Position numbers and translations under genes: made by a program
IMG/VR virus record: IMGVR_UViG_3300027708_000012
Span: 281,370-345,369 of that record
Strand: one strand, 5' to 3'
Length of the DNA: 64,000 nucleotides
The notes under the pieces: generated by a model
Databases searched by the model: none
What the model was told of the DNA's origin: nothing
Seen by the model: the letters and a program-made list of their open reading frames with translations, nothing else
Shown: positions 1-64,000 of the stretch, in pieces
How the letters are laid out: the number at the start of each line of letters is the position of its first letter
Numbering within the stretch: position 1 is the first letter of the stretch

Positions 1-1621
1 GCTGATAAACAACACTGACAAGACGTTCAGGTGCATAGTCAAATACTAGTACACTTTCCTTCTCACCTTTAGCCCACGGAGTTTTACAACGGAAACAGCC
101 TTGGAAGTAATCGCTAGCACTCTTGTCGTTGTTCATTTGATGCACACTCCACCATTCGGGAATACTAGTTCCTTCAAGGAAACGCCCGCAAGTTAGTGTA
201 ATAGTACCAAGCCCGCCTTCGATAGTGTCACGTTGAATCAAATCTTTAACAGTTTGAATGTCTTTAACACCTTTGCCGCTAGCATTAATAATTCGTCGCT
301 TGCCAAAAAATTGATGTTGTTTCAACATCTTTTCCAATGCGGCAATTGCAGCAACATCGTTTGGCAATACCCAAAGAGTGTGTCGGCTAACTTTGTCTGC
401 AAAACTAATAAAACGTTTTGGTGGTTTCTTGTAAGTTGTCACAGCAAATGACAAAAATTCATTTACAGCCATTGTGTTTTTAAATGTGCCTTGCTCAGTG
501 GCAAATAGTTTAGGAAATGTAAAGCCATCTTCGCCTAAGAGATCTTTAACCTTGTCTGGAACATTAACCATGGCATAGTTAATATCGGCACGATACTTGA
601 ATTGCTTGGCAAGAACTGTATCAGGAGTCAACAATGCTTGTTTACGCAACTGTTGTTCTTCAACATAGTCAAAGTTATAAATTAGATCTTGTTCATAACG
701 TCCACTAAGCACAGTCTTATAAGGTGTACCACTCAATTCAACTTTCTTACTGAATTTTAATTTGTCCCACAATCGTTGTGTGTTGTCAGTAGTGGTTGCA
801 TAATGTTGCTCATCGAATGCTACCAAATCCCAATACACATTAAAGATATCTTTAAGCAGCTTATTAGGATTATCAAAATGTTTGTTAATAAATTGCAAAC
901 TGACAAATACTACATTTACAGGTCGTTCGCACTTTAGCGTTTTAACTCGTTTGTAATCATGATATTGCCAGTCAGCATAGTTAACGTGACTTTCTTCTCC
1001 GTTAGGCAACAACGCACTCCAGCTGTCATTGACACCAACTTTGGCCGTAACTACCAGTACAGTCTTTGCTTTTTGTGCTCGAGCAATTTCATAAGTCATA
1101 AAACATTTGCCAGCCCGCATAATAGCATTGACCAGAATGTCATTTTTAGTTTTAAATTTATCAACAGCCCAGTCAACAATTTTTTGTTGGTAAGGAAATG
1201 CAGGAAAGTCTTCCAAGGCCATAACACCGTGACGAACTTCGTTAATAAGTTGTTTACCAATATTAACTACATTGTCTACACTTTCTTGTTTTGGATCAAA
1301 GAACCATTCAGATGCGGTATTATCGCTAGGTACCCACATACCCATACGTTTTTGTTTTGGGTGTAGCACACTTTGTTCTAGTTGACGGAGTTTACTCAAA
1401 CTTTCGTGCTTGTCGCCCGTTTCACATATATCACTTACATCTTCAACCCAGAGGATTTCGTAAGGATCGGCAGAATTTGCAGCTGTTAGCTGTTCTTTAA
1501 TTCGAATTTCGGCTGCCTCATGAGCACTATTGGCTTTACGTCTAGCAGAGCCATTTTTAACCTGATGCGCTTTTCGATTTAGCTTAGTAGTATACCAATA
1601 CATCACGCTATAATACTGCAT
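1..1621 (-). CDS. SF2 helicase of type III restriction (Res)-like family with probable N-terminal GIY-YIG/T5orf172-like nuclease region; runs off the left edge
   Basis: Not in ORF track. Manual translation from ATG 1621 (GGAG RBS): MQYYSVMYWYTT...SEWFF...NAIMRAGKC (Walker A)...AFDEQH (Walker B)...LSGTPY...TLTCGRFLEGTSIPEW...YFQGCFRCKTPW; open to position 1. Confidence 0.85.
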   Translation of the reverse strand, partial: MQYYSVMYWYTTKLNRKAHQVKNGSARRKANSAHEAAEIRIKEQLTAANSADPYEILWVEDVSDICETGDKHESLSKLRQLEQSVLHPKQKRMGMWVPSDNTASEWFFDPKQESVDNVVNIGKQLINEVRHGVMALEDFPAFPYQQKIVDWAVDKFKTKNDILVNAIMRAGKCFMTYEIARAQKAKTVLVVTAKVGVNDSWSALLPNGEESHVNYADWQYHDYKRVKTLKCERPVNVVFVSLQFINKHFDNPNKLLKDIFNVYWDLVAFDEQHYATTTDNTQRLWDKLKFSKKVELSGTPYKTVLSGRYEQDLIYNFDYVEEQQLRKQALLTPDTVLAKQFKYRADINYAMVNVPDKVKDLLGEDGFTFPKLFATEQGTFKNTMAVNEFLSFAVTTYKKPPKRFISFADKVSRHTLWVLPNDVAAIAALEKMLKQHQFFGKRRIINASGKGVKDIQTVKDLIQRDTIEGGLGTITLTCGRFLEGTSIPEWWSVHQMNNDKSASDYFQGCFRCKTPWAKGEKESVLVFDYAPERLVSVVYQ

Positions 1622-1650
1622 CTTCACTCCAATTTACTGTTAATGTAATT

Positions 1651-1679
1651 ATTATACACTCAATATTTAAACAAGTCAA
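1651..1679 (-). promoter_or_regulatory. sigma70-type promoter for the helicase gene
   Basis: TTGACT-17 nt-TATAAT on minus strand. Confidence 0.75.
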
Positions 1680-1683
1680 CCAT

Positions 1684-1707
1684 AAAGAAACCCGCCGAAG
1701 CGGGTTC
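1684..1707 (-). terminator. Rho-independent terminator after tmRNA
   Basis: GAACCCGC-TTCG-GCGGGTTTCTTT on minus strand. Confidence 0.8.
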
Positions 1708-1716
1708 TACTATTTT

Positions 1717-2080
1717 TGGTGACAAAGCATAGTTGCTTCGCGAGGGCAGTTTTTTAGGCTGCTAATGCAAATTCTGCATCATTGGCAGAAGCCAATGTTA
1801 CTGGAACTTGAAAATACTCGAATGTAGATGTTTTAGCATTTACTTTAATTTGCTTGATTTACAGTCATCGCCTACTGAGTTGCCGTCTTCAATATCTAAC
1901 CCCGTCGAAACCATGGCAGGCCCATCATAAACACACTCAAATCTGAAAGGTGTCGCCTGTGACGCCTTGTGTTTATAACACCACCACTCGGGACTCAAAC
2001 CCGCATGTGTTTATGGTGGACCTGGCGGGAGTCGAACCCGCGTCCGAGATTCCTTCTATCCAAAGGAATTACAACTATTT
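1717..2080 (-). ncRNA. ssrA: Circularly permuted (two-piece) tmRNA
   Basis: Minus strand order: acceptor piece ending GCGGGTTCGACTCCCGCCAGGTCCACCA (CCA at 2014), 90-nt spacer, then 5' piece GGGCCTGCCATGGTTTCGACGGG (1923). Acceptor stem GGGCCTG/CAGGTCC has G3.U70. Tag frame ends ANDAEFALAA* at 1754. Confidence 0.92.
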
Positions 2081-2092
2081 CATTTAACCCAA

Positions 2093-2296
2093 TTACTTGG
2101 GTTGAATATTTGCTGCCTGCAAGCCTTTTTGACCTTGTACCACATCAAATGTCACTGATTGATTCTCTTGCAGAACTTTGAATCCTGATGTTTGAATCGC
2201 TGAGTAGTGTGCGAAAAGATCCTCGCCGCCGCCGTCTGGAGTAATAAACCCAAAACCTTTGGTTTCATTAAACCATTTTACTTTACCTGTTGCCAT
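2093..2296 (-). CDS. cspA: Cold-shock domain protein
   Basis: [21 protein letters not shown]...DLFAHYSAI...GLQAANI; RNP1/RNP2 motifs. Confidence 0.95.
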
Positions 2297-2404
2297 TTAC
2301 TTAATTTCCTGTTAAAACACTATTATAGTGTATTTTATTTATCAGAGCAAACATTTTGGCTAGAAAAACTAAATACTAGTACATTAAACACCGGGAGCGA
2401 ATCG

Positions 2405-2995
2405 ATGGCATTAGTCGACTCAGTATTAAATTTAATTAACAAGCAACCAAAAGATCCCAACGCACCAAAGCCTCTAGTAGGATCACGTAGCGAACGTGAA
2501 GCCAAACTAAAAGACAAAGCAGGTATGGTAATCAGTGTATTTGCACTATTACTTGCTGTCAACAGCTGGTACGGTGGCACACTCAGCAGTAAGGTATTAA
2601 ACAATACCATTGCTTCAAACAATGTATGGGCATTTTATCAAGCTAAAAGTATCAAACAAACTCTAGCAGAACAAAGCCTTGACGATGCTACTTATCGCAA
2701 AGAAACAGAAAAAATGGCTAAATTACAAGCCAAGATCGATCGTTACGAAAGCGATCCTAAAACAGGCGAAGGCAAAAAAGAATTAATGGAAAAGGCACGT
2801 GCGTTAGAAGCAGAGCGTGACGAAGCTAAAAAACGTAGCCCATGGATTGGTTATGCCAGTACAATGTATCAATTGAGTATTGTGGTGTTGTCAGCAAGTA
2901 TTCTTGCTGTTAGCATGAGCATGTTCTGGGGTAGCTTCTTTGTTGCTGGTTTAGGTGTATTGTTGTCAGCACAAGGCGTATACTTATTTTTCTAA
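2405..2995 (+). CDS. DUF4337-like membrane protein
   Basis: Start likely ATG 2405 after GGGAG and TAAATA; TM helices with WAFYQAKSIKQ and YQLSIVVLSASIL motifs. Confidence 0.7.
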   Translation: MALVDSVLNLINKQPKDPNAPKPLVGSRSEREAKLKDKAGMVISVFALLLAVNSWYGGTLSSKVLNNTIASNNVWAFYQAKSIKQTLAEQSLDDATYRKETEKMAKLQAKIDRYESDPKTGEGKKELMEKARALEAERDEAKKRSPWIGYASTMYQLSIVVLSASILAVSMSMFWGSFFVAGLGVLLSAQGVYLFF

Positions 2996-3003
2996 TTTAA
3001 AGA

Positions 3004-3106
3004 ACCCACCTTAGGGCACGTTAGTCGTCACGGTTATAGGCGTCCGAGCAATTGAACTGCACCTCGTTAGTGTGCCGGGAGATAAAGTAACTCCCACTTT
3101 TTTGGG
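3004..3106 (+). ncRNA. Candidate structured RNA ending in a terminator
   Basis: GGCACGTTAG...TTAGTGTGCC stem with G-U pairs, internal hairpins, then GGGAG-ATAAAGTAA-CTCCC-ACTTTTTT. Confidence 0.4.
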
Positions 3107-3116
3107 TAAATATATA

Positions 3117-3821
3117 ATGAATCCAATTATATATACCCTGATAGTAACACATATTACTATCGTCTGTGTTACCCTATTTTTACATAGAGGTCAAGCACAC
3201 AAAGGAATAGAATTCCACCCAATTCTAAGTCATTTTATGCGATTCTGGTTGTGGTTAACAACTGGAATGATTACTCGTCAATGGGTAGCTATACATCGTA
3301 AACATCATGTGTTCAGTGATAAGGAAGGCGATCCGCATAGTCCGCATATATTTGGCATTTGGAATATAGTATTTAAGGGTGTTACATTTTACGCTCGAGA
3401 AGGACGTAACGCTCAAACTATGATGAGTTACGGAAAAGGTACTCCTAATGATTGGATTGAACGTAATTTGTATACCCCATATAATTTCTACGGAATTCTT
3501 TTAATGTTGATTATAGATCTTGTATTATTTGGTCTGTGGGGATTAGTAATATGGGGTATACAAATGGTGTGGATACCTTTTTGGGCAGCAGGAGTTATTA
3601 ACGGAATAGGACATTGGTATGGATATCGTAACGGTACTACAAGGGATGGGAGTCGTAACATTAGTAACATTGGCATACTTATTGGTGGCGAAGAGTTGCA
3701 CAATAATCACCACTTGGATCCAGCGAGTGTTAAACTAAGTCGGCGCTGGTTTGAATTAGATATAGGCTGGATGTGGTTAAGTTTATTTAGATTTTTAAGA
3801 CTAGCTAAACTTACACGTTAA
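3117..3821 (+). CDS. Membrane fatty acid desaturase (delta-9/DesA type)
   Basis: His boxes HRGQAH, HRKHH, HNNHH; GEELHNNHH and WFELDIGW; ATG 3117 directly after TAAATA. Confidence 0.92.
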   Translation: MNPIIYTLIVTHITIVCVTLFLHRGQAHKGIEFHPILSHFMRFWLWLTTGMITRQWVAIHRKHHVFSDKEGDPHSPHIFGIWNIVFKGVTFYAREGRNAQTMMSYGKGTPNDWIERNLYTPYNFYGILLMLIIDLVLFGLWGLVIWGIQMVWIPFWAAGVINGIGHWYGYRNGTTRDGSRNISNIGILIGGEELHNNHHLDPASVKLSRRWFELDIGWMWLSLFRFLRLAKLTR

Positions 3822-3822
3822 C

Positions 3823-4581
3823 TTATAGATTACTTGCGTATTTTGTTGCTGTTGGAGCACGTTTAGCGGCTTGTACTTTGGCATTAGCTGGTCTTTCAAA
3901 CTTGTGTGTCCATGCTCTACTGGCGGCATCTGCACTAGGGTACTCTCGTCCTATATATCTTGCACCGTCTGGCTCGGATAATGCAAAATCAATTTGTCCT
4001 TGCCAGTTATCTTTCCAACTTGGACCTAATTTTTGTTTTAATTGCGCAAATCGAGGACCGTTATGTTGAAATAATCCTCCACTAGGTAAGCCGTTAGAAT
4101 CAATAGTTTCAACTCCTGATCTAAAGCCAGACTCGTGTGCTATGTTAGCCATCATGCCTGCAATCTGTGTTATGCTCATATTCCATTTTTGTTTGCAATG
4201 ACGAGCGATATCCCGCCAAGGAACAGAACCTGCAACTTGTTTAATTTCAACTTTAGGTTTAGCTACTGGCGGCGCCTTTGCTGTTTGTACTGGTGGCAAG
4301 GATTTAGGCTTGGCCGCTGGTGTAGCAACTGCTGTTGCTTTGGCTTTTGCAATATCTGCAGGACCAGTCATTCTTGTGTCAACGCCCGGAGGGCCAAATG
4401 GTGCTCTGCTAGGTATAGATTTTGGATCTAGTTTACCTGATCCTATTTTAGCAATATCGTCTTCTGCTTCTAGTGCATCAGCAAACTGTTGAGCTGGCGA
4501 ATTAGTTTTTGGTGCTAGGCCTTTAGCTTGTAACAGATTGTCTAAATCGTCTTCTTTAATAGTAAATTCGTTTGCTCTCAT
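3823..4581 (-). CDS. Phage tail lysozyme (Phage_lysozyme2-like) domain protein
   Basis: AGMMANIAHESG...GLFQHNGPR...QIDF...FERPA. Confidence 0.8.
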   Translation of the reverse strand: MRANEFTIKEDDLDNLLQAKGLAPKTNSPAQQFADALEAEDDIAKIGSGKLDPKSIPSRAPFGPPGVDTRMTGPADIAKAKATAVATPAAKPKSLPPVQTAKAPPVAKPKVEIKQVAGSVPWRDIARHCKQKWNMSITQIAGMMANIAHESGFRSGVETIDSNGLPSGGLFQHNGPRFAQLKQKLGPSWKDNWQGQIDFALSEPDGARYIGREYPSADAASRAWTHKFERPANAKVQAAKRAPTATKYASNL

Positions 4582-4588
4582 ACACTAT

Positions 4589-5230
4589 TTATCGCTTTCT
4601 TAGTTCGTTGACAAAATCTAACAGTAGCGCATGATGTTTTCCATTGTGGTACTTGCCTTTCATCCAACTATAGCTATTGTACCAAAATTGTTCACTTTCT
4701 GGATGAGCGCCAATCAGTCCTATACGTCCTTTTATTATAGCCATAGGGTCGTCGTTAGCATACTTGGCAATAGTATCATAATACCCTGTACCAGTAAAGG
4801 CACAGCCATCGTACCAAAACATGTTCATTGGGGTTCCTAGCCATTCTATTTTTATGTTTTTAGCATGCGGGCGGCGAGTATCTGTATTAGGTTGTTTTAG
4901 ATACTGTACAGCATCTATATCGCCTAGTAAATTAAAATAATGTTTGCCAGCCCAATACGCCCCCATGCATATACCAAGATAATAACCACCATTAGCTATA
5001 AACTGCTTAATACGAGCACCGTTATACTTAAACGCACGATTGAAGCTACTAGCATCACCGAAGCCGCCAGGAACTGCTACAATATCTACGCCATCAAAGA
5101 AGTTGTCTTCTAATTCGTTGATGCCAAAGATTTTAAAATTATAAAAGGCACTAAGTGCCTTTATAATACCATTTCCACTCTGCACTGAACACTTAGGATC
5201 GTACAAGAATAGTGCAATTGTAGGTTTCAT
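4589..5230 (-). CDS. BPL_N / class I glutamine amidotransferase-like protein
   Basis: VPGG, YLGICMGAY, HPE motifs; start ATG 5230 overlaps upstream stop. Confidence 0.8.
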   Translation of the reverse strand: MKPTIALFLYDPKCSVQSGNGIIKALSAFYNFKIFGINELEDNFFDGVDIVAVPGGFGDASSFNRAFKYNGARIKQFIANGGYYLGICMGAYWAGKHYFNLLGDIDAVQYLKQPNTDTRRPHAKNIKIEWLGTPMNMFWYDGCAFTGTGYYDTIAKYANDDPMAIIKGRIGLIGAHPESEQFWYNSYSWMKGKYHNGKHHALLLDFVNELRKR

Positions 5231-5355
5231 TTGAATAGTGTATGTTCTGCGTTGATCCACATGATTAACAGTATTAACCATAATACTCTTAATACGTTGT
5301 CAAAAATTCGTTCGTACCAATCTAATAATGTTTTAGTTTCTTTTTGTTGTGTCAT
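5227..5355 (-). CDS. Small membrane protein (42 aa)
   Basis: MTQQKETKTLLDWYERIFDNVLRVLWLILLIMWINAEHTLFK*, ATGA overlap with next gene. Confidence 0.55.
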   Translation of the reverse strand: MTQQKETKTLLDWYERIFDNVLRVLWLILLIMWINAEHTLFK

Positions 5356-5473
5356 TTTTTACTTCTATTTGTTGTACTTCTGGCTCAATATATTTGTCCC
5401 AGACTTTCTGTCCCGAGTTCCAACCAAATACTGTACAAAATCCAATAGCAACATAAGTTAGAATAAATCCCAT
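5333..5473 (-). CDS. Small membrane protein (46 aa)
   Basis: MGFILTYVAIGFCTVFGWNSGQKVWDKYIEPEV...; AAAGGA RBS and upstream TAAATA. Confidence 0.55.
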   Translation of the reverse strand: MGFILTYVAIGFCTVFGWNSGQKVWDKYIEPEVQQIEVKNDTTKRN

Positions 5474-5515
5474 GTCTGTGTCCTTTCATTAACTACTACT
5501 ATTTAGCCGGGCCGT

Positions 5516-5538
5516 AAAAATAGGAACCAAAGTTCCTA
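5516..5538 (-). terminator. Rho-independent terminator
   Basis: TAGGAAC-TTTG-GTTCCTA-TTTTTT on minus strand. Confidence 0.7.
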
Positions 5539-5618
5539 CTGTGGATTACGGATTCCCACGACACCTTATCTTGTGCCCGATTTAAAAATGCTTCCGAAAA
5601 AATTACGGAAGCTGCTTA

Positions 5619-6263
5619 TTACTTCCCCAATAGGCTATCAACCTTTGCTTCAGCAATGTCTAAACGAGCTTCGATAGCATCTAATGCTGGATCTGCTGGA
5701 ACTGCAACTGCTTCAACAACTTGTTGAACTACTTCTGGAGCAACTTCTTCACCTGTTGCGGCTGCAATAACTTCAGCAACTGCGTCAGCGGCAGCTTGTG
5801 CTACTTCTGGAGCTGGCGTTGGCATGTCAGCAACTGCGGCGATGATAGCGGCTGTGATTGCCACTGGATCAACTACAACTTCTGGCTCTGCTACAACAAC
5901 TGCCATAACTGCGGCTGAAACAATATCAGCAACTTCTGAGTGCTCAACTGGTTCTGCTTCGTACTGTGCTGTAACAACATCAGCAACTATGTCAGCGGCT
6001 TCTGCATGATCGGCACTTGGAGATAGTGCAACTACTTCTTCAACTTCAAAAGGTGCATCATTTGCTACGGCAGCAATGATAGCATCAATGTGAGCTTCTG
6101 TTTTTTCGGCAATTAAGTGATCAACTTGAACTTCAACTAGAGACAATCGTGCGTCTAGTTCTTCGATGCTTGTGGCATTGTCTGTATTAACTGATGTACC
6201 AGTTAGTGTTGCTAACTTGGCTTCTACGGAAACTAATCTTGCGGCTAAATCTTCTAATCTCAT
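5619..6263 (-). CDS. Acidic Ala/Val/Glu-rich protein with three short coiled-coil repeats
   Basis: LxARLxxxE(A/V)(K/Q)(L/V)xxL three times; AAGGAG RBS. Confidence 0.75.
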   Translation of the reverse strand: MRLEDLAARLVSVEAKLATLTGTSVNTDNATSIEELDARLSLVEVQVDHLIAEKTEAHIDAIIAAVANDAPFEVEEVVALSPSADHAEAADIVADVVTAQYEAEPVEHSEVADIVSAAVMAVVVAEPEVVVDPVAITAAIIAAVADMPTPAPEVAQAAADAVAEVIAAATGEEVAPEVVQQVVEAVAVPADPALDAIEARLDIAEAKVDSLLGK

Positions 6264-6346
6264 GTGATGCTCCTTAAGGGTTATGAGTGTGTACCACTAC
6301 GGCACACATCTATTTAAGTGATAACCGATTACAGCAGTATTACAAG

Positions 6347-7057
6347 TTAACTCCAATATCGATTATGGTATAAACTATCCCAGTAGGCTTTGTTATTGCG
6401 ATTGATAAAATTCTTAACAAGGTACTTGCCCATGCCAAGGTATCCCATCTTTTTAAATCTACGCGAGTCTTGCCCAAGGTGGTGGCGAACAATCCTAAAC
6501 TTCCTAGGATTGTATTTTTTAGATAAAAAGTAATCTTCACTTGTTAATAAGTTCTCAGGAAACCCGCCGTACTCTTCAAACTTATCTCTGCGTGTGAGCA
6601 TAAACGCACCGACCGCAAATGGACTAAAGAATTTTAGCGTATGGTTAATTAAATTAAATGCTGTGAATCCAATCTTTGCCCTAATATCCTTATCATAGCA
6701 TTTGATATTCAATCCAATAAGGTCTAGTTTTTTACGTTCAATTAATCTAACAGCATCACGAATAACAGTGGGTTTAAAAAATCGTACATCAGCATCAATG
6801 AATAAGATATAAGGTGTAGTGACTAGTCTAGCACCATTGTTTTTAGCAATACTAACAGGGCCGCCATCGATAATTTCTACATTTAAGTTACCCTTCATCA
6901 ATTGAATAACTTCACGTGTATTGTCCGTTGAACAGTCTGCAATGATGATTCTAGTGCTACCTATCATTTGATTGCGTAGGTGTGTTAATAGATAGGGAAT
7001 ATAGTTTTCCTCATTCTTACAAGGAATTACAATAGTAATCTTATCGCTGAATATCAT
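6347..7057 (-). CDS. Glycosyltransferase family 2
   Basis: TIVIPCKNEE, IIADCSTDNT, LFIDADV, SEDYFLS motifs. Confidence 0.9.
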   Translation of the reverse strand: MIFSDKITIVIPCKNEENYIPYLLTHLRNQMIGSTRIIIADCSTDNTREVIQLMKGNLNVEIIDGGPVSIAKNNGARLVTTPYILFIDADVRFFKPTVIRDAVRLIERKKLDLIGLNIKCYDKDIRAKIGFTAFNLINHTLKFFSPFAVGAFMLTRRDKFEEYGGFPENLLTSEDYFLSKKYNPRKFRIVRHHLGQDSRRFKKMGYLGMGKYLVKNFINRNNKAYWDSLYHNRYWS

Positions 7058-7224
7058 TGTTTCTTGCATTCGCCTACTACCTTAAAACTTTTAAACTTTA
7101 GTTGCCACTTCAATGTGCTTAGGACTTGCTCGCAAGTCTTTTGATCGTGGAATGTTAGTTCTACTTTTCCTGGCTGATCCGTCGGATCGTTTACGTGTAT
7201 CGCTATTAGGATCAATAACCACAT
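7054..7224 (-). CDS. Small exported protein (56 aa)
   Basis: MWLLILIAIHVNDPTDQPGKVELTFHDQKTCEQ...GECKKQ*; AGGAG RBS; ATGA overlap with GT2. Confidence 0.6.
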   Translation of the reverse strand: MWLLILIAIHVNDPTDQPGKVELTFHDQKTCEQVLSTLKWQLKFKSFKVVGECKKQ

Positions 7225-7978
7225 TGTCTTTCTCCTGTGTCCATGTAACTATCTCCCAAGTACCGTTATGATGTTCTACTAGGGCTGTACAACTTTCAAC
7301 CCAATCGCCATCATTCATATAAACAACATCATCTATGTTTTTAATTTCAGCATGATGTATGTGCCCGCATATAACACCATCAAAGCCACGCTTTTTACAA
7401 TATCCAGCAAGGTTCTTTTCAAAGTGGAACATAAAGTCCACAGCTTTCTTTACTCGCTTCTTAAGGTACTGACTAAGGCTAAAGTACCCAAAACCAAAGC
7501 GATGGCGTAGCCAATTGAACTTGCTATTAATCGATAAAATGACATCATATGCTTTGTCTCCTAAAAATGCTATCCACGGTGCTAGTCTAGTAATGCCATC
7601 AAACAAGTCACCGTGTGTAACTAAGTAATGATTGCCGTCAGCACCTATGTGTTCTATTTGATTGTGTATCTCAACGAGTCCAAAACTGAATCCATAAGGA
7701 ATCATTGGTCTTAAAAATTCGTCGTGATTTCCTGCAATATAAACGACACGAGTACCACGTTTAGCATGACCGAGAACACGACGCACCACATTAGTGTGGC
7801 TCTGTTTCCATCTCCATTTATTTTGTTGGATTCGCCAGGCATCAATTATATCTCCTACAAGGTATAGGGTATCACAAGAGTTGTGTTTAAGAAAGTTGTT
7901 TAACTTATCTGCTTGACAATCCCTTGTGCCTAAATGCACATCACTAATGAAAATGCTACGATAAGTTTTGGTTTCCAT
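7091..7978 (-). CDS. Metallophosphoesterase, PlcP/LpxH-like phospholipase C
   Basis: FISDVHLG, LVGDIID, GNHDEFLR, HGDLFD, GHIHH, GDWVESCTALVE motifs. Confidence 0.88.
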   Translation of the reverse strand: METKTYRSIFISDVHLGTRDCQADKLNNFLKHNSCDTLYLVGDIIDAWRIQQNKWRWKQSHTNVVRRVLGHAKRGTRVVYIAGNHDEFLRPMIPYGFSFGLVEIHNQIEHIGADGNHYLVTHGDLFDGITRLAPWIAFLGDKAYDVILSINSKFNWLRHRFGFGYFSLSQYLKKRVKKAVDFMFHFEKNLAGYCKKRGFDGVICGHIHHAEIKNIDDVVYMNDGDWVESCTALVEHHNGTWEIVTWTQEKDNVVIDPNSDTRKRSDGSARKSRTNIPRSKDLRASPKHIEVATKV

Positions 7979-8022
7979 ACCATTATTTATCGTAGCATTA
8001 TGTATGCAATATTACAAGAGCG

Positions 8023-8181
8023 TTACACTTGTACTACTGTCCACTTGTGTGTGAATGGTTTGCCTTCGGCCTTGTGTTTCAAGATTTTGGCGAACTCTTT
8101 CAAGCGAAGTTCGTATTGTTTCTCGGCATCGTGGTCGACGCAAGCCTTGTACAGTTTAGCTATTAGCTTTTTCTGTTTCAT
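8023..8181 (-). CDS. Small hypothetical protein (52 aa)
   Basis: [30 protein letters not shown]...; GGAGG RBS. Confidence 0.6.
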
Positions 8182-8201
8182 GGTTGTGTCCTCCTTGATA
8201 G

Positions 8202-8801
8202 TTATTTATTCGCTAACGGATTATCAACCGCTTGTTTAATCTTGTTATCAACTTCTGCTCTTAACGCACGAATCTCAGCTTGTTGTTCTTTTTGATTCTT
8301 AACCAACTCGCGATTGATATCTTTTAGTGTAGCATCAACATCACGCTTGATTTCTTTCACAGTGCCATCGACATCGCGCTTAATTTCCTTCATTCCTGAA
8401 TCTGTTAGTCGTTGATCTGTTTTACTTGAACGCTCAACATTTTCAACAACAGCTTCTAGTCTGCGAACATCGCCTTTAAGATCGTTCTTGATGTTGTTGG
8501 TATACTCGGTCATCTTGCTAGTATTGGCATCCAACACTTCCATCTTTTTATAGATTTCAGCAAGATCAGGTGTAACATATTCCGCAATCTTTTTCTTCAT
8601 CCCCATGTAGTCTTTATACACCTCAAAGCACCCATAAAGCCCGCCCAATAATGATGACGCTAGGGTGAATGCTACCATAAGTTTGGCTGGTGTGAATTCA
8701 TAACCACCAATACTGATAACAGTATCTTTGCTGGCATACTTTTTTACAGCCGCTTCAGCTTCGTCTATTTTTGCATTGACGTCTTTAATTTCTTCTGTCA
8801 T
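8202..8801 (-). CDS. Single-TM coiled-coil protein
   Basis: One hydrophobic helix then heptad repeats ending DNPLANK. Confidence 0.8.
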
Positions 8802-8802
8802 T

Positions 8803-10893
8803 TTACTCTCCTTGCTTATATTGCATGTCTACCATTCTTTTATGTAGGCTATCGCTACTCATTTGTCGCAGTACTTGTACGTTGTCTATGACTTTTTGGC
8901 CTTTATAAACTTCTTTAGGTTCATAAAAAGCCGTATCTCTTAATACAAACGAATATGCTTCAAATCCTCTTGGTTGTGTAGCCATTGATGCAAGATCAAC
9001 ACCTGCGGCTAGATCGTTTGGTTGTACATTTCTATTAACTGTACTTGTCTGTGACTGTATATTTTCTTGCATTAACTCAAAACGCTGTTGCATCATCATT
9101 TCTGACAATGGATTGCCAGCCTTACCCATGCCGCCAAAACTAGCAACTTGCATTGGTGGTGTTTCTACTTCCATAATACGTTCTTGTAATCGTGGCTGAT
9201 ATACAGGTGCGGTTTGTGTAGGTGCTGGACTTATACTAGATAAATTTAATGACCCTAGTGGATTGTAGGCAAACGGATTTCGACTAACTGTTAATCCTGT
9301 ACCACTACTGGCTTGTTGTTGGGATTCTGTTGCTGCAGGTGCTGTAGGTTTTAACATAGCTACTGATGTTGACTGTGTTTCTTGTTGTGCTTGTTGCGGT
9401 GGTGTATATGCAGCTTGTTGAATCTGTACAACACTTCCATTAGATTGTTGTTGTACTTCTTGTTGTACTTCTTGTTGTACTTGTTGTACTACACGACTAG
9501 TCTGTTGCTGTTGCGTAGTAGTCTGTTGCTGTTGTTGCGTATTTTGACTTGTTTGAATTGCGGTCTGCTGGCTAGCTTGTGTATTTTGACTGGAGAACTG
9601 TGCGGCTGCTGTGGCACTGTTAGCACTCATATCTTGATTCATACTGATTGCAAGATTACTAGCGGCTTGTGAACTTTGTTGGGTATTTTCAAATGCTTTG
9701 GCAGCATTTTGTACGGCTGATTGTTGTATTGCTTGTTCTTTGGCCTGTGCTGATTTGACCACACTCATTGCTAATTTGCTAGGGCCACCTCCGCTGGTTG
9801 CAGAGCCTGCTTGTTGTGGGCCTGCCTGACTTGGTCCAGCACTTGGTGGAGGTGCAGATTGTGCTACTTGAGGAGGACCGCCGGCTGGTTGAGGTTGTGT
9901 TGGTGCAGGCCCAGCTTGTTGCGGGCTAGGCTGTGCCGGATTATCTTGTGCTACCGCAGGATTTTGATTTGGATCTTGCCCCGGTTGCTGAGTTGGTAGT
10001 CCTTGTTGTGCAGGTGCTTGCTGTGCAGGTTGTTGTGCTTGCTGTTGTGGACTTGCTTGAGCTAATGCAGGTGCCGCATCGGCTACAGCAGGGGGTGCCG
10101 CCGCTGGTGCAGGTGATGTATAGTTCATTGCAGGTACAAATGAAGTAGCACTTGCATTTGAAACTGTAGATCCTAGTATAGAATTTTTAACAGTAGCTAA
10201 AGCGTATCCTGGGCAAGTAGGACTTGATAATGGGTCGTTTATACACGGATCGGGCTTTACTGTATATTTCAAGCTAAAATTAACATTAATAATTTCTGGA
10301 CCATAATTGCCAGCCCAATAATTATTGTCTCGGCCTACAAAGCCTACCTGTGCATTACTAAAGCTAGTTGCTGGTACAGGACTAGAAAAAGTTTCACTGA
10401 AGTTAAAGTTAGTCCAGTTATATTTCCTATTTGTTTGACTAGTATAATCATAGTTTGCTGCTAGTCCTCCACCGCTATTATAGAACTTAACATACGCACC
10501 TAAATAATCTTGACGTCCATCATCCCAGCCGTTGCCGTTCTTAGCAGTAAACCCGAAATTAAATCCTCCAAGTTGTACACCACTTCCGCCTATAGACAAT
10601 GCCTTGTTTATACTGACAATTTGATTTAAGTCTGTAGTGCCGTATGAATAGTTAATAACACCATCTGGTCTTATACTTGGTTTAGGACCACAGTTACCAG
10701 CCTGACCGGCCTGGAAGCACAGTGTATTAACATAGACACCGTTGTTCCAAATGCTAGTCGTATCTGTAGGCGCAGTACCGTTATTAATTAAATTACCGGT
10801 AGTAGCGTCTACTTGAGCATTAGTGGAAGCCGAATATACGATAAGCAATAACGCCCAGTATACTACCGATACCAACTTTCTTATAAGTGTCAT
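8803..10893 (-). CDS. Exported protein with beta-sandwich domain and Gln/Pro-rich linker
   Basis: Signal-peptide-like N-terminus; DPCINDPLSSPTCPGY motif; long Q/P/A/S low-complexity region. Confidence 0.8.
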   Translation of the reverse strand: MTLIRKLVSVVYWALLLIVYSASTNAQVDATTGNLINNGTAPTDTTSIWNNGVYVNTLCFQAGQAGNCGPKPSIRPDGVINYSYGTTDLNQIVSINKALSIGGSGVQLGGFNFGFTAKNGNGWDDGRQDYLGAYVKFYNSGGGLAANYDYTSQTNRKYNWTNFNFSETFSSPVPATSFSNAQVGFVGRDNNYWAGNYGPEIINVNFSLKYTVKPDPCINDPLSSPTCPGYALATVKNSILGSTVSNASATSFVPAMNYTSPAPAAAPPAVADAAPALAQASPQQQAQQPAQQAPAQQGLPTQQPGQDPNQNPAVAQDNPAQPSPQQAGPAPTQPQPAGGPPQVAQSAPPPSAGPSQAGPQQAGSATSGGGPSKLAMSVVKSAQAKEQAIQQSAVQNAAKAFENTQQSSQAASNLAISMNQDMSANSATAAAQFSSQNTQASQQTAIQTSQNTQQQQQTTTQQQQTSRVVQQVQQEVQQEVQQQSNGSVVQIQQAAYTPPQQAQQETQSTSVAMLKPTAPAATESQQQASSGTGLTVSRNPFAYNPLGSLNLSSISPAPTQTAPVYQPRLQERIMEVETPPMQVASFGGMGKAGNPLSEMMMQQRFELMQENIQSQTSTVNRNVQPNDLAAGVDLASMATQPRGFEAYSFVLRDTAFYEPKEVYKGQKVIDNVQVLRQMSSDSLHKRMVDMQYKQGE

Positions 10894-12187
10894 CTTCACT
10901 CACCTCTGTTTCTTTTGGTAATTTTTCTGGATTTGATTCCCACTCTACTTTAGCTTGGGCTCCAATCTTACCTTCGTACGGGCATGGTGTGCCTGCTGCC
11001 ATCATAGCATCAAATACACGACGATCTTGACACATAGTAGCAACTGCGGCAACTTTCATCCCCATGTCGTATAATGTCTTGCTTAATTTTAATCGTTCAC
11101 AATTCATATCACGAACTGTGCCGCCTGAACTAACACCAAAGATTTGTGTTTGTACTGAACCGCTTGTGCCTGTTGTACATAGGTCAGCATTACCACCTGA
11201 CATCATTGCTGGTGCAACGGCTGTTGGTGGAGGTTGAATAACACGCTGAGTAATATCACTTGTATTAACATTGTTATTTGTCATTGAACCACTGTTAATA
11301 TTCTGATTAACGTTATTATTTGCATTAGTACTTGTACTAGCATTAGTATTATTATTGTTATTGGTCATTGTACCGTTATTGGTATTCTGATTAATATTAG
11401 TCATCGTTCCTGTGTTAATATTGTTATTAGTATTGCTAGTAGTAGCTGTTGTAGTGTTGATATTACGATTGGTCATATCACCTGTATTAACATTATTATT
11501 TGTGTTAACACTGGTACTCGTATTAACATTGTTGTTATTGTTAGTCATTGTACCATACTGGTAGTTAGTATTGGTGCTTGTACTAGTGTTAACATTGTTG
11601 TTATTGTTAGTATTAACACTAGTGCTAGAACTAACATTATTATTGTTATAAGTCATTGTACCTGAATTAATGTTATTATTGGTGTTGACATTATTGCTAG
11701 TACTTGCGCTGACATTGTTGTTATTGTACGTCATTGTACCAGTATTAATATTGTTATTGGTGTTAACATTATTGCTAGTACTGGTACTTGTATTGACATT
11801 GTTGTTATTGTTAGTCATTGTACCTGTATTAACATTATTATTATTAAATGTCTGAGTACCGCTATTAACGTTATTGTTGTTATTAGTGTAGGTTACTGCG
11901 CCACTCATAACGTTGTTATTGTTATTATTGTTGGTCATAGTACCACTATTAACGTTATTGTTGTTATTAGTGTTAGTTGTACCGCCACTTAGCACAGTAT
12001 TATTATTTGTAGTTGTAGTACCGCTATTAACATTATTTGTGTTAATTGTACTTGTGCTAACGCTTGTACTATTAGTATCTACGAGACTTTTAGAATCGTA
12101 GCCGCCTTGGTTAATCACAGTTTGAGGTAGCACGGTGGTGCTTGATAGTACCAACATTAATGCTGGCATTATATTTTTAATACGCAT
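10820..12187 (-). CDS. Exported Asn/Thr-repeat protein with Cys-containing C-terminal domain and TM anchor
   Basis: Signal-like N-terminus; repeats NNNNVN(S/T)GTMT; PPPTAVAP...CERLKLSKTL...GTPCP; C-terminal hydrophobic helix. Confidence 0.85.
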   Translation of the reverse strand: MRIKNIMPALMLVLSSTTVLPQTVINQGGYDSKSLVDTNSTSVSTSTINTNNVNSGTTTTNNNTVLSGGTTNTNNNNNVNSGTMTNNNNNNNVMSGAVTYTNNNNNVNSGTQTFNNNNVNTGTMTNNNNNVNTSTSTSNNVNTNNNINTGTMTYNNNNVSASTSNNVNTNNNINSGTMTYNNNNVSSSTSVNTNNNNNVNTSTSTNTNYQYGTMTNNNNNVNTSTSVNTNNNVNTGDMTNRNINTTTATTSNTNNNINTGTMTNINQNTNNGTMTNNNNNTNASTSTNANNNVNQNINSGSMTNNNVNTSDITQRVIQPPPTAVAPAMMSGGNADLCTTGTSGSVQTQIFGVSSGGTVRDMNCERLKLSKTLYDMGMKVAAVATMCQDRRVFDAMMAAGTPCPYEGKIGAQAKVEWESNPEKLPKETEVSEDDTYKKVGIGSILGVIAYRIFGFH

Positions 12188-12247
12188 GGCTTCGCTCCAA
12201 ATTGCATTAGTATTTAAGTGAGCAATTGTACGAGTAATACTACTGTA

Positions 12248-12934
12248 TTATTTTTTGAATTCTATTATTGCGGATTTTACCAAGCTATCAATACTGTTTA
12301 TTAATGGGATTTCTTGATATTGTTTTTCTCTGACAACTAATGGTATTTCTGTACAGCCTAAAACCACAGCTTGCGCACCTTTTTCAATTAACGATTTAAC
12401 CACAGTCATCAGCATGCCATGTGCTAATATAGGCTTGTTTGCTTTGATCAAATCTATTCCAGGCTGAACATAGTCTTCCATTTCTTTGCTAGTTGGTGTT
12501 ATGCAAGTCCATCCTAATTTGGACAAATGATTGTTATATAAGCCTAGTTGCATTGTAGCCCTAGTTCCCATTACACCAATAGTACCAGTTATGTTTTGAG
12601 CTCGTAATTCATCTGCTACACTATCTACAATATGCGTAATTGGCACACCTAGTGCTGTTAATCTGTCATACCAAAAATGTGCTGTATTGCAAGGAATTAC
12701 AATGTGATCGCAATCTGCATTTTTTAAACCTTGTATCCCACGTTTAAGTTTTTCCCAAGGCAAATCGTCTTTGTTGAGTAAACTTGTACTACGATCTGGA
12801 ACTGTAGGATCACTCCATAGTATTACTGGAATATGTTCTTGATCGCAGGTTGCTGGAGTTTGTTCAGTTAGGCGTACTAGGAATTCTGCACTGGCCGCTG
12901 GCCCCATTCCACCAAGTACACCTAGGCGTTTCAT
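12248..12934 (-). CDS. Aspartate/glutamate racemase
   Basis: GVLGGMGP, IPCNTAH, LGCTEIPL; both catalytic Cys present. Confidence 0.92.
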   Translation of the reverse strand: MKRLGVLGGMGPAASAEFLVRLTEQTPATCDQEHIPVILWSDPTVPDRSTSLLNKDDLPWEKLKRGIQGLKNADCDHIVIPCNTAHFWYDRLTALGVPITHIVDSVADELRAQNITGTIGVMGTRATMQLGLYNNHLSKLGWTCITPTSKEMEDYVQPGIDLIKANKPILAHGMLMTVVKSLIEKGAQAVVLGCTEIPLVVREKQYQEIPLINSIDSLVKSAIIEFKK

Positions 12935-13536
12935 TTTTTATTGTATAGTAAACTGGATGCCACTATCATAACAGTCTGTGCCATCTCAATATCTGAAGGT
13001 TTTTCCTTCCATCCGACACTAATTTGCCCGATAAACAAACCTGGTTCTGCTGGAACACTTATGCGACACATGTAGTTTACACCAGATGCTTTATAAGTAA
13101 ATCCAATATAGCTTTGAGGTCTGTTATAGTCTGCACAGGGAATTTTGCCTGACATTAGACCAATAACATCTTCATTGTTATTTAGATTTTTCGTTAACAG
13201 GCCAACATCTGCACCGTCGTGAGTTTTATCATGGCCGCCACTACGACTGGTTAAGTAAGTTAATTTTCTAGTGTTAAGCACAGTATTAACTTCAAACAAT
13301 GCTACTAGTTCTGCATCTGTATTTTTCAGTATAAAGTTTGCGGCTTCTTCATACTTGCCATTCATTTTGGGTAGTGCTTGTTGAGCACGATAACTGGCCA
13401 TAAAGTTATCTTTTTCGCTGTATACGATCCAGCCTCCAAAAGTAAGGAGGCATAGAAACACAACCGTAAATAGGCGAAAAGGACTTTCGCCTATGAACTT
13501 CAATAGTTCAAGCAGGAACTCTTTCAGCTTGTCCAT
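12931..13536 (-). CDS. Single-TM protein with periplasmic GAF-like domain (T4 holin T-like)
   Basis: N-terminal TM, two Cys, YMCRISVP...FIGQISVGW resembles holin T C-terminal domain. Confidence 0.5.
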   Translation of the reverse strand: MDKLKEFLLELLKFIGESPFRLFTVVFLCLLTFGGWIVYSEKDNFMASYRAQQALPKMNGKYEEAANFILKNTDAELVALFEVNTVLNTRKLTYLTSRSGGHDKTHDGADVGLLTKNLNNNEDVIGLMSGKIPCADYNRPQSYIGFTYKASGVNYMCRISVPAEPGLFIGQISVGWKEKPSDIEMAQTVMIVASSLLYNKK

Positions 13537-14788
13537 GGTCCACGTCTGCTACAAATGCTGTTACACCCATATTACCAATAACATGGCTGGCTGTGCGAAT
13601 CATATCCATTAGAGGATCAACAGCAATAAACAAGACCAATACTGCTTCGCTTGGTAGTTTTAACAAGTCACAAACAACTGCCACTGTAGCCACTGTTAGA
13701 ATACCTGTAGTACCTGCACTTGCTAGTCCTGCTAAAATGCTACCAAGCAATATAACAATCAATCCACTGGCACCTAATGATAAATCATAAATGCCAGCAA
13801 TAAACGCTGTGGCAATGGCATAGTAAACAATACTTCCAATACGGTTAACAGTAAAGCTCAAGGGAGTAGTTAGTTCTACGGCATCTTTATTATAGCCTAG
13901 TTTAACTAAAGCTTCTTGGCTGTAAGGAATACAAGCTAGGCTTGAACGACTACTAACAGCAATCATAAATGTTTCTTGTATGCCATGCATTGTGTCTATA
14001 ATACTCTTGCGAGATTTCCAGGCAATATATGCTGTAGCAATAGCAACAATAATAAATCCGCCCACAGTCTGCTGAATAATAAAATCAACCATAGTACCAA
14101 AAATGCCTACGCCTACCTTGGCTACTTGTGTTGATATCATGGCAAATAGTGCAATTGGTAAGAAGTAGTTTAAGAACTTGAAAATACTAATACTGGCCTG
14201 TTGGACACTTTTGAAGATATCAATCATAACTTCTTGTCCCACAGACTTTATGTTGCCCAGGGCAATACCGAAGATTAAACAGAAAATAACAATCTTAAGA
14301 CTTTCACCAGATTCTAAACTTTGAAAGATATTTTCTGGAATAAACTTCTGTATCATTGCACCAGCACTTGGCTTAGGTACAACTAGCATTGGCTCTTTTA
14401 GTGTAATTGACATTTCGGTCCCTTGGTCTTTGTTGTTGACCAATGCACCAAGTTGTACTTTCTTTTCGGGAGTCATTTCGCTGCCAGTTAATACTGTCGA
14501 ACCAACGCCAACGACAGAAGCCATGAACATACTAACAACAAAGCCAATGACAATCTTTTTAATCATCGACTGGCTACCTTCTTTCTGTAGCAGTCCAACT
14601 ACACCAACTAGAATAGTGGCAAATAAGAAAGGTAATACAACAACCTTTAATAAACTGATGTAGATACTACCAATAGATTCTAATGCCATAACTTCGTGAG
14701 GCAAATATACCCCGCCAGCTACAGCCAACAGAATACTGCCTAAAATAGTCCAAGGACTAGCTAAAAATTTCTTTATATCGATTTTCAT
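13508..14788 (-). CDS. Dicarboxylate/amino acid:cation symporter (DAACS/GltP family)
   Basis: About 9 TM; IPENIF, SSRSSLA, AVDPLMDMIRTASHVIGN motifs. Confidence 0.9.
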   Translation of the reverse strand: MKIDIKKFLASPWTILGSILLAVAGGVYLPHEVMALESIGSIYISLLKVVVLPFLFATILVGVVGLLQKEGSQSMIKKIVIGFVVSMFMASVVGVGSTVLTGSEMTPEKKVQLGALVNNKDQGTEMSITLKEPMLVVPKPSAGAMIQKFIPENIFQSLESGESLKIVIFCLIFGIALGNIKSVGQEVMIDIFKSVQQASISIFKFLNYFLPIALFAMISTQVAKVGVGIFGTMVDFIIQQTVGGFIIVAIATAYIAWKSRKSIIDTMHGIQETFMIAVSSRSSLACIPYSQEALVKLGYNKDAVELTTPLSFTVNRIGSIVYYAIATAFIAGIYDLSLGASGLIVILLGSILAGLASAGTTGILTVATVAVVCDLLKLPSEAVLVLFIAVDPLMDMIRTASHVIGNMGVTAFVADVDHGQAERVPA

Positions 14789-15606
14789 TTGTTTTCCTTG
14801 TATCTATTCATTAATTTTTTAACATCGATGTCACGGTATTCACTGGAAATGACAAAGTTAGCAATGCCTAATAATTGTAAGCAATTGGGTCTAACAGCCA
14901 CGCCAATTTGATCTACGCTGTCACTAATTGTGATTGTTTTTGTAGTCAAGGCCGCTTCAGGTTTTTCAAAACTAATTTTCTTAATTTCAAACTCGTCACG
15001 ATAAGCGGCATTAATTTTACCACTTGTAACATTTGCTATGACCACGCCCCAGTCATCTTCTGGTAAGAATGTAGCTTTGGGAAAGTTGATACGAGCATAA
15101 GTGTCGTAGCTGGAGTTACGTATAAAACTAATCTTACCATTGAAGTCTCGAATAACTTCATAAGGTTCACGTCCTTTAGTATTCTGACTTAACCAAAGAC
15201 GATTGATAATTATGCTTTGTTTTAGTGTTACATAAGGAGCACTGAATCTCAATGCTTGTAGTCGAGGTCCGGTAATACTTAATTTGCTAATAGCAATGTC
15301 AGCACGACCATCGCGAACTTGTTCTGCCACTTCAGCAAAGCTGGCAGCATCTCTACGGAATTCTACTGGCACGCCTAGTTGTTTGCCAATGCTACGAGCA
15401 ATGTCAACATCTAGTCCGTGTAGGTTATCGTCCTTACCACTAAAGAATGGAGGACTGTCTTTGCCGTTCATGGCCACCACTAATTTGCCTGCTTTTTTAA
15501 TAGCGGCAATGTCAGTGGGCAAAGGAACTTTAGAGTCGGGCATTTGTGCATAGCTAGGAAGTATAGCTAACACGCTGAATGTTAAGGATATTAGTAAGTT
15601 TTTCAT
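14785..15606 (-). CDS. Amino-acid substrate-binding protein (SBP family 3)
   Basis: Signal peptide; PPFF...GLDVDIARSIG..LGV; GRADIAIS..SIT.PR...FSAPY. Confidence 0.9.
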   Translation of the reverse strand: MKNLLISLTFSVLAILPSYAQMPDSKVPLPTDIAAIKKAGKLVVAMNGKDSPPFFSGKDDNLHGLDVDIARSIGKQLGVPVEFRRDAASFAEVAEQVRDGRADIAISKLSITGPRLQALRFSAPYVTLKQSIIINRLWLSQNTKGREPYEVIRDFNGKISFIRNSSYDTYARINFPKATFLPEDDWGVVIANVTSGKINAAYRDEFEIKKISFEKPEAALTTKTITISDSVDQIGVAVRPNCLQLLGIANFVISSEYRDIDVKKLMNRYKENK

Positions 15607-15701
15607 AGCAGTATTTATACTATGAAAATAAATTAAACTATCGTATTATTACAGTGATATTACTATAGTTTAAGGGTGTTGGAAAATTGACACCTTAGAA
15701 A

Positions 15702-17573
15702 TTAACGTGCTTTTTCAATTTTAGGAGATTTTGCCACAGCAAGGTATGCAGGAGTTGCACTTTGCTGATCATCGTTAAAGTGGAATCCGCCAGAAACTCT
15801 AACAGATGCTTCGCCTTTGCCCATCATTTTGTCAGCCAAGTCGTCACCGTTTTGAATAATGCTGTAATCTAGCGTTTCTGTATTCAAGAACATGATAGCT
15901 TCTACACCGTCTGCACGGTTATAACTAGCATAGGCCAATTTGGTGTATGCTTCCATCATGGCAGGTACTATAATTGTGCCGTCTTCCATAATTGCATTGC
16001 CTATCAGTTCTTCTGCGTCTACGCCAGGAAAAGCAATTTTTCCATCTGGTGTTAATTTTGGAGACTGTTTACCCTTGCCGGCATTTATCATAACTGGTTC
16101 AGCAACGTCGTCCAAATTGGTTATAAGTTTTGATATGGTACTATAAAACAAATCATATGTTTTGTTATAATCGCTATAGATCAAAACTTCATCATTTAAA
16201 CGTCCTAACATTTTATAAGACCAATTGTAATTACAAGCCTCTTTAAATCTGCCATTGGTCTTGTTGTACGTATTAGGTGAGTAATTTTCTTTGGTCATTA
16301 CTTCTTGTTCGCCGTCTTTTCTTGTTCTAATACCTAATTCTGTTCCAGAAGGGAGTTTTTTGGCTGGTGCAGTTCTGATAATCTTTGTGATTTTTTCAGT
16401 CCAGGTGGGCCATGCAGCTGGTCCTTTGAGAATCTTCTTGCTGTTCAGTCTACCGCCGGACGTTGCACCTGCTTTGATTTCCAAGTTGGTGCCAGCTACA
16501 ATCAAATCGCCACCGTGCTGTGCTTTTTGTGCAGGACTACCCATCATACTCAATGCCATTTCGCCCGGCCCGATAGCACCACTAGATTTACCAGGGCTCC
16601 ATGAGAACACTCCGTAGCTGGAGAACAAGTCCAGCATGTCTTCAAAGTTGGTATTAACATGCTGTTTTACATTTCCCACATCTTGCGATATCAACGACTC
16701 CATGTCAATAACTTGGCCGTTATAACAGGCATCTAAAAATTCCACAATACGTGCTCTGTTAAGTTCTTTATTTTGACTCAACATACGCATAATCATGCCA
16801 AAGAAGGCTTGTTTGAATACTGCGGCAAAGTTCTTTGCGTTATCATGTACTTTCTTTTCTGCTTTGGTCAGCGACTTGTATGTGCCCTCATCGATAGCAG
16901 TATAGCCTTGTACTTTATTTGCTAGGGCTTCGAGTTTGTCAAATATACTATTAGTAATCTCTTCAGCTTTTTGTTGCCATACACCTTCTAGTTTGTTAAA
17001 TTCATTACTAACTTTTTTCTTTTTAGCCACTGCCACTGCCAGTTGAGCCACATCTAAGGTTTGATCTAATTTAATCAATCCTTGCACTTCTAACTCTCTA
17101 ATTGCCGCTAAAATAACAGCTTCTCTACTAGGCGATACAATTTTAGTCGCAGCTTCAGTTAATTCAATGTCAGGCTCTAAATTGTTAATAAGTTTGATAA
17201 CTAATTCTTTAGTAGGTTCCCAGTCAGGCAAAGCATTGGCATCTGCTATTAATCTTTTTAATTTGCTAGTAACAACATTTGCAATAATTGGAACATTTTT
17301 AATTGTTGCCGGTTGCTGTTGTCTAGGTGCAGGCTGTGCTATTGGCTGCTGTTGTGCTGGTTGAATAGGTGCCGGAACTGGCTGTTGTGCAGGTTCAGCT
17401 GGTTGTTGTTCTGGAGCAGGTTCAGCTGGTTGTTGTTCTGGAGCAGGTTCGACAGGCGGCTGTTCTGGAGCAGGTTCGACAGGCGGCTGTTGCCCGGGAA
17501 AAGCGGAAAGACGTTTTTCGTCCTCTTCTGGAGTTGTAGGGGCAAATTCTTTTAAAATATCTAGTACACGCAT
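15702..17573 (-). CDS. Probable virion-internal protein with PD-(D/E)XK nuclease domain
   Basis: MRVLDILKE N-terminus, PQ repeats, GPGEMAL...GDL...LEIKAG motif. Confidence 0.65.
   Translation of the reverse strand: MRVLDILKEFAPTTPEEDEKRLSAFPGQQPPVEPAPEQPPVEPAPEQQPAEPAPEQQPAEPAQQPVPAPIQPAQQQPIAQPAPRQQQPATIKNVPIIANVVTSKLKRLIADANALPDWEPTKELVIKLINNLEPDIELTEAATKIVSPSREAVILAAIRELEVQGLIKLDQTLDVAQLAVAVAKKKKVSNEFNKLEGVWQQKAEEITNSIFDKLEALANKVQGYTAIDEGTYKSLTKAEKKVHDNAKNFAAVFKQAFFGMIMRMLSQNKELNRARIVEFLDACYNGQVIDMESLISQDVGNVKQHVNTNFEDMLDLFSSYGVFSWSPGKSSGAIGPGEMALSMMGSPAQKAQHGGDLIVAGTNLEIKAGATSGGRLNSKKILKGPAAWPTWTEKITKIIRTAPAKKLPSGTELGIRTRKDGEQEVMTKENYSPNTYNKTNGRFKEACNYNWSYKMLGRLNDEVLIYSDYNKTYDLFYSTISKLITNLDDVAEPVMINAGKGKQSPKLTPDGKIAFPGVDAEELIGNAIMEDGTIIVPAMMEAYTKLAYASYNRADGVEAIMFLNTETLDYSIIQNGDDLADKMMGKGEASVRVSGGFHFNDDQQSATPAYLAVAKSPKIEKAR
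17385..17495 (-). repeat. 27-bp tandem repeat in coding region (EQPPVEPAP / EQQPAEPAP)
   Basis: TGTTCTGGAGCAGGTTC recurs at 27-nt period on the plus strand. Confidence 0.8.
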
Positions 17574-17584
17574 AGTACTAATAT

Positions 17585-18265
17585 TTATGCTATTTCAGGG
17601 AACAAGCAATCCTGTATGAAAACCTGTACATCCTCTTCACTAAGCCCTAAGCTAACCATAACTTTAGGAGTATGTGGGTTTTTCTTCTGATTCTCACAAT
17701 AGTAATTCTGAGCGTCAGTAGTATTAGGATGTGTACGTTCGGTTTCTTTTACTGTGGCCAAATAGTGTGTTAGATTCTTACGGGCCATGGCAAGTATTTG
17801 CTCTAGTTCTGCTTCATCGCTGACATTTCCCGCGGCCACCATAGAACCTGTAAAAATACGCTCTGCCCAATCTGGTAACTTGCGAGTTTTATTCCACTCT
17901 AGACGACGAGCTTCTTCAGCAAACCAATCAATCATCGGATGTTCGCTGTCGCCTGCAGGACTAAAATCATGGAAACAGCCTGTGATTTTATTTTTACCAG
18001 CTACAACATCAAATCCAAAGATAGGTGCAGGGTTATCTGTATGCGGGAAAATACAGCAATGCATCATCCATAGACCTTTAGTCTCGCGGGCATCAACTAC
18101 ATCAATATGAGCCCTACGATAAGCACTACTTGTCCAAACTTTGTTTACCCAACCTGGTTGATTAAAACGTTCCATACCAGGCTCTTGAATAATACTACCA
18201 GTTGCATACAACTGACTTTCAAAGTATTCTTCAATTTTAATTAGTGTGTCCCAGACATTACTCAT
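17585..18265 (-). CDS. Ferredoxin-dependent bilin reductase (PcyA/PcyX-like)
   Basis: RRAHIDVVD, MMHCCIFP, PIFGFDVVAG, DFSP, RKLPDWA, QNYYCENQKKNPHT motifs. Confidence 0.88.
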   Translation of the reverse strand: MSNVWDTLIKIEEYFESQLYATGSIIQEPGMERFNQPGWVNKVWTSSAYRRAHIDVVDARETKGLWMMHCCIFPHTDNPAPIFGFDVVAGKNKITGCFHDFSPAGDSEHPMIDWFAEEARRLEWNKTRKLPDWAERIFTGSMVAAGNVSDEAELEQILAMARKNLTHYLATVKETERTHPNTTDAQNYYCENQKKNPHTPKVMVSLGLSEEDVQVFIQDCLFPEIA

Positions 18266-18806
18266 CTTTATACTCGACAATTTCCATCATTTGTTGGAAG
18301 AACCTTGTGGCGAAATCAAAACATACTTTAGCTTCGTCTGCCATGTCGTCGCTTATACGTTCTCTAATAGCTGCCTTAAGTGCTTCAGGATCTTCAAATT
18401 GGTACATGGTGCCCGACCCAGGAACACGTTTGGCAATCATCTGTCCACCAGCTAGATCACCCATGTGTCGCACATATAAGTGCGCCATTAGTTTTTTTGG
18501 ATTATCTCTGATACTCATGATATAATCCATATATTCTTGGACTATAGGAAGTAGTTCTGCATCGTCCTCATCTGTCCATAGTTCTTTATAGTCCGCATTA
18601 ATTTTTGGTGCTCTGCGAATATCAGGCATGCCGGCCAGCATACCGGTTGCCATAGCACACACTTCTAGTATCTCATATTGCGGATGTTGATTTTTTAAAT
18701 AAGTTGCATACAGTTTAGGATTTATTGTGCCTGAAAACAAAATTTTTACAAATTCCTGTCTTTCAGCATTGGTATGCGCTTCTTTAGTTAAATCTCGTAA
18801 GCTCAT
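18258..18806 (-). CDS. hemO: Heme oxygenase
   Basis: LRDLTKEAHTNAE; AHLYVRHMGDLAGGQMI; EAKVCF. Confidence 0.92.
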   Translation of the reverse strand: MSLRDLTKEAHTNAERQEFVKILFSGTINPKLYATYLKNQHPQYEILEVCAMATGMLAGMPDIRRAPKINADYKELWTDEDDAELLPIVQEYMDYIMSIRDNPKKLMAHLYVRHMGDLAGGQMIAKRVPGSGTMYQFEDPEALKAAIRERISDDMADEAKVCFDFATRFFQQMMEIVEYKDE

Positions 18807-19105
18807 TCTTCCTCCAATTTAATTTGGAGAGGAAAATTATTTTCTCTAGCTGTAGATGTTGTTTCTACGGCCTTAGCCTCGGCAATTTCAAAACTATAAA
18901 TTCCCGCTACTCCACTTCCAGTCTCGTGAATTTGAAGCATAATGTCTCTGGCCGAATCAGTTGAATGCCTAAAGATATTGGATAAAATTGATATCACAAA
19001 CTCCATCGGGGTTACATCGTCATTAAGTATAATGACCTTCCAACGTTTTGGTTCACTGATTACTACTTTAATTTTCTCGTCAATTGCGATATCTGTACTT
19101 GACAT
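18803..19105 (-). CDS. clpS: ATP-dependent Clp protease adaptor ClpS
   Basis: WKVIILNDDVTPMEFVI...MLQIHETGSGVAGIYSFEIAEAK...FPLQIKLE. Confidence 0.95.
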   Translation of the reverse strand: MSSTDIAIDEKIKVVISEPKRWKVIILNDDVTPMEFVISILSNIFRHSTDSARDIMLQIHETGSGVAGIYSFEIAEAKAVETTSTARENNFPLQIKLEEE

Positions 19106-19117
19106 TGTGTTCTCTTT

Positions 19118-19142
19118 AAAAAAGGGGGAGTTGCCTCCCCCG
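19118..19142 (-). terminator. Terminator after hsp20
   Basis: GGGGGAG-GCAA-CTCCCCC-TTTTT on minus strand. Confidence 0.75.
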
Positions 19143-19147
19143 GTTGA

Positions 19148-19579
19148 TTATTTAACTGTAATGATACGTGGCTTCAGTGATTCTGGTACAATACGTTCAA
19201 TCCTAATGATTAACATACCGTCCTTTACTTCAGCGTCTTTGATTTCCATGTACTCAGCAAGAGTCCATGTCTGTTCAAAGTTACGGCTAGCAAGACCTCG
19301 ATGTAAATACTCTTTGTCTTCTGCTGAAATATCAGTTTGCATACCGCGAACAACTAATTGATCTTGGTCTACTTCAACTGTAATTTGATCTTTGCTGAAA
19401 CCTGCTACAGCTACTTCAATTGCATAATCTGTGTCACTATATTTTACAATATTATGTGGCGGATAATTATTTGATTGTTGCTGTAATCTTTGATTAAAGA
19501 TTTGATCAAATCCAACTAAAGCTCTACTTAGTTGTGCAAAGTCCGCTGGACTCACTGTTTTTAATTGCATTGTTGCCAT
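19148..19579 (-). CDS. Small heat-shock protein Hsp20/IbpA
   Basis: YPPHNI, IEVAVAGF, YLHRGLASRNF, DGMLII, VPE motifs. Confidence 0.95.
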   Translation of the reverse strand: MATMQLKTVSPADFAQLSRALVGFDQIFNQRLQQQSNNYPPHNIVKYSDTDYAIEVAVAGFSKDQITVEVDQDQLVVRGMQTDISAEDKEYLHRGLASRNFEQTWTLAEYMEIKDAEVKDGMLIIRIERIVPESLKPRIITVK

Positions 19580-19584
19580 TTTTT

Positions 19585-19635
19585 ATCTCCTTATATTAAG
19601 CAAGAATGTATGGGGCCCCATAATGGGCACCCCAT
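19585..19635 (-). promoter_or_regulatory. ROSE-like RNA thermometer in hsp20 leader
   Basis: UCUUGCU-UAAUAUA-AGGAGA hairpin with bulged G opposite the SD, preceded by GC-rich hairpin. Confidence 0.7.
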
Positions 19636-19647
19636 GTTTGTATTATA

Positions 19648-21555
19648 TTACTTTTTGTCAGTAGGGTCAACCTCTGTGAAAGCCGCATTAACTGACTGGC
19701 CTTCTTCAGGTTGTACTGGTGCTGATTGCGCTGCACTTTCTGCAGCTTGCTTCTTGGCCATAACTGGACCTGCTGCCTCAAAAAATGTTTCAACTGATTT
19801 TTGAATAACATCTTTGTCGTCCCCTGCGCAAGCAGTTTCTACTGCTTTAACAGCATCGTCAAACTTAGTCTTTTCTTCTTCAGTCAATTGATCTTTGTAT
19901 GTATCATAGTCTTTCTTGATACTGTGTGTAGTACCTTCAGCATTGTTACGTGCTGTGATTAATTCTGCTTGTTTCTTATCTGCTTCGGCATTTTCCTCAG
20001 CTTCTTGAACCATGCGTTTGATCTCAGCTTCTGTCAATCCGCTATCTGACTTGATAGTGATTTTGTTTTCTTTGCCGGTCTTTTTATCCCTGGCACTTAC
20101 ATTTAAAATACCGTTTGCATCGATATCTAATGTAACTTCAATCTGTGGCATGCCACGTGGTGCAGGATCAATACCTTCCAAGTTAAACTCGCCAAGCGAT
20201 TTATTGTACTTGAATAAGTCACGTTCGCCCTGAGCAACCTTAATAGTTACTGCTGGCTGATTGTCATCTGCTGTACTAAATGTTTGGCTATGTTTGGTCG
20301 GGATAGTTGTGTTTTTAGCAATCAGCTTGGTAAACACACCGCCCATTGTTTCAATACCTAGTGTCAATGGAGTAACGTCCAACAACAATACGTCTGTCTT
20401 GTCGCCAGCTAGAACAGCGCCTTGTACTGCGGCACCAGCGGCAACTGCTTCGTCTGGGTTAACGTCTTTACGTGGAGCCTTACCAAACAGTTTCTCAACT
20501 GCTTCTTGTACTTTAGGCATACGTGTTTGACCACCAACTAGAATAACTTCGTCGATGTCTGCGGCGCTAACTTTAGCATCTGCCATAGCAACTTTACATG
20601 GCTCAATTGAACGCTGGATCAGTCCGTCTACCATTGCTTCAAACTTAGCACGGCTGATAGTTACATTCATGTGCTTAGGACCGTTTGCATCTGCTGTAAT
20701 GTAAGGCAAGTTAACACTTGTACTTGCGGCTGTAGATAATTCAATCTTGGCTTTTTCAGCAGACTCTTTCAAACGTTGTAATGCAAGAACGTCTTGCTTC
20801 AAATCAACTCCGTTGTCTTTCTTGAACTCGTCTACCAAATAGTCCATGATAGCTTGGTCAAAGTCTTCACCGCCTAGGAATGTATCGCCGTTTGTTGACA
20901 ATACTTCAATTTGCTTGTCGCCATCAATGTTAGCGATTTCAATGATTGAAATATCAAATGTACCACCACCCAAGTCATAGACTGCAATCTTGCGATCTTT
21001 CTTGTCTGCTTTGTCAACACCATAAGCCAATGCGGCCGCTGTCGGCTCGTTGATAATACGTAGAACTTCTAAGCCTGCAATACGTCCGGCATCTTTAGTA
21101 GCTTGACGCTGGCTATCGTTGAAGTAAGCTGGAACTGTAATAACAGCTTGGGTCACTGTTGTACCTAAATAGTCTTCAGCAGTTTTTTTCATTTTGCGAA
21201 GTACTTCAGCTGATACTTGCTGTGGTGCAAGTTTTTCGCCGTTTGCTTCGATCCAAGCATCACCGTTGTCTGCTTTAATAATGCTGTAGGGCATCAAGTC
21301 AATATCTTTTTGCACAGCAGCTTCGTCAAACTTGCGACCAATAAGGCGCTTGCTGGCGTAAATTGTATTTTTTGGGTTTGTGACTGCTTGTCGTTTTGCT
21401 GTTGCACCAACTAGGATTTCGTCCTTTGTATATGCAATGATTGATGGTGTTGTTCTTGCGCCTTCGCTATTTTCAATAACTTTTGCTACTCCATTTTCTA
21501 GGATAGCTACGCAACTGTTTGTTGTACCTAAATCGATACCGATGATTTTACTCAT
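19648..21555 (-). CDS. dnaK: Chaperone DnaK (Hsp70)
   Basis: [35 protein letters not shown]; full length 635 aa. Confidence 0.98.
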
Positions 21556-21559
21556 AATT

Positions 21560-21630
21560 TTCTCCTTTAATTAAGCGAGTAATGCGGGCACCATGCCCTT
21601 GTACTAAACCCTTACGGCGTTTCAGCACGT
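21560..21630 (-). promoter_or_regulatory. ROSE-like RNA thermometer in dnaK leader
   Basis: CUCGCU-UAAUUAA-AGGAG hairpin plus two upstream hairpins, downstream of TAAATA at about 21634-21639. Confidence 0.65.
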
Positions 21631-21645
21631 AATTATTTATGTCTG

Positions 21646-21927
21646 TCAAACAGTTTCTTTGAAAATATTTGACCAGATTTTTAGTTTTTCTCGCTTGGCT
21701 TCTGCCGCTTGTTCAATGTTGGTCCAGCTAACTACATCTAGTTCTTGCAGGATTTCAATCATAGCATACAAGTCGCCCAATTCTTCTTCCAAGTGTTCCC
21801 TATTAGTTTTGGGTTTACCTGGCTTAAGATTGTCTAGGCCAAAGCGACTAATCTTACTTACCGCTTGAATAACTTCTGCACATTCTTCTTGGAGAATGTC
21901 CATTACTTCTTTAGTTTGTGAATCCAT
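21646..21927 (-). CDS. MazG-like NTP pyrophosphohydrolase
   Basis: LQEECAEVIQA...LEEELGDL. Confidence 0.85.
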   Translation of the reverse strand: MDSQTKEVMDILQEECAEVIQAVSKISRFGLDNLKPGKPKTNREHLEEELGDLYAMIEILQELDVVSWTNIEQAAEAKREKLKIWSNIFKETV

Positions 21928-21929
21928 AA

Positions 21930-22514
21930 TTACCTCTGATTTGCAAACGGAGCAATATAAGTACCTCCGCTAGTTGTACTTGTTCTTAGTGTGTTATAGA
22001 CATTTTGAATGCCTACCGCCTGGTTCCACGCATCCTCTAAAGCATGGTGGGCCGTTACCGGTGGACGTTGTGGGTTGATTCCTAAATCAAACGCTGTACG
22101 CACATCACGCACTTCCCAAAATTTCCAAGGAATAGCTCTATTGATTTTACGGAATACATGTTCACAAATGATAATATCAAAACAACTGCCATTTGACCAT
22201 ACACGTTTAGCACCCCAGCAAAATTTATAAAGACGAGCAAATGCTTCTTCAATATCAATTCTATCTTCGGGGTCAAAGGCAGCTTCCTGTGCCTCTTTGC
22301 TTTGATTAGCCCACCAAGCGATTGTGTCATCGTTAGTGGTCAATCCAATCCTATCACAACTATCTAAATCTACTTTACAGTAAAAACTATCCATATCTGG
22401 TTCTTTTAATTCGGAACCAAACGGATCAAATTTTACTGCTCCTATTGTTAAAATTGAAGCATCTGGAGTAGTATTAAGTGTCTCCAAATCTATCATTATA
22501 TCTGTTTTAGCCAT
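21930..22514 (-). CDS. DEDDh 3'-5' exonuclease (DexA/RNase AS-like)
   Basis: MIDLETL, WSNGSCFD, RDVRT, HHALEDA. Confidence 0.88.
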   Translation of the reverse strand: MAKTDIMIDLETLNTTPDASILTIGAVKFDPFGSELKEPDMDSFYCKVDLDSCDRIGLTTNDDTIAWWANQSKEAQEAAFDPEDRIDIEEAFARLYKFCWGAKRVWSNGSCFDIIICEHVFRKINRAIPWKFWEVRDVRTAFDLGINPQRPPVTAHHALEDAWNQAVGIQNVYNTLRTSTTSGGTYIAPFANQR

Positions 22515-22541
22515 TAAGTTCTTTCTTTATTGTGAACTTAT

Positions 22542-22570
22542 ATTATAACAGATTTACTATATAATGTCAA
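22542..22570 (-). promoter_or_regulatory. Consensus sigma70 promoter
   Basis: TTGACA-17 nt-TATAAT. Confidence 0.8.
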
Positions 22571-22800
22571 TAGAGTTTTGGTGGAAGTTGTTGATCACGT
22601 AGTTTTTTATTCCAACGACTTTTGGCTGCACCCTTTTTACGTTTGCGTTCAGTCGTTGGTTTTTCGTAAAACTCTTTGGCACGTAAAGCATCTAGTGTAC
22701 CTGCTTCTTCAACCTTACGTTTAAATCTTCGAAGAGAAACGTTGATATTTTCCCCGTCTTTGACAGTAATACCAGTTCCCTTACTCTTCTTGTGAATCAT
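22567..22800 (-). CDS. rpsU: Ribosomal protein bS21
   Basis: [44 protein letters not shown]. Confidence 0.92.
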
Positions 22801-23203
22801 TATCGTTTTCCTCGTCTTCGTCTTGGTTCTCCAATTGTTCAACAATCAAATCAAGATTATAAATTCGATTTTTACTAATTAGACCGTATGGAGTTATTTC
22901 GTCGCTAGTTATGTAGCTTGCATTAGGTTGGGCAATAATAAAAGTAACAAATTTTTGTGTAATGCTGTCACAGTTATCCACATCTACTATTACACAATCT
23001 GCTTGTTGGCATATACTTAAAAGCCAACCAATATCATTATCATCAGTGTCATAGATAAAAACATTTAAATCATCGATGCTTTTACTTAAAATTGTTTGAA
23101 ATTGTTCTTTAACTGATGTACTAGGTTTAATTAGTAGATAACTCAAGTTCATATTAAACAGTTTATCAGGAGGCGTTATTAATGTTATTTTTCCTAAGTT
23201 CAT
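22781..23203 (-). CDS. Hypothetical phage protein
   Basis: [13 protein letters not shown]...; acidic tail; overlaps neighbours. Confidence 0.75.
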
Positions 23204-23513
23204 ATATCTTTTCTGCAAAATAGTCTAGTTCTTCCGTGGGGTAATCGTTAAATTTCGTAGTACCAGTTTTTATATCATTTATAAACTTAACTAACTCGGG
23301 TTCTGTTTTAGAATCAAATATTAAATTGTTAAATTTATTTTCACTATATTCTATATACAATCTGTCTATTGTTTTAAATGGATCTGTGCGACTAGTATTT
23401 TTTATACGTTGCCAAAAACTTTTTGGATCTTTTTGCTCTTCGTTCTGAACATATGTTATTCTTTGTTCTTCACTTGGATTTTCCCCGTTTGATCCTTGAT
23501 CATATATGTCTTT
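23166..23513 (-). other. -1 frame extension of 23456..24604 reached via slippery site (115 codons)
   Basis: Open -1 frame KDIYDQGS...YVQNEEQ...FWQRIK...LYIEYSENKF...NNAS* starting at A_AAA_AAG. Confidence 0.65.
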
Positions 23514-24604
23514 TTTTTTGATTCTTCTTCGACTTTTGTTTCTTCGCCGTTACTATTAATATATGTTTCACCAACAGCTAAACGTTCTTCAATTGTAGAC
23601 TCTTCTAGTTTAACTTCTTCAACTACGATTGGTGTTTGATCTAATTCACTAATTACAACTGTTGAATCTGCCGTTGTAGTATTATTTGGTACTTCAAATT
23701 CTGGACCAGTTTGTATCCACTCACCACCAGGTTCTCGGACACCTTCAAAGTCTGTTTTAGTTTCTTTAGATTCCTCTACTACAATTGGAGCATTGAAAGC
23801 TTCAGTTAATTCATCTGCTTGATCATCAATCCATGTTTTTTCTTTTTGTTCTCTAGCCCAACCAAATGTCATTTGTGCGGCCAATAGCATGATAACTGCC
23901 AGCGGATCAAAGACAACAACAATTAAAATGATGATCCAAGTTACAGCACGTTCGAGCATCGACTCGTCTGGTGCTCGATCGTAGATAAATGCCGCGATAT
24001 ACTTAATTGGGCCAACTTCGGCTTCGACCTTGCGTACTTCTGCACGTATTGGGGCCGCTTCGTCGTTAAGACTTGCAATAAGTTTCTGTTGGGCTTCAAT
24101 ATCTTTGGCAAGCGCAATGCGGTCTTTCTGTTGACTCTTACGTACAGCGTTGGCTTTGTCCGCACCTTTTTCATCTGTTGAGCGACCCATAATTTGGTCC
24201 ACCGCTTCATCCATCTGTTTAAGTTGCTTCCTGTCAGCTTCGATATTCTCTTTGGCTGTTTTGATTTTCTCATCATATATCGCTATCTTACTTCCAACAT
24301 CACCACTTACTAGTGTTTGATCATTGTGTGCTTTAGAGAGGAATCCGAAGATACCCATTGATGTAATTAACATTAACACAACTACAGCAATGGTCATGTA
24401 ATACTTCATGAAACGTGGAACACGTTCCCAATTTGCTTTTAACCAAGAGGCACAAACAAGTTTACCTACTTCCAGGGCAGAGCCCATGATAATAATCGGA
24501 ATAGCGGCAGCAGAAAAAATAGCGGTGAGACCTACTACGGAATAGTAAATCGCCACCGCTGAGATTGTTAATCCTGTAAGCAGAAGCAAATAAGCTAATA
24601 TCAT
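23456..24604 (-). CDS. Membrane protein with coiled coil (4 TM) and acidic tail
   Basis: LEVGKLV, TSMGIFGFLSKAH, VEAEVGPIKYIA, VFDPLAVIMLLAAQ. Confidence 0.85.
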   Translation of the reverse strand: MILAYLLLLTGLTISAVAIYYSVVGLTAIFSAAAIPIIIMGSALEVGKLVCASWLKANWERVPRFMKYYMTIAVVVLMLITSMGIFGFLSKAHNDQTLVSGDVGSKIAIYDEKIKTAKENIEADRKQLKQMDEAVDQIMGRSTDEKGADKANAVRKSQQKDRIALAKDIEAQQKLIASLNDEAAPIRAEVRKVEAEVGPIKYIAAFIYDRAPDESMLERAVTWIIILIVVVFDPLAVIMLLAAQMTFGWAREQKEKTWIDDQADELTEAFNAPIVVEESKETKTDFEGVREPGGEWIQTGPEFEVPNNTTTADSTVVISELDQTPIVVEEVKLEESTIEERLAVGETYINSNGEETKVEEESKKKTYMIKDQTGKIQVKNKE

Positions 24605-24607
24605 TGA

Positions 24608-25216
24608 TTATGCATTAATAACTGTAGTTGTATCAATTAATGTTACAGTAACTTTACCAAGTAAAGTGGATTGTGTAACATTGGCGTTTGCTGTAACAGC
24701 TTGGTCCGTACCTTCACCAGTAGTTGGATTATAAACACGACCCATTTCTGTAGTACCGTTATACAAGCCAAATGCAACTGCGTTTCTAATCACTTTAGCA
24801 GTTGTGTCCATAGCAACATTGGCGGCATCGTTGCCCACTGTTTCAGCACCAATTTTAGCACCAGTCAATGGGATAAATGAATCTCTATCATACTTAACTG
24901 TAAAAGTTAATGAAGTTGCTTGTGCATCTGCATTAGCTTCAGTAATAGTAACATCTAAAACTTGGCAATCTGCTAGTCCAGACAATTGATTGATTACTTG
25001 TTTAAAACGCAAATTACCACGAGCACGACTCATTGCATGAGCTGTTGTGCTAGGTAAGCTACCTGCAGGGAAAAAGTCCCATGCATTTGGTGTGCATCCG
25101 CCATCTGCATGATTAATATCTGTAGTTGGGAACGCTGTTGAATTAGTCATATCAATTGCAACACGGTAAAAGTTTGGCTGTAATTGGTTTGTATCTTGTT
25201 GAAATCCTGATGGCAT
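24608..25216 (-). CDS. Hypothetical protein, probably virion structural
   Basis: AAGGAG RBS and TAAATA promoter; T/A/N-rich composition. Confidence 0.75.
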   Translation of the reverse strand: MPSGFQQDTNQLQPNFYRVAIDMTNSTAFPTTDINHADGGCTPNAWDFFPAGSLPSTTAHAMSRARGNLRFKQVINQLSGLADCQVLDVTITEANADAQATSLTFTVKYDRDSFIPLTGAKIGAETVGNDAANVAMDTTAKVIRNAVAFGLYNGTTEMGRVYNPTTGEGTDQAVTANANVTQSTLLGKVTVTLIDTTTVINA

Positions 25217-25296
25217 TATTATGCTCCTTAATTATCTAGTATTTATCGCAGTAAGCCTAATGTATTATTCTACACTAGACTATGCGCTAAATCAAG

Positions 25297-25638
25297 TTAT
25301 TTGAATACAATTAATGCTAACATTGCAGCTTGTACAAAGAACCCTAATCCGATGGTTACAATGTTTAACAAGTCCTTTTGTATAGTAGCTTTTAGAAAAA
25401 AGCAGAACAATCCAGCCCAGCTAAAAAGCACCATGTCCACAGGGGGCATTTTTTCAGTTAGCCCTGTTAGAACAGCTAGTTCTGTAGGGATTGTTGCCAA
25501 ATGCAACAAAATTACAGCAACCCAGCCCATTGTTTCTGCACTTACATGGGGGGCATGTGTTTTGACATTTTCTACCCACAAGTTCAAATCAAAAAAGTTT
25601 TGTACACCTGTTTTAATTTTTTCTACAATTGCGTTCAT
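25297..25638 (-). CDS. Small multi-TM membrane protein
   Basis: Three hydrophobic segments. Confidence 0.75.
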   Translation of the reverse strand: MNAIVEKIKTGVQNFFDLNLWVENVKTHAPHVSAETMGWVAVILLHLATIPTELAVLTGLTEKMPPVDMVLFSWAGLFCFFLKATIQKDLLNIVTIGLGFFVQAAMLALIVFK

Positions 25639-25647
25639 TTTTAATCC

Positions 25648-26178
25648 TTAATTATAAAATATATGTCGACCAATTTTTGCCACGGGTTTTTTATTCCAAC
25701 CTGGATTTATATAATCTCCGTGAAAGTAAAGTGCTTTCTTTAAATCGGGAAGTCTAAATCCTTCTAACAACACCTTTTTGGCTACTTCCATACTTTCTGT
25801 ATAAATTGGACCGTTCATAGGTTTTTTGGCGCTTGGGCCTTCGCAATACCAACTGAACTGGCAAAGTACTTTTTCATATACTATATTTTTTTGGTAAACT
25901 ACCTTGCAGATATCTCCGGGAAATTGTCCGCTTTCTGCACGGTTAATTGTTACTTGAGCCACTGCTACTTTACCTTCAAAAGGTTCGTACCCGGCTTCAT
26001 GATAGATATTACGAGCTAGACAATCTAATTGAGCTTGTCTCATTTGTGCTGTAATTGGACTCGCTGTTTCTCGAGCTTCTTCTAAATGCTGAAATTTCAG
26101 CAAAACTACGTGTTGGACTGTAAGTCCGATTGCTAGTATAACTAGTAAGTTTACTGCTAATTTGATAATCCGTATCAT
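25648..26178 (-). CDS. Cell wall hydrolase (SleB/Hydrolase_2)
   Basis: CLARNIYHEAGYE..GKVAVAQVTINR..FPGDICKVVYQ..CQFSW..IGRHIFY; AAGGAG RBS before ATG 26178. Confidence 0.92.
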   Translation of the reverse strand: MIRIIKLAVNLLVILAIGLTVQHVVLLKFQHLEEARETASPITAQMRQAQLDCLARNIYHEAGYEPFEGKVAVAQVTINRAESGQFPGDICKVVYQKNIVYEKVLCQFSWYCEGPSAKKPMNGPIYTESMEVAKKVLLEGFRLPDLKKALYFHGDYINPGWNKKPVAKIGRHIFYN

Positions 26179-26346
26179 TTTTTTCTCCTTTACGGTGGAT
26201 GAGGTATCGCTACTACCATCATTGATTATTGCTTGGCTGTGTTTGTTTCTCCTTTTAGTAGCCTTGCCCTCTAAATCTTTAGTGGACAATATATAGTTAT
26301 CCTCTGCTGACAACGGTAAACAACTATTATTATTGTCGACCATGCT

Positions 26347-26742
26347 TTAACGCCTCATACGAGCGATATCAACTGCTTCCTCATCGCTAAAAATTGGCAC
26401 GGCATTGCTTTTGTGCATGGTTGCAATACCTTTTACCTTGGTTCCTGTATAAACTTTTGGTGCAGACAAAGTAGCATTACCGCCGGTGTCTACACTTTTG
26501 AGATGAGATGTAGTATCACGACCTTCGGGAATTTTCAAACTATAATGCCCACTCAAACTGGGTGCTTTCAAAGCACGAGTACGTTTCTTTTCTTCTGCCT
26601 CGATGCCCCATTTCTTTTGGAGCTCTTTCCAAGATTCGTCCAATTCTCTAGCCTTTCGTGCGTGTTCTGCCGATGCGAATTTCTGTTTGCCCTTCTTCTT
26701 GCCATTAAGGCTAAGACTAGGGTGATGCAAATGCATACTCAA
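26347..26742 (-). CDS. Conserved T4-like phage hypothetical protein
   Basis: YTGTKVKGIATMHKSNAVPIF...ARMRR; sigma70 promoter upstream. Confidence 0.75.
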   Translation of the reverse strand: MSMHLHHPSLSLNGKKKGKQKFASAEHARKARELDESWKELQKKWGIEAEEKKRTRALKAPSLSGHYSLKIPEGRDTTSHLKSVDTGGNATLSAPKVYTGTKVKGIATMHKSNAVPIFSDEEAVDIARMRR

Positions 26743-26773
26743 AATATTCTCCAAAAGTTATAACAATACTAGT

Positions 26774-26802
26774 ATTATACTAGATTATACTATTACTGTC
26801 AA
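26774..26802 (-). promoter_or_regulatory. Consensus sigma70 promoter
   Basis: TTGACA-17 nt-TATAAT. Confidence 0.8.
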
Positions 26803-26808
26803 ACAGGT

Positions 26809-27135
26809 TTATACTCGAAAACTTTCACCGCAACCGCAACGGTCACGTTCATTTGGATTGATAAAATCAAATCCTTCATTGAGTCCATTGCGGACCCAGT
26901 CCATTGTTAGTCCGTTTAAGTAGACAAATGACTTTTCATCTACTAATACTACAAAATCATTTTGAGCAAAGTTGATTACTCCAACTTCATGTTCGTAGCT
27001 GTCTACATATTCTAGAACATATGCTAATCCGCTACATCCAGTGGTTCTAACACCTATGCGTATTCCAACGCCTTTACCACGACGTTCTAAAGTTTGTTTA
27101 ATTTTTTTACTTGCCGTGTTGGTTATATTAATCAT
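26809..27135 (-). CDS. iscA: Fe-S cluster assembly A-type carrier
   Basis: TTGCSGLAY; F.FINPNERDRCGCGESF. Confidence 0.95.
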   Translation of the reverse strand: MINITNTASKKIKQTLERRGKGVGIRIGVRTTGCSGLAYVLEYVDSYEHEVGVINFAQNDFVVLVDEKSFVYLNGLTMDWVRNGLNEGFDFINPNERDRCGCGESFRV

Positions 27136-28273
27136 TTATTAAATTATTTAATCTTGGATATAAATCTAAGTTTCCTAAATTTAATTTTAAATTCCAATAT
27201 TCCCACATTGCATATTGAATTTCAAATGCAGGGACACTTGGATCAATAATTTTTAATAACTCTCTAAACTTAGGATCTTCTGCTTTTGATAATATATGAT
27301 TGTATGCCGATAGTCTAGCATGTTTCCAAAATGCAGTATTATATTTGTTTGAACTAAAATAATGCAATAAAATTATTGTTTCAATTTCTGAAACTAGTTG
27401 GAGGAAATAATTATTAACCGCCTCAACCGGGACATTATTATTCCATTGATCATAGGCAAGTTGCTGAACTTTAGTAGAAAGCCATAATGGAGTAGTTTCC
27501 ATAGGTTCTAAAAACATACTTGCACTACCATTGTATACTATTCGTTTAGTAAAATTTTCTTTACGAAAGTAATTTTTCCAAGAAAATGTGCCAGTGTTCT
27601 CGCTAGGTATTAATTGGTATTCTTCAAAGACATTAACAACATCGTCTTTGATGTCATCGACATTATTAATATCTGTATTATATACATACCCAACAGCACA
27701 CCTGTTTTGCAACGGTACACAAAACACCCACCCGTATGGTCTAGCAATAGTCAGTGTTTCATTAAACTTAGGGTAATCCCAGTAACACTGAGTTATATAA
27801 GCGCCGTTTACTGGGATTGAACTAGTAGTCGAATAATCATCAAAATTTGTTGGCCTGCCTGAACAATCAATTACAAAGTCAGAATCTATATCTTCATTTG
27901 CAATATTTTTATCAATAAGTTTTATTCTTGGATTAGTCGATGCATAGTTAACTATATATTCTTGTAGTTTAACAGCATTAAAATGATATCCTACAGCAGG
28001 TGGTGCAAAATAATTTAAAATAGGTTTTTCTGAAAACCCAATTTTTTTAACACCTGTTTTAAAAGTACCATCTATTAAATGCAAATCACTATGTGTAAAT
28101 CCAAATAAATCGTGAAGCTGTTGTGTAAATCCAACAAAGCCGCCTTCACCTACTGGTTGCGGCTTTATATTGCTGTCAAAGTACCAGTCTATTTCCCAAT
28201 CGGTGTATTTTAGAAAATGTCCCACATTCATGCAACCTGCGGTGCCTTTTCCAACTATGGCTAATTTTTTCAT
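27128..28273 (-). CDS. Flavin-dependent tryptophan-halogenase-like protein
   Basis: GKGTAG, VGEG, TFKTGV, IDCSG, GWVFCVPLQNR, FLEPME motifs. Confidence 0.8.
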   Translation of the reverse strand: MKKLAIVGKGTAGCMNVGHFLKYTDWEIDWYFDSNIKPQPVGEGGFVGFTQQLHDLFGFTHSDLHLIDGTFKTGVKKIGFSEKPILNYFAPPAVGYHFNAVKLQEYIVNYASTNPRIKLIDKNIANEDIDSDFVIDCSGRPTNFDDYSTTSSIPVNGAYITQCYWDYPKFNETLTIARPYGWVFCVPLQNRCAVGYVYNTDINNVDDIKDDVVNVFEEYQLIPSENTGTFSWKNYFRKENFTKRIVYNGSASMFLEPMETTPLWLSTKVQQLAYDQWNNNVPVEAVNNYFLQLVSEIETIILLHYFSSNKYNTAFWKHARLSAYNHILSKAEDPKFRELLKIIDPSVPAFEIQYAMWEYWNLKLNLGNLDLYPRLNNLIND

Positions 28274-28650
28274 TTGTGTTTTTCTTTATAGTCTGCTATT
28301 GCAGCTTTGATAGCATCTTCTGCTAGAATTGAACAATGTATCTTTACAGGCGGGAGTGCAAGCTCTTCTGCGATCTGGGAGTTTTTAAGGTTAACAGCAT
28401 CATTAATATGCATACCCTTAACCCACTCTGTAACCAACGACGAACTGGCGATTGCTGAACCGCATCCATATGTCTTGAAACGAGCATCTCTAATAATACC
28501 ATCTTTGTCTACCTTTATTTGTAGTTTCATTACATCACCGCAGGCTGGTGCTCCAACCATTCCAGTTCCTATACCATCTTCATCTTTGGCAAAAGAACCT
28601 ACATTTCGGGGATTTTCGTAATGATCTATTACCTTGTCTGAATATGCCAT
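28270..28650 (-). CDS. iscU: Fe-S scaffold protein
   Basis: YSDKVIDHYENPRNVG; APACGDVM; GCGSAIASSS; LPPVKIHCS. Confidence 0.97.
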   Translation of the reverse strand: MAYSDKVIDHYENPRNVGSFAKDEDGIGTGMVGAPACGDVMKLQIKVDKDGIIRDARFKTYGCGSAIASSSLVTEWVKGMHINDAVNLKNSQIAEELALPPVKIHCSILAEDAIKAAIADYKEKHK

Positions 28651-28655
28651 TGTAA

Positions 28656-30290
28656 TTAACCTTTTGTTATTAATTTATTTACCTCGGGGAGATAAAGGTA
28701 TTTAATTCCTGATCTCCTCAAAGTGCTTAATGCATCATCAATTGTTTCTACTAAGGGTTCTCCTCCTAAATTAAAACTAGTATTAAATAAAATTGGAACA
28801 CCAGTTTGATTATTAAACTCAGTTATCAAATTATAAAAATGAAAATTTTGTTCAATATTAATTGTTTGTACTCGACACGTATTATCCACATGTACAATGC
28901 TTGGTATTTGATTTTTCTTATTTTCTAAAACATTCACAGCATACATCATAAATGGACTGTTAGACGTGTTACGCATATCAAACCATTCGTGTACATGCTC
29001 TTCTAATACAGTTCCGGCAAACGGCCTGTACCATTCTCTTCCTTTTACACGATTAACAATGTCTTTACCTTGTTGTACTCTAGGGTCGAACAAAATACTA
29101 CGATTGCCTAATGCACGAGGTCCAGCTTCTGAACCTCCTTGAAATATAGCTACTATATTTTCAGAAACTAATAGATTAACAATGTCCGAGTAACTAACTG
29201 TTTGCTCAGTTTCATTTGATTCTAATTTATAATTGTAACTAGGAGTTGGACCTAGACAAAAAGATAATTGTTTATTTGGAGTCGTATTATTAGTAGTACT
29301 ATAATAAGCCAGTTTAGCTATACCTATACTTTGCCCCCCATCGTGCGCAGGAGGGTCTATGAATACATTAACGTCTTTAGGAATGTGTTTTAAATATTCA
29401 TAATTAGCTACACAATTTAATGCATAGCCGCCTGATATTACTAAATTTTTAGAATTGGATAATTTAAGTGCGGTTAAAATTAAATCAGTGGCTACTGATT
29501 GAGTAGATTGCTGTACAGCATAACAAAGATTGGCCGCATCATATTGTTCTACTTCGTCAAGGAATGGCGCAGCATACATTGCTGTATTAGGCCTAAACAA
29601 CTGTTTGTTAGGTGTTTTTTTACCGTTAACAGTTACATATATTTGTGGAATAGTTTCATCGTTCTTTCCGTACGAACTTAATCCCATTGCCTTGCCGCAC
29701 TCTAAATTTGTATGCCCTAAAGCAATACTTAGTGCAGAGTATATACTGGCAATACCTTGCTCATTAGCAAAGACTTTTTCTTCGTGAAACTTAGTAAGTT
29801 GATTATAGTTATTTCCAAACTTTTTATATATAGATGTAAATGTTTTTGGAAATTTTGCTAGATATATGCTTTCAACTTCGTATCCGGCTTTGCCAGCTTG
29901 GTCTAATTCGATATATTTTCCAGCAGCATCTATAACTACACATACCGCTTGGTCAAAACCAGAACTATAAAATCCACTGGTTGCATGATATAGATGATGC
30001 TCACCATTATTAAACACTTGCCTGTGATTGTCAATTAATCCAAGTTTTAAGGCAAATTTAATAAACGGGCCTGCTTCATTTGTAGTATCTGATGACCCTA
30101 CAGATATGGCTAGACAATCTACTTTATTCGTGTATTCAAGAACTTTAAGTAGTCCTAAGAATGGACTATCGTCGTATTTTTTTCGACTTAGTCTTTCTTC
30201 TTCTACATAAAAAACAATATTACCATTTTTAAGTAAACAAGTAGATGCGTTATGCCCTGTACTTATACCTACAATCCAGTTGTCACGCAT
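28656..30290 (-). CDS. Carbamoyltransferase (NodU/CmcH/TobZ family)
   Basis: EEERLSRKK, HHLYHA, GPRALGNRSIL, KGREWYRPFA, NTSFNLGGEP. Confidence 0.92.
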   Translation of the reverse strand: MRDNWIVGISTGHNASTCLLKNGNIVFYVEEERLSRKKYDDSPFLGLLKVLEYTNKVDCLAISVGSSDTTNEAGPFIKFALKLGLIDNHRQVFNNGEHHLYHATSGFYSSGFDQAVCVVIDAAGKYIELDQAGKAGYEVESIYLAKFPKTFTSIYKKFGNNYNQLTKFHEEKVFANEQGIASIYSALSIALGHTNLECGKAMGLSSYGKNDETIPQIYVTVNGKKTPNKQLFRPNTAMYAAPFLDEVEQYDAANLCYAVQQSTQSVATDLILTALKLSNSKNLVISGGYALNCVANYEYLKHIPKDVNVFIDPPAHDGGQSIGIAKLAYYSTTNNTTPNKQLSFCLGPTPSYNYKLESNETEQTVSYSDIVNLLVSENIVAIFQGGSEAGPRALGNRSILFDPRVQQGKDIVNRVKGREWYRPFAGTVLEEHVHEWFDMRNTSNSPFMMYAVNVLENKKNQIPSIVHVDNTCRVQTINIEQNFHFYNLITEFNNQTGVPILFNTSFNLGGEPLVETIDDALSTLRRSGIKYLYLPEVNKLITKG

Positions 30291-30303
30291 TTACTCGCTC
30301 ATA

Positions 30304-30615
30304 TTAATTTGGTACTGCTACGATTTTTCTAGTATTAGTTTGTGGATCGATCATTTCTTCCCAATGATATCCTAATGGCGGTGTTTGCACATAGGGTTGA
30401 GGTTGTTGTATAATTACAGGCGGTTGTTGAACAACAACTTGCTGATTGGCACGATTAATTTCGTAACCAATTACTCCACCAATAATTAACGGTGCAACCC
30501 AATTACCGCCACTGTAATAACCACCACCACGATAGTAACCACCATGATGGTGCCATTGTGCGTTAGCCGACCCTACTACTGCCAATAATGACAAAGCTAA
30601 AATTAACTTTTTCAT
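30304..30615 (-). CDS. Small exported Gly/Pro-rich protein
   Basis: Signal peptide; GGYY repeats; VVVQQPPV. Confidence 0.75.
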   Translation of the reverse strand: MKKLILALSLLAVVGSANAQWHHHGGYYRGGGYYSGGNWVAPLIIGGVIGYEINRANQQVVVQQPPVIIQQPQPYVQTPPLGYHWEEMIDPQTNTRKIVAVPN

Positions 30616-30671
30616 AATATACTCCTTTAAGCGTATACTAATATAACGCCTTAGGCTAATATTTAGTTGAC

Positions 30672-30866
30672 TTACTTTGGTTCTTTACGTGCGTTTTTAA
30701 CTGCGGTAACATCGTTACGAGTTTCTTTACACAATTTTGCCAAATCTTGGCAAGCCTTACGAACACGAGTGCCAGCTGCGCCGACTTCTTTATCATAAAA
30801 CTTTTCGAAGTCTGCTTCCATTGCTTCTACGATTGCTGTAAATTCTGCGTATTTGTTTTGAGCCAT
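30672..30866 (-). CDS. Hc1 (histone H1-like) N-terminal domain protein
   Basis: DFEKFYDKEVGAAGTRVRKACQDLAKLCKETR. Confidence 0.75.
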   Translation of the reverse strand: MAQNKYAEFTAIVEAMEADFEKFYDKEVGAAGTRVRKACQDLAKLCKETRNDVTAVKNARKEPK

Positions 30867-30936
30867 TTTAATAATCCTTTATATTAAGTACGAATACTTA
30901 TGCTGTAGTATACAGCAAATTAAAATAAATGTCTAG

Positions 30937-31242
30937 TTAATTGGCAAACACGTTGCCGGATCCGGATGTTATTGCGCCGCCGTCTGTTGAGTCGCCTACT
31001 CTGGCAACACCAACTCCTCCCACAAACACAGTTCCGGATCCGGCGTTAATTGCAGCCGCATGTTGCGCTGAACAATTACGGCCACCATATCTATGGGTAA
31101 CTGTAGGATTCCCTACACATTCAATAGGAATTCCATTTGCAAAAACTTTGGCGCCTGCACCGGTTGGTCCTGTGATAGTCGTGGTACCATCACAACCATG
31201 TCCGGTTGTTGTTGGGTCACCTTGTCTTGCTATAGCTGGCAT
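30937..31242 (-). CDS. PAAR-repeat spike tip protein (gp5.4-like)
   Basis: PAIARQGD, VFANGIP, GSGTVFVGG..VARVGD, GSGNVFAN. Confidence 0.9.
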   Translation of the reverse strand: MPAIARQGDPTTTGHGCDGTTTITGPTGAGAKVFANGIPIECVGNPTVTHRYGGRNCSAQHAAAINAGSGTVFVGGVGVARVGDSTDGGAITSGSGNVFAN

Positions 31243-31250
31243 ACAAATAT

Positions 31251-31541
31251 TTATGCTAGGGCAATTCCCGTAGTGGACTCAATAAATTGATCAGCAAATT
31301 GTTTGTCAGTTGGCTCTGCTACTGTTACTGTTGATTTTTGTAATTTAATTTCTTTATCAGGACTTACCGTAAACAAGTATGGCATTAGTCCTGGTCCTTT
31401 TGGGCCCATTCCGATAACCTGTGGATTTTTTAATTTATAATGTAACGGACCGTCTTCTACTAACTTGGCAACCAGCTCTTCGCCACTTGTTAGTTTGAGT
31501 GTAACTACTTCGCCTTCTGCGAAACCTTTTGAAATAAACAT
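31251..31541 (-). CDS. Small Sm-like fold phage protein
   Basis: VVTLKLTSGEELVAKL...TTGIALA. Confidence 0.7.
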   Translation of the reverse strand: MFISKGFAEGEVVTLKLTSGEELVAKLVEDGPLHYKLKNPQVIGMGPKGPGLMPYLFTVSPDKEIKLQKSTVTVAEPTDKQFADQFIESTTGIALA

Positions 31542-31542
31542 A

Positions 31543-31770
31543 TTATACCTTTTCGAAATGTTTTTTGAGTTCTGTAAACCCGCCAATGTAATTATCGTCT
31601 AAAAATATTTGTGGCACAGTCCTGGCATCAGGTACAGCTTCTAATAATTCTTCTTTAGTATAACCGTCGCCAATTTTACGTTCGTCAATTTGATAACCCT
31701 TAGCTTGCAATAGCTTATATGCTTGATCGCAGTAAGGGCAATGATATTTAGACCACATTGTTGCTTTCAT
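31543..31770 (-). CDS. Glutaredoxin
   Basis: CPYC, TVPQIF, IGGFTEL. Confidence 0.95.
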   Translation of the reverse strand: MKATMWSKYHCPYCDQAYKLLQAKGYQIDERKIGDGYTKEELLEAVPDARTVPQIFLDDNYIGGFTELKKHFEKV

Positions 31771-31779
31771 TCTATTTCC

Positions 31780-32880
31780 TTATAGTGCCGGTAATGCATC
31801 ATAATCCAACGTTTCGCTCATAATGCCAATAACATAATTAGTTGATTCGTTTTCTTGTAATGCTGTTTGTTTTTTACTTGTATCAGTATGTTTATTAAAC
31901 CATGGGATTGGAGTTGACTTTGGTGCAATTTGTTGATATTTAATACCAATGTCCTTTAATGCACCCACTGCTGTATAGTCTACAAAGTCTTTTAAGATAT
32001 TGGCATTTAAACCAATAACAGGACCTTTCTTAAACAAATAGTCTGCCCATTCTTTTTCTTCACGAATAACGTCCATATACATAGAATAGACTTCTTGTTC
32101 GCACTCTTGTTTGGCTTCAGCAAATCTACTATCTTCCTTGACCACTTGATTAATCAAATAGGCGGTCCAACCTTTGTGTAATAGTTCGTCTTGCAAGATC
32201 AAACTAATAATATTGCCGTTACCCATAAAGATTTTATTCTCTACCATTGCTAGACTTGTAGCAAAGCTAACCATAAAACGGAAGGCTTCTAGTGCGTAAC
32301 TGGCATTTAGTGCTAACCAGATAGCTCTAATATGTAATTTTTCACCAACATCTTCACCAAGCTCTTTATGACAATTAATTACGTGCAATTGGTCATAATA
32401 ATTGCCTACACTTGAGGCCATACTGATAATCTCTTGTGTGTCGTGGATAGTGTTGAATACATCCTTAGGAACATTGTAGATATTACGAATGATATGGCTA
32501 TAACTCTTTGAGTGAATGTTTGTTTCAAAGAATCCCCAGTTGTACATTAGTGCTTCTACTTCTGGCAAACTACAGACTGGAGTAAACACTTGTGTAGGGC
32601 CGCGACCTTGCAAACTGTCCAGTGCTGTTTGTCGTAGCAAGTTACTGGTAAAGATATGTTTGACAGCATCGCTGGCATCTTTAAAATCGTTAGCATCTTT
32701 GGTCAAACTAATTTCTTCTGGTTGCCAAAAGAAACCACGTGCTGTAGCTTCAAAGTCTGCAATCTTTTTATACTTGACTTCCTCAAATCTTTGAATGGTA
32801 ACAGGACCTGCTGGGTCTAAGAACATCTTGCGATTAAGATAGTCTGTCTTTGTTTTTAAATTATATTGTTCTTTACTCAT
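31780..32880 (-). CDS. nrdB: Ribonucleotide reductase class Ia beta subunit
   Basis: FFWQPEEI, LDSLQGRGP, ETNIHSKSY, LEAFRF, DELLH. Confidence 0.95.
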   Translation of the reverse strand: MSKEQYNLKTKTDYLNRKMFLDPAGPVTIQRFEEVKYKKIADFEATARGFFWQPEEISLTKDANDFKDASDAVKHIFTSNLLRQTALDSLQGRGPTQVFTPVCSLPEVEALMYNWGFFETNIHSKSYSHIIRNIYNVPKDVFNTIHDTQEIISMASSVGNYYDQLHVINCHKELGEDVGEKLHIRAIWLALNASYALEAFRFMVSFATSLAMVENKIFMGNGNIISLILQDELLHKGWTAYLINQVVKEDSRFAEAKQECEQEVYSMYMDVIREEKEWADYLFKKGPVIGLNANILKDFVDYTAVGALKDIGIKYQQIAPKSTPIPWFNKHTDTSKKQTALQENESTNYVIGIMSETLDYDALPAL

Positions 32881-35198
32881 AGCTTACATGCCTCGCAATC
32901 TTCTTCGTTGTCAAAATCAATAGCTTCTAACATGGTAGGTGCTTCTTCGGCATCTGCTTTACTACCTTGTTTGTTAATCAAACTATAGTAGAATGTTTTC
33001 AATCCCCACACCTGTGCCTGCATTAAATTTTTAGCAATCAATGTAGTTGGCACTTTACGACCTTCAAAGTGCGCTGGGTTATAGAATGTATTAGTACTAA
33101 TTGATTGATCAACATAGGCGGCGAGAACAGAAGCTGTTTTCAAATACCCGTCGCAATCTTTCTGATCCCACATCAACTGATACTTATTTTTAAGTTTATG
33201 GTATTCAGGAACAACTTGTATAAATGATCCTGCTTTTGATTCTTTAACACTGATCAAACTCATGGGCAACTCAATTCCATTAGTGCTGTTTATAACAACA
33301 CTACTGCTTTCGACTGGGGCGATGGCCATTAGTGTAGCATTGCGTACTCCGTACTGTTTCATATTAGTACGTAGCGTTTCCCAATCAAGTTCTGGGGCAA
33401 AGTTTGCTAGTTCATTAACACCTTCTGCTCGTAATTCCCAAGGGAATATGCCTTGACCGTATCGTGTGTGTGAGCTATGCTGACAAGGACCACGCTCTCG
33501 GGCCAAATCAACTGTTGCTTCTGTCAAGTAATAGGCTTGATGCTCCATCCAACTCTTAACATCCTGTAGTGCATCTTTCTCACCATACTTAAATCCACGT
33601 TTGGCGTGCCAGTAGGCTAGATTAGTAACACCAATACCCAGTGGACTAATTTCGTCGTTACTTAATTTGCTCTGGATTGAAAGAAAATCTTGATAATCTA
33701 AAATATTGCACAGGCTACGCTGTAAGATACGGCAAGCTCGGCGCATGTCTTCTGGATTACGGAAGGCTCCCCAGTTGATTGATCCTAGTGTACATAACGC
33801 TATGCGGCCTTCAGCGTCATCCAGACGTTTGAAAGATTTTGTAGGTAATAGGATTTCACAACACAAATTGCTTTGGTAGATAGTGTGATACTCTGGGTCA
33901 AACGGACCCTGGTTCATTACATTGTCAATGAACACTAGATAGATACGTCCTGTATCAGTACGCTCTTTCAATATGCCCGACTTGAATACTTCTTCAGCGG
34001 ACATAGTTTTTGTACGCAGGTCTTTGCGTTTTTCATATTTTACATATAGCTCTTCAAATAGTGCTGTGTTACTATAAAAAGCTTCGTACAAGTCAGGTAC
34101 TTCGTTAGGATCAAAGAATGTTATAGTCTCTTTGTTCTTAAATCGTCTCCAGAAAAATTTAGATAACACAACTCCGTAGTCCATGTGTCTAACTCGAGTT
34201 TCCTCTGTGCCTTGGTTGTTTTTAAGAACAATAAGGTCATCAAACTGATGATGCCAGATTGGATAGAACACAGTAGCACTAGCATTACGAATACCACCTT
34301 GACTACAACTACGCAAGTCACCGAACCATTTCTTTAAGAAAGGGATCATACCAGTATGCATGATTTCGCCACCGCGAATTGGGGAGCCCAATGGGCGAAG
34401 TCGACCGATTTCCAATCCAATCCCCGCACGTTTACTGGCATACTTTGCCATCATTTCACCACTAGCAAATATACTATCGAGGTCATCATCGCTACGTATG
34501 AGAACACAAGAACTAAACTGCTTAGTAGGAGTGCCAAGTCCGGCCAGCACAGGAGTAGCAAGAGTAAACAAACCATCAGAAGCCGCATTGTAATACTCCT
34601 TTATATAACGCATCCTTGCGCTGTTTGGTTCTTCACGATGAAAGACAGTAGCGGCCGCAACCATATATCTAATCTGTGGAGTTTCATAAGTTTCTTTTGT
34701 AGCACGATTACGTACTAGATATTTTTCAATTAGTTGTTCAATAGCTGCGTAACTGTATTGCTCGTCCTTTTCGTGATCGAGCATTGCATCCATTTTGTTC
34801 CAGTCTTCTTCGCTATACCACTCTAGCAGTTCTTTAGAGTACAGACCAATTTTAACATTTTTTTGTACAATAGAAAAAAGGCTTGGAGGTTTGTATGAAC
34901 CGTAAACATCTTTACGCAACATTGACAAACGCTGTTTACCTGCAACATATTGATAGTTTGTATGTCCAATATCAGGATTTGATTCTACGTCTATCAAATC
35001 AACAACAGCACGTAATGTAATCTCGTCAATTTCTTTTGTTGTGATACCATCGTAAAAGTGCGGCTGACTTTTGATCTCAATCATACTCTGACTGACGTCA
35101 GCTATTCCCTTGCATACTTTGGCAATTTGAGCTTGCCATTTTTCTACAGCTAGCAACTCTGTAGTTCCATTTCTTTTTATTACCGTTATGTTGTTCAT
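32877..35198 (-). CDS. nrdA: Ribonucleotide reductase class Ia alpha subunit
   Basis: ATP cone, QFSSCVLI, SNLCCEI, LCTLG, C-terminal CEACKL. Confidence 0.97.
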   Translation of the reverse strand: MNNITVIKRNGTTELLAVEKWQAQIAKVCKGIADVSQSMIEIKSQPHFYDGITTKEIDEITLRAVVDLIDVESNPDIGHTNYQYVAGKQRLSMLRKDVYGSYKPPSLFSIVQKNVKIGLYSKELLEWYSEEDWNKMDAMLDHEKDEQYSYAAIEQLIEKYLVRNRATKETYETPQIRYMVAAATVFHREEPNSARMRYIKEYYNAASDGLFTLATPVLAGLGTPTKQFSSCVLIRSDDDLDSIFASGEMMAKYASKRAGIGLEIGRLRPLGSPIRGGEIMHTGMIPFLKKWFGDLRSCSQGGIRNASATVFYPIWHHQFDDLIVLKNNQGTEETRVRHMDYGVVLSKFFWRRFKNKETITFFDPNEVPDLYEAFYSNTALFEELYVKYEKRKDLRTKTMSAEEVFKSGILKERTDTGRIYLVFIDNVMNQGPFDPEYHTIYQSNLCCEILLPTKSFKRLDDAEGRIALCTLGSINWGAFRNPEDMRRACRILQRSLCNILDYQDFLSIQSKLSNDEISPLGIGVTNLAYWHAKRGFKYGEKDALQDVKSWMEHQAYYLTEATVDLARERGPCQHSSHTRYGQGIFPWELRAEGVNELANFAPELDWETLRTNMKQYGVRNATLMAIAPVESSSVVINSTNGIELPMSLISVKESKAGSFIQVVPEYHKLKNKYQLMWDQKDCDGYLKTASVLAAYVDQSISTNTFYNPAHFEGRKVPTTLIAKNLMQAQVWGLKTFYYSLINKQGSKADAEEAPTMLEAIDFDNEEDCEACKL

Positions 35199-35407
35199 TT
35201 CTTCGCTTTAAATTTGGTTATGCTTTATTATATACTTAATATTGATTAGGAAGTATTTAGTGATGTGAAACACTCGAAGAAATCTATTCGCAGTCAACGA
35301 TTTAAGCGTGATTTTTAATAAATTGTTTTATTAAATATTATTATCACAGGCATGAACTAAATTATATACGCATTTATTAGCGTTGTCTATATAATTTGAA
35401 AGTTAAC

Positions 35408-37129
35408 TTAATTGGTATATACCGTTGCCGAATATGAGTAGTTAAGTTTGCCTTGGTCATTTTGTAACGTATTGGTGTAATAGATTGCAACACTGGCAAT
35501 TACTTGACCTACAGCGCCAGTGTACACGTTGCCGCGAGCATCCAAAAATTTTCCATAAAATGCTAATTTTGTAGATACACCAAGCGCAGTATCAACTCCT
35601 GCAAAATCATATTCATCACTTAGTTGCAAATACTTTTGATTAATATCTGTTGATAAGTGTATAGAACCTGTTCTGGTAAAGTTTCCTGTTGTTATACTCT
35701 TATACACATAATTAATTTTATACGATGCGCTACCAGTTACAATTCCATATGCATCAGTAGAGATTGGTAATCTAAATGCTAATACATTGTTTTGCTGTCC
35801 GAGATCTAGTTGTTCTACACCAAATGAACTATAAGAAACATTACCCGAGACAACAGGAATATATCGAGTGGTTAAATTGAAATTTGATAAATTGGCGCTA
35901 CGGTCACTTTGATTGTTTTCAACGCTATTATTTGTATTTTTAAAATAAATTTGTGGGTATATTGCAAATGCGTTTCCTGCATTGTTATTTCCAACATCGT
36001 ATAATTTACAATTAATAACAGTATTGTATGTACCTCTTTCTATGTATACAGCTTGTTGTTTTACTTTATAAAATTTTACACTAGAAATTGTTGTTTGTCT
36101 TGGACCAAATTGTTCTCCAGTGCTACTACCGTCTGATCCTACGCCAAATGCAAATCCTTGCAATGCGTCATTAACTAAACAATCTTCAAAAGTATTGTTA
36201 AGTATATCTTGTTTGGCTAGTACCGCTGTAGTAACATTTAAAAATTGAATATTTTTAAATATATTATTAAGACATGTAACCACATTGCTCAATGCATTCA
36301 TTGACATGCCAATGTTTGTACTGTTATATGTTGTATAGTTTGATGTATTACCGGATATTTTTATATTTTCAAAACTACTATCTCTTACAGCATCTAGTTG
36401 CATTCCTGAATTTACACCAGAAGGTAAACTTATTGTGATATCGTTAAGTTTAATATTTCTAGGTTGATTTGTAGATTGAGAACTGGAAATTACACTTGCT
36501 ACAGATATTGTAGTAGTATCATTTACAAATCGAAACGCTGATAAAGTATTTCCTGTCGCTGGGAGAAATTTAATAATTGTTTTATCGATTCCCGACCCAA
36601 CAATTGTTGCAAAACTTGGAATGTATACAGGTCTAGTAATTAAATAAGTTCCCGGTAGGATCATTAAAGTTAATCTTGACAAGATTCCGCTACTAGTAGT
36701 AGAATGAGCTAAATTGCTTGGATTTAAAAATAACTGATAGATAGCATTTTGTAACGCATCTGTATCGTCAGTTATGCCATCGCCTATCATTCCAAAATCA
36801 GCACTTGTAATCTGATCGTCTAGCCTTGTTTGAACTGATCTAAATATTGGGCTACTTGCGTCAGCACCAGTGATTATTGTAGAATCACCTTGTTTATAAG
36901 AATATTGTGTTAACGCTAATAAGTTACCCTCTGCCTTTAAATCATTTAAAGTTAAGAGGCGAGTATTTCCAACAGCTGGCGCACCTTCTGCAACACTACC
37001 GTTGCCAATGTATAATTCTTGAGTGTCTACAGCCCATGCCATTTCTCCGCTGGCTAGCTGTGGAATTCCAGTACCCTGTTTGGCCTGGCCGCGTCGTATT
37101 TGAATTCTTGCAATTTGAAAAACAGCCAT
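35408..37129 (-). CDS. Virion structural protein with Mtd-N-like head and pectate-lyase-like beta-helix
   Basis: RIQIRRG..PQLASGEMAWAVDTQELYIGNG; DFGMIGDGITDDTDALQNAI. Confidence 0.8.
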   Translation of the reverse strand: MAVFQIARIQIRRGQAKQGTGIPQLASGEMAWAVDTQELYIGNGSVAEGAPAVGNTRLLTLNDLKAEGNLLALTQYSYKQGDSTIITGADASSPIFRSVQTRLDDQITSADFGMIGDGITDDTDALQNAIYQLFLNPSNLAHSTTSSGILSRLTLMILPGTYLITRPVYIPSFATIVGSGIDKTIIKFLPATGNTLSAFRFVNDTTTISVASVISSSQSTNQPRNIKLNDITISLPSGVNSGMQLDAVRDSSFENIKISGNTSNYTTYNSTNIGMSMNALSNVVTCLNNIFKNIQFLNVTTAVLAKQDILNNTFEDCLVNDALQGFAFGVGSDGSSTGEQFGPRQTTISSVKFYKVKQQAVYIERGTYNTVINCKLYDVGNNNAGNAFAIYPQIYFKNTNNSVENNQSDRSANLSNFNLTTRYIPVVSGNVSYSSFGVEQLDLGQQNNVLAFRLPISTDAYGIVTGSASYKINYVYKSITTGNFTRTGSIHLSTDINQKYLQLSDEYDFAGVDTALGVSTKLAFYGKFLDARGNVYTGAVGQVIASVAIYYTNTLQNDQGKLNYSYSATVYTN

Positions 37130-37155
37130 GAAAATATCCTCTTATCGAATATTTA

Positions 37156-37872
37156 TCAGTTCTGTTTGTAGTACTGCTCCACACGTTGCCACCATTGATC
37201 TTCCCAGTAGCTAAAATCCTCAGGTTTTAGGATAAATTCCTGGTAAGCAGGTTCTCCCCATACCATAGGCGTAATTTCTGGCGGTTTTACACACATTAAT
37301 ACAACACCTTTACGTATGTTTGTACCATATATTTTATTATGTGCCAGTGCATAAGCTGTTAGCTGTAAGTAGTACCCAGTAATCCACTCTAGTTTTTTAG
37401 GTTTATTAGTTTGCTTGTAATCTAGAATAGACTCTTCATTCATGTGTAGACCGCAACCGTCAGAAGTTCCTGCATATAAACCCGGATAGTATAAGGGTAC
37501 TTCAACACCCCATACTTCGTTTACATTTACCAACCCTTGTTCAATAACATGTTTAGCCATTTTGTGACTTTGTACACTATAAGGGTTTGAGCCAGGATCT
37601 CTTAATATGCCGTCTTTAACATAGTCCTCAAGATACTTGTGCATTCGTGTTCCACGATTAGCAGCTTCTGTAGTAATCTCTTGTGCTTTCTTTTCACCCA
37701 CAGCACGTCTCCATGCTTGGAGTGCGGCTTTTTCTTCTTCGGGTTTAGTTTTGTCTAGGATGGTAGTAACGCTAGGAACTTTACTACCATCTGGTGTCGC
37801 ATATAAGCGTTTGCCTTCTACACTTTCTCTACTAATAGAGGTGTAGGAATATCGTTCGTTGAGTAAAGTCAT
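37156..37872 (-). CDS. PD-(D/E)XK exonuclease (Cas4/lambda-exo-like)
   Basis: PSVTTIL, RGTRMH, YAGTSD, DYK, YYLQLTAYA. Confidence 0.88.
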   Translation of the reverse strand: MTLLNERYSYTSISRESVEGKRLYATPDGSKVPSVTTILDKTKPEEEKAALQAWRRAVGEKKAQEITTEAANRGTRMHKYLEDYVKDGILRDPGSNPYSVQSHKMAKHVIEQGLVNVNEVWGVEVPLYYPGLYAGTSDGCGLHMNEESILDYKQTNKPKKLEWITGYYLQLTAYALAHNKIYGTNIRKGVVLMCVKPPEITPMVWGEPAYQEFILKPEDFSYWEDQWWQRVEQYYKQN

Positions 37873-37877
37873 TCGTC

Positions 37878-37906
37878 ATTATACAACAACACAAGACTCG
37901 AGTCAA
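37878..37906 (-). promoter_or_regulatory. sigma70 promoter giving an apparently leaderless exonuclease mRNA
   Basis: TTGACT-17 nt-TATAAT, ATG 5 nt downstream. Confidence 0.7.
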
Positions 37907-37907
37907 A

Positions 37908-38261
37908 TTATTTGAGTTTATCAGAAACAGCGTTCATTGCTGACTGATGAATTTTATTTGGTTTAGGTTTGCCTTGCTCGGGTTCGAGTTCTTCGCCTTT
38001 GGTGTTAATAACAACACCCTGGCCGTCAAAACGAGCAACTAGTTTTTTAATAACAGGATCACTTTCCCAACGTGCGGCAAATCTATCATAATCGATATCT
38101 GGTGCGCCGTAGTTTTGTCCTGCTTGATTAAGTGCGTCCCAAGTCATAGGAGCGTCGATATGAGAATCACTGTCTGCACCTTGGTTGTTGGCGCTAGATT
38201 GTAGAGCCCTTAATGTTAAAATTAAGGGGTCTACGCTTTCTCTAATAGATTGAATTACTTT
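37908..38261 (-). other. -1 frame extension of 38255..39235 reached via slippery site (117 codons); includes ORF 37908..38147
   Basis: Open frame KVIQSIRESVDPLILTLRAL...APMTWDALN...DKLK* beginning at A_AAA_AAG. Confidence 0.65.
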
Positions 38262-39235
38262 TTTTTTGAGTTGAGTAGCATGCCTAGTCGACGACTGTAG
38301 TCAACACTTTCACGCTTTTCGCGGCCTGATACGCCTTCAGGGCCTGCGCCCATGTCAGCTTCGGGAGGCACTTCTGGACCTGCACCCATTGGTGCACCGC
38401 CTGCTGGAGATGCGCCAGGTAATGCTGGACCTGCACCCATTGCAGGTGCTTCTCCGCCTGAAATTAATGCCAATGCGCCTGATAAACCACCGCGGCTTGT
38501 TTCTAATGCCGCATAGATTGCTTCAAGAGCTGGCTTTACTTGTTCGGTATATTGTTGAGCAACATCGCTGCCCATTGCTTCTCTTATAGAGTCTGTTAAT
38601 TCTAAAAGCTGTTCTGCTTTCATGGCCGCTACATCTTCTAGCCAACCAGTAACACGGTCAACCATATCTTTAGTTGCCATGATAACTTCAGCTTTGTCTT
38701 CTTCGCCTTCTGCTAGATATACAATATAATTTGCTGCGTTTTCTGATAAATCATAACGTAATGTTAATTCAGCTGATAATTCTTCTTCGTCGCTTTCGCC
38801 TAATTCTACTCGCTTGATTGCGCTGTTGATCCAACTTTCTGGAACGCTGTGTTCCATGGCCTTTTCTTTTATTTTTTCAGCCTTTAGCTTTTTACGCATT
38901 TCAGCTTTTTGCTCTGCCTTTTCGTCAACGCTTTCTTCCATGCATTCGCAAGGATCTTTGTGGCAATCGCTGCACTTGCCTTCTTCACGTTCCATGATTT
39001 CTGTATTGATACAGTCTAGCATTACGCGAGTCTTTTGATAGTCAGGGCTTTCATTGATGCTATCATAGCTTTCGCTAACTTCAAACTGGCTTAACTTTGT
39101 GCGAAGTTTGTTACGTGCATCTTCTAATTGCACATCGCTAAATTGTTCTAGATTAAGTTTGTAGCCAAATTGCTTTGCTAAACTTTCGTTTAGTTTTTTA
39201 GCTGTCACTGGCTTTGATAATTCTCTTAGTTGCAT
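38255..39235 (-). CDS. Acidic coiled-coil protein, probable prohead core/scaffold
   Basis: Helical, Glu-rich, several (L/I)xE sites; ends NSKKK*. Confidence 0.7.
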   Translation of the reverse strand: MQLRELSKPVTAKKLNESLAKQFGYKLNLEQFSDVQLEDARNKLRTKLSQFEVSESYDSINESPDYQKTRVMLDCINTEIMEREEGKCSDCHKDPCECMEESVDEKAEQKAEMRKKLKAEKIKEKAMEHSVPESWINSAIKRVELGESDEEELSAELTLRYDLSENAANYIVYLAEGEEDKAEVIMATKDMVDRVTGWLEDVAAMKAEQLLELTDSIREAMGSDVAQQYTEQVKPALEAIYAALETSRGGLSGALALISGGEAPAMGAGPALPGASPAGGAPMGAGPEVPPEADMGAGPEGVSGREKRESVDYSRRLGMLLNSKKK

Positions 39236-39266
39236 GGTGGTATCCCTAAACTGTTCTTACTACTAT

Positions 39267-39722
39267 TTATACAAAACTGTACTTAAACATCTTGGAAATA
39301 GCGGCTTGATAATAGTTACTCTTATCTTCGCTATACTCTAACTTGTTTAATAAAATACAAAATCTTTCAAAATCTTTAGTTGTTTTTATGTTCTTTTTGT
39401 AAACTTGTAAATCGCTGTAACTAGCCCAATATTTGTTATCTAAATGTTTGATTTCAAAGAATTTAGTTAAATTTACATTTGAATATGCTTTAGCGGCCAT
39501 TAGCGCACATGTCTTTAGATAATAATCTTCTAACAAATAATTGCTACCTAAATTGTACAATCCCCAACCATTGTCAGTTTTTCTTATTACATACTTAGAT
39601 AGTACTACACTACCGTCTGGTTGAATAGCTATAGGTAATGTTTTTTTAAAGTCTTCCTCAAAGTGAGCTGCAAGTTCTTTAATTGCCTTTGATTGCGGTT
39701 TAAATTTCTTTGTTTTCTTCAT
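39267..39722 (-). CDS. Hypothetical phage protein
   Basis: Long ORF overlapping upstream gene. Confidence 0.7.
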   Translation of the reverse strand: MKKTKKFKPQSKAIKELAAHFEEDFKKTLPIAIQPDGSVVLSKYVIRKTDNGWGLYNLGSNYLLEDYYLKTCALMAAKAYSNVNLTKFFEIKHLDNKYWASYSDLQVYKKNIKTTKDFERFCILLNKLEYSEDKSNYYQAAISKMFKYSFV

Positions 39723-39912
39723 TTGCAACTACCGTAGGATCCTTATGGCCAATTTTAGTTATCAAAGATTTTCTAATCATGGCCTGAACTCTGACTTGCT
39801 CATGTTCGGTAAGGCTACTAATTTTGACTGGATTTTTAAGTTTCTTAAGAAGCTCAATTTCTTCGTTAGTTACCCAGATTTCAAAACTAGATATTAATTC
39901 GTTAATTTTCAT
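39700..39912 (-). CDS. Hypothetical phage protein
   Basis: MKINELIS...; ATGA overlap. Confidence 0.7.
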   Translation of the reverse strand: MKINELISSFEIWVTNEEIELLKKLKNPVKISSLTEHEQVRVQAMIRKSLITKIGHKDPTVVANEENKEI

Positions 39913-40517
39913 TTTAAACCGGCAATAGTTAGCCACTTGTATAATTCATCGTTTTCACTTAGAGGGCTCATTGTGCCTTTATGTGTGCGTTGTGAACGCT
40001 CATAACCTTTATCACGTACTTGGTTTATAAATCGATCAGTTGCATCTCCACCAACAGGATGATTTCCACTTGCAATAGTATCGTGGTGTGTTTCATCCAT
40101 ATCGTTCTCGCCGTGGAATTCACGACTTAACCTATCTGCATGACTATCTAAATCATGTGGGTGAACTTTGCCATGTAGGAAATTACGTGCTTTATGGTGT
40201 ACCGTTTTATAGTCACCACTATCATCGTCAAACGGTGCATACTCACTGTTCATCCAGCTGTCTAGGCTAATATCATGCTGTCCTTCCGCTTCATATTCTT
40301 CGCTGGTAGTTTGAATGTTAACTTGTTCGCCGGATGTTACTTTAGGTATTTCAACTGTTGGTTTGCCATCTGCACCAGTTTTAATTTGATCTGCATCGAC
40401 ATTTACAGGGTTTCCGTCCGCACCTTTGATAGTTACATTACCACCTGGTTCAACTTTGTCAACAGTGCCAGTTTGAATTGGGCCGTCTTCTTTCATTAAA
40501 ATGTCTTTAATCTTCAT
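39909..40517 (-). CDS. Hypothetical, probable head-internal protein
   Basis: MKIKDILMKE...; ends LTIAGLK. Confidence 0.7.
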   Translation of the reverse strand: MKIKDILMKEDGPIQTGTVDKVEPGGNVTIKGADGNPVNVDADQIKTGADGKPTVEIPKVTSGEQVNIQTTSEEYEAEGQHDISLDSWMNSEYAPFDDDSGDYKTVHHKARNFLHGKVHPHDLDSHADRLSREFHGENDMDETHHDTIASGNHPVGGDATDRFINQVRDKGYERSQRTHKGTMSPLSENDELYKWLTIAGLK

Positions 40518-41202
40518 TATTTTCTCCAAGGCTTAGTTTAGCACTTTCTAGTTTAGTTATGTATTTACGCAATTTGTCAATAGATCCTCTAGCTCTGAGT
40601 AGCTTAAAAGCTAGGTTTTCTACACTCTGTTCGCCACCTGTTTCAAGACCTGCTTTGCGTAGACGTTTTAGTTCGTCCATTACACTACGACATTGTTCAA
40701 TATTGTTGCTACGCATAGCAAAGTTAATCTTGCCAGCATAGTTTCGCGCCTTGGCTCGTATATCTTTAGGATCAGTAGTAGGTTCAGTATGCTCGGGCTC
40801 GGTTAACCACTTGTCATCTAGCACACTGTATATTCCTGCACTATGATGCGGCTGGTCAGCAAGTTGTACGTATAGTTCAACTGGAATATTTGAGATTGCC
40901 AAGTTATGTTCGTTATTATATAGATTCTTTTTGGCTGTAAACAATTCATCATTACCGTTAGTTTTACTTACTACTAAATGTAAGTCTATATCACTGTAGT
41001 CGCTATAATTGTAACCAGCACTTGATCCGCTAAGAGTTACGTCTTTTAAATGTAGTATCGGAACATTGAGGTACAGGGCAAAATGACGAGCTATTTTTAA
41101 TAGCTGTAAACGTACATCTTTGCGTAGTTGATTATTATCCCACAGCTTTGGGTTAAGCTCGTGATGATGTGGATTTGGATCAATGAATTCTTGAAAGTTC
41201 AT
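40507..41202 (-). CDS. Pol-beta superfamily nucleotidyltransferase
   Basis: LSGSSAGYNYSDYSDIDLHLV (hG[S]x9-13DhD) and VELYV. Confidence 0.75.
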   Translation of the reverse strand: MNFQEFIDPNPHHHELNPKLWDNNQLRKDVRLQLLKIARHFALYLNVPILHLKDVTLSGSSAGYNYSDYSDIDLHLVVSKTNGNDELFTAKKNLYNNEHNLAISNIPVELYVQLADQPHHSAGIYSVLDDKWLTEPEHTEPTTDPKDIRAKARNYAGKINFAMRSNNIEQCRSVMDELKRLRKAGLETGGEQSVENLAFKLLRARGSIDKLRKYITKLESAKLSLGENNED

Positions 41203-41218
41203 TCTGTATTTAACAGAA

Positions 41219-41620
41219 TTACAAGCCTAAGAACTTTAATATGTGTGGAAAGTTAACAGCGTTGATCCAGCCAGTGCCTGCGGCAAATGCTAGTCCTACC
41301 ATGGCATACATTGTATACTTGTTTTTAACTTTCTCTAATTCGCCAATTTTGCCAGCTAGTTCGTTGTGCTGTGCAGACTGTTGCTCATTTAGGTGATTGG
41401 CATGCTCATAGTATCTTTCAGCATTGCTACGATACTCATCAGTCATTTTGTTTAACTGTGCTAGTACTGTATCGCGAGTCTGATCTAGACATTCGTGCAT
41501 GTCTTTGACATCGCCCTTGAGATCGTCAATTTTTTCTTCAATTGCATGAATTTTTGTTTCAACTACAGCTACCCGCTCGGGTAACATAGCTATTTGTGCT
41601 ACAGCTTCTTTTGTGGCCAT
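41219..41620 (-). CDS. Coiled-coil protein with C-terminal TM
   Basis: ERVAVVETK..., hydrophobic C-terminus. Confidence 0.7.
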   Translation of the reverse strand: MATKEAVAQIAMLPERVAVVETKIHAIEEKIDDLKGDVKDMHECLDQTRDTVLAQLNKMTDEYRSNAERYYEHANHLNEQQSAQHNELAGKIGELEKVKNKYTMYAMVGLAFAAGTGWINAVNFPHILKFLGL

Positions 41621-41740
41621 CTCCGGGCTCTCCAATGTTATAAGTCTTGCGCTCGCTCCGAGCTGGGCCTATTCTATAATTGGTTGTGATTTAAAGTGCC
41701 TAGATAATGATATTTTGCCTACAACTTTATTTAGTTCAGA

Positions 41741-42130
41741 TTACTTTTTAAAAAACACTATGTTTTTACCAGGATCTTGAGTATTGAACACAGCATACCT
41801 CTGATCCATTAGCTCATCCAATCCGCTGATGTAGGGTACTAGATGAAAATCTTGTTTTAAACAGCCCACGGCATCTCCATCTGATTCGTATAAACTGTCT
41901 CTGTCTGTGGTAAAGTCAAACCGCCAAAGACGGATAAGTTCATCTGTGTCAAATCCTGCCAAGTTACCTTTGGTTTCTACAACTACAGGAGTTTGAGTGT
42001 AAGTAACATTAGCACGAATACCCAGGGTCTGTAAAACAGTTTGAAAGTTTTGTTCTTTCCAACGCTCAATGTCAGTTGTGGGTCTTTTAGTGTGTGTGAT
42101 ATCCACCAGTGTGTACAGTTTATAGTTCAT
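41741..42130 (-). CDS. Conserved phage hypothetical protein
   Basis: YTLVDIT...QNFQTVLQTLGIRAN...W.FDF...VPYISGLDE. Confidence 0.75.
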   Translation of the reverse strand: MNYKLYTLVDITHTKRPTTDIERWKEQNFQTVLQTLGIRANVTYTQTPVVVETKGNLAGFDTDELIRLWRFDFTTDRDSLYESDGDAVGCLKQDFHLVPYISGLDELMDQRYAVFNTQDPGKNIVFFKK

Positions 42131-42366
42131 TGCTTCAACAACTTTCGAGTTAAATCAATAACATCCTGTACTGTAGTAATATGTTCGTGACTGTCAGCTG
42201 GATAAACAACATTAAACCTATCTTCCAATACAATCAGCAATTCCAGTGCATCCAGACTTTCAACTCCTAGGTCGTCCTTGAGATGTTTATCTACAGTAAC
42301 TGATTCAGATTTCAATCTTAGCTCGTCGGCTAATATATTGATGACTTGTTGTGTAATATCTTTCAT
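42127..42366 (-). CDS. acpP: Acyl carrier protein
   Basis: DDLGVESLDALELLIVLEDRF...ITTVQDVID; attachment Ser present. Confidence 0.85.
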   Translation of the reverse strand: MKDITQQVINILADELRLKSESVTVDKHLKDDLGVESLDALELLIVLEDRFNVVYPADSHEHITTVQDVIDLTRKLLKQ

Positions 42367-43142
42367 GTTTTTCTATAATTTAGTAAAAGTGAATCGTCGT
42401 GGTCGTTGGGGTGAAAATCTTTTTTATAATAATCAAAATATCGGTTGGTATTTTCTCTAATCATGCCATTTTTAGCAAACAAAAATTGCCAAGCATCCTT
42501 TACAGTGGACCATTTGAAAAGTTGTCGATCTGCATGTAAAAATTGAATTGTTGTTTTACCAACTGACCACCAATATAATATTGTAGCAAATACCATGACC
42601 CATTGTCTAGTAGTTTCTTTACCACTTATGCTACGCCATAGGTCAAAACACACAGATTTGTGTTCTACTTCTTCTACACTGTGCCAGCGCCATATGTGTT
42701 CAAAATGTGGATGCATGCGTTTCATAAAAGTGCGTTTGCGTAAATTATAACCACCTGTCAATGCTGTAATGTGTTCCAAGCCAACAGTAATTGCTAAATT
42801 AGTTTCTGGGCTAAACTTTTTTTGTAACCAGTTCATTCTGTTGAGGTGTTCCTGTGCAGCCTGTTTGGCTGGTAAGCCTTGTTGTTGTAACCATTCATTA
42901 TATTGTTTATGAGCGTAGCCGTGCCAATTTTCTTGTTTGATAAATTCATTTAGTTGAGATGTTAATTCAGAACTGGTCACAGAATCCCTAAACGGTCTAG
43001 TACTATCAATAAAGTATTTTTCACCTTCAGGGAAGATAGCACTCATGGCATTGAGGAAATGAGTGCGAAATGGGTTATTATCGCACCAGTAGCGTGGCAG
43101 GTCTTGTGACCAATCTTGTTTTAATTGATAGCTTTGGAACAT
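42363..43142 (-). CDS. Ferritin-like di-metal protein (annotated family: predicted metal-dependent hydrolase)
   Basis: FPEGEKYFI, QENWH..H, LEHITA, WHSVEEVEHKSVCFD, FHPNDHD. Confidence 0.85.
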   Translation of the reverse strand: MFQSYQLKQDWSQDLPRYWCDNNPFRTHFLNAMSAIFPEGEKYFIDSTRPFRDSVTSSELTSQLNEFIKQENWHGYAHKQYNEWLQQQGLPAKQAAQEHLNRMNWLQKKFSPETNLAITVGLEHITALTGGYNLRKRTFMKRMHPHFEHIWRWHSVEEVEHKSVCFDLWRSISGKETTRQWVMVFATILYWWSVGKTTIQFLHADRQLFKWSTVKDAWQFLFAKNGMIRENTNRYFDYYKKDFHPNDHDDSLLLNYRKT

Positions 43143-43157
43143 ACAATATTTATAGAT

Positions 43158-43183
43158 AAAAAAAGGACCTTGCGGTCCTTTTT
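43158..43183. terminator. Terminator (bidirectional-looking)
   Basis: AAAAAAGGACC-TTGC-GGTCCTTTTT. Confidence 0.8.
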
Positions 43184-43197
43184 ATTTATGGAACTGT

Positions 43198-44742
43198 TTA
43201 AGCCCCTGAGTATCCGCCGTGGTATGGATTGTACAAATACTTGTTAGGCGCACCTAATAGTGCTGTACTATTGCTCCATGCATTAGTACTATTATTTGGA
43301 TTATACACTTGACTAGTTTTAGCCTGTGTTGTAATCCAAGTTTTAACTTGTGTAGGTGTTGCTGTGGGGTTGCCTTGCAAGTATAAAGCAGCTACGCCAG
43401 TAACTTGCGGAGTTGCCATACTAGTACCGGCAATTTTGCAAGCCTTGAATGTTGTTTGTTGTTGTGTGCCAAACACATACTGGAATGGACTAAAACTACT
43501 TTGATTGCTAGTACTACTTGTAATGTCAGTGCCTGGACTGATAATATTGCAACCTGGACCGCGCTCGCTGTAGTAGGCCAGTTGCTCTAAGTAACTACTT
43601 CCATTTTTAACAGTTGCACTATCGCTAGCACTTACACGGATTGTACCACTAGGACTTCCGCCTCTATGATAATATATAGGAGTGTTGGCTGGAGCAATAG
43701 CACCTGAAAAACTATGTGTATAATAGTTGTTGTAATCTGCGCCACCACTCACATCAATTTTATGACCATAGTTGCCAGCTGCTGCTATGTAGACAATACC
43801 AGCTGTTTGACCTTGAGCAATGCGTGTTTCAGTTGCTGGATCGCTAATGCAATGTTCAAACCCTACCATTCCTTTGCTGGGCAAATACTGTGTACCGCTA
43901 GCGTAATTGGTAGTTGTGCCTTCATAAACAATCTTATTGATAGTTTTTTGATTTGGACGATTTGCATTATCGCTGTAATACCAAACATATCCCCAACTCA
44001 TGTTAACAATAGTTGGACGATGATTGCCTGTGGCTATTTTTCTTAAATGCCAAGCACGGAGAATATCAAATGCTGCATAAGTATCAAAACTCTTAGTACC
44101 ACCTGGTGAATTGTCAAATATGCGCAGACTATAGATGTAAGCACCTTTTGCGGCACCGTAGGTTGTGCCAGCGGCTATGCCAGCCACATGTGTACCATGT
44201 TCGCCTTCACCGTAATTGCTGTAATCATAGTAACCAACTGGCATAGTGCCCGATAGTCCAGCTTCTGTGTACCAATTGATTTCTTTTAGTCTTGAACCAA
44301 ACTCTGGATGTCCTGATTGCACACCATCATCCATGATAACAATGTCAACACCAGTACCGTCACGAGAGGCTGCATAAGTTGTGCCCACTGTGCTTTCAGT
44401 AGTGTTAAGTGTTGCTCGGCGCAAGCCCCAATTTACATTATACAAGTCTGGATTAGTAGCACGACGGGAAAAATTGCCAGCTGTGTTATTATAAGCACGG
44501 GGAGTTTCTGTTACATCTGATACAGTATGTGGACGAGCAGCACTGGCAGGTAATTTATAGTGTATGTGTGCCACACGAGGATCAGTTGCTAGTTTGGCAG
44601 CTTCCTCGTCGGTCAACATGTAATGGTAAGTAAGTTCGTTTAAAGGAACTAGATCTGCAATTTCAGTGCCATTGGCCACTAGTTCAGCATGCAAACTATC
44701 TATATCTGCTTCGCTATGTGCGACAATGACACATTCTTTCAT
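43198..44742 (-). CDS. Subtilisin-like S8 serine protease
   Basis: IMDDG, HGTHVAG, AAAGN, GTSMATPQV; N-terminal propeptide-like region. Confidence 0.92.
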   Translation of the reverse strand: MKECVIVAHSEADIDSLHAELVANGTEIADLVPLNELTYHYMLTDEEAAKLATDPRVAHIHYKLPASAARPHTVSDVTETPRAYNNTAGNFSRRATNPDLYNVNWGLRRATLNTTESTVGTTYAASRDGTGVDIVIMDDGVQSGHPEFGSRLKEINWYTEAGLSGTMPVGYYDYSNYGEGEHGTHVAGIAAGTTYGAAKGAYIYSLRIFDNSPGGTKSFDTYAAFDILRAWHLRKIATGNHRPTIVNMSWGYVWYYSDNANRPNQKTINKIVYEGTTTNYASGTQYLPSKGMVGFEHCISDPATETRIAQGQTAGIVYIAAAGNYGHKIDVSGGADYNNYYTHSFSGAIAPANTPIYYHRGGSPSGTIRVSASDSATVKNGSSYLEQLAYYSERGPGCNIISPGTDITSSTSNQSSFSPFQYVFGTQQQTTFKACKIAGTSMATPQVTGVAALYLQGNPTATPTQVKTWITTQAKTSQVYNPNNSTNAWSNSTALLGAPNKYLYNPYHGGYSGA

Positions 44743-44936
44743 TATTTTTTTCCGTGGCGTGCTTCTACTTTAGCCTGTGTTTCTGCACTCATGGGTTTTA
44801 CTTTGACAAGCTGTTTGCCTTCCAAACCCATTTCTGATCGGATAGCTGCAGATTTTTCTTTCATTGAGTCTATTTTGGCCTGAGCGTTAGCACGGACCAG
44901 TGTAACTTTGCTTGGTGAAAATTGTGTGTTAGCCAT
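44742..44936 (-). CDS. Small basic protein
   Basis: MANTQFSPSKV...; AAGGA RBS; stop overlaps protease start. Confidence 0.65.
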   Translation of the reverse strand: MANTQFSPSKVTLVRANAQAKIDSMKEKSAAIRSEMGLEGKQLVKVKPMSAETQAKVEARHGKK

Positions 44937-44946
44937 TATTTTTCCT

Positions 44947-45735
44947 TTATAAGCTATTTGGATTAGCAAGACTCCAACCTGGGTCTCCTGCTAGTGGGCC
45001 TGGAAGGAATCCCCAACCTAAGTCTTGGCATTCCGCTATACTCCAGCCGTCGCCGTTGCCGCCCCAACCGCCTAGAGCTTCCATAGCATCGTATAATGCA
45101 CTGGCCAAGTCTGTTGGAATAGAATTCTCGTCAGCATCGTGTCCTTGTTCTGGCTCATCATAACCTTGCTCGTCATAGTCGCTAGTAGTGAGTTCATCGC
45201 TGATGGCAAATACAAAGTTACCAAAGTTATTTGTATAAGCCTCATGATCATAGTATGTTGGTGCTCCAAGATAGTACACTTCAGCTACTTTTTGTATAGC
45301 ACGAACTATGTATGAATAAAAACTATCTGCATCGTTGAATCCAGCACGGATAATATTTCCGCCAGTCACAGGCTCGCCGTCTTGAAACCAATCAACAGTT
45401 ACGCTGCTTGTTGTAGCGGCCACAACAGTAAACTCACCGTTGTATCGATAATAGTCCATGTCGTAAACATAGATAGTATCGCCAACTGCATAAGGAGCTT
45501 GAGCTTGTTCAGCAAACTCATAAGTTACTTGTCGACCATCAGCTGTACCGCCTGTGACTGCAATATTATCTTGATCGAAATAATAGTTATTAGAATATAA
45601 ATTATAATAGATACTAAAAGTAAAAAACTTTAATTTTCTAGTACCAAACAAACTGCTTGGTGCGGCTCGTTGTGTGTTAACAGCAACTTCTCTTGCGTTG
45701 CTGGGATTGTATAAATTACCTGCGTATTGTGGCAT
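44947..45735 (-). CDS. Paralog 5 of tandem FGTR-family putative virion proteins, with inserted beta domain
   Basis: PSSLFGTRKLKFF...SYIVRAIQKVAEVYYLG. Confidence 0.8.
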   Translation of the reverse strand: MPQYAGNLYNPSNAREVAVNTQRAAPSSLFGTRKLKFFTFSIYYNLYSNNYYFDQDNIAVTGGTADGRQVTYEFAEQAQAPYAVGDTIYVYDMDYYRYNGEFTVVAATTSSVTVDWFQDGEPVTGGNIIRAGFNDADSFYSYIVRAIQKVAEVYYLGAPTYYDHEAYTNNFGNFVFAISDELTTSDYDEQGYDEPEQGHDADENSIPTDLASALYDAMEALGGWGGNGDGWSIAECQDLGWGFLPGPLAGDPGWSLANPNSL

Positions 45736-45744
45736 GATTGATCC

Positions 45745-46629
45745 TTAAAAAGTTAAACCAAAACTAGGGTTTAGTCGCCATATGTATAGGCTGCTAGTAG
45801 AAAGTTCATTGTCTGTTAATACTTTTGCCACAGCTTGTACAAAGTTATACGGATAGTTACAGCTTTGAATTCTGCCGTCGCCGCAATAGCATAATGAATC
45901 TCCAGCTACACCCGAAAAGTCAACATCACCAAAGAATCCGTTACCTTCTGGAAGGAATGGTTCAGCATCATCTGCTACGGCAAATGTAAAACAGTCATAA
46001 CCAAGATCAACATACACATAACCGATTGAGGTACCGCCATCATACACTGTGGTAGTAGCTGTGCTGTTAAACTTCACATAAGTTGTTGTACATTCTGTAA
46101 CAAAGTGTTGGTCATAAAGATTGCAATTGTAACCATTTCCAACATCGGCCACACGCACTGGATCACCAACATTGAATGGCGGCGTTGGTTGTTCTACAAA
46201 TTCTAGTTTGGCAATGGTGCCGTCGCCTGTAGCTCTAGAAACATATATATTCTCACTAAAATATGTTGGCTTAAAAGCATACCAAGGACTTGCTTGATTC
46301 AATGGGCTGGTTGCTGAGTTTTGTGGTTCGCCCACATAGAACAATTCTGCTCCTCCGCCACCGCCTCCGCGGATATCGCCGTTGCCTTCTGTAGGAGCAT
46401 CAATACCCCCTATCATACCACCTTGCTGAATAGCACGAACCATTTGATAGTACAAACTGTTGCTGTCTTGCCAGTTAGCGGCAAGGCCGTAGTCTTGTTC
46501 TATATGTAAACTGTAAAATGCTAGTTTTCTTGTACCGAAGTTTGAACTTGCGGCTGTTCTGCGGTAGTTAAGGGCGGTTATGTTGTTACTGCTACCTTGT
46601 GTGATTTGATCACCTGCATATTTTGGCAT
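45745..46629 (-). CDS. Paralog 4 of tandem FGTR family, with inserted beta domain
   Basis: Start MPKYAG at 46629; LNYRR..SNFGTRKLAF...MVRAIQ...AELFYVG. Confidence 0.8.
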   Translation of the reverse strand: MPKYAGDQITQGSSNNITALNYRRTAASSNFGTRKLAFYSLHIEQDYGLAANWQDSNSLYYQMVRAIQQGGMIGGIDAPTEGNGDIRGGGGGGAELFYVGEPQNSATSPLNQASPWYAFKPTYFSENIYVSRATGDGTIAKLEFVEQPTPPFNVGDPVRVADVGNGYNCNLYDQHFVTECTTTYVKFNSTATTTVYDGGTSIGYVYVDLGYDCFTFAVADDAEPFLPEGNGFFGDVDFSGVAGDSLCYCGDGRIQSCNYPYNFVQAVAKVLTDNELSTSSLYIWRLNPSFGLTF

Positions 46630-46718
46630 TAATTTCTCCCGAATGCGTTTCAAGTATTTATGTGTTCCAGTCAACAAAAAAGGATCCTCAGATCCTTTAG
46701 TGTTCAGTCCCGTAAGGA

Positions 46719-47276
46719 TTAAGAATTGTAAAATGCTTTCAAGTTTGGATCTGGGTTGATGGGTGAATTCTCAACATATTCAAACTTGGTGTAGTACTCT
46801 TGGTAGTCAGAATCAGTAGTCCAACCATAGTCGCCGCTGACTGCTGGATTTTCTCCCAAGCCGCCCAGCAAGTACACTTCTTGCACACTAATGTCATCAC
46901 CATCCACACCAGCTAGAGCTTCTCTTAGAGCATCTTGTAGTGTGGTGGCTTTGGCATTGTAGCCGCTGCCTGGATTGCTTTCGTCCAACGCAAGATTGTT
47001 GCCGTCGTTGAATGTGTCTTCAAACACGCCCACTGTGATACGACCATGATTGTAACCCACATGTGGAGCACCAATGATGGCAATTTCAGCACGAGTTTGA
47101 ATGGTGTCGATCACTGTGTTCAGTGTTGACATAACAATATCGCTAGAGTTTGACTGGGCACTGAAGCGAATTTGTCCAATGTTGAACCATACTACTTTGC
47201 GTGAGCCAAAACGGCTGTATGGCACTTGTTGTGTGCGGTAATTGGCCGCTACACTTGTTCCGATTAATGATGGCAT
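46719..47276 (-). CDS. Paralog 3 of tandem FGTR family
   Basis: VAANYR..SRFGSRKVVWF...TIQTRAEIAIIG. Confidence 0.8.
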   Translation of the reverse strand: MPSLIGTSVAANYRTQQVPYSRFGSRKVVWFNIGQIRFSAQSNSSDIVMSTLNTVIDTIQTRAEIAIIGAPHVGYNHGRITVGVFEDTFNDGNNLALDESNPGSGYNAKATTLQDALREALAGVDGDDISVQEVYLLGGLGENPAVSGDYGWTTDSDYQEYYTKFEYVENSPINPDPNLKAFYNS

Positions 47277-47364
47277 AATAATCTCCTGTATATGCTGTTT
47301 ATATAGTATTTAGTTCAGCCAACAAAAAAGGATCCTAAGATCCTTTTTGTAGAAGCTATACTGA

Positions 47365-47889
47365 TTAATCAGTGAATAGTTCGTTTTCGTATGAGCTTTC
47401 GCCTTGATAGCTATAAGAACCATCAATTTGAATACTTTGTGGGTTAACATAGTTGATAGCACGGTTCCACTCAGCAAATCCGTTGCCGTATAATACAGCA
47501 AGATCTACGTCAGCATTGTCAACACCTAAACTGGCGTTTACTGATTGACCTAATGTACGAGCAAACGCATTTGCATATGCATAATCTTCGTCACGATTTG
47601 GATCGCTGATGTTACCGTCATTCATTGTGTCAGCATAAACACCAATCATAAATGCGCCATCACTTGGGCTACCAATAATTACTACTTCTGCTTGAGCTTG
47701 GATACCACGAACTGCCTTGGCAAAATTGCTGTTTGGCGCATTAGCGTTGAGTGCAAGATCAACACCGTTAACGTGTACTTTCAAGAATTGGATTTGTCTT
47801 GTAGCTAGGCGTGTTGTTGGTGCAACACGTAGATAGTTAGCTACCACTGTTGGATTGTTTGCGATTTGATCGCCGTTGTATTGTCCCAT
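47365..47889 (-). CDS. Paralog 2 of tandem FGTR family
   Basis: VVANYLR..TRLATRQIQF...AVRGIQAQAEVVIIG. Confidence 0.8.
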   Translation of the reverse strand: MGQYNGDQIANNPTVVANYLRVAPTTRLATRQIQFLKVHVNGVDLALNANAPNSNFAKAVRGIQAQAEVVIIGSPSDGAFMIGVYADTMNDGNISDPNRDEDYAYANAFARTLGQSVNASLGVDNADVDLAVLYGNGFAEWNRAINYVNPQSIQIDGSYSYQGESSYENELFTD

Positions 47890-47997
47890 ATTGTTCTCCT
47901 AATAGGTAATCACGCTCTGTGATTGTTGTATTGTATTTATACCAGCCAACAAAAAAGGGCTACAAGAGCCCTAGTTTGCTTCCCATCCCTTTGAGAA

Positions 47998-48576
47998 TTA
48001 ATACTCGTAACCTGGTTGTACAAGTGCTGTACCAATTGGGAATGTTGGCTGTACTGTAACACCGCTATCACCAGTTGCATCGATAACTGCCTGTTGAATT
48101 GTACGGGCATTGCCATTGGCCATGCTAGCGTGTTGCTCATCAGCGTTCATGCTGCCTGCTGTGTCAACATAGATACCTACGATAAACTTGGCTTTTTGGT
48201 TGGTACCAGCTGAGCCTGTAAAAGCAACTTTACCAACAAAGCAAACTTCAGCTGCCAATTGAACGCCGCTTACTGCTTTGTAAATTGCACTGTTTGTTTT
48301 GAAGATTTCACTTTCTGGAATTACAACATTGCCAGAAGCATCCATGATTTCGTATGTTTCACCAGTTCCGCCTGTATTGTTGTTATCGCTAACATCAACA
48401 TAGCCTTCTGCGGTGTTTGTATTTGTTGATAGGTTCTCAACAGCTAAGAAAGCAATTTGGCGTGTGCCAAAATTGCTGAATGGGCTCATTGCACGACGAT
48501 AGTTGGCTGCAACACCTGTAGCTGCTGTGCCGCCGTCTCCGGCTTGTCCGATTAAATTACCTGAATACTGTGCCAT
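47998..48576 (-). CDS. Paralog 1 of tandem FGTR family
   Basis: VAANYRR..SNFGTRQIAF...AVSGVQLAAEVCFVG. Confidence 0.8.
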   Translation of the reverse strand: MAQYSGNLIGQAGDGGTAATGVAANYRRAMSPFSNFGTRQIAFLAVENLSTNTNTAEGYVDVSDNNNTGGTGETYEIMDASGNVVIPESEIFKTNSAIYKAVSGVQLAAEVCFVGKVAFTGSAGTNQKAKFIVGIYVDTAGSMNADEQHASMANGNARTIQQAVIDATGDSGVTVQPTFPIGTALVQPGYEY

Positions 48577-48663
48577 AATTGTTCTCCTCTATATGGTATC
48601 AACCACGCTCTGTGGTCTTGGTAATGTATTTAGCTCGAAGGCCAAAATGTCCAGAGTATAGCG

Positions 48664-48921
48664 TTATATTTGATTCTTAGATTCTTGAATACGTTTGATT
48701 CCACGTTTAAACTTATTGATATCATTGGCTTTAATACTGTTGATAAAACGGCGTTCAAGTTCTGCGGCTGTTTCAATATCGTAGTTTTCACGTATCATGT
48801 CTAATAAGTTAATAGCACTTTGTATAATATTGGAACCACGGCTTTCGATGACAAGTTCAGTGTCCCGACTAAGTCCAATATCGTTTAATTCTTGTAATAT
48901 ACTACGGGTGCTTTTACGCAT
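48664..48921 (-). CDS. Conserved phage hypothetical protein
   Basis: MRKSTRSILQEL...IESRGSNIIQSAINL...ELERRFINSIK. Confidence 0.75.
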   Translation of the reverse strand: MRKSTRSILQELNDIGLSRDTELVIESRGSNIIQSAINLLDMIRENYDIETAAELERRFINSIKANDINKFKRGIKRIQESKNQI

Positions 48922-48984
48922 TATTGTTCTCTTTATACGTTATTTATTTGATTATACAGTCTAATTATCATTAGATCAATAAGG

Positions 48985-49013
48985 TTGATAAATGTTGCGG
49001 TGCAATGTATAAT
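48985..49013 (+). promoter_or_regulatory. sigma70 promoter with palindromic TTGC-N3-GCAA (PhaR-like) operator in the spacer
   Basis: TTGATA-aatgTTGCggtGCAAtg-TATAAT. Confidence 0.6.
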
Positions 49014-49083
49014 GACATAAATACTCAGTAGAAACACTGATAACGTTTTTACTGATTTACACACACCAAAGGAAAAACACAAA

Positions 49084-49239
49084 ATGTTAAAATCTATCAA
49101 AACGCTCTTACAAAGAGTATTACATCAACCAACAGGCATCGAAGCCTTTATCGCAAGTAAAAATCCTCAAAATTGTGCAGATGTTGAGCATTGGATGCGA
49201 GTATACACTCAACGCAATGGAGGTCAATATGGCTTCTAA
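49084..49239 (+). CDS. Small protein, DUF3563-like (51 aa)
   Basis: MLKSIKTLLQRV...IEAFIASKNPQNCADVEHWMRVY; AAAGGA RBS. Confidence 0.65.
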   Translation: MLKSIKTLLQRVLHQPTGIEAFIASKNPQNCADVEHWMRVYTQRNGGQYGF

Positions 49240-49330
49240 ATTCAAACAATTTTTAAACAATATGATTGATGCTTGGATTGAAGCACGTCGTATGCAAGCC
49301 GATGCTTATATTAAAAGCAGGGGGCTATAA
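49229..49330 (+). CDS. Micro-protein (33 aa)
   Basis: MASKFKQFLNNMIDAWIEARRMQADAYIKSRGL*; GGAGG RBS. Confidence 0.65.
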   Translation: MASKFKQFLNNMIDAWIEARRMQADAYIKSRGL

Positions 49331-49431
49331 TGAAAGAGTTTGCTAAAAAATGGGAAGAACGCGAGTACGGCCCTAAACTGGCAATGGCTGCTATTACAGC
49401 TATGATCGTTTATTTGGTAGTAGCACAATGA
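49330..49431 (+). CDS. Micro membrane protein (33 aa)
   Basis: MKEFAKKWEEREYGPKLAMAAITAMIVYLVVAQ*; TAATG overlap. Confidence 0.6.
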   Translation: MKEFAKKWEEREYGPKLAMAAITAMIVYLVVAQ

Positions 49432-49505
49432 CCTACTGGTGGCCCGTAAGTGACGAGGAATGGGAACGTCTAAATTTTCCAGAAAAATTCCAGGAAAACA
49501 AATGA
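49428..49505 (+). CDS. Micro-protein (25 aa)
   Basis: MTYWWPVSDEEWERLNFPEKFQENK*; ATGA overlap. Confidence 0.55.
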   Translation: MTYWWPVSDEEWERLNFPEKFQENK

Positions 49506-49603
49506 ACTTCATTGACACACTATTAATGTTGCTGCGTTGGAAACAAGATGGCTGGGATGTACATCCTATAAATCTTGACTCTGAGTTTAGCGGCTGGTTC
49601 TAA
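49502..49603 (+). CDS. Micro-protein (33 aa)
   Basis: MNFIDTLLMLLRWKQDGWDVHPINLDSEFSGWF*; ATGA overlap, AGGA RBS. Confidence 0.6.
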   Translation: MNFIDTLLMLLRWKQDGWDVHPINLDSEFSGWF

Positions 49604-49618
49604 CCAATAAATACTGGC

Positions 49619-50194
49619 ATGAAACTAGTGTATATACACGGCGCCAATGCCACCAGCGAAAGCTTCAACTATATCAAGAGTAAACTTGGTACGGGAATAG
49701 ACATTGACTACGACAGCCGCAATGGGTTTGAAAACAACCTAAAAGACATGCAGGCTGTGTTGCAAGATCATAAAGATCTAGTATTCGTTGCACACAGTTT
49801 GGGCGGTATATACGCATTGCATTTGGCCAATACTATGCCAGCCGCAATTAAGGGTGCTGTAACATTAAGCACTCCGTATGGTGGCGCTGAAGTAGCAGAT
49901 TATGCTCAATACTTTTTGCCATTCAGCAGACTGATGCGTGACATTGGTCCTAGCTCGTGGGTAATGAAGCAGGCGAGCCGTATCAAGATACAGCATCCGT
50001 GGACTAACATTGTTACTGTGAAAGGGCAAAGTCCTTTTATGCATGAGCCCAACGATGGTGTGGTGACCATTGCCAGTCAAAAGCATCATGCAGATATGGA
50101 ATTAGTAGAAGTGGATTGTAATCACTATGAAGTTGTGCTCAGTGACGTGGTTGTTAAACTTATTAAAGAAAGAGTAAACAAGTTTAAGAAATAA
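49619..50194 (+). CDS. Alpha/beta hydrolase (lipase/esterase)
   Basis: YIHGAN, AHSLGG nucleophile elbow, NDGVV, NH. Confidence 0.9.
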   Translation: MKLVYIHGANATSESFNYIKSKLGTGIDIDYDSRNGFENNLKDMQAVLQDHKDLVFVAHSLGGIYALHLANTMPAAIKGAVTLSTPYGGAEVADYAQYFLPFSRLMRDIGPSSWVMKQASRIKIQHPWTNIVTVKGQSPFMHEPNDGVVTIASQKHHADMELVEVDCNHYEVVLSDVVVKLIKERVNKFKK

Positions 50195-50290
50195 GTCATT
50201 CAGCTTTACACACAGTTTTGTATACTGTATAATAAATACATAGACAGCAATAATGCTGTTATACACAAACATACACACAAGGAGAAAAAT

Positions 50291-50506
50291 ATGTTTACAT
50301 TTGAATCAATCATCGACACCGTTACAGGTGCTCAAACTAGGTTTGTAGAAACTTATGTTACAGACAAGAAAGTTAAAGCTGAAGTTACTAAGCTAATTGA
50401 AGCACAAGCCGCTTTCACAAAAACCACCTATACTAACACATTGGAACTTGCTCAATCAGCAGTTAAGAATTTCAACGAATTAGTTTACTCTAAGAAAGGT
50501 GCTTAA
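50291..50506 (+). CDS. Small amphipathic helical protein, phasin-like
   Basis: IIDTVTGAQTRFVETYV...LIEAQAAFTK; AAGGAG RBS; promoter TTTACA-17-TATAAT at 50205-50233. Confidence 0.55.
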   Translation: MFTFESIIDTVTGAQTRFVETYVTDKKVKAEVTKLIEAQAAFTKTTYTNTLELAQSAVKNFNELVYSKKGA

Positions 50507-50507
50507 T

Positions 50508-50774
50508 ATGTCATTCGAAACACCAAAACTACCAGAAGTTAAATTCAGCAAGAACGGCTACGAAATCCGCACAGACGTGTTGTCCATGGCTAAAGATGCT
50601 GTTATGGAAGAATACCATAGCAAGTTCAAGGGCTGGGAAATGTCAGTTGCTCGTGATGAGAAGACTGGACAAGTTGTAACCCGAGTAGATATGCCAGAGT
50701 TTCCAGGTCTAGACAAGATCATGGAAGCCGCTGAAAAGTTCTATGGTTTCGTCAATACCGGAACCAAGAAATAA
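50508..50774 (+). CDS. Conserved phage hypothetical protein
   Basis: KNGYEIRTDVLSMAK...FPGLDKIMEAAEKFYGFV. Confidence 0.75.
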   Translation: MSFETPKLPEVKFSKNGYEIRTDVLSMAKDAVMEEYHSKFKGWEMSVARDEKTGQVVTRVDMPEFPGLDKIMEAAEKFYGFVNTGTKK

Positions 50775-50810
50775 GCATAGCTTGTTCGCAAGGTAAGCGT
50801 TACTTCCAAG

Positions 50811-50840
50811 CAAAAAGGACCTTAAAGGTCCTTTTTCTTT
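50811..50840. terminator. Bidirectional terminator between convergent genes
   Basis: AAAAAGGACC-TTAAA-GGTCCTTTTT. Confidence 0.8.
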
Positions 50841-50852
50841 GAGCACACTATT

Positions 50853-53204
50853 TTAAGGAGCAGGCCCGTTAGTGAACGTGTAAGTTCCAGATCCTTGTAA
50901 GATAGTTTGATCAATTGAAACAGTGAATTGGCTGTCGTTTACAATGTTTGTGATACTGGTCACTGTGGCCACATCTGATATGCCAGGTCCCGACACATAC
51001 CAACCTGCCATTTGATCTGGAGGAACAGTCGGACCCATGCCACCAAATCCTATACTAATATAGATATTGGAAGATGCTTGTCCAGCTGTAAAGTTACTGA
51101 CAAACGAGTAAGTTGTTGCCGGTGTTGGATTGAACAGTCCGGCTTGTTGTGCTGTATATAACTGTGTAACTTCACTGTTACTTAAAGCTCTACTGTAGTA
51201 GATAAAGTTGTACCAAGTACTTTCTAGAAAAGCACCTGTGCCTAACTCTCCCTCGACCAATGCACCCAAGATCATGTTAGTACCTGCATCAGTTGCAGGA
51301 AACCCGTTAGCTCCTCTTGGTGCTCCCACGTTGGCCCATGCAGTTCCGTTCACAAATATATCAATGCTACCCGTGTTTGCAATGTTGTCCAGTTTCATTC
51401 TAATGGTAAAGAAAGATGGACCATATGTGTGCCAGCCAGATCCAGTCATGTCTATGGCGGCTGTTCCAGTTCCTGGAGAAGTAATCTCAATGTGTGTGGC
51501 ATCAGTCCAATAGGCTCTCAACCCTGCATAAGCACCACTTTGACTACAGTCAAAGATACCTTGTGGGAATGTGCCTGTGGGATTCAATCTGGCTGTAAAG
51601 GCCAAGGTAAAATCGCCAGGCGTCATGTGTATTGGAGTTTGAATATAGCTGGTAGATCCGTCACCTGAATAACCAATTGTACCATTACCGCCAAGAGAAT
51701 AAGTGGCTAGATGATAAAATTTGGCCCATGAGTAACCGCTGGCTTCTGGCCATATGATCGGGTCACCACCAAACTGTCCGGCACCTGGCGCATTCCATCT
51801 TCCCACGATGTTGCCTGTTGGCACACTGGCTGGAGGTGGTGGAGGTGGTGGAGGTGGAACATGTGCAGATATTGTTGTTGTTCCTGTAACTCCATCTTGG
51901 TACGCTGAGACTGTGCCCGATTCCACAGCATTGGCAGGAATAGTTACTAAACCAGTAGAGTCGATGCTGAGGTATTCAGTATCAATGCTCCAACTTGCTG
52001 AATAAGTAAGATCTTGGTTTGAACTGTCATCATAGTAACCTGTGGCCGACATCTGTACACTGTTAGTGATGCTGGAATCAATGTCTTGATTGGCAGGACT
52101 GACATCTATACTCATTAGGGTAGGATTGAACGGAGGTGGAGGTGGTGGTGGCGGAGGAGGTGGTGTTTGGCTGGTGTCGTTTACAGTAACCGTAAATGAG
52201 GTCACCTGCGTACCCCCATATTGGCCGTAATTGCCAGTATACAAATACACACCATACTGTTGCGGATTTGCTATAGCAGTTGTGTTATCTGCTGATATAG
52301 TGATCTCAAACGATGCTGCGTTGGAGTTGATTGTAACTGTGCCAGAGCCGCCAGTAAATCTTCCACTAGTGCCTGCGTTGAAGTTGTCCGCAGTTTGCCA
52401 ATACAATGTGGTGCCATCTGCAACACTTGTTGTAGAGACATTGAATGTTAATGGTACACCTTCGTCTACACTGCTAACTGAGCCTGCTGTATCTAGAGAG
52501 TAAGTTGGAGCTGGAGGCAGAGCATATAAACTGGCTTGACTGTTGTACTGACTAACAATTTGTGATAGATTCAAAGCTGACTCTTGGTACCGTATTTGGA
52601 AAATAGTACCGTGCAACTTGTCGCCCGTGCTGCCGTATCGTGCTCCAATCCACAAGGGATTGGACCAACCTGTGTTGGCAAATGCTAGTGTACCTGATGC
52701 CGCCTGTGCACCATTGCGATAAATCACTAGGCTGGGGCCGTGATAGACAAAGTCCCACCACGCACGGCCAGCAACAGTGCCTGTATAGCTGATGCTGCCA
52801 TAGTCTAGGAATATGCCAGCTGATAGGCCTGAGCCATCGGGTGCCACGTAGCTAAAGATGCTGGTGTTGACACCGCCACTGTATAGGCTGTTCCAGCTGG
52901 GCGTTACAGGCTCAAAGTCTGCGGCAAAGCTCAGAGTAAATGTAGCGTTGGTATTTGTTATATCTTGTATTTCAATATAGCCGTCACCCGTCAGTTGCAC
53001 CCCACCGCCATAGCTGGCATCATAGTACCAAGTGCCCACTATGGCCGCAACAACACCAGAGTTGGAGTCTGCCCAGCTGCCGTAGCCATTGTTGGGCGGG
53101 TTGATCAAGGTGAACACAGTGGGTGGTGGAGGAGGTGGGGGTGGGGGCGGTGGACTGCCCGCAGAATAAGTAGTGGCCGTTATGGCAAATAGTGCGCCCG
53201 ACAT
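50853..53204 (-). CDS. Multidomain adhesin-like virion protein (two LamG/ConA-like and Ig-like domains, poly-Pro linkers)
   Basis: LVIYRNG..LWIGAR..; IFVNG..FIYYSRALSNSEV; SVDEG; three Pro runs. Confidence 0.8.
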   Translation of the reverse strand: MSGALFAITATTYSAGSPPPPPPPPPPPTVFTLINPPNNGYGSWADSNSGVVAAIVGTWYYDASYGGGVQLTGDGYIEIQDITNTNATFTLSFAADFEPVTPSWNSLYSGGVNTSIFSYVAPDGSGLSAGIFLDYGSISYTGTVAGRAWWDFVYHGPSLVIYRNGAQAASGTLAFANTGWSNPLWIGARYGSTGDKLHGTIFQIRYQESALNLSQIVSQYNSQASLYALPPAPTYSLDTAGSVSSVDEGVPLTFNVSTTSVADGTTLYWQTADNFNAGTSGRFTGGSGTVTINSNAASFEITISADNTTAIANPQQYGVYLYTGNYGQYGGTQVTSFTVTVNDTSQTPPPPPPPPPPPFNPTLMSIDVSPANQDIDSSITNSVQMSATGYYDDSSNQDLTYSASWSIDTEYLSIDSTGLVTIPANAVESGTVSAYQDGVTGTTTISAHVPPPPPPPPPASVPTGNIVGRWNAPGAGQFGGDPIIWPEASGYSWAKFYHLATYSLGGNGTIGYSGDGSTSYIQTPIHMTPGDFTLAFTARLNPTGTFPQGIFDCSQSGAYAGLRAYWTDATHIEITSPGTGTAAIDMTGSGWHTYGPSFFTIRMKLDNIANTGSIDIFVNGTAWANVGAPRGANGFPATDAGTNMILGALVEGELGTGAFLESTWYNFIYYSRALSNSEVTQLYTAQQAGLFNPTPATTYSFVSNFTAGQASSNIYISIGFGGMGPTVPPDQMAGWYVSGPGISDVATVTSITNIVNDSQFTVSIDQTILQGSGTYTFTNGPAP

Positions 53205-53205
53205 A

Positions 53206-54330
53206 TTATGCTAGCCCCACGCCTGAAAGCATCCAAGTGGTTGGAGCGATTTTGAGCAGGGTAACCATGCCACGAGGGTTGAGCGCAAATGAGTTTCCAC
53301 CACTGAAGATTGTGGTGCCAGTGCCTGCCTGTATCACTGAGTCACTGTCAACGTCTTCAATGCTAATAGTGGCTGTTGTGGCACCGTCTGTAACCAACAT
53401 GATGGTGGCACCTATGGGAAAAGCCACTGTGGAGTTGGCAGGAATCACAACATCTTGATCGCCACCTGTGATGTACACGTGATGTCCTTGATCTGCATAG
53501 CCCAAGGTGCAGGGCTCAGTGCTCATGACCACTTGCGGCAGGCCTAGATAACCCATGGTGTCACTCTGTGTGAGTTCATTGGGATCGGGCATTGTGACAT
53601 TGCTGTCAGTACTGAATGTCCAGCTGACTGGAGGATTAACTCCCACACCCGCATGAGTATTTTCATTGAATCCAATGTACAAGCCTTCATCGTTGTTCAA
53701 GTACATGGTGTGTCTAAGCACAGTGTTGCTGTGGAAATTGGCGGTGGTCAAGGTACGGTTGGCCCAATCCAACTCAACTCCACCGTGCGTACCCCCAATT
53801 CCGCCCACGCCGTCAGCTATGATTGTGGGATAAGTGTCAGTGGCCCTAATCCAAGGATGAACCTGGTAGCCACTGGGCAAGGTCAAAGTTTGATGTGTGT
53901 CAAACTCCCAACTGCTGCTGCCATTGTTGCCCCCGTGATTGCCATTGGGATAGTTGCTGATGTGTGTGCCATATTCATCTGTGTACACCCAGTTGAATGC
54001 GGTATTGTCCAAGCCCGTGTCCATGGCCTCAGCGGTTATGTCACTCACACTGTCAGTCCAAAACAACTGACTGAAGTAGTTGCTGCCAAATGAGGCGCCC
54101 ACATGGTCGTTGCCCGTAATGGCCACAATGTTACTGGCATCTATGGTGCCACCGTGCGTGAGTCCCAGGCTACCTCCGCCCACTACAAGTCCGCCTGCTG
54201 TTGATCCGTCTGATACTCTTAAACTGCCGCTAGCAGTGTCCCAAAATATAGTGCCTGGTAAGCCCACATATGTGTCTGCGTTGCCCAGGTCTGTTGTAGC
54301 AATGATTCTGCTTAATTGATTAGTTGGCAT
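53206..54330 (-). CDS. Tail fibre-associated structural protein
   Basis: GTIFWD..SLRVSDGSTAGG; VVIPANSTVAFPIGATI; TLLKIAPTTWMLSG. Confidence 0.75.
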   Translation of the reverse strand: MPTNQLSRIIATTDLGNADTYVGLPGTIFWDTASGSLRVSDGSTAGGLVVGGGSLGLTHGGTIDASNIVAITGNDHVGASFGSNYFSQLFWTDSVSDITAEAMDTGLDNTAFNWVYTDEYGTHISNYPNGNHGGNNGSSSWEFDTHQTLTLPSGYQVHPWIRATDTYPTIIADGVGGIGGTHGGVELDWANRTLTTANFHSNTVLRHTMYLNNDEGLYIGFNENTHAGVGVNPPVSWTFSTDSNVTMPDPNELTQSDTMGYLGLPQVVMSTEPCTLGYADQGHHVYITGGDQDVVIPANSTVAFPIGATIMLVTDGATTATISIEDVDSDSVIQAGTGTTIFSGGNSFALNPRGMVTLLKIAPTTWMLSGVGLA

Positions 54331-54454
54331 TGAAATGTCCTCAAAATGTTTATTATCAGTATTTAGCTCAAAATATGTCAACTAATGTCTGGGCTATGGC
54401 GTTATATATATGTAGGGATAGAAATTCTTACATAACCTAAAAGGAAACTTTAAA

Positions 54455-54682
54455 ATGAAAACTATCGCAACTCTAATCGCAACTTTGTTCGCCGCAACAG
54501 CTTTTGCCGCTGATGCACCTAAGACAGCTGAAACTAAGCCAGCTACAGCTCCTGCTGTTACAGCTTCACCTGCTCCAAACAAGACTGAGCACAAGAAAGC
54601 CGAGGCTACTAAAAGCGAAGCAGCCAAGCCTGCTGCGAAAGTCGAGCCAAAAGCTGAAGTTAAAGCCCCAGCAGCTAAGTAA
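54455..54682 (+). CDS. Small exported Ala/Lys/Pro-rich protein
   Basis: MKTIATLIATLFAATAFA signal; AAAGGA RBS. Confidence 0.75.
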   Translation: MKTIATLIATLFAATAFAADAPKTAETKPATAPAVTASPAPNKTEHKKAEATKSEAAKPAAKVEPKAEVKAPAAK

Positions 54683-54856
54683 TGTTGAAATAGACGACAA
54701 TGATGACCTCATAATAGACGATGAGGTCTCATTTGGTCGTAATAGACGAGCTGATGAATTTGGTAAGGTAGTTCACGAAGATGACGATGTTCCTCTAAGT
54801 GACTATGTTATGAATAGATTAGCTCAAGCTAGAGAATTAGCAATGGCTGCATATAG

Positions 54857-54890
54857 AAAAGCCCAGGCATAAGCTGGGCTTTTTTGTTGG
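54857..54890. terminator. Terminator
   Basis: AAAAGCCCAG-GCATAAG-CTGGGCTTTTTT. Confidence 0.75.
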
Positions 54891-54893
54891 CGA

Positions 54894-55514
54894 TTATGCG
54901 TTGTAGTCTTGGAATGGATGGTCTGAACCGTTAGGAGTTTGTCCTGTATCGCCTACACAAGTACCTTGGAACATCCAAACACCTACGCCATCAAAATCAA
55001 TGGCTTTAACTTTAACATAACTTCCGGTCTTGGCATGATGTTGTCCAAGAAAAAGATCGCAAGCTGTGCTAGTTTGTGATGTAGCTGTGTGCAGTTTGCC
55101 TGTGGTGGCATTATCTACACCCACAAAAATCGATCCACGGAACACATCTGTGGTGCCGGTAACACCAGTGTAATAACTCTGTATATGCACTTGTCCGGCG
55201 TCCACTACAAAATAGAACTCAAACTCAACGCCAAGCATATTCTCTGTCATTTGTGGTAATCTCAAAACTAATACGCCGCCAGTAATACGCAACAACTTGT
55301 TGGCATCATTGGCCACGGTCAGCTGATTGATACCAGTTGAGAATGCATCTCCAATGCCGCTTGTGCCACCGCTGACCGTTTTGCCGCCGGCCGTGCCTGA
55401 ATAAGTTCTAAGTGCAGTTGCTGCCGGATCAAACCAAACATCTCCAGGATGGCCAATATGTGTTGATGCAACTGAAGCGATGTCTTTGAAGTGTAGTTTA
55501 CGAGTGTTTGACAT
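54894..55514 (-). CDS. Virion structural protein
   Basis: Beta-rich; N-terminus like neighbouring fibre genes; AGGA RBS. Confidence 0.7.
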   Translation of the reverse strand: MSNTRKLHFKDIASVASTHIGHPGDVWFDPAATALRTYSGTAGGKTVSGGTSGIGDAFSTGINQLTVANDANKLLRITGGVLVLRLPQMTENMLGVEFEFYFVVDAGQVHIQSYYTGVTGTTDVFRGSIFVGVDNATTGKLHTATSQTSTACDLFLGQHHAKTGSYVKVKAIDFDGVGVWMFQGTCVGDTGQTPNGSDHPFQDYNA

Positions 55515-55534
55515 GATATTTCCTGTTTTTTTAT

Positions 55535-55945
55535 TTATTCTATTGAGTCTTTATCAAAGTAAGTAGGATTACGCTTGCCCCAATTACGCATGATCACAGC
55601 CGCACGGGCATTGGCTTCATTTTCCTGCGGTGATCCGGTGGAGCCAGCATCGTCGTCTTCTAGCTCGTTCTTCAAGTCTTGACTATAATGTACAAGTTCG
55701 TGTGCCAGTGTACGGCATACATCCATAATGTGACGATTCTTTACTGTGATAGTGATATGCTCGCCGCCTGGTTGATAACCGCCAAAACTCTTGTGCTGTA
55801 AGCTACGAGCATTGTCAAAACGAAAATCAAACTTTGGCAAAGTCTTTAATCCCAAGTCTTCTGCGGCAAAGCGCACAAAATCATGTAGGATATCAAAAGT
55901 ATCTCGTTTGTTTAGGCTTTCTGTGAGTAGTTCTTTAATCTTCAT
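55535..55945 (-). CDS. HEXXH metallopeptidase-like protein
   Basis: RTLAHELVHYSQ...ENEANARA; MKIKELLTE N-terminus. Confidence 0.8.
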   Translation of the reverse strand: MKIKELLTESLNKRDTFDILHDFVRFAAEDLGLKTLPKFDFRFDNARSLQHKSFGGYQPGGEHITITVKNRHIMDVCRTLAHELVHYSQDLKNELEDDDAGSTGSPQENEANARAAVIMRNWGKRNPTYFDKDSIE

Positions 55946-55963
55946 ACTATACTTATCTCGCAA

Positions 55964-58273
55964 TCAAGATCCCATAATGAGTATACTGGCCCAGAGATCA
56001 AAACTGGCACTTGTTGGACTAGTACCGCCTGCACCACCTGTACTACTGATAGTGCCATCTGCGGCAATAGTAACTCCAGTACCTGCTTTGACACCGCCCA
56101 ATCGTGATGAAGTAGCTATGGGCAAAGAGTATGGAGTAAATGTGAATACGCCTGCACTGTAACTTAGACTTTCCGTACCCGGACTATTGGTTGAAATGCT
56201 TAGACTGCCAGTTGTGATATAAGCTGCATCGTTGGTAAATGTGCTCACATTGGTAGGTGCACCAGTTAATTTGCTGTATGCCAGACTGGTTAGCCAAGTG
56301 GGATTGGCGTAACTTCCAGTGGTATAAACTCCGTTGGTAACTGTGCCAGCATTGCCTGTGGTATCTTGATTGAGTGTTGGAATGTCTGATGCCACTAGCA
56401 GTCGGAAAGTAGGAGCACCAGATGTACTGTTTGGAGCTGCTAGAACATACTTGGCTGTTTTGCTAGCATATGGATTCTGTGTGTCACCATAACCAGTTGC
56501 TAGTGCAATAGTAACAGCACTGGATCCATCAAAACTTGATCCACTTAATCCAGTACCAATTGTAAGTGAATTAGTAGTACTGGCCTTGATAGTTTTCCCA
56601 GTGTCACCCAATGTCAGTGTCACACCATTAAGTTGAATAGTAGTGTTGACTAGATATGAATTAGCAATAGCTGTTCCATTCCAAGTGCCACTGGTAATTG
56701 TACCCACGCTGGTTAAACTTGAACCAGTTACAGCACTTCCCAATGCTGTTGAACTTAATACATCTGTGCCGTTTATCTTATATGTCTTGCCACTTGCTAG
56801 GTCAACGTTTTCACTTGATGTCCAAGCAGTTGTACTCAACACCCAGTTTAATGTCTTGTCAGTTGTGCCATGTAAGGTAATGCCGCCGCCGTTGGCACTG
56901 GCATCGCTGGCTGTGGCTGGACTTACAGGTTTGGCTAATTCAATATTCTTATCGGCAAATGTGCTTGTGGTAGCATTAATAGTTTCTGTAGTGCCGTTTA
57001 CAGTCAAGTTACCACTGACTATCAAATTTCCGTTAGTTGTAGTATCTACCCCAGTTGCACCAATACTGGTCAAACTGGTCAACGCGGTAACACTGGCTGT
57101 AATATAACTGCTTAGGTCAGGCGGAGTATACTTGAACTTGCCTGTTGTATTACTATATGCTACACTACCACTACCGCTTGCGGAACCCGGAGTATCCATA
57201 CTCAAACTTGTGAGTGTTATATAATTATAACCACTCAGCGTTGAACTTGTTACATAGCTGCTCAATGTGCTTGATAAACTAGTACTAGTTACATAACTAC
57301 TTAGTGTACTAGTTAGGCTGGTACTTGTTACATAACTACTCAATGTGCTTGATAAACTTGAACTTGTTACATAGCTACTCAGTGTGCTAGTTAGACTAGT
57401 GCTAGTTACATATGAACTTAGATCTGGCGGAGTGTAGGTAAACACACCAGTTGTATTGTTATAACTTATTGCACCTGTACCACTTGCGGAATTTGGAGTA
57501 CCAGTGCTTAATGATCCATATACTAGATAATCAGTACCAGCAGTTGCTGTTGATATGACACCACTGGTACCTTTTAATAATCCTGTTAGCGTGCCAATAG
57601 CTACTGTACCGTCACTTGCAATGCTTAATGCTGTTGCTGGAGAACTTGCGCCGGCTTTAAATGTTATTGAACTTGCACTTACTGTATAAGGAACATATCC
57701 TGAGATAGTGTTATTAAGAGCATCATTAGCAATTCCATACGCATTGCTACCAGTACCAAAGCCAAATACAGCACCAGTTGTTCCATTCGCAATCTTTAAT
57801 GTATAGTTAGTGCCGCCAGATGTATCTGTAATTGTCTGACCAGTTGTACTTGGTGAAATATAATCAGTACCAGCAGTGGCCTCTGATATAGCTGTACCGT
57901 TGCCTTTTAACAAACCAGTTACTGTAGTCTGTATTGTGATAGCTGGTGTAGTGGTACTGGTTGCTACTGTTCCAGCAAACCCGTTGGTGCTTACAACACT
58001 TACGCTGGTAACTGTGCCGCTACTAGTTACACCACTTGTAACCCATATCAAGTTGCCGTATGAATCTAAAGATAGTATTTGTCCAGTAGTTCCGCCAGAA
58101 GGAAACGGTTGAAGAGCTACAACGCTTTCTGTTGATGCTACGGATTTTTTAAGATATATTCGCCCGTCATAGGTGTTTAAGGCTATTTCACCTAGTGCTA
58201 AGTCTGTAGTCGCTGGTACTTTACCTGCAACCGCACTTCGTTTAAACTTAACGACGTTTGCCGCTGTGGCCAT
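55964..58273 (-). CDS. Tail fibre protein
   Basis: KRSAVAGKVP..LALGEIALNTYDGRIY; GNLTVNGT; S/T/G-rich. Confidence 0.85.
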   Translation of the reverse strand: MATAANVVKFKRSAVAGKVPATTDLALGEIALNTYDGRIYLKKSVASTESVVALQPFPSGGTTGQILSLDSYGNLIWVTSGVTSSGTVTSVSVVSTNGFAGTVATSTTTPAITIQTTVTGLLKGNGTAISEATAGTDYISPSTTGQTITDTSGGTNYTLKIANGTTGAVFGFGTGSNAYGIANDALNNTISGYVPYTVSASSITFKAGASSPATALSIASDGTVAIGTLTGLLKGTSGVISTATAGTDYLVYGSLSTGTPNSASGTGAISYNNTTGVFTYTPPDLSSYVTSTSLTSTLSSYVTSSSLSSTLSSYVTSTSLTSTLSSYVTSTSLSSTLSSYVTSSTLSGYNYITLTSLSMDTPGSASGSGSVAYSNTTGKFKYTPPDLSSYITASVTALTSLTSIGATGVDTTTNGNLIVSGNLTVNGTTETINATTSTFADKNIELAKPVSPATASDASANGGGITLHGTTDKTLNWVLSTTAWTSSENVDLASGKTYKINGTDVLSSTALGSAVTGSSLTSVGTITSGTWNGTAIANSYLVNTTIQLNGVTLTLGDTGKTIKASTTNSLTIGTGLSGSSFDGSSAVTIALATGYGDTQNPYASKTAKYVLAAPNSTSGAPTFRLLVASDIPTLNQDTTGNAGTVTNGVYTTGSYANPTWLTSLAYSKLTGAPTNVSTFTNDAAYITTGSLSISTNSPGTESLSYSAGVFTFTPYSLPIATSSRLGGVKAGTGVTIAADGTISSTGGAGGTSPTSASFDLWASILIMGS
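57235..57420 (-). repeat. 39-bp tandem repeat (LSSYVTSTSLTST) about 5 copies
   Basis: Seen in translation and as recurring GTTACATA on plus strand. Confidence 0.8.
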
Positions 58274-58344
58274 GTGGCATCCTTTTTAATCCGCTATCAA
58301 GCGAGGAAAACTGAGTGAGTATATACCCACTCAGTATTTATATG

Positions 58345-61300
58345 TTAATAGGATCCACCGTCCAAGTCCGCCCAAACAGGAACACCGTTTTGTAACTGCA
58401 ACGTTTGTCCGTTAGTACCGGCTGCTAGTACGGTCAGTGCTGACAATGAAGAACCAGTGCTTCCAGCATACAACAAATCGCCTTTGCTGTAGCCGCCAAC
58501 TCCAGTGCCGCCGTATTGTGCGGTAATTACTGTAGCATTCCAAGTACCCAATGTAACTGTGCCAAGCCCTGTAATTCCCGTGTCAGTTAATGCAGCCCAA
58601 GTAGGTGCACCTGCGCTGTTCATGGTCAACAATGAAGTTGCTGACGGTTTTGTTAGTTTTGATAGTGTATCGCTAGCACTGGAATATAACAAATCACCAG
58701 TGGCATAAGAAGTTAACCCAGTACCACCTCGAGTGGTTGCAATAGTACTAGCACTCCAAGTACCAGTAGTAACAGTTCCAAGTGTGGTGATTGTGTTTTG
58801 TCCAACATAGCTTGCACTGATATCAATGCTGTCAGCATTTACTGTAATTCTGTTGCTGGTTCCAACAATGTCAAGTACACCACTAGTGTATGTTAAACCA
58901 GCACCTGCTACTGTGCTGGCCAGTTGTACATTATCTCCAGATATTTCAATACCGTTGGCAACATTTACATCTAGTGTGTTGCCAGTCTTACTTAATCCTG
59001 CGCCTGCGGTAATCTGTCCAGCACCGCTGAACTGCACAAACGATAAGCTCGTTGTACCTAATGTAATAGTACCGTCTGTAGTTAATACCCATCCGCTGTC
59101 AGCGTTAGTTGTACCTTCTTCAACAAAGGTAAACATTCCGCTAGTAACTTCTACTCCTGGAGCATTATCGCAATCTTCTGCACGGGTCCACGGGCCGCTG
59201 GCAACAACATAAATGCCGTTGTTTTCACCGGTTGATTGATTCTTAACTAAAACACGATTGCCAACTGCTAGAGCAACATCGTCAATTGTTTGTGTGTTAG
59301 TCAGTGTAATGTTGGCAGTTGTTGCCGCACGTACAGATGCCTTAACATCTAATCCTGAACGAGTAGCATCAACATATGCTTTAGTGGCCGCATCTTGTGC
59401 GCCGGTTGGATCAGATAAGTTAGTAATTCTAGAACTGCTTGCATTAATGGTACCAGTGCCGTTTGGGTCAAATACAATGTCCCCGTTTGTGTCAGTACTG
59501 CTAACTGTATTACCAGTTATGCGAATGTTGTTGACATCAATTTGAGTCAGACCAGCTAGTGTAGTACTAGTTGAACCTAAACTAATATCAGTTGTACCAA
59601 CTGTTACTTTACTGTTTACTAACTGTGTGTTGGTAACGCCACCAGATTTGATAGTTACATCGCCACTGCTTACTGAGAAGCTGGCTGTGTTAAATGTAGC
59701 AACACCTTTTTGTGATGATGTTGCATTACTTGCTGTGACTGTTACAGTACTGCCTGTAGCACTTGTTACAATACCCTGTGCGCTTGTACCAGCAATGGTA
59801 AATGCATTAGTAGCTGGAGTTGCTGAACCAGTATCACCGCTGATAGATTGTGCAACGTCGGTTTTTAACGCAACGTCGCCGCCAGTTACAACAAATCCGC
59901 TAGTATTAAATGTAGAAACACCTTTTATGCTTGATGTAGCTGTGGCCACACTGATTGCTATTTGATTGTCTGTTACTGCTGTGCTGATTGCACCGCTACC
60001 TGCAAATGTTAGTGTATCACTACCTAGCGCAACACCATCAGTTCCTGTGTCGCCTGCAATGTTAAGTGTAGTGCTTATAGATGCAGTTGTTACTGCTGTA
60101 ACCAAACCTTTGCCATTTACTGTGACTACTGGAATTAATGTTGTGGAACCAAATGTTCCAACATCGGTGTTTACAGTGTCTAAGGTAACTGTAATGGTTG
60201 TGTCACCCAAGTTGGTCATCGTAGAGTAACCGTCTACATCACCAGCGATAGTAATAACAGGGTCGTTTACATTAAAATCTAGTACGCCGTTTCCCGCGCC
60301 ATTATCTGTGTAGGTTACGCTAATACCACTTTCGGTATTAGAACTAACCATTGCTCCAACAATGTCTTCAATACGTTCCACATTGACTGTAACAGCACCA
60401 GTAGTTACTGTAAAGTCTGTTGAGTCAAAACTAGCAACACCTTTTACACTTGATGTGGCTGTTGCTACGCTGATGGCCACTTGATTATCTGTTACTGCTG
60501 TGCTGATTGCACCATTACCTGCAAATGTTAATGTATCACTACCCAAAGAAACTGAGTCTGTTCCTGTGCCGCCAGCAATACTAAGACTAGTGCTTATTGA
60601 CGCAGTTGTTACTGATGTAACTAGACCTTTGCCATTTACTGTGACTACTGGTATTGCTGTGGTACTACCAAATGTTCCAACTGTGGTATTAACTGTTTTT
60701 AAAGTAAAATCTAATGTGCCTGCGGGATCGTCGTATGTTGCTAATAGGTCAGTTTCTGTTCCAGAAACCATTGCACCAACAATGTCTTGTATTCTTTCTT
60801 CTTTGACTGTAACAGCGCCGCTTGCAACCGTAAAGTCAGTTGAGTCAAAACTTGCCAAACCTTTGGTGCTTGCTGTAGCGTCTGCAACAGCAACGGTCAC
60901 TGTGTTATCTGTAACAGCAACAGTGATTGGTGATGTGGCACCCGCAAATGTTAAGGTGTCACCTACTAAAGTAACAGTGTCAGTACCTGTGCTACCTGCA
61001 ATAGATAAAGTTGGAGATAACCAACTTGTTGTGCCATCTGTGTTGGCTGTAAGTACATGTCCAGTTGTTGCTGTTCTTACAGCAGGCAATGTAAAACTAT
61101 TACTGCTTGTATTGATCTGTACTTTACCAGTACCGTTGGCAGATAATATTACATTTAAGTCGCCACTAGTGGTGCTTAGAGTATTACCATTTAACGATAG
61201 ATCATCAACTAATAGTTCGTCTAGTTTTTTATTAGCATCGACGATTAAAGCTGAGCTGGCTGTTAGTACACCACGCTCGTGGTCCAGCATGTCCGTAAAA

Positions 61301-61506
61301 TACTTACCACCAATAACAATAACATCATTAGCATTGCCGGTAACACCAACACCGTTTGCACCAATGAATAATCTGTCGCCACCGTTGCTAGTAGGGTTCC
61401 CGCTAGCAGTTAAATAGCTATAGGCTAACTCGCCCAGTTTTAACGATGCTGGTGCACCACTCGTGCCCGATCGTTTAATCTTTATAATATTTGCATCATT
61501 AGCCAT
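58345..61506 (-). CDS. Long tail fibre protein with internal repeats
   Basis: IKIKRS..LKLGELAYS; DPTGAQDAATKAYVD; RVLVKNQ..NGIY; repeated GTFGSTT.IPVVTVNGKGLVT modules. Confidence 0.88.
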   Translation of the reverse strand: MANDANIIKIKRSGTSGAPASLKLGELAYSYLTASGNPTSNGGDRLFIGANGVGVTGNANDVIVIGGKYFTDMLDHERGVLTASSALIVDANKKLDELLVDDLSLNGNTLSTTSGDLNVILSANGTGKVQINTSSNSFTLPAVRTATTGHVLTANTDGTTSWLSPTLSIAGSTGTDTVTLVGDTLTFAGATSPITVAVTDNTVTVAVADATASTKGLASFDSTDFTVASGAVTVKEERIQDIVGAMVSGTETDLLATYDDPAGTLDFTLKTVNTTVGTFGSTTAIPVVTVNGKGLVTSVTTASISTSLSIAGGTGTDSVSLGSDTLTFAGNGAISTAVTDNQVAISVATATSSVKGVASFDSTDFTVTTGAVTVNVERIEDIVGAMVSSNTESGISVTYTDNGAGNGVLDFNVNDPVITIAGDVDGYSTMTNLGDTTITVTLDTVNTDVGTFGSTTLIPVVTVNGKGLVTAVTTASISTTLNIAGDTGTDGVALGSDTLTFAGSGAISTAVTDNQIAISVATATSSIKGVSTFNTSGFVVTGGDVALKTDVAQSISGDTGSATPATNAFTIAGTSAQGIVTSATGSTVTVTASNATSSQKGVATFNTASFSVSSGDVTIKSGGVTNTQLVNSKVTVGTTDISLGSTSTTLAGLTQIDVNNIRITGNTVSSTDTNGDIVFDPNGTGTINASSSRITNLSDPTGAQDAATKAYVDATRSGLDVKASVRAATTANITLTNTQTIDDVALAVGNRVLVKNQSTGENNGIYVVASGPWTRAEDCDNAPGVEVTSGMFTFVEEGTTNADSGWVLTTDGTITLGTTSLSFVQFSGAGQITAGAGLSKTGNTLDVNVANGIEISGDNVQLASTVAGAGLTYTSGVLDIVGTSNRITVNADSIDISASYVGQNTITTLGTVTTGTWSASTIATTRGGTGLTSYATGDLLYSSASDTLSKLTKPSATSLLTMNSAGAPTWAALTDTGITGLGTVTLGTWNATVITAQYGGTGVGGYSKGDLLYAGSTGSSLSALTVLAAGTNGQTLQLQNGVPVWADLDGGSY

Positions 61507-61523
61507 TTAAACCGCTCCGTTTT

Positions 61524-62435
61524 TTAAAAAAATCCGCCATCCATTTCGTCGGATCTTAAGTTGTTTACTGTATCCCATCTTTCACTGCTGGCATTATAAA
61601 TTAGCAATGCGCCGTCATTTAATGCCGCTCCGCCAGCTGTTGAATTCACATTAGAAATATCTGTTACTGTATTTATTCCAGCACCTTTTGGAACGCTGAT
61701 TGTACCATCTACAGCAACATTCACATGGGTCACAGCTGGATCGCCAGTTTTTACCACACCAAGTCTATCTGACTTAGCTTTAAGTCCTGGATCGCCTGGA
61801 TCGCCTTTAGGTCCAGTATTTCCTGGCTCACCTTGATCGCCCTTTTGTCCTGGAACACCTTGGTCACCTTGAGCAGCAAAAAGCGCCCAGAAACTTGTTT
61901 CTGTTGTTGGTACTTTGTTGGCACTTGATTGTAAGGCTGCATATGAGTTTCCTCGATAAAAAACCACATCGTTAGTGCGATAAAATGCATTGGCACTCCA
62001 TGTTCCCTTTTCAACAAATCCTGGTCCAGAAGGGCCTGGCGGGCCTGGCGGGCCTGCATCGCCTTTTGCGCCTGCTACTGTAGTAACAGCACTAACCCAT
62101 GCTCCGCCGTATCTTACGTATAAATTACCATCATTTGTATCGTACCACAGGTCGCCATCTTGTAAATTTGTAGTAGGCGGAGTTGGGCCAGCTTGACTGT
62201 AATCTGGAACACTAATAGTACCATCTGGGCCAATTGTTACGCCTGCTCCGGCTTTAACGCCGCCAATTTGGCCGGTGCTGGGTGGAGTCAACACATATGT
62301 ACTAGTTCCAGACATCGGAGGATTACCAATAAATCCTTTACCCAGCCATTTTACTCCATCCCATTTATAGGTAATATTGTTGTCGCCTATATAGGTTTGT
62401 CCTATGTAAGGACTTGGAGGAAAATTAAGTATCAT
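61524..62435 (-). CDS. Collagen-like fibre protein
   Basis: Gly-X-Y runs; GDLWYDT; carbohydrate-binding-like WSANAFY..DVVFY.G. Confidence 0.85.
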   Translation of the reverse strand: MILNFPPSPYIGQTYIGDNNITYKWDGVKWLGKGFIGNPPMSGTSTYVLTPPSTGQIGGVKAGAGVTIGPDGTISVPDYSQAGPTPPTTNLQDGDLWYDTNDGNLYVRYGGAWVSAVTTVAGAKGDAGPPGPPGPSGPGFVEKGTWSANAFYRTNDVVFYRGNSYAALQSSANKVPTTETSFWALFAAQGDQGVPGQKGDQGEPGNTGPKGDPGDPGLKAKSDRLGVVKTGDPAVTHVNVAVDGTISVPKGAGINTVTDISNVNSTAGGAALNDGALLIYNASSERWDTVNNLRSDEMDGGFF

Positions 62436-62450
62436 TCAAGTTCCTTTTAA

Positions 62451-62957
62451 TTAGAATCCCGGGCCAGCTGGGTTATAGTACAACAATCCTGTGAAGTCAT
62501 CTGTCTTGGCGGTTGAGCTGTTGCTCCAGTAAAATGTATATTCACCGCCAGCCACTCTATTACCCCATTGTATGCGTAAGGGATAAGACTGTCCACCAGT
62601 TAGTGATATAGGCGCACTGGTTTTTGGGGTTTCTCCCTCAAACTCGCGTATATCGTAATTACTGTTAGTATATGTTGAAATAGCTTTGTTACCTATCCAG
62701 AAGTAACATGCATCGTCGACATTTGAGTAAAATGTATAGCTGTCTGTAACTTTTGGTCTGAAATACCCTATGATTTGTCTGCTAAGTGGATATACGCCTG
62801 TGCCAAAACTAGTTAAATTATATCTACCAGTTGACGACGTTGGTGTTCGACTAGTAAACCAAGTACTATCGCCATTAAAATATCCACTATAGGTTGAAAG
62901 ATATAATCCAGTACCAGATGTGGCTAGATGTGTTCTATGAAAATTTGCTCTAGGCAT
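62451..62957 (-). CDS. PA14/GLEYA carbohydrate-binding domain protein
   Basis: GYFRPKVTDSYTFYSNVDDACYFWIG..YPLRIQWGN. Confidence 0.85.
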   Translation of the reverse strand: MPRANFHRTHLATSGTGLYLSTYSGYFNGDSTWFTSRTPTSSTGRYNLTSFGTGVYPLSRQIIGYFRPKVTDSYTFYSNVDDACYFWIGNKAISTYTNSNYDIREFEGETPKTSAPISLTGGQSYPLRIQWGNRVAGGEYTFYWSNSSTAKTDDFTGLLYYNPAGPGF

Positions 62958-64000
62958 TAGACAAATCCTGTTACCAAACTTGCGTAGTACACACTACCAG
63001 TGTAGGTAATGGTCAACATGTCAATGGAATCAACTGCGGTGCTTAGAGTTTTAAGTCCACCAGCAAACTTCATAGTACTAGTTAATGTGTAACTGCCACT
63101 GCCGCCTTGTGTAAGAATTAGCGTTACAGTTTGTCCAGTTTGTGGACTAGCAAATTCATTTATTGTAATGCTTCCAGTTAGTGTGACGTTTTGTATAGCA
63201 CCATTGGCCGCGTCTGGAGTAAATGTACTAGCAAACGTAGCATCATAAACTGTATCGCGAACATCTTTAACTAGTAAAGTAGGAGTAGAAATCACACCAT
63301 CAACGTTTAAACTCCTAGTAATACCAACACCACCCGCGATTATTAAGGCGCCCGTTGTACTAGAAGTTGATTGGGTATTGTTCGATACTGTTACAGCACC
63401 ACTGAATGTAGGAGCATCGTCAAATACAAGTTTACCAGTACCTGTAGCACCTGTTGAAGTAACACCTTCTACTGTGATGTGTCCGCTAAATGTTGGCGCA
63501 TTATCAAATACAAGTTTACCAGTACCTGTAGCACCTGTAGTGGTTACTCCTTCTATTGTTGGGTGTCCGCTAAATGTTGGCGCATTATCAAATACAAGTT
63601 TACCAGTACCTGTAGCACCTGTAGTGGTTACTCCTTCTATTGTTGGATGCCCACTAATAGTTAAGTTACCACTTGCAATCTCGGCAACTTTAACAGTGTT
63701 AGAATAAAACTGTATCTGTCCGTCACCTGCACTAAACATACCAGTATCAAGTCCGCCATCGCCTGTAAAGCTGTAGCCAGTAGTTCCATAGCTTCCTGCA
63801 CTGGCTAAGAACATCTTAGACGATAGCGTACCATCAGTGCCATTAAACAACCATTGCTTTGCGCTGCCTGCAGAAGTTGTCCCTGCTAATAGTTTAATGT
63901 TTCCACCTGTACTTTGAGCAAACAATACCAATGCTGTAGCAGAAAGTTCTTTAATGACAGCTTCAGTATAACTGTTTGTGGGTAATGATAATTCGCCATC
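62957..64000 (-). CDS. Tail fibre protein, 5' end outside window
   Basis: Frame stays open from 64000 to 63931; STSSTTGALIIAGGVGI; C-terminal TLILTQGGSGS..IDMLTI domain. Confidence 0.85.
   Translation of the reverse strand, partial: DGELSLPTNSYTEAVIKELSATALVLFAQSTGGNIKLLAGTTSAGSAKQWLFNGTDGTLSSKMFLASAGSYGTTGYSFTGDGGLDTGMFSAGDGQIQFYSNTVKVAEIASGNLTISGHPTIEGVTTTGATGTGKLVFDNAPTFSGHPTIEGVTTTGATGTGKLVFDNAPTFSGHITVEGVTSTGATGTGKLVFDDAPTFSGAVTVSNNTQSTSSTTGALIIAGGVGITRSLNVDGVISTPTLLVKDVRDTVYDATFASTFTPDAANGAIQNVTLTGSITINEFASPQTGQTVTLILTQGGSGSYTLTSTMKFAGGLKTLSTAVDSIDMLTITYTGSVYYASLVTGFV
63400..63655 (-). repeat. 81-bp tandem repeat x3 (SGHPTIEGVTTTGATGTGKLVFDNAPTF)
   Basis: CAAATACAAGTTTACCAGTACCTGTAGCACCTGT recurs three times. 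Confidence 0.9.

What the first reader, a model, noticed from the sequence alone, without database searches (positions are those of the whole stretch)
37908..38269. Programmed -1 frameshift candidate 2: identical TCAAAAAAAAAG at the end of the putative head core gene
Seen: the 326-aa gene ends TCA AAA AAA AAG TAA (38269-38255). The -1 frame has a stop 12 codons upstream and no start, then runs KVIQSIRESVDP... in frame into ORF 37908..38147. The same 12-mer in the same phase occurs at 23521, making two independent recoding sites with one signal. Inference: a genome-wide recoding device producing C-terminally extended minor isoforms (about 442 aa here), possibly tuned by tRNA-Lys status or phage ribosome factors.
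Basis: partly seen in the sequence, partly recalled or inferred. Interest (0 to 1): 0.85.

Follow-up and report, generated by a model that had tools for sequence, protein, structure and literature searches.

The report
Conserved A9 frame-shift site in jumbo phage
A run of nine A's at the very end of a phage gene is kept unchanged in more than a hundred related uncultured freshwater jumbo-phage contigs and lets part of the expression run on in the -1 frame, joining two proteins that more distant phages encode as separate genes; it is a real, conserved recoding site of a known general kind, and it is still open whether the RNA polymerase or the ribosome slips.

Summary
On the minus strand the 326-aa gene ends TCA AAA AAA AAG TAA (38269-38255). 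The -1 frame then stays open for 117 codons with no start codon before ATG 38147.

It is not a sequencing error. All 80 related IMG/VR loci (58-100% protein identity) carry C-A9-[G/A/C]-TAA at the same place. The synonymous sites inside the run never vary, while neighbouring codons vary freely.

The -1 frame shows a protein-coding substitution pattern from its first codon. The window's ATG is Met in only 18 of 54 unique sequences. In outgroup phages the same two genes are separate, with a normal stop next to or overlapping an ATG.

The second site (23521-23510, a membrane protein) is conserved in the same way. One sub-clade carries A10 there, with the two reading frames swapped.

Best reading: a programmed frame change at the A-run yields a 442-aa A-B fusion beside the 326-aa product. 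RNA-polymerase slippage (one extra A) is the more likely mechanism. Ribosomal -1 slippage on the embedded A_AAA_AAG is the close rival.

"Head core" and tRNA-Lys tuning have no support, and "genome-wide" rests on two sites. This is a new member of a known kind.

The parts
38255..39235 (-). Gene A: 326-aa acidic protein of unknown function, the 0-frame product ending ...LLNSKKK*. Its outgroup orthologue carries DUF3008.
   Evidence: ORF list. More than 3685 homologues; the top 120 are 289-343 aa and 119 of them end SKKK or SKKN. Weak match to phrog_14154 'virion structural protein'. 48% identity over the C-terminal 155 aa to the 460-aa DUF3008 protein of L248.
38258..38269 (-). Slip cassette TCA AAA AAA AAG. 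The A9 run is at 38259-38267, with the heptamer A_AAA_AAG in 0-frame phase.
   Evidence: Present in 80/80 loci as [T/C]C-A9-[G/A/C]. Lys codons are AAA 50/50 and 50/50 and the preceding codon is NCA 50/50, whereas an upstream conserved Lys is AAA 28 / AAG 20.
38255..38257 (-). 0-frame stop TAA directly after the cassette.
   Evidence: TAA in 80/80 loci.
37908..38261 (-). -1-frame extension (gene B): K-VIQSIRESVDPLILTLRALQ...SDKLK*, 117 codons plus stop. It has no start codon of its own in most relatives.
   Evidence: Open for 101-123 codons in all 51 unique versions. Substitutions by codon position are 0.44/0.35/0.57 in the stretch upstream of the window's ATG, and the other two frames carry 5-16 stops. 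The AlphaFold model places helix 12-27 upstream of the ATG.
38145..38147 (-). ATG that a gene caller would use for the 79-aa ORF. It is not a conserved start.
   Evidence: The column is Met in 18 of 54 unique sequences (Leu 22, others 14). 22 of 54 have no ATG at all between the run and the conserved Trp.
38207..38228 (-). Possible hairpin CCCTTAAT / ATTAAGGG with a 6-nt loop, 29 nt after the cassette here and 17 nt after it in most relatives. Its role is unknown, and it lies too far away to be a classical frameshift stimulator.
   Evidence: 81.8% of cells paired against 74.3% in shuffles; 22 double-change cells against 7.1. RNAalifold did not predict it. The structure was picked by eye from these sequences.
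23510..23521 (-). Second slip cassette TCA AAA AAA AAG, inside the 382-aa membrane-protein gene.
   Evidence: A8-A10 run at the homologous place in 71 of the 80 loci (A9 in 67, A8 after TCT in 3, A10 in L155); 47 of 50 unique segments carry A9 and 3 carry A8.
23456..24604 (-). Site-1 gene: 382-aa protein with N-terminal transmembrane helices. The 0-frame tail TYMIKDQTGKIQVKNKE* follows the cassette.
   Evidence: ORF list. Tail length is 16-18 codons in all loci. Variability by codon position in the tail is 0.18/0.19/0.32 in the 0 frame, which is a coding pattern.
23166..23513 (-). Site-1 -1-frame extension: K-DIYDQGSN...YVQNEEQ...[11 protein letters not shown].
   Evidence: Open for 103-115 codons in most lineages and 38-43 in seven. 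Conserved YVQN.EQ...W and a C-terminal domain, with no conserved start. Encoded in frame in the A10 sub-clade.

Best explanation
The A9 run at the end of gene A is a programmed frame-change site. Standard expression gives the 326-aa protein, which stops at TAA. In a fraction of expression events, reading continues in the -1 frame and gives a 442-aa protein, gene A joined to the roughly 116-aa gene-B domain.

In more distant phages, A and B are two adjacent genes, each with its own stop and start. In this clade B has lost its start and can only be made as the fusion.

The same C-A9-G cassette does the same job in an unrelated membrane-protein gene at 23521-23510. There, both the short 0-frame tail and the long -1 extension are conserved.

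I think the most likely mechanism is slippage of the RNA polymerase on the nine T's of the template. This adds one A to some mRNAs (A10), and those mRNAs are then translated normally into the fusion. Ribosomal -1 slippage on the embedded A_AAA_AAG may contribute or may be the real cause.

Shown: conservation of the run, coding selection in both frames, absence of a conserved start, and the outgroup and swapped-frame arrangements. Inferred: that the fusion is made, in what proportion, and at which step the slip occurs. My confidence that this is programmed recoding giving a fusion is about 0.9. The figure below is for the transcriptional mechanism specifically.
For: - Conservation: 80/80 loci at 58-100% identity end C-A9-N-TAA. 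The same holds for every locus that reaches the site in a second sampling, and three metagenome contigs all have A9.
- Synonymous sites in the run never vary. Both Lys codons are AAA 50/50 and the preceding codon is NCA 50/50. In the same alignment a conserved upstream Lys is AAA 28 / AAG 20, and Ser, Leu and Arg codons vary freely. Three of the nine A's lie outside the X_XXY_YYZ heptamer, so it is the run length that is selected.
- The base after the run varies (G 43, C 4, A 3). [quoted passage not shown]
- RNAalifold finds no conserved structure, and I saw no shared upstream purine-rich (SD-like) motif, at either site. No Rfam frameshift element matches. The two sites share only YC-A9-G.
- The -1 frame is coding from its first codon (position variability 0.44/0.35/0.57). 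The ATG is not conserved, and 22 of 54 unique sequences have no ATG before the conserved Trp. The predicted fold includes a helix upstream of the ATG.
- The outgroups L247 and L248 keep the gene order but have ...TAA t ATG or an ATGA overlap and no A-run.
- At site 1, four contigs of one sub-clade carry A10, with the long form in the 0 frame and the conserved 20-codon short tail in the +1 frame. A -1 ribosomal shift there would meet TGA at once. The sister lineage has A9 with the usual frames. So the frame relation follows run length, as expected if mRNAs with varying numbers of A are made. C. rodentium tssM1 and Y. pseudotuberculosis tssM3 are a known pair of this kind (PMC4256274).
- Nine is the run length at which selection against slippage appears in many bacteria, and it is the length used by Thermus dnaX and by IS elements (PMC1088944). 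Single-base insertions in A/T runs rise exponentially with run length (PMC5574713).
Against: - No RNA or protein data were available, so neither the fusion nor any A10 mRNA has been seen.
- The heptamer A_AAA_AAG is in the right phase at both sites and in most lineages, which polymerase slippage does not need (chance of the same phase at two sites is about 1/3).
- Several site-1 lineages have only A8 (TCT AAA AAA AAG) but keep the heptamer.
- The TAA directly after AAG at site 2 is invariant. It could serve as a slow A-site codon that promotes -1 slippage of the P-site tRNA.
- The host and the polymerase that transcribes these genes are unknown.
- Two other in-phase A_AAA_AAG heptamers sit in mid-gene in the window (42822 and 8745). 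This argues only that the heptamer alone is tolerated.
- The pyrimidine-C before the run is conserved at both sites, and neither mechanism explains it.
Confidence: 0.55

Rival explanations
1. Programmed -1 ribosomal frameshifting. With AAA in the P site and AAG in the A site, the tRNA-Lys pair slips back one base on A_AAA_AAG, as in E. coli dnaX and IS elements. Alternatively, the P-site tRNA on AAG slips while the TAA stop waits in the A site. Either route gives the same 442-aa fusion from unaltered mRNA.
For: The heptamer is in 0-frame phase at both sites. Z is G in 43 of 50 sequences at site 2 and always G at site 1. The A8 lineages keep the heptamer. TAA follows the heptamer in 80/80 loci at site 2. 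A_AAA_AAG is the most shift-prone heptamer in E. coli (PMC5009743).
Against: The three A's outside the heptamer are frozen at synonymous sites. Lineages with A_AAA_AAC and A_AAA_AAA persist. There is no conserved downstream structure at 5-9 nt and no upstream SD-like motif at either site; the only candidate hairpin lies 17-29 nt away. In the A10 sub-clade a -1 shift gives an immediate TGA, yet the short tail, now in the +1 frame, stays conserved. The permuted tmRNA matches the betaproteobacterial family, which hints at a betaproteobacterial host. From my own recollection, not checked here, many betaproteobacteria also carry a tRNA-Lys(CUU), which would weaken slippage on AAG.
Confidence: 0.33
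2. There is no recoding. Gene B is translated on its own, from the ATG at 38147 or by re-initiation after termination at TAA, and the A-run is merely an A-rich, unstructured ribosome landing site.
For: In the outgroups the two genes are separate, and the stop next to or overlapping the ATG suggests translational coupling. Gene callers do call short ORFs there.
Against: The ATG column is Met in 18 of 54 unique sequences, and 22 of 54 have no ATG before the conserved Trp. The first -1 codons after the run are GTA, ATA or CTA, followed by ATT, AAT, ACT or AGT, so there is no conserved initiator. Coding conservation and a predicted helix start directly after the run. Site 1 uses the same cassette 17 codons before the 0-frame stop, where re-initiation cannot apply, and an in-frame sub-clade proves that its extension is part of the same polypeptide.
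Confidence: 0.04
3. The site is an artefact or a change at the DNA level: a homopolymer miscall (true A10), a pseudogene, or phase variation by replication slippage that gives A9 and A10 sub-populations of phage.
For: Long A-runs are prone to sequencing and replication slippage. An A10 form exists at site 1 in one sub-clade.
Against: More than 100 independently assembled contigs from many samples give the same run length and frame relation across 58-100% identity, including variants with A10-TAA or A8 that keep the same frames. Both frames are under purifying selection. The A10 sub-clade has an extra T as well and a conserved alternative frame, so it is a fixed rearrangement and not a miscall. 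Minor A10 sub-populations in the DNA cannot be excluded from consensus assemblies.
Confidence: 0.03

Closest known systems
Transcriptional slippage on A9/T9 runs: Thermus thermophilus dnaX, IS-element orfA-orfB fusions, Shigella mxiE (PMC1088944, PMC5009743)
   Same: A run of nine A's in the sense strand with no other signal. Insertion of one A joins two overlapping ORFs into a longer product (mxiE, IS elements). Two products share one N-terminus. The run is conserved among homologues.
   Different: Here it sits in a dsDNA jumbo phage, in genes of unknown function, at the last codons of the upstream gene. It replaces an ancestral junction where gene A's stop lies next to or overlaps gene B's ATG. 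mRNA heterogeneity has not been shown here.
tssM1 of Citrobacter rodentium (A11) and tssM3 of Yersinia pseudotuberculosis (PMC4256274)
   Same: A poly-A tract just before a stop. Polymerase slippage gives a long and a short form, both needed in a set ratio. In one homologue slippage makes the long form and in the other the short form, which parallels the A9 and A10 lineages at site 1.
   Different: The run there is 11 A's, the genes are bacterial, and the mechanism was shown by mass spectrometry of RT-PCR products. Here everything is inferred from sequence comparison.
E. coli dnaX and IS3-family -1 ribosomal frameshifting on A_AAA_AAG (PMC5009743)
   Same: The same heptamer in the same phase, and lysine tRNA slippage would give the same protein.
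   Different: dnaX and IS sites have an upstream SD-like element and a downstream stem-loop or pseudoknot at 5-9 nt; none is conserved here. Here the A's beyond the heptamer are also fixed.
Phage structural-gene frameshifts: lambda G/GT tail chaperone, T7 gene 10A/10B
   Same: The logic is the same: a minor C-terminally extended isoform made at a fixed ratio from the end of a phage gene.
   Different: The genes are not homologous and not in a tail-chaperone position (the neighbours are an exonuclease, a fibre-like protein and ribonucleotide reductase). The slippery sequence differs, and a virion role is not established here.

Membership tests
Programmed transcriptional slippage site (A9/T9 type) | Homopolymeric A or T run of about the RNA:DNA hybrid length (9 or more) in the sense strand | tested here: met
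   A9 at 38259-38267 and at 23511-23519. These are the only runs longer than 7 in the window.
Programmed transcriptional slippage site (A9/T9 type) | Run length kept by selection at synonymous positions among homologues | tested here: met
   AAA 50/50 and 50/50, NCA 50/50, against AAA 28 / AAG 20 at a control Lys. 93 of 95 unique A9 contexts in 1.26 Mb of related loci are these two sites. Exception: A8 in a few site-1 lineages.
Programmed transcriptional slippage site (A9/T9 type) | The new frame after the run encodes a conserved protein that has no start of its own | tested here: met
   site 2; site 1.
Programmed transcriptional slippage site (A9/T9 type) | Outcome depends on run length modulo 3, not on codon phase or the flanking base | tested here: inconclusive
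   Z varies G/A/C. The A10 sub-clade has swapped frames, with both tails conserved. But both sites share one phase, and G dominates.
Programmed transcriptional slippage site (A9/T9 type) | mRNA population with extra A's in the run | not testable with these tools
   No RNA reads were available. The one metagenome scan found only A9 in three DNA contigs.
-1 programmed ribosomal frameshift (dnaX / IS type) | X_XXY_YYZ heptamer in 0-frame phase | tested here: met
   At site 2, A_AAA_AAG in 43 of 50 sequences, A_AAA_AAC in 4 and A_AAA_AAA in 3. A_AAA_AAG at site 1.
-1 programmed ribosomal frameshift (dnaX / IS type) | Downstream stimulatory stem-loop or pseudoknot 5-9 nt after the heptamer | tested here: not met
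   RNAalifold found no consensus pairs at either site. The only candidate hairpin starts 17-29 nt downstream, at site 2 only.
-1 programmed ribosomal frameshift (dnaX / IS type) | Upstream SD-like stimulator 10-14 nt before the shift site | tested here: not met
   Upstream sequence is not conserved at site 1. At site 2 it encodes LGMLLN with varied codons. No shared purine-rich motif is visible in the alignments.
-1 programmed ribosomal frameshift (dnaX / IS type) | Trans-frame protein made from unedited mRNA | not testable with these tools
   This needs proteomics together with RNA sequencing.
Phage tail assembly chaperone G/GT frameshift | Gene pair lies between the major tail protein and the tape measure gene; the proteins are chaperone homologues | tested here: not met
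   The neighbours are a PD-(D/E)XK exonuclease, an Mtd_N/pectate-lyase fibre-like protein and RNR. There are no Pfam or PHROG chaperone hits.
Prohead core / scaffold protein ('head core gene') | Homology to a known head core or scaffold family, or a position in a head-gene module | tested here: inconclusive
   The only hit is phrog_14154 'virion structural protein', at E 8e-8 over residues 168-254 and E 6e-14 for the outgroup orthologue. The window protein has no Pfam hit, and the outgroup orthologue has DUF3008. A subtilase gene lies 5 kb away.

The most novel reading that the evidence does not exclude
A large clade of freshwater jumbo phages uses RNA-polymerase slippage on a short portable cassette (YC-A9-G) as a general way to make two isoforms from one gene. 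The cassette has been installed independently in at least two unrelated genes. In one it replaced an ancestral junction where gene A's stop adjoins gene B's ATG, and in the other it flipped between 'long form by slippage' (A9) and 'short form by slippage' (A10). As far as I could find, that would be the first conserved, programmed transcriptional slippage system described in tailed dsDNA phages. It would also be a natural series for measuring how run length sets isoform ratios.
Probability: 0.45. Interest if true: 0.7.

Novelty: new member of a known kind. Interest (0 to 1): 0.55.

Why it matters
- Annotation. The gene family is large: more than 3685 homologues of gene A in public metagenomes, on contigs up to 387 kb. 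Gene callers currently split it into a 326-aa protein plus a short ORF with an arbitrary start. The roughly 442-aa fusion, and the roughly 480-aa fusion at the second site, are missing from annotation.
- Evolution. The comparative series shows recoding sites being born and remodelled. It runs from separate genes in the outgroups, through the A9 fusion-by-slippage, to the in-frame A10 lineage and the A8 lineages.
- Mechanism. The series offers a clean test between polymerase and ribosome slippage using existing lake metatranscriptomes.
- Novelty. If the polymerase is responsible, this extends programmed transcriptional slippage to tailed phages. It is so far known from bacterial IS elements, dnaX, secretion-system genes and RNA viruses.

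Tried and rejected
- Known relatives in GenBank phages. Megablast of the region, and tblastn of gene A and of the extension, found nothing. Only the site-1 protein has distant homologues, all hypothetical proteins, in Pelagibacter phage Mosig, XacN1, RsoM2USA and SCTP-2.
- Function. Pfam, PHROGs, an AlphaFold model and Foldseek gave no convincing assignment for gene A or for either extension. The weak winged-helix-like matches (E above 0.5) are not evidence.
- RNA stimulators. RNAalifold found nothing up- or downstream of either site. Rfam has no matching element.
- In-frame A-B fusions at site 2. None is among the 120 best homologues or among the 94 cluster representatives of the extension. 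The few long proteins that carry the domain have it at their N-terminus.
- Run-length variation in DNA. The single metagenome scan (A8 plus 0-3 bases) returned only three contigs, all A9. That is too few to say anything about minor variants.
- A phage RNA polymerase or tRNA-Lys in the window. None was found.
- Read-through of TAA or an alternative genetic code. Rejected: the 0 frame carries 5-14 further stops, and stop usage is ordinary (TAA 52, TGA 11, TAG 2).
Full report
**1. The observation**

On the minus strand the 326-aa ORF 38255..39235 ends CTA CTC AAC TCA AAA AAA AAG TAA. In the -1 frame the last stop lies 14 codons before the Val codon. There is no ATG, GTG or TTG until ATG 38147, and the frame is open for 117 codons down to 37908.

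The 12-mer TCAAAAAAAAAG occurs twice in the window, at 38258-38269 and 23510-23521, both on the minus strand. Shuffles predict 0.04 occurrences. These are the only homopolymer runs longer than 7 in 64 kb: A5 143, A6 41, A7 13, A8 0, A9 2 on the coding strand.

At the second site the phase is the same. The 0 frame continues for 17 codons and the -1 frame for about 115.

**2. It is not an error, and it is conserved**

The window belongs to a 345-kb uncultured viral contig (IMGVR_UViG_3300027708_000012). Eighty IMG/VR loci encode homologues of the 326-aa protein at 58-100% identity. Every one ends [T/C]C-A9-[G/A/C]-TAA. A second sampling from a distant member gave the same result for every locus that reaches the site.

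In a 50-sequence alignment the two Lys codons in the run are AAA in 50/50 each, and the preceding codon is TCA (48) or CCA (2). A conserved Lys a few codons upstream is AAA 28 / AAG 20. Conserved Ser, Leu, Arg, Tyr and Asp codons vary freely at the third position. So the nucleotides of the whole run are under selection, beyond what the protein needs.

In 1.26 Mb of related loci the unique A-run contexts number A6 709, A7 152, A8 23, A9 95 and A10 5. Of the 95 A9 contexts, 93 are these two sites.

The protein database holds more than 3685 homologues. The 120 best are 289-343 aa, and 119 of them end SKKK or SKKN.

**3. The -1 frame is a real coding sequence without its own start**

- All 51 unique -1 extensions are open for 101-123 codons. 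They align from the first codon after the run: [V/I/L]-x-x-E-x-x-DPL-x-x-L-x-x-Q....
- Pairwise differences by codon position are 0.44/0.35/0.57 in the stretch upstream of the window's ATG and 0.42/0.32/0.59 downstream of it. The other two frames carry 5-16 stops.
- The window's ATG column is Met in only 18 of 54 unique sequences. 22 of 54 have no ATG at all before the conserved Trp.
- An AlphaFold model built on 60 sequences (mean pLDDT 70, about 85 in the core) puts a helix at residues 12-27, upstream of that Met.

**4. Where the site came from**

Distant homologues of the extension domain begin with their own Met (MKLFEVD..NLVLLLRNL...).

In two outgroup contigs the gene order is the same as in the window: gene A, gene B, PD-(D/E)XK exonuclease, pectate-lyase-like fibre. 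But gene A ends with an ordinary stop next to the ATG of gene B...GGA CGA TAA T ATG in L248, and an ATGA overlap in L247. There is no A-run.

Gene A of L248 (460 aa, DUF3008) is 48% identical to the window protein over the C-terminal 155 residues, E 2e-38.

So in this clade a junction of two adjacent, probably translationally coupled genes was replaced by the A9 cassette, and gene B can now only be made as a fusion.

**5. The second site**

Seventy-one of the 80 loci found with the 382-aa membrane protein carry an A8-A10 run at the homologous place. Sixty-seven have YC-A9-G, three have TCT AAA AAA AAG (A8), and one (L155) has A10. Among 50 unique segments 47 carry A9 and 3 carry A8.

The 0-frame tail (16-18 codons, TYMIKD..G.IQ.K.R) shows a coding pattern: variability by codon position is 0.18/0.19/0.32. 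The same bases read in the -1 frame do not (0.30/0.18/0.19). After the 0-frame stop, the -1 frame carries strongly conserved motifs (YVQN.EQ...W, then a C-terminal domain) with no start. Both isoforms are therefore conserved.

One sub-clade is the most informative. Four contigs (57-65% identical to one another, one from a 299,582-bp contig) have GACC-A10-TGAC. There the long form is in the 0 frame, and the 20-codon short tail (KKKMTYIVKQ.D.QVKK.RQ*) is conserved in the +1 frame. A -1 shift meets TGA at once. The sister lineage has CCC-A9-GAA with the usual frames.

This proves that the extension belongs to the same polypeptide. It also shows that the frame relation follows the run length.

**6. 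Mechanism**

Two mechanisms would give the identical protein.

*(a) RNA-polymerase slippage that adds one A.* The evidence in favour:
- The full nine A's are fixed, including three outside the X_XXY_YYZ heptamer.
- Neither site has a conserved stimulatory structure, and the alignments show no shared upstream SD-like motif. The two sites share nothing but YC-A9-G.
- The A10 sub-clade needs a shift in the other direction to make its conserved short tail. That is natural if mRNAs with varying numbers of A are made, as in Thermus dnaX (PMC1088944). The tssM1/tssM3 pair is a parallel (PMC4256274).
- Nine is the length at which selection against slippage appears in many bacteria, and it is the length used by IS elements (PMC1088944).
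- Single-A insertions rise exponentially with run length (PMC5574713).

*(b) Ribosomal -1 slippage on A_AAA_AAG.* The evidence in favour:
- The heptamer is in phase at both sites.
- G dominates after the run.
- The A8 lineages keep the heptamer.
- TAA directly after AAG is invariant at site 2.

I put (a) at about 0.55 and (b) at about 0.33; they may act together. Independent initiation of gene B and artefact or phase variation are each below 0.05 (sections 2-5).

**7. What the proteins are**

Unknown.
- Gene A has only a weak PHROG match to 'virion structural protein', so 'head core' is not established.
- The extension has no significant sequence or fold relatives. The only structural resemblance is weak and winged-helix-like, with E above 0.5.
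- The site-1 protein has N-terminal transmembrane helices. Its distant homologues are hypothetical proteins in Pelagibacter phage Mosig and several jumbo phages.

**8. Comparison and verdict**

The site works like the A9/T9 slippage sites of IS elements, mxiE, dnaX (Thermus) and tssM. It also resembles dnaX/IS-type -1 frameshift sites, but without their stimulators. It is not a tail-chaperone G/GT pair.

I found no paper describing this family, or programmed polymerase slippage in tailed phages. One Campylobacter phage paper only suggests that slippage might rescue a frameshifted methyltransferase gene (PMC2853527).

It is a well-supported new member of a known kind. It comes with an unusually rich natural series of variants, and the question of polymerase versus ribosome can be settled with existing lake metatranscriptomes.

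Noticed in passing
window 1686-2128 (-): The phage encodes a permuted (two-piece) tmRNA. Rfam gives tmRNA_permuted 125.9 bits and beta_tmRNA 106 bits. ARAGORN reads the tag peptide as AKTSTFEYFQVPVTLASANDAEFALAA. The match to the betaproteobacterial family hints at a betaproteobacterial host.
   Followed up: partly
L252-L255 (site-1 homologues), e.g. L252:1673-1682: A sub-clade has A10 instead of A9, with the reading frames swapped. The long form is in frame, the conserved short tail is in the +1 frame, and the -1 frame stops at TGA at once.
   Followed up: yes
window 38207-38228 (-): A possible conserved hairpin (CCCTTAAT / ATTAAGGG) lies inside the DPL..TLR codons, 17-29 nt after the cassette. 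It uses the unusual codons CCC and AGG and shows some covariation (A-T to G-C at one pair). Its role is unknown.
   Followed up: partly
both cassettes: window 38268-38269 and 23520-23521 (-), and all related loci: The two bases before the run are pyrimidine-C (TCA or CCA) at both unrelated sites in nearly all lineages. Neither slippage model explains this.
   Followed up: no
L150 and L151, position 4385-4393: A lineage-specific extra A9 (ACA AAA AAA AAT) lies in frame inside the site-1 extension and is not conserved elsewhere. If A9 alone causes slippage, this lineage should also make truncated products.
   Followed up: no
L090, L093, L097, L120, L122, L146, L157 (site 1): In seven lineages the -1 extension ends after 38-43 codons, just after YVQN.EQ...W. 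They lack the C-terminal domain found in the others, so that domain seems to be a separable module.
   Followed up: no
P0174 (463 aa), P0192 (771 aa), P0196 (336 aa), P0177 (261 aa): In distant phages the gene-B domain is the N-terminus of much longer proteins with their own Met, so the domain is fused to different partners in different lineages.
   Followed up: partly
window 19648-21555 (-): A phage-encoded DnaK (Hsp70) homologue, 52-70% identical to the best-matching DnaK sequences in the phage collection.
   Followed up: partly
window 13508-14788, 27128-28273, 28656-30290, 31780-35198, 43198-44742 (all -): Auxiliary or unusual genes: a sodium:dicarboxylate symporter, a tryptophan-halogenase-like protein, a Nol-like carbamoyltransferase, both subunits of ribonucleotide reductase, and a subtilase-family protease.
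   Followed up: no
window 42822 and 8745 (-): Two further in-phase A_AAA_AAG heptamers lie in the middle of ordinary genes, with short -1 frames (1 and 13 codons). The heptamer alone is therefore tolerated in this genome.
   Followed up: partly

What the first reader, a model, noticed from the sequence alone, without database searches (positions are those of the whole stretch)
44947..48635. Array of five divergent paralogs built as terminator-promoter cassettes
Seen: all share (A/L)NYxR..S.FG(T/S)R(K/Q)..F and V..IQ..AE...G motifs; four have their own TAAATA promoter and three junctions repeat hairpin-TTTTTTGTTGRC-TAAATAC. Paralogs 4 and 5 carry a similar beta domain (EF.EQ...P(F/Y).VGD...V.D....YN) inserted at different loops of the scaffold. 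Inference: an expandable display system, e.g. capsid decoration or filament subunits with swappable surface domains, with junction repeats promoting gain and loss.
Basis: partly seen in the sequence, partly recalled or inferred. Interest (0 to 1): 0.75.

Follow-up and report, generated by a model that had tools for sequence, protein, structure and literature searches.

The report
Swappable late-gene cassettes in jumbo phage
A freshwater jumbo phage carries five old, diverged copies of an uncharacterised small protein, each packaged as a terminator-plus-late-promoter cassette, and related phages have gained, lost, fused or interrupted copies at the repeated junctions; what the proteins do is still not shown.

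Summary
Five minus-strand genes (P1-P5, 174-294 aa) share a conserved N-terminal arm of about 45 residues and a ferredoxin-like core. Three junctions repeat a hairpin, TTTTTTGTTGRC and a TAAATA box. P4 and P5 carry a similar beta-barrel in different loops.

The window is the end of a 345-kb freshwater jumbo phage that encodes a homologue of the T4 late sigma factor gp55. ATAAATA is its most enriched 7-mer upstream of genes.

The family is large, with more than 600 metagenomic proteins, and has no Pfam or PHROG assignment and no source name other than "hypothetical protein". Related phages carry 1, 4, 5 or 6 copies. One close pair differs by exactly one cassette, with the crossover inside the junction repeat. 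One relative has a P2::P3 fusion, and three have a Pirin gene inserted at a junction.

The closest known mechanism is the PeSL regulatory cassette of T4-type phages, here in a late-promoter form.

Function is inferred, not shown. The array lies in a tail-fibre gene neighbourhood. The barrel resembles the endosialidase and E1-FCCH barrels. Some P5 orthologues end in a Peptidase_S74 chaperone domain, which marks trimeric fibres and spikes. I therefore favour virion-surface, fibre-associated proteins that present variable domains (about 0.45). Capsid decoration, packaged internal proteins and non-virion roles are not excluded.

The parts
48664..48921 (-). 85-aa gene directly upstream of the array (phrog_11854, 'virion structural protein'). 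The same small gene precedes the family gene in most related loci.
   Evidence: PHROG E 2e-15. Homologues in PA5oct-, Serratia BF- and Yersinia fHe-Yen9-04-type jumbo phages are annotated as virion structural. Adjacency in relatives.
48627..48632 (-). TAAATA box (cTAAATAc) of P1, a late-promoter candidate
   Evidence: Sequence. It lies 50 nt before the ATG. ATAAATA is the most enriched upstream 7-mer in the genome, 43 observed against 2.5 expected. A gp55 homologue is present.
48601..48617 (-). 5'-leader stem-loop of P1 (6 bp, AGAGC loop)
   Evidence: Folding. Across 21 leaders of P1-type, P2-type and single-copy genes, 4 of 6 pairs show compensatory changes.
47998..48576 (-). P1, 192 aa. Scaffold with a short insert in the beta1-alpha1 loop.
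   Evidence: Orthologues at 60-82% identity.
47981..47989 (-). GGGATGGGA element just after the P1 stop codon, function unknown
   Evidence: Two copies in the genome. Present once per locus, always just after the stop of one family member, in 10 of 12 related loci.
47945..47972 (-). Junction 1: terminator hairpin (47956-47972) plus the TTTTTTGTTGGC box (47945-47956)
47934..47941 (-). TATAAATA box of P2
47908..47924 (-). 5'-leader stem-loop of P2
47365..47889 (-). P2, 174 aa, the minimal scaffold
   Evidence: AlphaFold pLDDT 74.8, with the core at residues 30-140. Orthologues at 52-67% identity; closer metagenomic relatives up to 91%.
47318..47348 (-). Junction 2: terminator hairpin (47325-47348) plus the TTTTTTGTTGGC box (47318-47329)
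   Evidence: (z -4.5).
47307..47312 (-). TAAATA box (cTAAATAc) of P3
46719..47276 (-). P3, 185 aa
46670..46698 (-). Junction 3: terminator hairpin (46679-46698) plus the TTTTTTGTTGAC box (46670-46681)
   Evidence: (z -3.3).
46655..46661 (-). ATAAATA box of P4. P4, P5, orf64 and the S8 protease gene follow with no terminator detected between them.
45745..46629 (-). P4, 294 aa. Scaffold with a Gly-rich loop, a beta domain in the beta2-beta3 loop (about 46015-46254) and a Cys-containing C-terminal part.
44947..45735 (-). P5, 262 aa. Scaffold with a beta-barrel (residues 57-133, about 45337-45567) in the beta1-alpha1 loop.
   Evidence: AlphaFold pLDDT 71, barrel above 85. Barrel matches: E1 FCCH Z 8.5, phage FCWL1 chain Z 8.2, phi92 endosialidase Z 7.5. 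Orthologues in L013 and P0031 add Peptidase_S74.
44742..44936 (-). 64-aa basic ORF that closes the array in every multi-copy relative (64-72 aa)
43198..44742 (-). Subtilisin-like S8 protease gene, start overlapping the orf64 stop. It is a neighbour; membership in the system is not shown.
   Evidence: PF00082 E 6e-32. Present after the array in the window clade but absent from the 6-copy locus L043.

Best explanation
Shown: the region is an array of five ancient paralogues of an uncharacterised jumbo-phage protein family. Each protein has a conserved, probably extended N-terminal arm of about 45 residues and a small ferredoxin-like core that accepts extra domains in several loops. P1, P2 and P3 are separate units, each bounded by an intrinsic-terminator hairpin, an invariant TTTTTTGTTG box and a T4-type late promoter box. 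P4 has its own box and is followed by P5, orf64 and the protease gene without a detected terminator. The repeated junctions, and also the conserved first codons, have served as sites where relatives lost, fused or interrupted cassettes. This is a late-gene counterpart of PeSL cassette shuffling.

Inferred: the proteins are made late and in quantity. They are virion-surface proteins of the tail-fibre apparatus that dock through the shared N-terminal arm and present different outer domains. P5, and possibly the others, would be trimeric.
For: Architecture:
- Paralogy is shown.
- Terminators and boxes are shown.
- All 19 junctions from 8 loci keep a hairpin (-8.5 to -12.1 kcal/mol, stems changed by compensatory pairs), an invariant TTTTTTGTTG, and a TAAATA box 8-15 nt after it. 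The same design occurs in the further arrays L042 and L043.

Late transcription:
- ATAAATA is 17-fold enriched upstream of genes.
- A gp55 homologue is present (E 1.5e-6).
- Exact fragments of all five genes occur in four lake metatranscriptome runs.

Recombination:
- L013 and L015 are 96% and 93% identical on the two flanks, and L013 lacks about 600 bp, which is the whole P3 cassette. The two alignments overlap by 27 nt on the junction repeat.
- The L022 gene has the P2 leader and first 12 codons joined to a P3 body.
- A Pirin gene sits between the promoter and the P3 leader in L009, L021 and L017.
- Copy number is 1, 4, 5 or 6.

Surface and fibre reading:
- Tail-fibre and virion PHROG hits and a Laminin_G_3 protein lie just upstream.
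- Pectate-lyase-type tailspike genes lie near the family gene in L031-L034 and L042.
- Salicola phage SCTP-2 shows synteny: large genes 17-15 (unannotated there, in the position of the window's fibre genes), then gp14, then an exonuclease.
- The P5 barrel resembles the endosialidase and FCCH barrels.
- Peptidase_S74 scores above the Pfam cut-off on two P5 orthologues (25.6 and 26.2 bits against 22). This domain is the trimerising intramolecular chaperone of fibres and spikes (PMC4690869, PMC3742443).
Against: - There is no proteomic, structural or genetic evidence that any member is in a virion. No cultured phage with a clear homologue was found.
- The window's own P5 lacks the S74 domain. The close pair L013 and L015 differ in having it, so it is dispensable.
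- The core fold is generic, with best PDB Z of 7.
- The barrel matches have Z 7.5-8.5, near the level the tool calls common.
- The RNA-library fragments could be carried-over DNA, and one contig bridges the P1-P2 terminator.
- Tree backbone support is weak.
Confidence: 0.5

Rival explanations
1. Capsid decoration proteins. The N-terminal arm binds the capsid lattice, as the N-arms of known decoration proteins do, and the paralogues occupy different quasi-equivalent sites on a very large head.
For: The proteins are small, late and individually promoted, which suits high and tuned copy numbers. The most conserved part is a predicted extended N-terminal arm. The adjacent 85-aa gene falls in a PHROG classed as 'head and packaging'.
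Against: The gene neighbourhood is fibre and spike genes, not head genes. An S74 chaperone on P5 orthologues is a fibre and spike feature. There is no similarity to any known decoration family in Pfam, PHROGs, PDB or BFVD. Relatives manage with one copy.
Confidence: 0.15
2. Packaged internal or ejected proteins, like the T4 internal proteins. The conserved N-terminus would be a capsid-targeting or processing signal, perhaps cut by the neighbouring S8 protease, and the variable bodies would act in the host.
For: The genetic layout resembles the T-even IP loci: variable late genes with a shared 5' end and PeSL-like junctions (PMC2839356, citing Repoila 1994). A protease gene is co-transcribed downstream.
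Against: The shared part is a 45-residue arm plus a whole common fold, not a 10-residue tag. The N-terminal consensus has no conserved Glu of the kind at which T4-type prohead proteases cut (the cleavage rule is my own knowledge). Single-copy phages and the 6-copy locus L043 keep the N-terminal motif without an adjacent S8 gene. An S74 domain and a lectin-like barrel would be odd on an internal protein.
Confidence: 0.12
3. Non-virion late proteins, for example assembly chaperones or adaptors for the neighbouring fibre genes, or proteins that act on the host envelope at the end of infection.
For: Small genes after fibre genes are often chaperones (own knowledge). No virion evidence exists. The neighbours include enzymes: S8 protease, PF10118, an ACP-like gene, and Pirin in relatives.
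Against: Five to six conserved paralogues with grafted barrels of up to 498 aa, and a self-cleaving trimerisation domain, are not expected of chaperones. A terminator and promoter for each gene argue for large structural amounts.
Confidence: 0.15
4. The junction repeats are ordinary terminator-promoter pairs kept alike by function alone, and the indels among relatives arose by unrelated illegitimate events.
For: Single-copy loci also have a hairpin, a T-run and a TAAATA box after the gene, without the GTTGRC box. So the general plan is a feature of the locus.
Against: The L013/L015 breakpoint falls exactly in the shared repeat and removes exactly one cassette. The L022 joint falls in the other shared stretch, the first codons. 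TTTTTTGTTG is invariant in 19 of 19 junctions while the stems beside it vary, which fits homogenisation between junctions.
Confidence: 0.08

Closest known systems
PeSL (promoter-early stem-loop) mobile regulatory cassettes of T4-type phages RB49 and phi1 (Arbiol et al. 2010, PMC2839356)
   Same: A composite intergenic repeat made of a terminator stem-loop and a promoter flanks small non-core genes. Recombination between repeats deletes, inserts or replaces the flanked gene between close relatives and leaves a chimeric repeat. This is what L013 against L015 shows.
   Different: The promoter here is the T4-late type (TAAATA box, no -35) rather than a sigma70-like early promoter. The order is hairpin then promoter, with an invariant TTTTTTGTTGRC box. 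The flanked genes are paralogues of one family, not unrelated ORFans. Mini-circles were not tested.
Internal-protein (IP) loci of T-even phages (Repoila et al. 1994, as cited in PMC2839356; T4 head reviews PMC3012670)
   Same: Late genes in variable number share their 5' end and lie next to PeSL-like sequences, and the shared 5' coding sequence can act as a recombination site (compare the L022 fusion).
   Different: IPs share only a capsid-targeting tag of about 10 residues that is cut off after Glu, and their bodies are unrelated. Here the whole scaffold is shared and no such cleavage motif is conserved.
Tail fibres and tailspikes with a C-terminal intramolecular chaperone (Peptidase_S74: K1F endosialidase, T5 pb1; PMC4690869, PMC3742443)
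   Same: Two P5 orthologues end in an S74 domain above the Pfam cut-off. The P5 barrel superposes on the barrel of the phi92 and K1F endosialidases.
   Different: The proteins are tiny, with no triple beta-helix, coiled coil or beta-helix body. The window's P5 has no S74 domain. Trimer formation was not shown.
Multi-receptor-binding-protein sets with a shared N-terminal anchor (for example the CBA120 tailspikes TSP1-4 and the branched fibres of RaK2-like jumbo phages; own knowledge)
   Same: The idea of several paralogous surface proteins with a conserved N-terminal docking part and variable outer parts, encoded side by side.
   Different: There is no sequence or fold relationship, and the anchor here is a 45-residue arm on a ferredoxin-like domain. 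Docking is inferred, not shown.

Membership tests
PeSL-type regulatory cassette | Intergenic repeat combining a terminator stem-loop with a promoter | tested here: met
   Three junctions in the window and 19 of 19 in 8 loci have a hairpin, a T-run and a TAAATA box.
PeSL-type regulatory cassette | The promoter is a strong sigma70-like early promoter (-35, -10 and an upstream AT-rich tract) | tested here: not met
   No sigma70-like site lies at the junctions. The box is the T4-late type, and the genome has a gp55 homologue.
PeSL-type regulatory cassette | Indels between close relatives have breakpoints inside the repeats and leave a chimeric repeat | tested here: met
   L013 against L015: a cassette of about 600 bp is missing, and the 27-nt overlap of the two alignments lies on the repeat.
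PeSL-type regulatory cassette | Excised cassette mini-circles | not testable with these tools
   Needs inverse PCR or raw reads from infected cells.
T4-type internal proteins | Short N-terminal capsid-targeting sequence ending in a prohead-protease site after Glu | tested here: not met
   The consensus of 118 members has no conserved Glu in the first 45 residues. The cleavage rule is my own knowledge.
T4-type internal proteins | Bodies unrelated to each other | tested here: not met
   All five share one profile and fold.
Peptidase_S74 fibre and spike proteins | C-terminal S74 intramolecular chaperone domain | tested here: not met
   Absent from all five window proteins. Present in the P5 orthologues L013:3152-4180 and P0031 (25.6 and 26.2 bits, cut-off 22).
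Peptidase_S74 fibre and spike proteins | Homotrimer | tested here: inconclusive
   The complex prediction of three P2 copies gave no verdict.
E1_FCCH / endosialidase-type beta-barrel | Six-stranded barrel superposable on the FCCH domain | tested here: met
   P5 residues 57-133 match 4p22_B at Z 8.5 and rmsd 2.2 over 73 residues, and 4hiz_A at Z 7.5. This is a predicted model and the Z values are near the tool's 'common' range. There is no Pfam hit.
HMA / ACT / RRM ferredoxin-like domains | Family sequence signature (for example the metal-binding CxxC of HMA) | tested here: not met
   Only the fold is similar, at Z 7 or below. There is no Pfam hit and no conserved Cys pair in the core.
Known head-decoration families (Soc, Hoc, gpD and similar) | Sequence or fold match | tested here: not met
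   No hit in PHROGs, Pfam, PDB or BFVD other than uncharacterised members of this same family.

The most novel reading that the evidence does not exclude
This jumbo-phage lineage has its own modular display system. One small ferredoxin-like scaffold has a universal N-terminal docking arm, tolerates grafted domains in at least three loops, and is encoded in 1-6 cassettes. The cassettes are reshuffled by recombination at a dedicated terminator / TTTTTTGTTGRC / late-promoter junction. The virion would thereby carry a re-combinable set of surface binders that helps set host range or particle attachment.
Probability: 0.3. Interest if true: 0.8.

Novelty: new variant of a known kind. Interest (0 to 1): 0.6.

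Why it matters
It extends cassette shuffling between regulatory repeats, known from early-gene hyperplastic regions of T4-type coliphages, to late genes of uncultured freshwater jumbo phages. A clean natural before-and-after pair shows the crossover.

It also defines a large protein family of more than 600 members that has no annotation. The family has a simple, insertion-tolerant scaffold. If it proves to be a virion-surface docking module, it would explain part of the unassigned protein content of jumbo-phage fibre regions, and it would be a natural template for displaying foreign domains on phage particles.

Tried and rejected
- PHROGs and Pfam gave nothing for P1-P5 or for ten small family members. 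Pfam also gave nothing for the large inserts of relatives.
- tblastn of P1 and of a small member against 50,697 phage records found no match. megablast of the region found none.
- A profile search of Vibrio phage 2.275.O, PA5oct, Yersinia fHe-Yen9-04 and Sinorhizobium Phosso found nothing. Salicola SCTP-2 gp14 matched weakly (E 0.006).
- hhalign against the genes that follow the 84-aa homologue in PA5oct, the Vibrio phage and fHe-Yen9-04 showed no relationship.
- Two look-ups of small members returned only contigs of about 1 kb.
- Complex prediction of three copies of P2 scored 0.16 against a mark of 0.42, which the tool reports as no verdict. It is not used for or against trimers.
- The ESM Atlas, AFDB-cluster and Atlas shape searches gave only generic or sub-0.5 TM matches.
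- The TTG start of P4 at 46677 is rejected. It would overlap the terminator and promoter, and the ATG at 46629 has a GGGAG ribosome-binding site.
- Recent tandem duplication is rejected. Each paralogue has its own orthologues, and the groups differ by about 70%.
- A single common hairpin register for all junction types did not fit one alignment, so each junction was folded separately.


Full report
**What is there.** The window is the last 64 kb of a 345,369-bp IMG/VR virus record that CheckV estimates to be 94% complete. DNA and RNA runs that hold the stretch come from freshwater lakes.

On the minus strand between 44947 and 48576 lie five ORFs: P1 47998-48576 (192 aa), P2 47365-47889 (174 aa), P3 46719-47276 (185 aa), P4 45745-46629 (294 aa) and P5 44947-45735 (262 aa). 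An 85-aa gene (48664-48921, phrog_11854 'virion structural protein') precedes them. A 64-aa ORF, a subtilisin-like S8 protease and a PF10118 protein follow them.

A profile built from 118 family members finds exactly these five genes and nothing else in the genome, with E 1e-14 to 1e-48.

**Cassette anatomy.** Each of the three junctions P1>P2, P2>P3 and P3>P4 has four parts in order:
- a hairpin (two of the three fold far better than shuffles, z -4.5 and -3.3);
- a run of T within the 12-mer TTTTTTGTTGRC;
- a TAAATA box that starts 9-14 nt after the 12-mer;
- a leader with a GGAG ribosome-binding site.

The 12-mer occurs six times in the genome, three of them here. The 13-mer TTTTTGTTGRCTG occurs only here. 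No shuffle of the window reached the observed count. P1 has its own cTAAATAc box. P5 follows P4 after 9 nt without a box.

ATAAATA is the most enriched 7-mer in the 80 nt upstream of genes in this genome, with 43 observed against 2.5 expected. The genome also encodes a homologue of the T4 late sigma factor gp55 (E 1.5e-6). Reading the boxes as T4-type late promoters is therefore reasonable, but it remains an inference.

Exact fragments of all five genes are present in four lake metatranscriptome runs, and none covers 44700-44983. This fits expression in situ. DNA carry-over is not excluded, and one contig crosses the P1-P2 terminator.

**The proteins.** None of the five matches any Pfam or PHROG model.

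AlphaFold with a 118-sequence alignment gives P2 a confident core at residues 30-140. Its order is beta-alpha-beta-beta-alpha-beta-beta, which is ferredoxin-like. The N-terminal 25 residues have low confidence, although this arm is the most conserved part of the family. PDB matches are generic (HMA, RRM and ACT domains, Z 7 or below). The only significant matches among viral models are uncharacterised proteins of uncultured phages, which are family members.

P5 has the same core order, with a well-modelled barrel (residues 57-133) inserted between the first strand and first helix. That barrel superposes on three things:
- the FCCH domain of ubiquitin E1 (Z 8.5);
- a chain of the phage FCWL1 head-to-tail interface structure, 9jlf_E (Z 8.2);
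- the barrel of the phi92 and K1F endosialidases (Z 7.5).

BLAST aligns P5 56-93 with P4 126-163 (E 2e-6), but the scaffold helix is P5 129-160 against P4 49-80. The related barrel therefore sits in a different loop in P4. Other members carry different inserts after the third strand.

**The family and the array in other phages.** A profile search of 1.8 billion cluster representatives finds 213 with E of 1e-3 or better. A second search finds more than 600 proteins, mostly 115-150 aa, and no source gives any of them a name other than "hypothetical protein".

Related contigs show the following:

| Copies | Loci | Arrangement |
|---|---|---|
| 1 | L031-L034 | directly after the 84-aa gene |
| 4 | L013 | P1-P2-P4-P5 |
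| 4 | L022 | P1-P2::P3-P4-P5 |
| 5 | window, L015, L020 | P1-P2-P3-P4-P5 |
| 5 | L009, L021 | five copies plus a Pirin gene between P2 and P3 |
| 5 | L042 | another jumbo contig of about 342 kb |
| 6 | L043 | members up to 498 aa |

Each window paralogue has orthologues at 37-83% identity in these relatives, whereas paralogues differ by about 70%. In a maximum-likelihood tree each of the five groups is recovered, with strong support for P1, P4 and P5 and weaker support for P2 and P3. Small proteins from other phages interleave among them, and the backbone is weak. The copies are therefore old.

**Evidence that the junctions mediate gain and loss.**
1. L013 and L015 are 96% and 93% identical on either side of the missing P3. 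L013 lacks about 600 bp, which is precisely leader, P3 and terminator. The two alignment blocks overlap by 27 nt on the shared hairpin/TTTTTTGTTGGCTG repeat. The L013 junction is the left half of the L015 P2>P3 junction joined to the right half of its P3>P4 junction.
2. In L022 the gene after P1 has the P2-type promoter, leader stem-loop and first 12 codons, followed by a P3-type body. Here the crossover lay in the conserved 5' coding sequence.
3. In L009, L021 and L017 a Pirin-domain gene with its own terminator lies between the junction and the remnant of the P3 leader.
4. In L017 a P3-type gene stands before P2 with a P1-type terminator, and an unrelated 214-aa gene precedes P4.

Across 19 junctions from 8 loci the hairpin is always kept, at -8.5 to -12.1 kcal/mol. 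The stems vary by compensatory changes, while TTTTTTGTTG is invariant. The same junction design recurs in L042 and L043. Single-copy loci have only a generic hairpin, T-run and TAAATA box.

**Comparison with what is known.** The closest described mechanism is the PeSL cassette of T4-type phages. PeSLs are promoter-plus-stem-loop repeats that flank ORFans and recombine to delete, insert or replace them. PeSL-like sequences were noted at the variable internal-protein loci of T-even phages (PMC2839356).

This array shares the composite repeat and the chimeric-junction signature. It fails the sigma70 early-promoter criterion, it uses late-type boxes, and it flanks paralogues of one family.

It is not a T4-type internal-protein locus. 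The shared part is an entire fold plus a 45-residue arm, and no Glu-type processing site is conserved.

**What the proteins do.** This is inferred.

Just upstream lie genes with tail-fibre and virion PHROG hits and a Laminin_G_3 protein. Pectate-lyase-type spike genes lie near the family gene in relatives. In Salicola phage SCTP-2 a weak homologue, gp14, sits between large genes in the fibre-gene position and an exonuclease, as in the window.

The P5 orthologues of L013 and P0031 end in a Peptidase_S74 domain above the Pfam cut-off. This domain is the self-cleaving chaperone that trimerises tail fibres and spikes (PMC4690869, PMC3742443).

Together with the endosialidase-like barrel, this favours small surface proteins of the fibre apparatus that dock by the shared arm and expose variable domains.

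Four points weigh against certainty. The window's P5 lacks S74. The fold matches are modest. No cultured phage with proteomics has a clear homologue. A trimer prediction gave no verdict. Capsid decoration, packaged internal proteins and non-virion roles remain open.

**Verdict.** The functional inference of surface display is plausible and leans towards the tail-fibre module rather than the capsid or a filament, but it is unproven. This is a new late-promoter variant of a known kind of phage cassette shuffling, carrying a large and entirely uncharacterised protein family.

Noticed in passing
window 47981-47989 (-); once each in L009, L013, L015, L020, L021, L022, L031, L032, L042, L043: The element GGGATGGGA(AGC) lies just after the stop codon of exactly one family member per locus, before the terminator. 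It follows P1 here and the single copy elsewhere. It is conserved in loci whose proteins are only 30-40% identical, and it occurs only twice in the 345-kb genome. No explanation.
   Followed up: partly
window 48601-48617 and 47908-47924 (-); 19 further leaders in relatives: A 6-bp stem-loop with an AGAGY or GGAGC loop lies between the TAAATA box and the ribosome-binding site of P1-type, P2-type and single-copy genes. Four of 6 pairs show compensatory changes across 21 sequences. P3 and P4 leaders lack it. It may be an mRNA stability or translation element.
   Followed up: partly
window 46670-46681, 47318-47329, 47945-47956 (-), and all array junctions in relatives: TTTTTTGTTG is invariant in 19 of 19 junctions while the adjacent stems vary. 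The GTTGRC part is more conserved than a terminator tail needs. It is too close to the TAAATA box to be a sigma70 -35 element.
   Followed up: partly
window 42363-44742 (-) and about 42130-42363: The array is followed by an S8 protease and a PF10118 'metal-dependent hydrolase'. In relatives a 77-aa PP-binding (acyl-carrier-like) gene comes next. These accompany the multi-copy arrays and are absent from the single-copy loci L031-L034. The 6-copy locus L043 has PF10118 and the carrier gene but no S8 gene. The protease's nearest phage relatives are in T4-like cyanophages.
   Followed up: partly
L009:8622-9284, L017:1259-1918, L021:3978-4670: A Pirin/cupin-domain gene with its own terminator is inserted between P2 and P3 in three relatives, like a moron. 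It is absent from the window.
   Followed up: partly
L013:3152-4180 versus L015:8996-9763: Two close relatives differ in whether P5 carries the C-terminal Peptidase_S74 chaperone domain. The domain is therefore gained or lost on a short timescale.
   Followed up: partly
window 49619-50194 (+): The divergently oriented 191-aa gene upstream of the array has a GHSLGG-type serine-hydrolase motif. L042 and L043 have a similar 192-aa gene with weak Abhydrolase hits. L009, L011 and L015 have a GNAT acetyltransferase at this position. This is a second variable spot.
   Followed up: no
window 45745-46629 (-), P4: P4 and its orthologues have a run of five to six Gly between the scaffold helix and second strand, and an invariant Cys plus further frequent Cys in the C-terminal third. 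This suggests disulfides or a metal site.
   Followed up: no
G000:C1:105178-105450 (outside the window): A homologue of the T4 late sigma factor gp55 (31% identity over residues 23-115) lies in a 287-aa open frame.
   Followed up: partly
L017:1939-2583: An unrelated 214-aa gene with no Pfam hit occupies the P3 slot in one relative. It has the usual junction after it, which suggests the cassettes can carry foreign genes.
   Followed up: no

What the first reader, a model, noticed from the sequence alone, without database searches (positions are those of the whole stretch)
48985..50774. Candidate PHA-granule hijacking island: PhaR-like operator, hydrolase and phasin-like gene
Seen: a plus-strand island in a minus-strand region; TTGC-GGT-GCAA lies in the spacer of a near-consensus sigma70 promoter; downstream are micro-ORFs, a lipase-box hydrolase and an amphipathic 71-aa protein. 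Known: PhaR represses via TGC-N3-GCA-type boxes and is titrated by PHA granules. Inference: the phage senses host carbon storage and deploys proteins to coat or mobilise it.
Basis: inference. Interest (0 to 1): 0.7.

Follow-up and report, generated by a model that had tools for sequence, protein, structure and literature searches.

The report
Phage operon with PhaR-type operator
A giant freshwater phage carries a small, separately promoted gene cluster (a lipase-like enzyme, a mini phasin-like protein and a very common 88-residue protein), and its first promoter holds a DNA box that looks like the binding site of PhaR, the bacterial regulator that reports how much storage polyester (PHB) the cell holds; the phage may therefore read its host's carbon reserves, but nothing here shows binding or activity.

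Summary
Window 49084-50774 is a plus-strand module inside minus-strand virion genes of a 345-kb T4-like jumbo phage from lakes, whose host is probably a betaproteobacterium.

- **Operator.** The palindrome GTTGCGGTGCAAT sits in the 17-nt spacer of TTGATA-N17-TATAAT. A TGC-N3/4-GCA palindrome occupies the same position in 40 of 72 related phage contigs (0.85% in shuffles). The window's N3 form fits published PhaR motifs. It also fits the boxes I found upstream of 47 of 58 real phasin genes (84 boxes against 4.6 expected).
- **71-aa protein.** It is a confident helical hairpin with weak but repeated links to Phasin_2. hhalign gives 55-60% probability, and viral homologues are named "Phasin" in UniProt.
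- **Hydrolase.** It is an intact minimal Ser-Asp-His lipase-type enzyme with no link to any PHB depolymerase family.

- Most relatives carry an N4 spacing that real phasin promoters do not use.
- The phasin-like gene has its own strong, box-free promoter.
- Box, hydrolase and phasin-like gene do not co-occur.
- The phage encodes no other PHA gene.

Verdict: partly supported, and worth an EMSA.

The parts
48985..49013 (+). P1: sigma70-type promoter, TTGATA-N17-TATAAT
   Evidence: 11 of 12 consensus positions. A -35-like TTG is kept in 52 of 72 relatives, an exact TATAAT in 11 of 72 and TAnnnT in 48 of 72.
48994..49006 (.). Palindromic operator GTTGCGGTGCAAT (core TGC-GGT-GCA) in the P1 spacer; a PhaR-type box by sequence
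   Evidence: A palindrome is conserved at this position in 40 of 72 relatives. PWM score 14.9 bits. It is the only top-ranking site in the genome that lies in a promoter.
49018..49024 (+). TAAATAC, a T4-type late-promoter-like motif; start of the invariant block TAAATAC-TYR-GTAGAAAC
   Evidence: Genome-wide, 64 of 72 ATAAATA sites lie within 150 nt upstream of a same-strand ORF. The genome encodes a gp55 homologue. The block is present in at least 120 IMG/VR contigs.
49025..49055 (+). 5' leader stem-loop; GTAGAAAC pairs with GTTTTTAC
   Evidence: -11.4 kcal/mol, z = -3.5. GTAG...CTAC pairing is kept in relatives, and one lineage shows a compensatory TCA/TGA to TTG/CAA change.
49084..49239 (+). 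ORF1, 51 aa; member of a conserved 50-63 aa family that opens the operon in nearly all relatives
   Evidence: No Pfam or PHROG match.
49229..49330 (+). Micro-ORF, 33 aa (MASKFKQF...); unverified
   Evidence: No family match.
49330..49431 (+). Micro-ORF, 33 aa with a hydrophobic C-terminal segment; unverified
   Evidence: No family match.
49502..49603 (+). Micro-ORF, 33 aa; DNA conserved at 76-87% in several relatives directly before the hydrolase gene
49608..49614 (+). Second TAAATAC motif, 5 nt before the hydrolase ATG
   Evidence: A relative's RNA-library contig shows the same motif at this place (loose end at 49618).
49619..50194 (+). 191-aa minimal alpha/beta serine hydrolase; HG oxyanion motif, Ser60 in AHSLGG, Asp146 in NDGVV, His169
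   Evidence: Pfam Abhydrolase_6, E 5e-7. The triad is invariant, including in Ralstonia phages RP13 and RsoM2USA. The best solved relatives are family I lipases, E about 2e-7. It belongs to a virus-only family of about 190 aa.
50205..50233 (+). P2: TTTACA-N17-TATAAT, overlapping a late motif TAAATAC at 50233-50239
   Evidence: TATAAT is kept in 44 of 49 relatives. No PhaR-like box in any of the 49.
50243..50260 (+). 5' leader hairpin of the P2 transcript, followed by a CA-rich leader and an AAGGAG Shine-Dalgarno sequence
   Evidence: z = -3.8. The stem sequence differs between relatives while pairing is kept.
50291..50506 (+). 71-aa helical-hairpin protein; mini phasin-like (weak remote similarity)
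50508..50774 (+). 88-aa protein of unknown function; start codon one base after the stop of the 71-aa gene; the most widespread gene of the module
   Evidence: 3778 homologues, on contigs of up to 378 kb. Found only in viruses, with no family or solved relative.
50812..50840 (.). Bidirectional intrinsic terminator (11-bp stem, A-run before it and T-run after it) shared with the convergent 783-aa gene
   Evidence: z = -3.4.

Best explanation
The island is a conserved accessory (moron-like) module, set against the direction of the virion and tail-fibre genes of a T4-like freshwater jumbo phage.

**Anatomy (shown).** It has two transcription units.
- **Unit 1.** P1 drives ORF1, several small ORFs and a catalytically intact minimal lipase-type serine hydrolase.
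- **Unit 2.** P2 is strong and followed by a stabilising 5' hairpin, a CA-rich leader and a strong ribosome-binding site. It drives the 71-aa helical hairpin and the 88-aa protein, whose start lies one base after the 71-aa stop. This is the most abundant part in lake RNA libraries.

Both promoters are sigma70-type and also carry the phage's T4-type late motif, so the module can probably be read by host RNA polymerase early and by the gp55-type late machinery later.

**Regulation (inferred).** The P1 spacer holds a dimer-type operator. In this phage it is a canonical PhaR box. Free host PhaR would sit between -35 and -10 and block sigma70 transcription of unit 1. PhaR drawn onto growing PHB granules would release it. 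This would couple early expression of the hydrolase operon to the host's PHB state.

**Products (more weakly inferred).** The 71-aa protein may be a cut-down phasin-type amphipathic protein acting on granule or other hydrophobic surfaces. The hydrolase is an esterase or lipase of unknown substrate; PHB or its oligomers are only one possibility.
For: - **Anatomy and synteny:**
- **Operator conservation:** 40 of 72 relatives against 0.85% in shuffles.
- **Match to published PhaR motifs:** S. meliloti WNWDDN-YGCRNYGCR-NHHWNW, 20 of 21 positions; R. eutropha core TGCRNYGCA.
- **Positive control:** TGC-N3-GCA occurs upstream of 47 of 58 real Phasin_2 genes, 84 boxes against 4.6 expected.
- **PWM:** 14.9 bits, inside the training range and the only top site in a promoter. 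Nine of 72 relatives reach 11.4 bits, against 0.07% of shuffles.
- **Betaproteobacterial host cues:** beta_tmRNA at 106 bits against a gathering score of 84; tail-fibre relatives in Methylophilales and Limnohabitans phages; hydrolase relatives in Ralstonia phages.
- **Phasin link:**
  - Phasin_2 and TIGR01841 are the families hit by most members in two libraries.
  - hhalign gives 55-60% probability (P about 1e-4), against 7-9% for direction-mismatched controls.
  - Members score a median 9.4 bits on a phasin HMM, against 5.3 reversed and 1.3 shuffled.
  - Viral clusters in the ESM Atlas are named 'Phasin family protein'.
  - BFVD homologues are named 'Phasin' (37% identity, TM 0.88).
- **Hydrolase triad:**
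- **Late system:**
- **RNA depth:** 10-77 over 50180-50750 against 0-9 in the neighbouring stretches, in four lake metatranscriptomes.
Against: - 30 of the 40 conserved palindromes have N4 spacing (for example TGTGCGGTCGCACA). That spacing is not enriched upstream of phasin genes (5 against 3.9 expected). The ancestral binder may therefore not be PhaR.
- Box class does not track the presence of the hydrolase or the 71-aa gene, and identical ORF1 proteins occur with different operators.
- P2, which drives the phasin-like gene, has no box.
- The window protein itself hits no phasin model at E <= 1.
- The family profile finds nothing in four Cupriavidus/Ralstonia genomes that hold many phasins.
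- The family profile also matches designed helical bundles, which warns of composition bias.
- The hydrolase matches no PHB depolymerase family, and the phage has no other PHA gene.
- The host, and whether it has a PhaR, are unknown.
- The RNA-library contigs include related strains, and depth is only a rough measure.
Confidence: 0.4

Rival explanations
1. The palindrome is the operator of a different dimeric regulator, either phage-encoded or a host factor other than PhaR. This regulator would time the early-to-late use of P1. The N3 form's match to PhaR boxes would come only from shared TGC/GCA half-sites. The module's products would have nothing to do with PHA: for example an esterase acting on envelope lipids or acylated glycans, and small abundant proteins serving virion assembly or host takeover.
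For: - N4 spacing dominates in relatives and is not used at phasin promoters.
- Other lineages hold unrelated sequences at the same place, with the same downstream genes.
- A second sigma70-like promoter in the genome, with TGC-N4-GCA in its spacer, drives an OMP-like gene rather than a PHA gene.
- The phage has no other PHA gene.
- The hydrolase is closest to lipases.
- The module sits among tail-fibre and virion genes and carries late motifs.
Against: - No candidate regulator was identified; ORF1 does not co-vary with operator class.
- Both half-site flavours in the phages (GTTGC and TGTGC) are the same two flavours that dominate at real phasin promoters.
- The phasin signal of the 71-aa family recurs in independent tools.
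Confidence: 0.4
2. The module is simply part of the late structural programme. The small, abundant 71-aa and 88-aa proteins would be virion, decoration, scaffold or tail-fibre-chaperone proteins (compare T4 gp57A or Soc in size and abundance). The sigma70-like hexamers would be by-products of AT-rich late promoters.
For: - Position between virion structural and tail-fibre-like genes.
- TAAATAC late motifs at all three gene starts and a gp55 homologue.
- High RNA depth, as expected for structural genes.
- p88 is nearly universal in related jumbo phages.
Against: - The flanking structural genes have much lower depth in the same RNA libraries.
- P2's -35 and -10 hexamers with 17-nt spacing are conserved in relatives that lack the late motif: TATAAT in 44 of 49, TAAATA in 13 of 49.
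- The module is on the opposite strand, with modular gene content, as morons are.
- There is no similarity to any known virion protein.
Confidence: 0.12
3. The palindrome binds no protein. It would be a chance or purely structural feature (a small hairpin or cruciform) of the promoter spacer.
For: - Within this genome the number of PhaR-like sites is at chance level.
- TGC-N3/4-GCA is not enriched in intergenic DNA (10 against 16 expected).
- Loops of 3 or 4 nt would both suit a hairpin.
Against: - The element keeps a fixed position in 34 of 40 relatives, and the core is conserved amid diverged flanks (0.85% in shuffles).
- It lies upstream of both candidate transcription starts, so it would not be in the RNA.
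- A stem of 4-5 bp is too weak for a stable DNA structure.
Confidence: 0.08

Closest known systems
PhaR (AniA)-repressed phasin and depolymerase promoters of PHB-accumulating Proteobacteria (R. eutropha phaP1; S. meliloti phaP1/2 and phaZ)
   Same: - Core TGC-RNY-GCA palindrome with T/G-rich outer flanks.
- The box overlaps the core promoter, immediately after the -35 element as reported for S. meliloti phaZ.
- Downstream genes include a phasin-like protein and a serine hydrolase.
   Different: - The promoter is on a phage.
- There is one box, not the usual pair.
- Most related phages use an N4 spacing not seen at phasin promoters.
- The phasin-like gene has its own box-free promoter.
- Binding was not tested.
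Phasin_2 / TIGR01841 phasins (PhaP)
   Same: - Amphipathic, all-helical and lysine-rich, and apparently highly expressed.
- A weak profile match of residues 30-66 to Phasin_2 positions 54-90, with a shared (L)I.(A/L)Q..(F).K motif.
- Viral homologues carry the name Phasin in UniProt.
   Different: - 71 aa, against about 110-200 aa for phasins.
- No hit to any phasin model at E <= 1 for the window protein.
- No reciprocal detection in Cupriavidus genomes.
- The family is found only in viruses.
Bacterial family I lipases (Burkholderia/Pseudomonas LipA, PDB 1ys1, 1ex9) and minimal alpha/beta hydrolases (B. subtilis LipA, 1i6w)
   Same: - HG oxyanion motif and a (A/G)HS(L/Q)GG nucleophile elbow.
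- A TP(Y/H)xG(A/S)ExAD segment.
- The catalytic Asp in NDGVV, and a late His.
- About 190 aa, like B. subtilis LipA.
   Different: - Only about 63 residues align significantly.
- No lid, calcium site or secretion signal.
- The family is virus-only and its substrate is unknown.
Host nutrient-regulator boxes on phage promoters (for example Pho boxes and NtcA sites in cyanophages; my own knowledge, not checked here)
   Same: A phage auxiliary operon placed under an operator of a host regulator that reports the cell's physiological state.
   Different: The regulator would be PhaR and the signal stored PHB. I found no paper describing this.
T4 late promoters (TATAAATA) with the gp55 late sigma factor
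   Same: An ATAAATA(C) motif lies just upstream of most late-looking genes, and the genome encodes a gp55 homologue.
   Different: Here the motif overlaps sigma70-type promoters in an accessory module. Transcription starts were not mapped.

Membership tests
PhaR/AniA operator | Palindromic core TGC-RNY-GCA (N3 spacing) | tested here: met
   TGC-GGT-GCA at 48996-49004. Published motifs read.
PhaR/AniA operator | Flanks like those of boxes upstream of real phasin genes | tested here: met
   A PWM built from 43 boxes gives 14.9 bits, within the training range of 11.4-19.3. A near-identical box, GCTGCGGTGCAAT, lies 18 nt before a real phasin gene.
PhaR/AniA operator | Overlaps the core promoter of the regulated gene | tested here: met
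   The box lies in the 17-nt spacer of TTGATA-N17-TATAAT.
PhaR/AniA operator | The same box type is conserved in related phages | tested here: inconclusive
   Nine of 72 relatives have a canonical N3 box of at least 11.4 bits. Thirty of 72 have an N4 palindrome, which real phasin promoters do not use.
PhaR/AniA operator | PhaR binds the box and PHB relieves repression; the host encodes PhaR | not testable with these tools
   The host is unknown; only betaproteobacterial cues are available. The phage itself has no PHB_acc_N domain.
Phasin (Pfam Phasin_2 PF09361 / NCBIfam TIGR01841) | Match to the family model above its curated cut-off | tested here: not met
   No hit at E <= 1 for the window protein. 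Three of 54 family members hit weakly (best E 8e-4 and 9e-3).
Phasin (Pfam Phasin_2 PF09361 / NCBIfam TIGR01841) | Profile-to-profile homology to the phasin domain | tested here: inconclusive
   hhalign gives 55-60% probability (P about 1e-4) over 37-39 columns, against 7-9% for controls. The reciprocal genome search found nothing. BFVD homologues are named Phasin.
Phasin (Pfam Phasin_2 PF09361 / NCBIfam TIGR01841) | Amphipathic alpha-helical protein that coats PHA granules | not testable with these tools
   The helical hairpin is shown. Granule binding needs an experiment.
PHB depolymerase | Membership of a depolymerase family (Esterase_PHB PF10503, PHB_depo_C PF06850) | tested here: not met
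   No match. The best solved relatives are lipases and esterases. Relation to the lipase-like PhaZ7 type was not tested.
PHB depolymerase | Catalytic Ser-Asp-His triad with a lipase box | tested here: met
   Ser60, Asp146 and His169 are invariant. This feature is shared by all alpha/beta serine hydrolases, so it does not discriminate.
PHB depolymerase | Hydrolysis of PHB or 3HB oligomers | not testable with these tools
   An enzyme assay is needed.
T4-type late promoter | TATAAATA-like -10 motif enriched before genes, plus a gp55-type sigma factor | tested here: met
   64 of 72 ATAAATA sites are upstream of ORFs. For TAAATAC, 37 of 71 sites are, against a mean of 11 of 130 for permuted controls. 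gp55 homologue, E 1.4e-6.

The most novel reading that the evidence does not exclude
Abundant freshwater jumbo phages of Betaproteobacteria read their host's PHB status through the host's own granule-titrated repressor PhaR. In response they deploy a phage mini-phasin and a minimal esterase that remodel or mobilise the carbon-storage granules during infection.
Probability: 0.25. Interest if true: 0.85.

Novelty: new variant of a known kind. Interest (0 to 1): 0.62.

Why it matters
PHB can make up a large share of the carbon in freshwater and soil Betaproteobacteria. How phages deal with this reserve, or exploit it, is essentially undescribed: I found no paper on phage phasins or phage PhaR boxes.

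- **A new sensing route.** A phage promoter wired to PhaR would be a new case of a virus sensing host physiology through a host regulator. It would extend the logic known for phosphate and nitrogen regulators to carbon storage.
- **Ecological weight.** The module is very common in lake metagenomes, with thousands of homologues and at least 120 IMG/VR contigs. Any function would therefore matter ecologically.
- **Useful parts regardless.** Even if PhaR is not the binder, the work defines:
  - a conserved operator;
  - two strong, portable promoter-leader units;
  - a virus-only family of minimal hydrolases;
  - an 88-aa protein that is among the most conserved small genes of these phages and has no known function.

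Tried and rejected
1. **Early six-locus alignment.** My first alignment of the P1 region, from six loci, suggested the palindrome was not conserved. The 72-sequence set overturned this.
2. **Palindrome as a general middle-promoter box.** Rejected. It is not enriched in intergenic DNA, and only two sigma70-like spacers in the genome hold it.
3. **ORF1 as an autoregulator.** Unlikely, because identical ORF1 proteins occur with different operators.
4. **Micro-ORFs as remnants of the 138-aa cupin gene of some relatives.** No similarity was found.
5. **Phage DNA and protein searches.** The phage collection gave no DNA match and no match for the 71-aa protein.
6. **Foldseek of the 71-aa hairpin** against PDB and Swiss-Prot models returned nothing below E 0.6.
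7. **Family profile against PDB sequences** hit only designed helical bundles.
8. **hhalign against a single PhaP2 sequence** gave nothing.
9. **Complex prediction for the 71-aa and 88-aa proteins** gave no answer.
10. **Hydrolase model.** It is poor over residues 121-170 (pLDDT 66 overall), so its fold searches returned only generic alpha/beta hydrolases.
11. **Context of distant 71-aa relatives.** Mostly short contigs, uninformative, and their cluster members carried no useful names.
12. **Rfam** found no known RNA family in the island.
13. **The 88-aa profile** has no solved relative.
Full report
**Setting.** The window is the last 64 kb of a single 345,369-bp contig with 38% G+C. IMG/VR classes it as a virus record about 94% complete. 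The window DNA is held by freshwater and lake metagenomes.
- The phage encodes a T4 gp55-type late sigma homologue (E 1.4e-6).
- It encodes a permuted tmRNA that passes Rfam's betaproteobacterial model (106 bits against a gathering score of 84).
- Its tail-fibre protein is closest to those of Methylophilales and Limnohabitans phages.
- The hydrolase's only cultured relatives are in Ralstonia phages and one Vibrio phage.

A betaproteobacterial host is therefore likely but not shown.

**Observation.**
- Plus-strand ORFs run from 49084 to 50774, between a minus-strand 85-aa virion structural gene (PHROG 11854) and a minus-strand 783-aa gene.
- P1 is TTGATA (48985), a 17-nt spacer, then TATAAT (49013).
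- The 13-mer GTTGCGGTGCAAT (48994-49006) lies in that spacer.

- the 88-aa gene (50508-50774);
- a second promoter, P2 (TTTACA-N17-TATAAT, 50205-50233);
- a bidirectional terminator (50812-50840);
- three copies of TAAATAC (49018, 49608, 50233).

**Late promoters.** ATAAATA occurs 72 times in the genome, and 64 of those sites lie within 150 nt upstream of a same-strand ORF. TAAATAC occurs 71 times, with 37 upstream of ORFs; permuted controls average 130 sites with 11 upstream. Each of the four paralogous structural genes to the left of the island is preceded by a terminator and then this motif. Together with the gp55 homologue, this fits a T4-type late system. The island therefore carries both sigma70-type and late-type signals.

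**The module is conserved and modular.**
- Metagenomic contigs show the same layout.
- A scan of IMG/VR with the invariant block TAAATAC-TYR-GTAGAAAC found at least 120 contigs, and 80 loci were fetched.
- ORF1 and the 88-aa gene are nearly universal.
- The hydrolase is frequent, and a 138-aa cupin gene is occasional.
- The 71-aa gene is present only in a subset, always directly before the 88-aa gene.

**The operator.** My first six-locus alignment suggested the palindrome was not conserved. That was wrong.
- Of 72 unique P1 regions, 40 carry exact TGC-N3/4-GCA. In 34 of these the box ends 11-13 nt before TAAATAC.
- A further 12 regions match five of the six core bases.
- Shuffled controls give 0.85%.
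- Thirty of the 40 are N4 (typically TGTGCGGTCGCACA) and ten are N3 (GTTGC-NNN-GCAA or CTGC-NNN-GCAG).
- Other lineages hold unrelated sequences at the same place, yet identical ORF1 proteins follow different operators. ORF1 is therefore unlikely to be the binder.
- Within this genome the motif is not enriched in intergenic DNA. Only one other sigma70-like spacer holds it, in front of an OMP-like gene.

**Is it a PhaR box?**
- Published motifs are YGCRNYGCR with AT-rich arms for S. meliloti (PMC12542648) and YTKNTGCRNYGCANMAR for R. eutropha (PMC12849132).
- The window 21-mer matches 20 of 21 positions of the first and 13 of 17 of the second.
- As a positive control I took 250-300 nt upstream of 58 real Phasin_2 genes from Pseudomonadota and Burkholderiales. 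Of these, 47 have TGC-N3-GCA, giving 84 boxes against 4.6 expected. N4 is at chance, 5 against 3.9.
- A PWM built from those boxes scores the window box at 14.9 bits (training range 11.4-19.3). It ranks fourth in the genome and is the only top site in a promoter.
- Nine of 72 relatives reach 11.4 bits, against 0.07% of shuffles.

In this phage the box is therefore sequence-wise a canonical PhaR box, placed just after the -35 element as reported for S. meliloti phaZ. The N4 majority is not canonical, although its half-sites (TGTGCG/CGCACA) are the commonest PhaR half-sites.

**The 71-aa protein.**
- It has 118 close clusters and, by profile, 109 clusters at 50% identity. All are small proteins.
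- AlphaFold gives a helix 4-22, a turn and a helix 26-69, with pLDDT 90.5.
- The window protein hits no Pfam or NCBIfam model.
- Among 54 family members, the families hit by most members are Phasin_2 (three members, best E 8e-4) and TIGR01841 phasin (three members, best E 9e-3).
- hhalign against my own 46-sequence Phasin_2 alignment gives 55% probability (P 1.2e-4). Direction-mismatched controls give 7-9%.
- Members score a median 9.4 bits on a phasin HMM, against 5.3 reversed and 1.3 shuffled.
- ESM Atlas neighbours are viral clusters named 'Phasin family protein'.
- The best BFVD matches include proteins of uncultured phages that UniProt names 'Phasin' (37% identity, TM 0.88) and 'Phasin domain-containing protein'.

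Three results count against this link:
- The family profile finds nothing in four phasin-rich Cupriavidus/Ralstonia genomes.
- It matches designed helical bundles in the PDB.
- The protein is half the size of the smallest phasins.

I rate it as a plausible remote, truncated relative of phasins, not a demonstrated one.

**The hydrolase.**
- The HG motif, Ser60 (AHSLGG), Asp146 (NDGVV) and His169 are invariant, including in Ralstonia phage homologues at 30-40% identity.
- Profile search of solved structures puts Burkholderia and Pseudomonas family I lipases first (E about 2e-7 over 63 residues), followed by BioH and B. subtilis LipA.
- It belongs to a large virus-only family of about 190 aa.
- It matches neither Esterase_PHB nor PHB_depo_C.
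- The phage has no PhaC, PhaR or other phasin model hit.
- Its substrate is unknown.

**Expression.** In four lake metatranscriptomes the contig depth is 10-77 over the 71-aa and 88-aa genes. It is 0-9 over unit 1 and the flanking structural genes. This is a rough measure that includes related strains.
- P2 is conserved as a sigma70-type promoter (TATAAT in 44 of 49 relatives).
- It is followed by a 5' hairpin whose stem sequence varies while pairing is kept, and by a CA-rich leader.
- It holds no PhaR-like box in any of the 49 relatives.

**Conclusion.** The PHA-sensing model is plausible for this phage: a canonical box, a likely betaproteobacterial host and a phasin-like protein. It is weakened by the N4 majority, the independent promoter of the phasin-like gene, the lack of co-occurrence among the parts, and a hydrolase with no depolymerase affinity.

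I put about 0.4 on a PhaR-linked module and about 0.4 on an operator for another regulator with products unrelated to PHA. The remainder goes to a purely late-structural role or to no protein binding at all.

Noticed in passing
window 1686-2128 (-): Phage-encoded permuted (two-piece) tmRNA. ARAGORN reads the tag as AKTSTFEYFQVPVTLASANDAEFALAA. It matches Rfam tmRNA_permuted (126 bits) and beta_tmRNA (106 bits against a gathering score of 84). This is a cue to a betaproteobacterial host.
   Followed up: partly
window 2030-2400 (-): Sub-threshold Rfam match to the cspA thermoregulator (46.5 bits against a gathering score of 78, E 1.6e-10), next to the tmRNA.
   Followed up: no
G000:C1:277800-278433 (-), about 3 kb before the window start: A near-consensus promoter, TTGACT-N18-TATAAT, has TGC-AAAG-GCA in its spacer. 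It drives a 187-aa protein with a signal peptide and a C-terminal ...YTRSF, which looks like an outer-membrane beta-barrel protein.
   Followed up: partly
G000:C1:105178-105450 (-), outside the window: Homologue of the T4 late sigma factor gp55 (31% identity over residues 22-114, E 1.4e-6).
   Followed up: partly
window 45745-48576 (-): Four neighbouring genes (310, 185, 174 and 192 aa). The three shorter ones look like paralogues, with N-termini of the type ...ANYRR..FG(T/S)RK. All four are preceded by TAAATAC, and the 310-, 185- and 174-aa genes also have an intrinsic terminator just before it; the genes look like independently transcribed late structural genes.
   Followed up: no
window 50853-53204 (-): 783-aa ORF with several runs of 9-12 prolines acting as linkers between domains. 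It converges on the island's terminator.
   Followed up: no
window 48941-48947 (-): ATAAATA on the minus strand (TATTTAT on plus), invariant in relatives. It is the likely late promoter of the divergent 85-aa virion structural gene.
   Followed up: partly
G000:C1:185-7200 (+), outside the window: A dense run of ten near-perfect sigma70 promoters (TTGACA/TTGACT-N17-TATAAT) in the first 7 kb of the genome. This is probably the early region.
   Followed up: no
L003:2923-3339, L006:2993-3409 and other relatives: Some relatives carry a 138-aa Cupin_2 protein between the small ORFs and the hydrolase. It is absent from the window, and no remnant was found.
   Followed up: yes
L081:2951-3553: The contig holding a distant 71-aa relative (P0434) also encodes a malonyl-CoA decarboxylase-family (PF05292) protein beside ClpP, SNase and SprT-like genes.
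   Followed up: no
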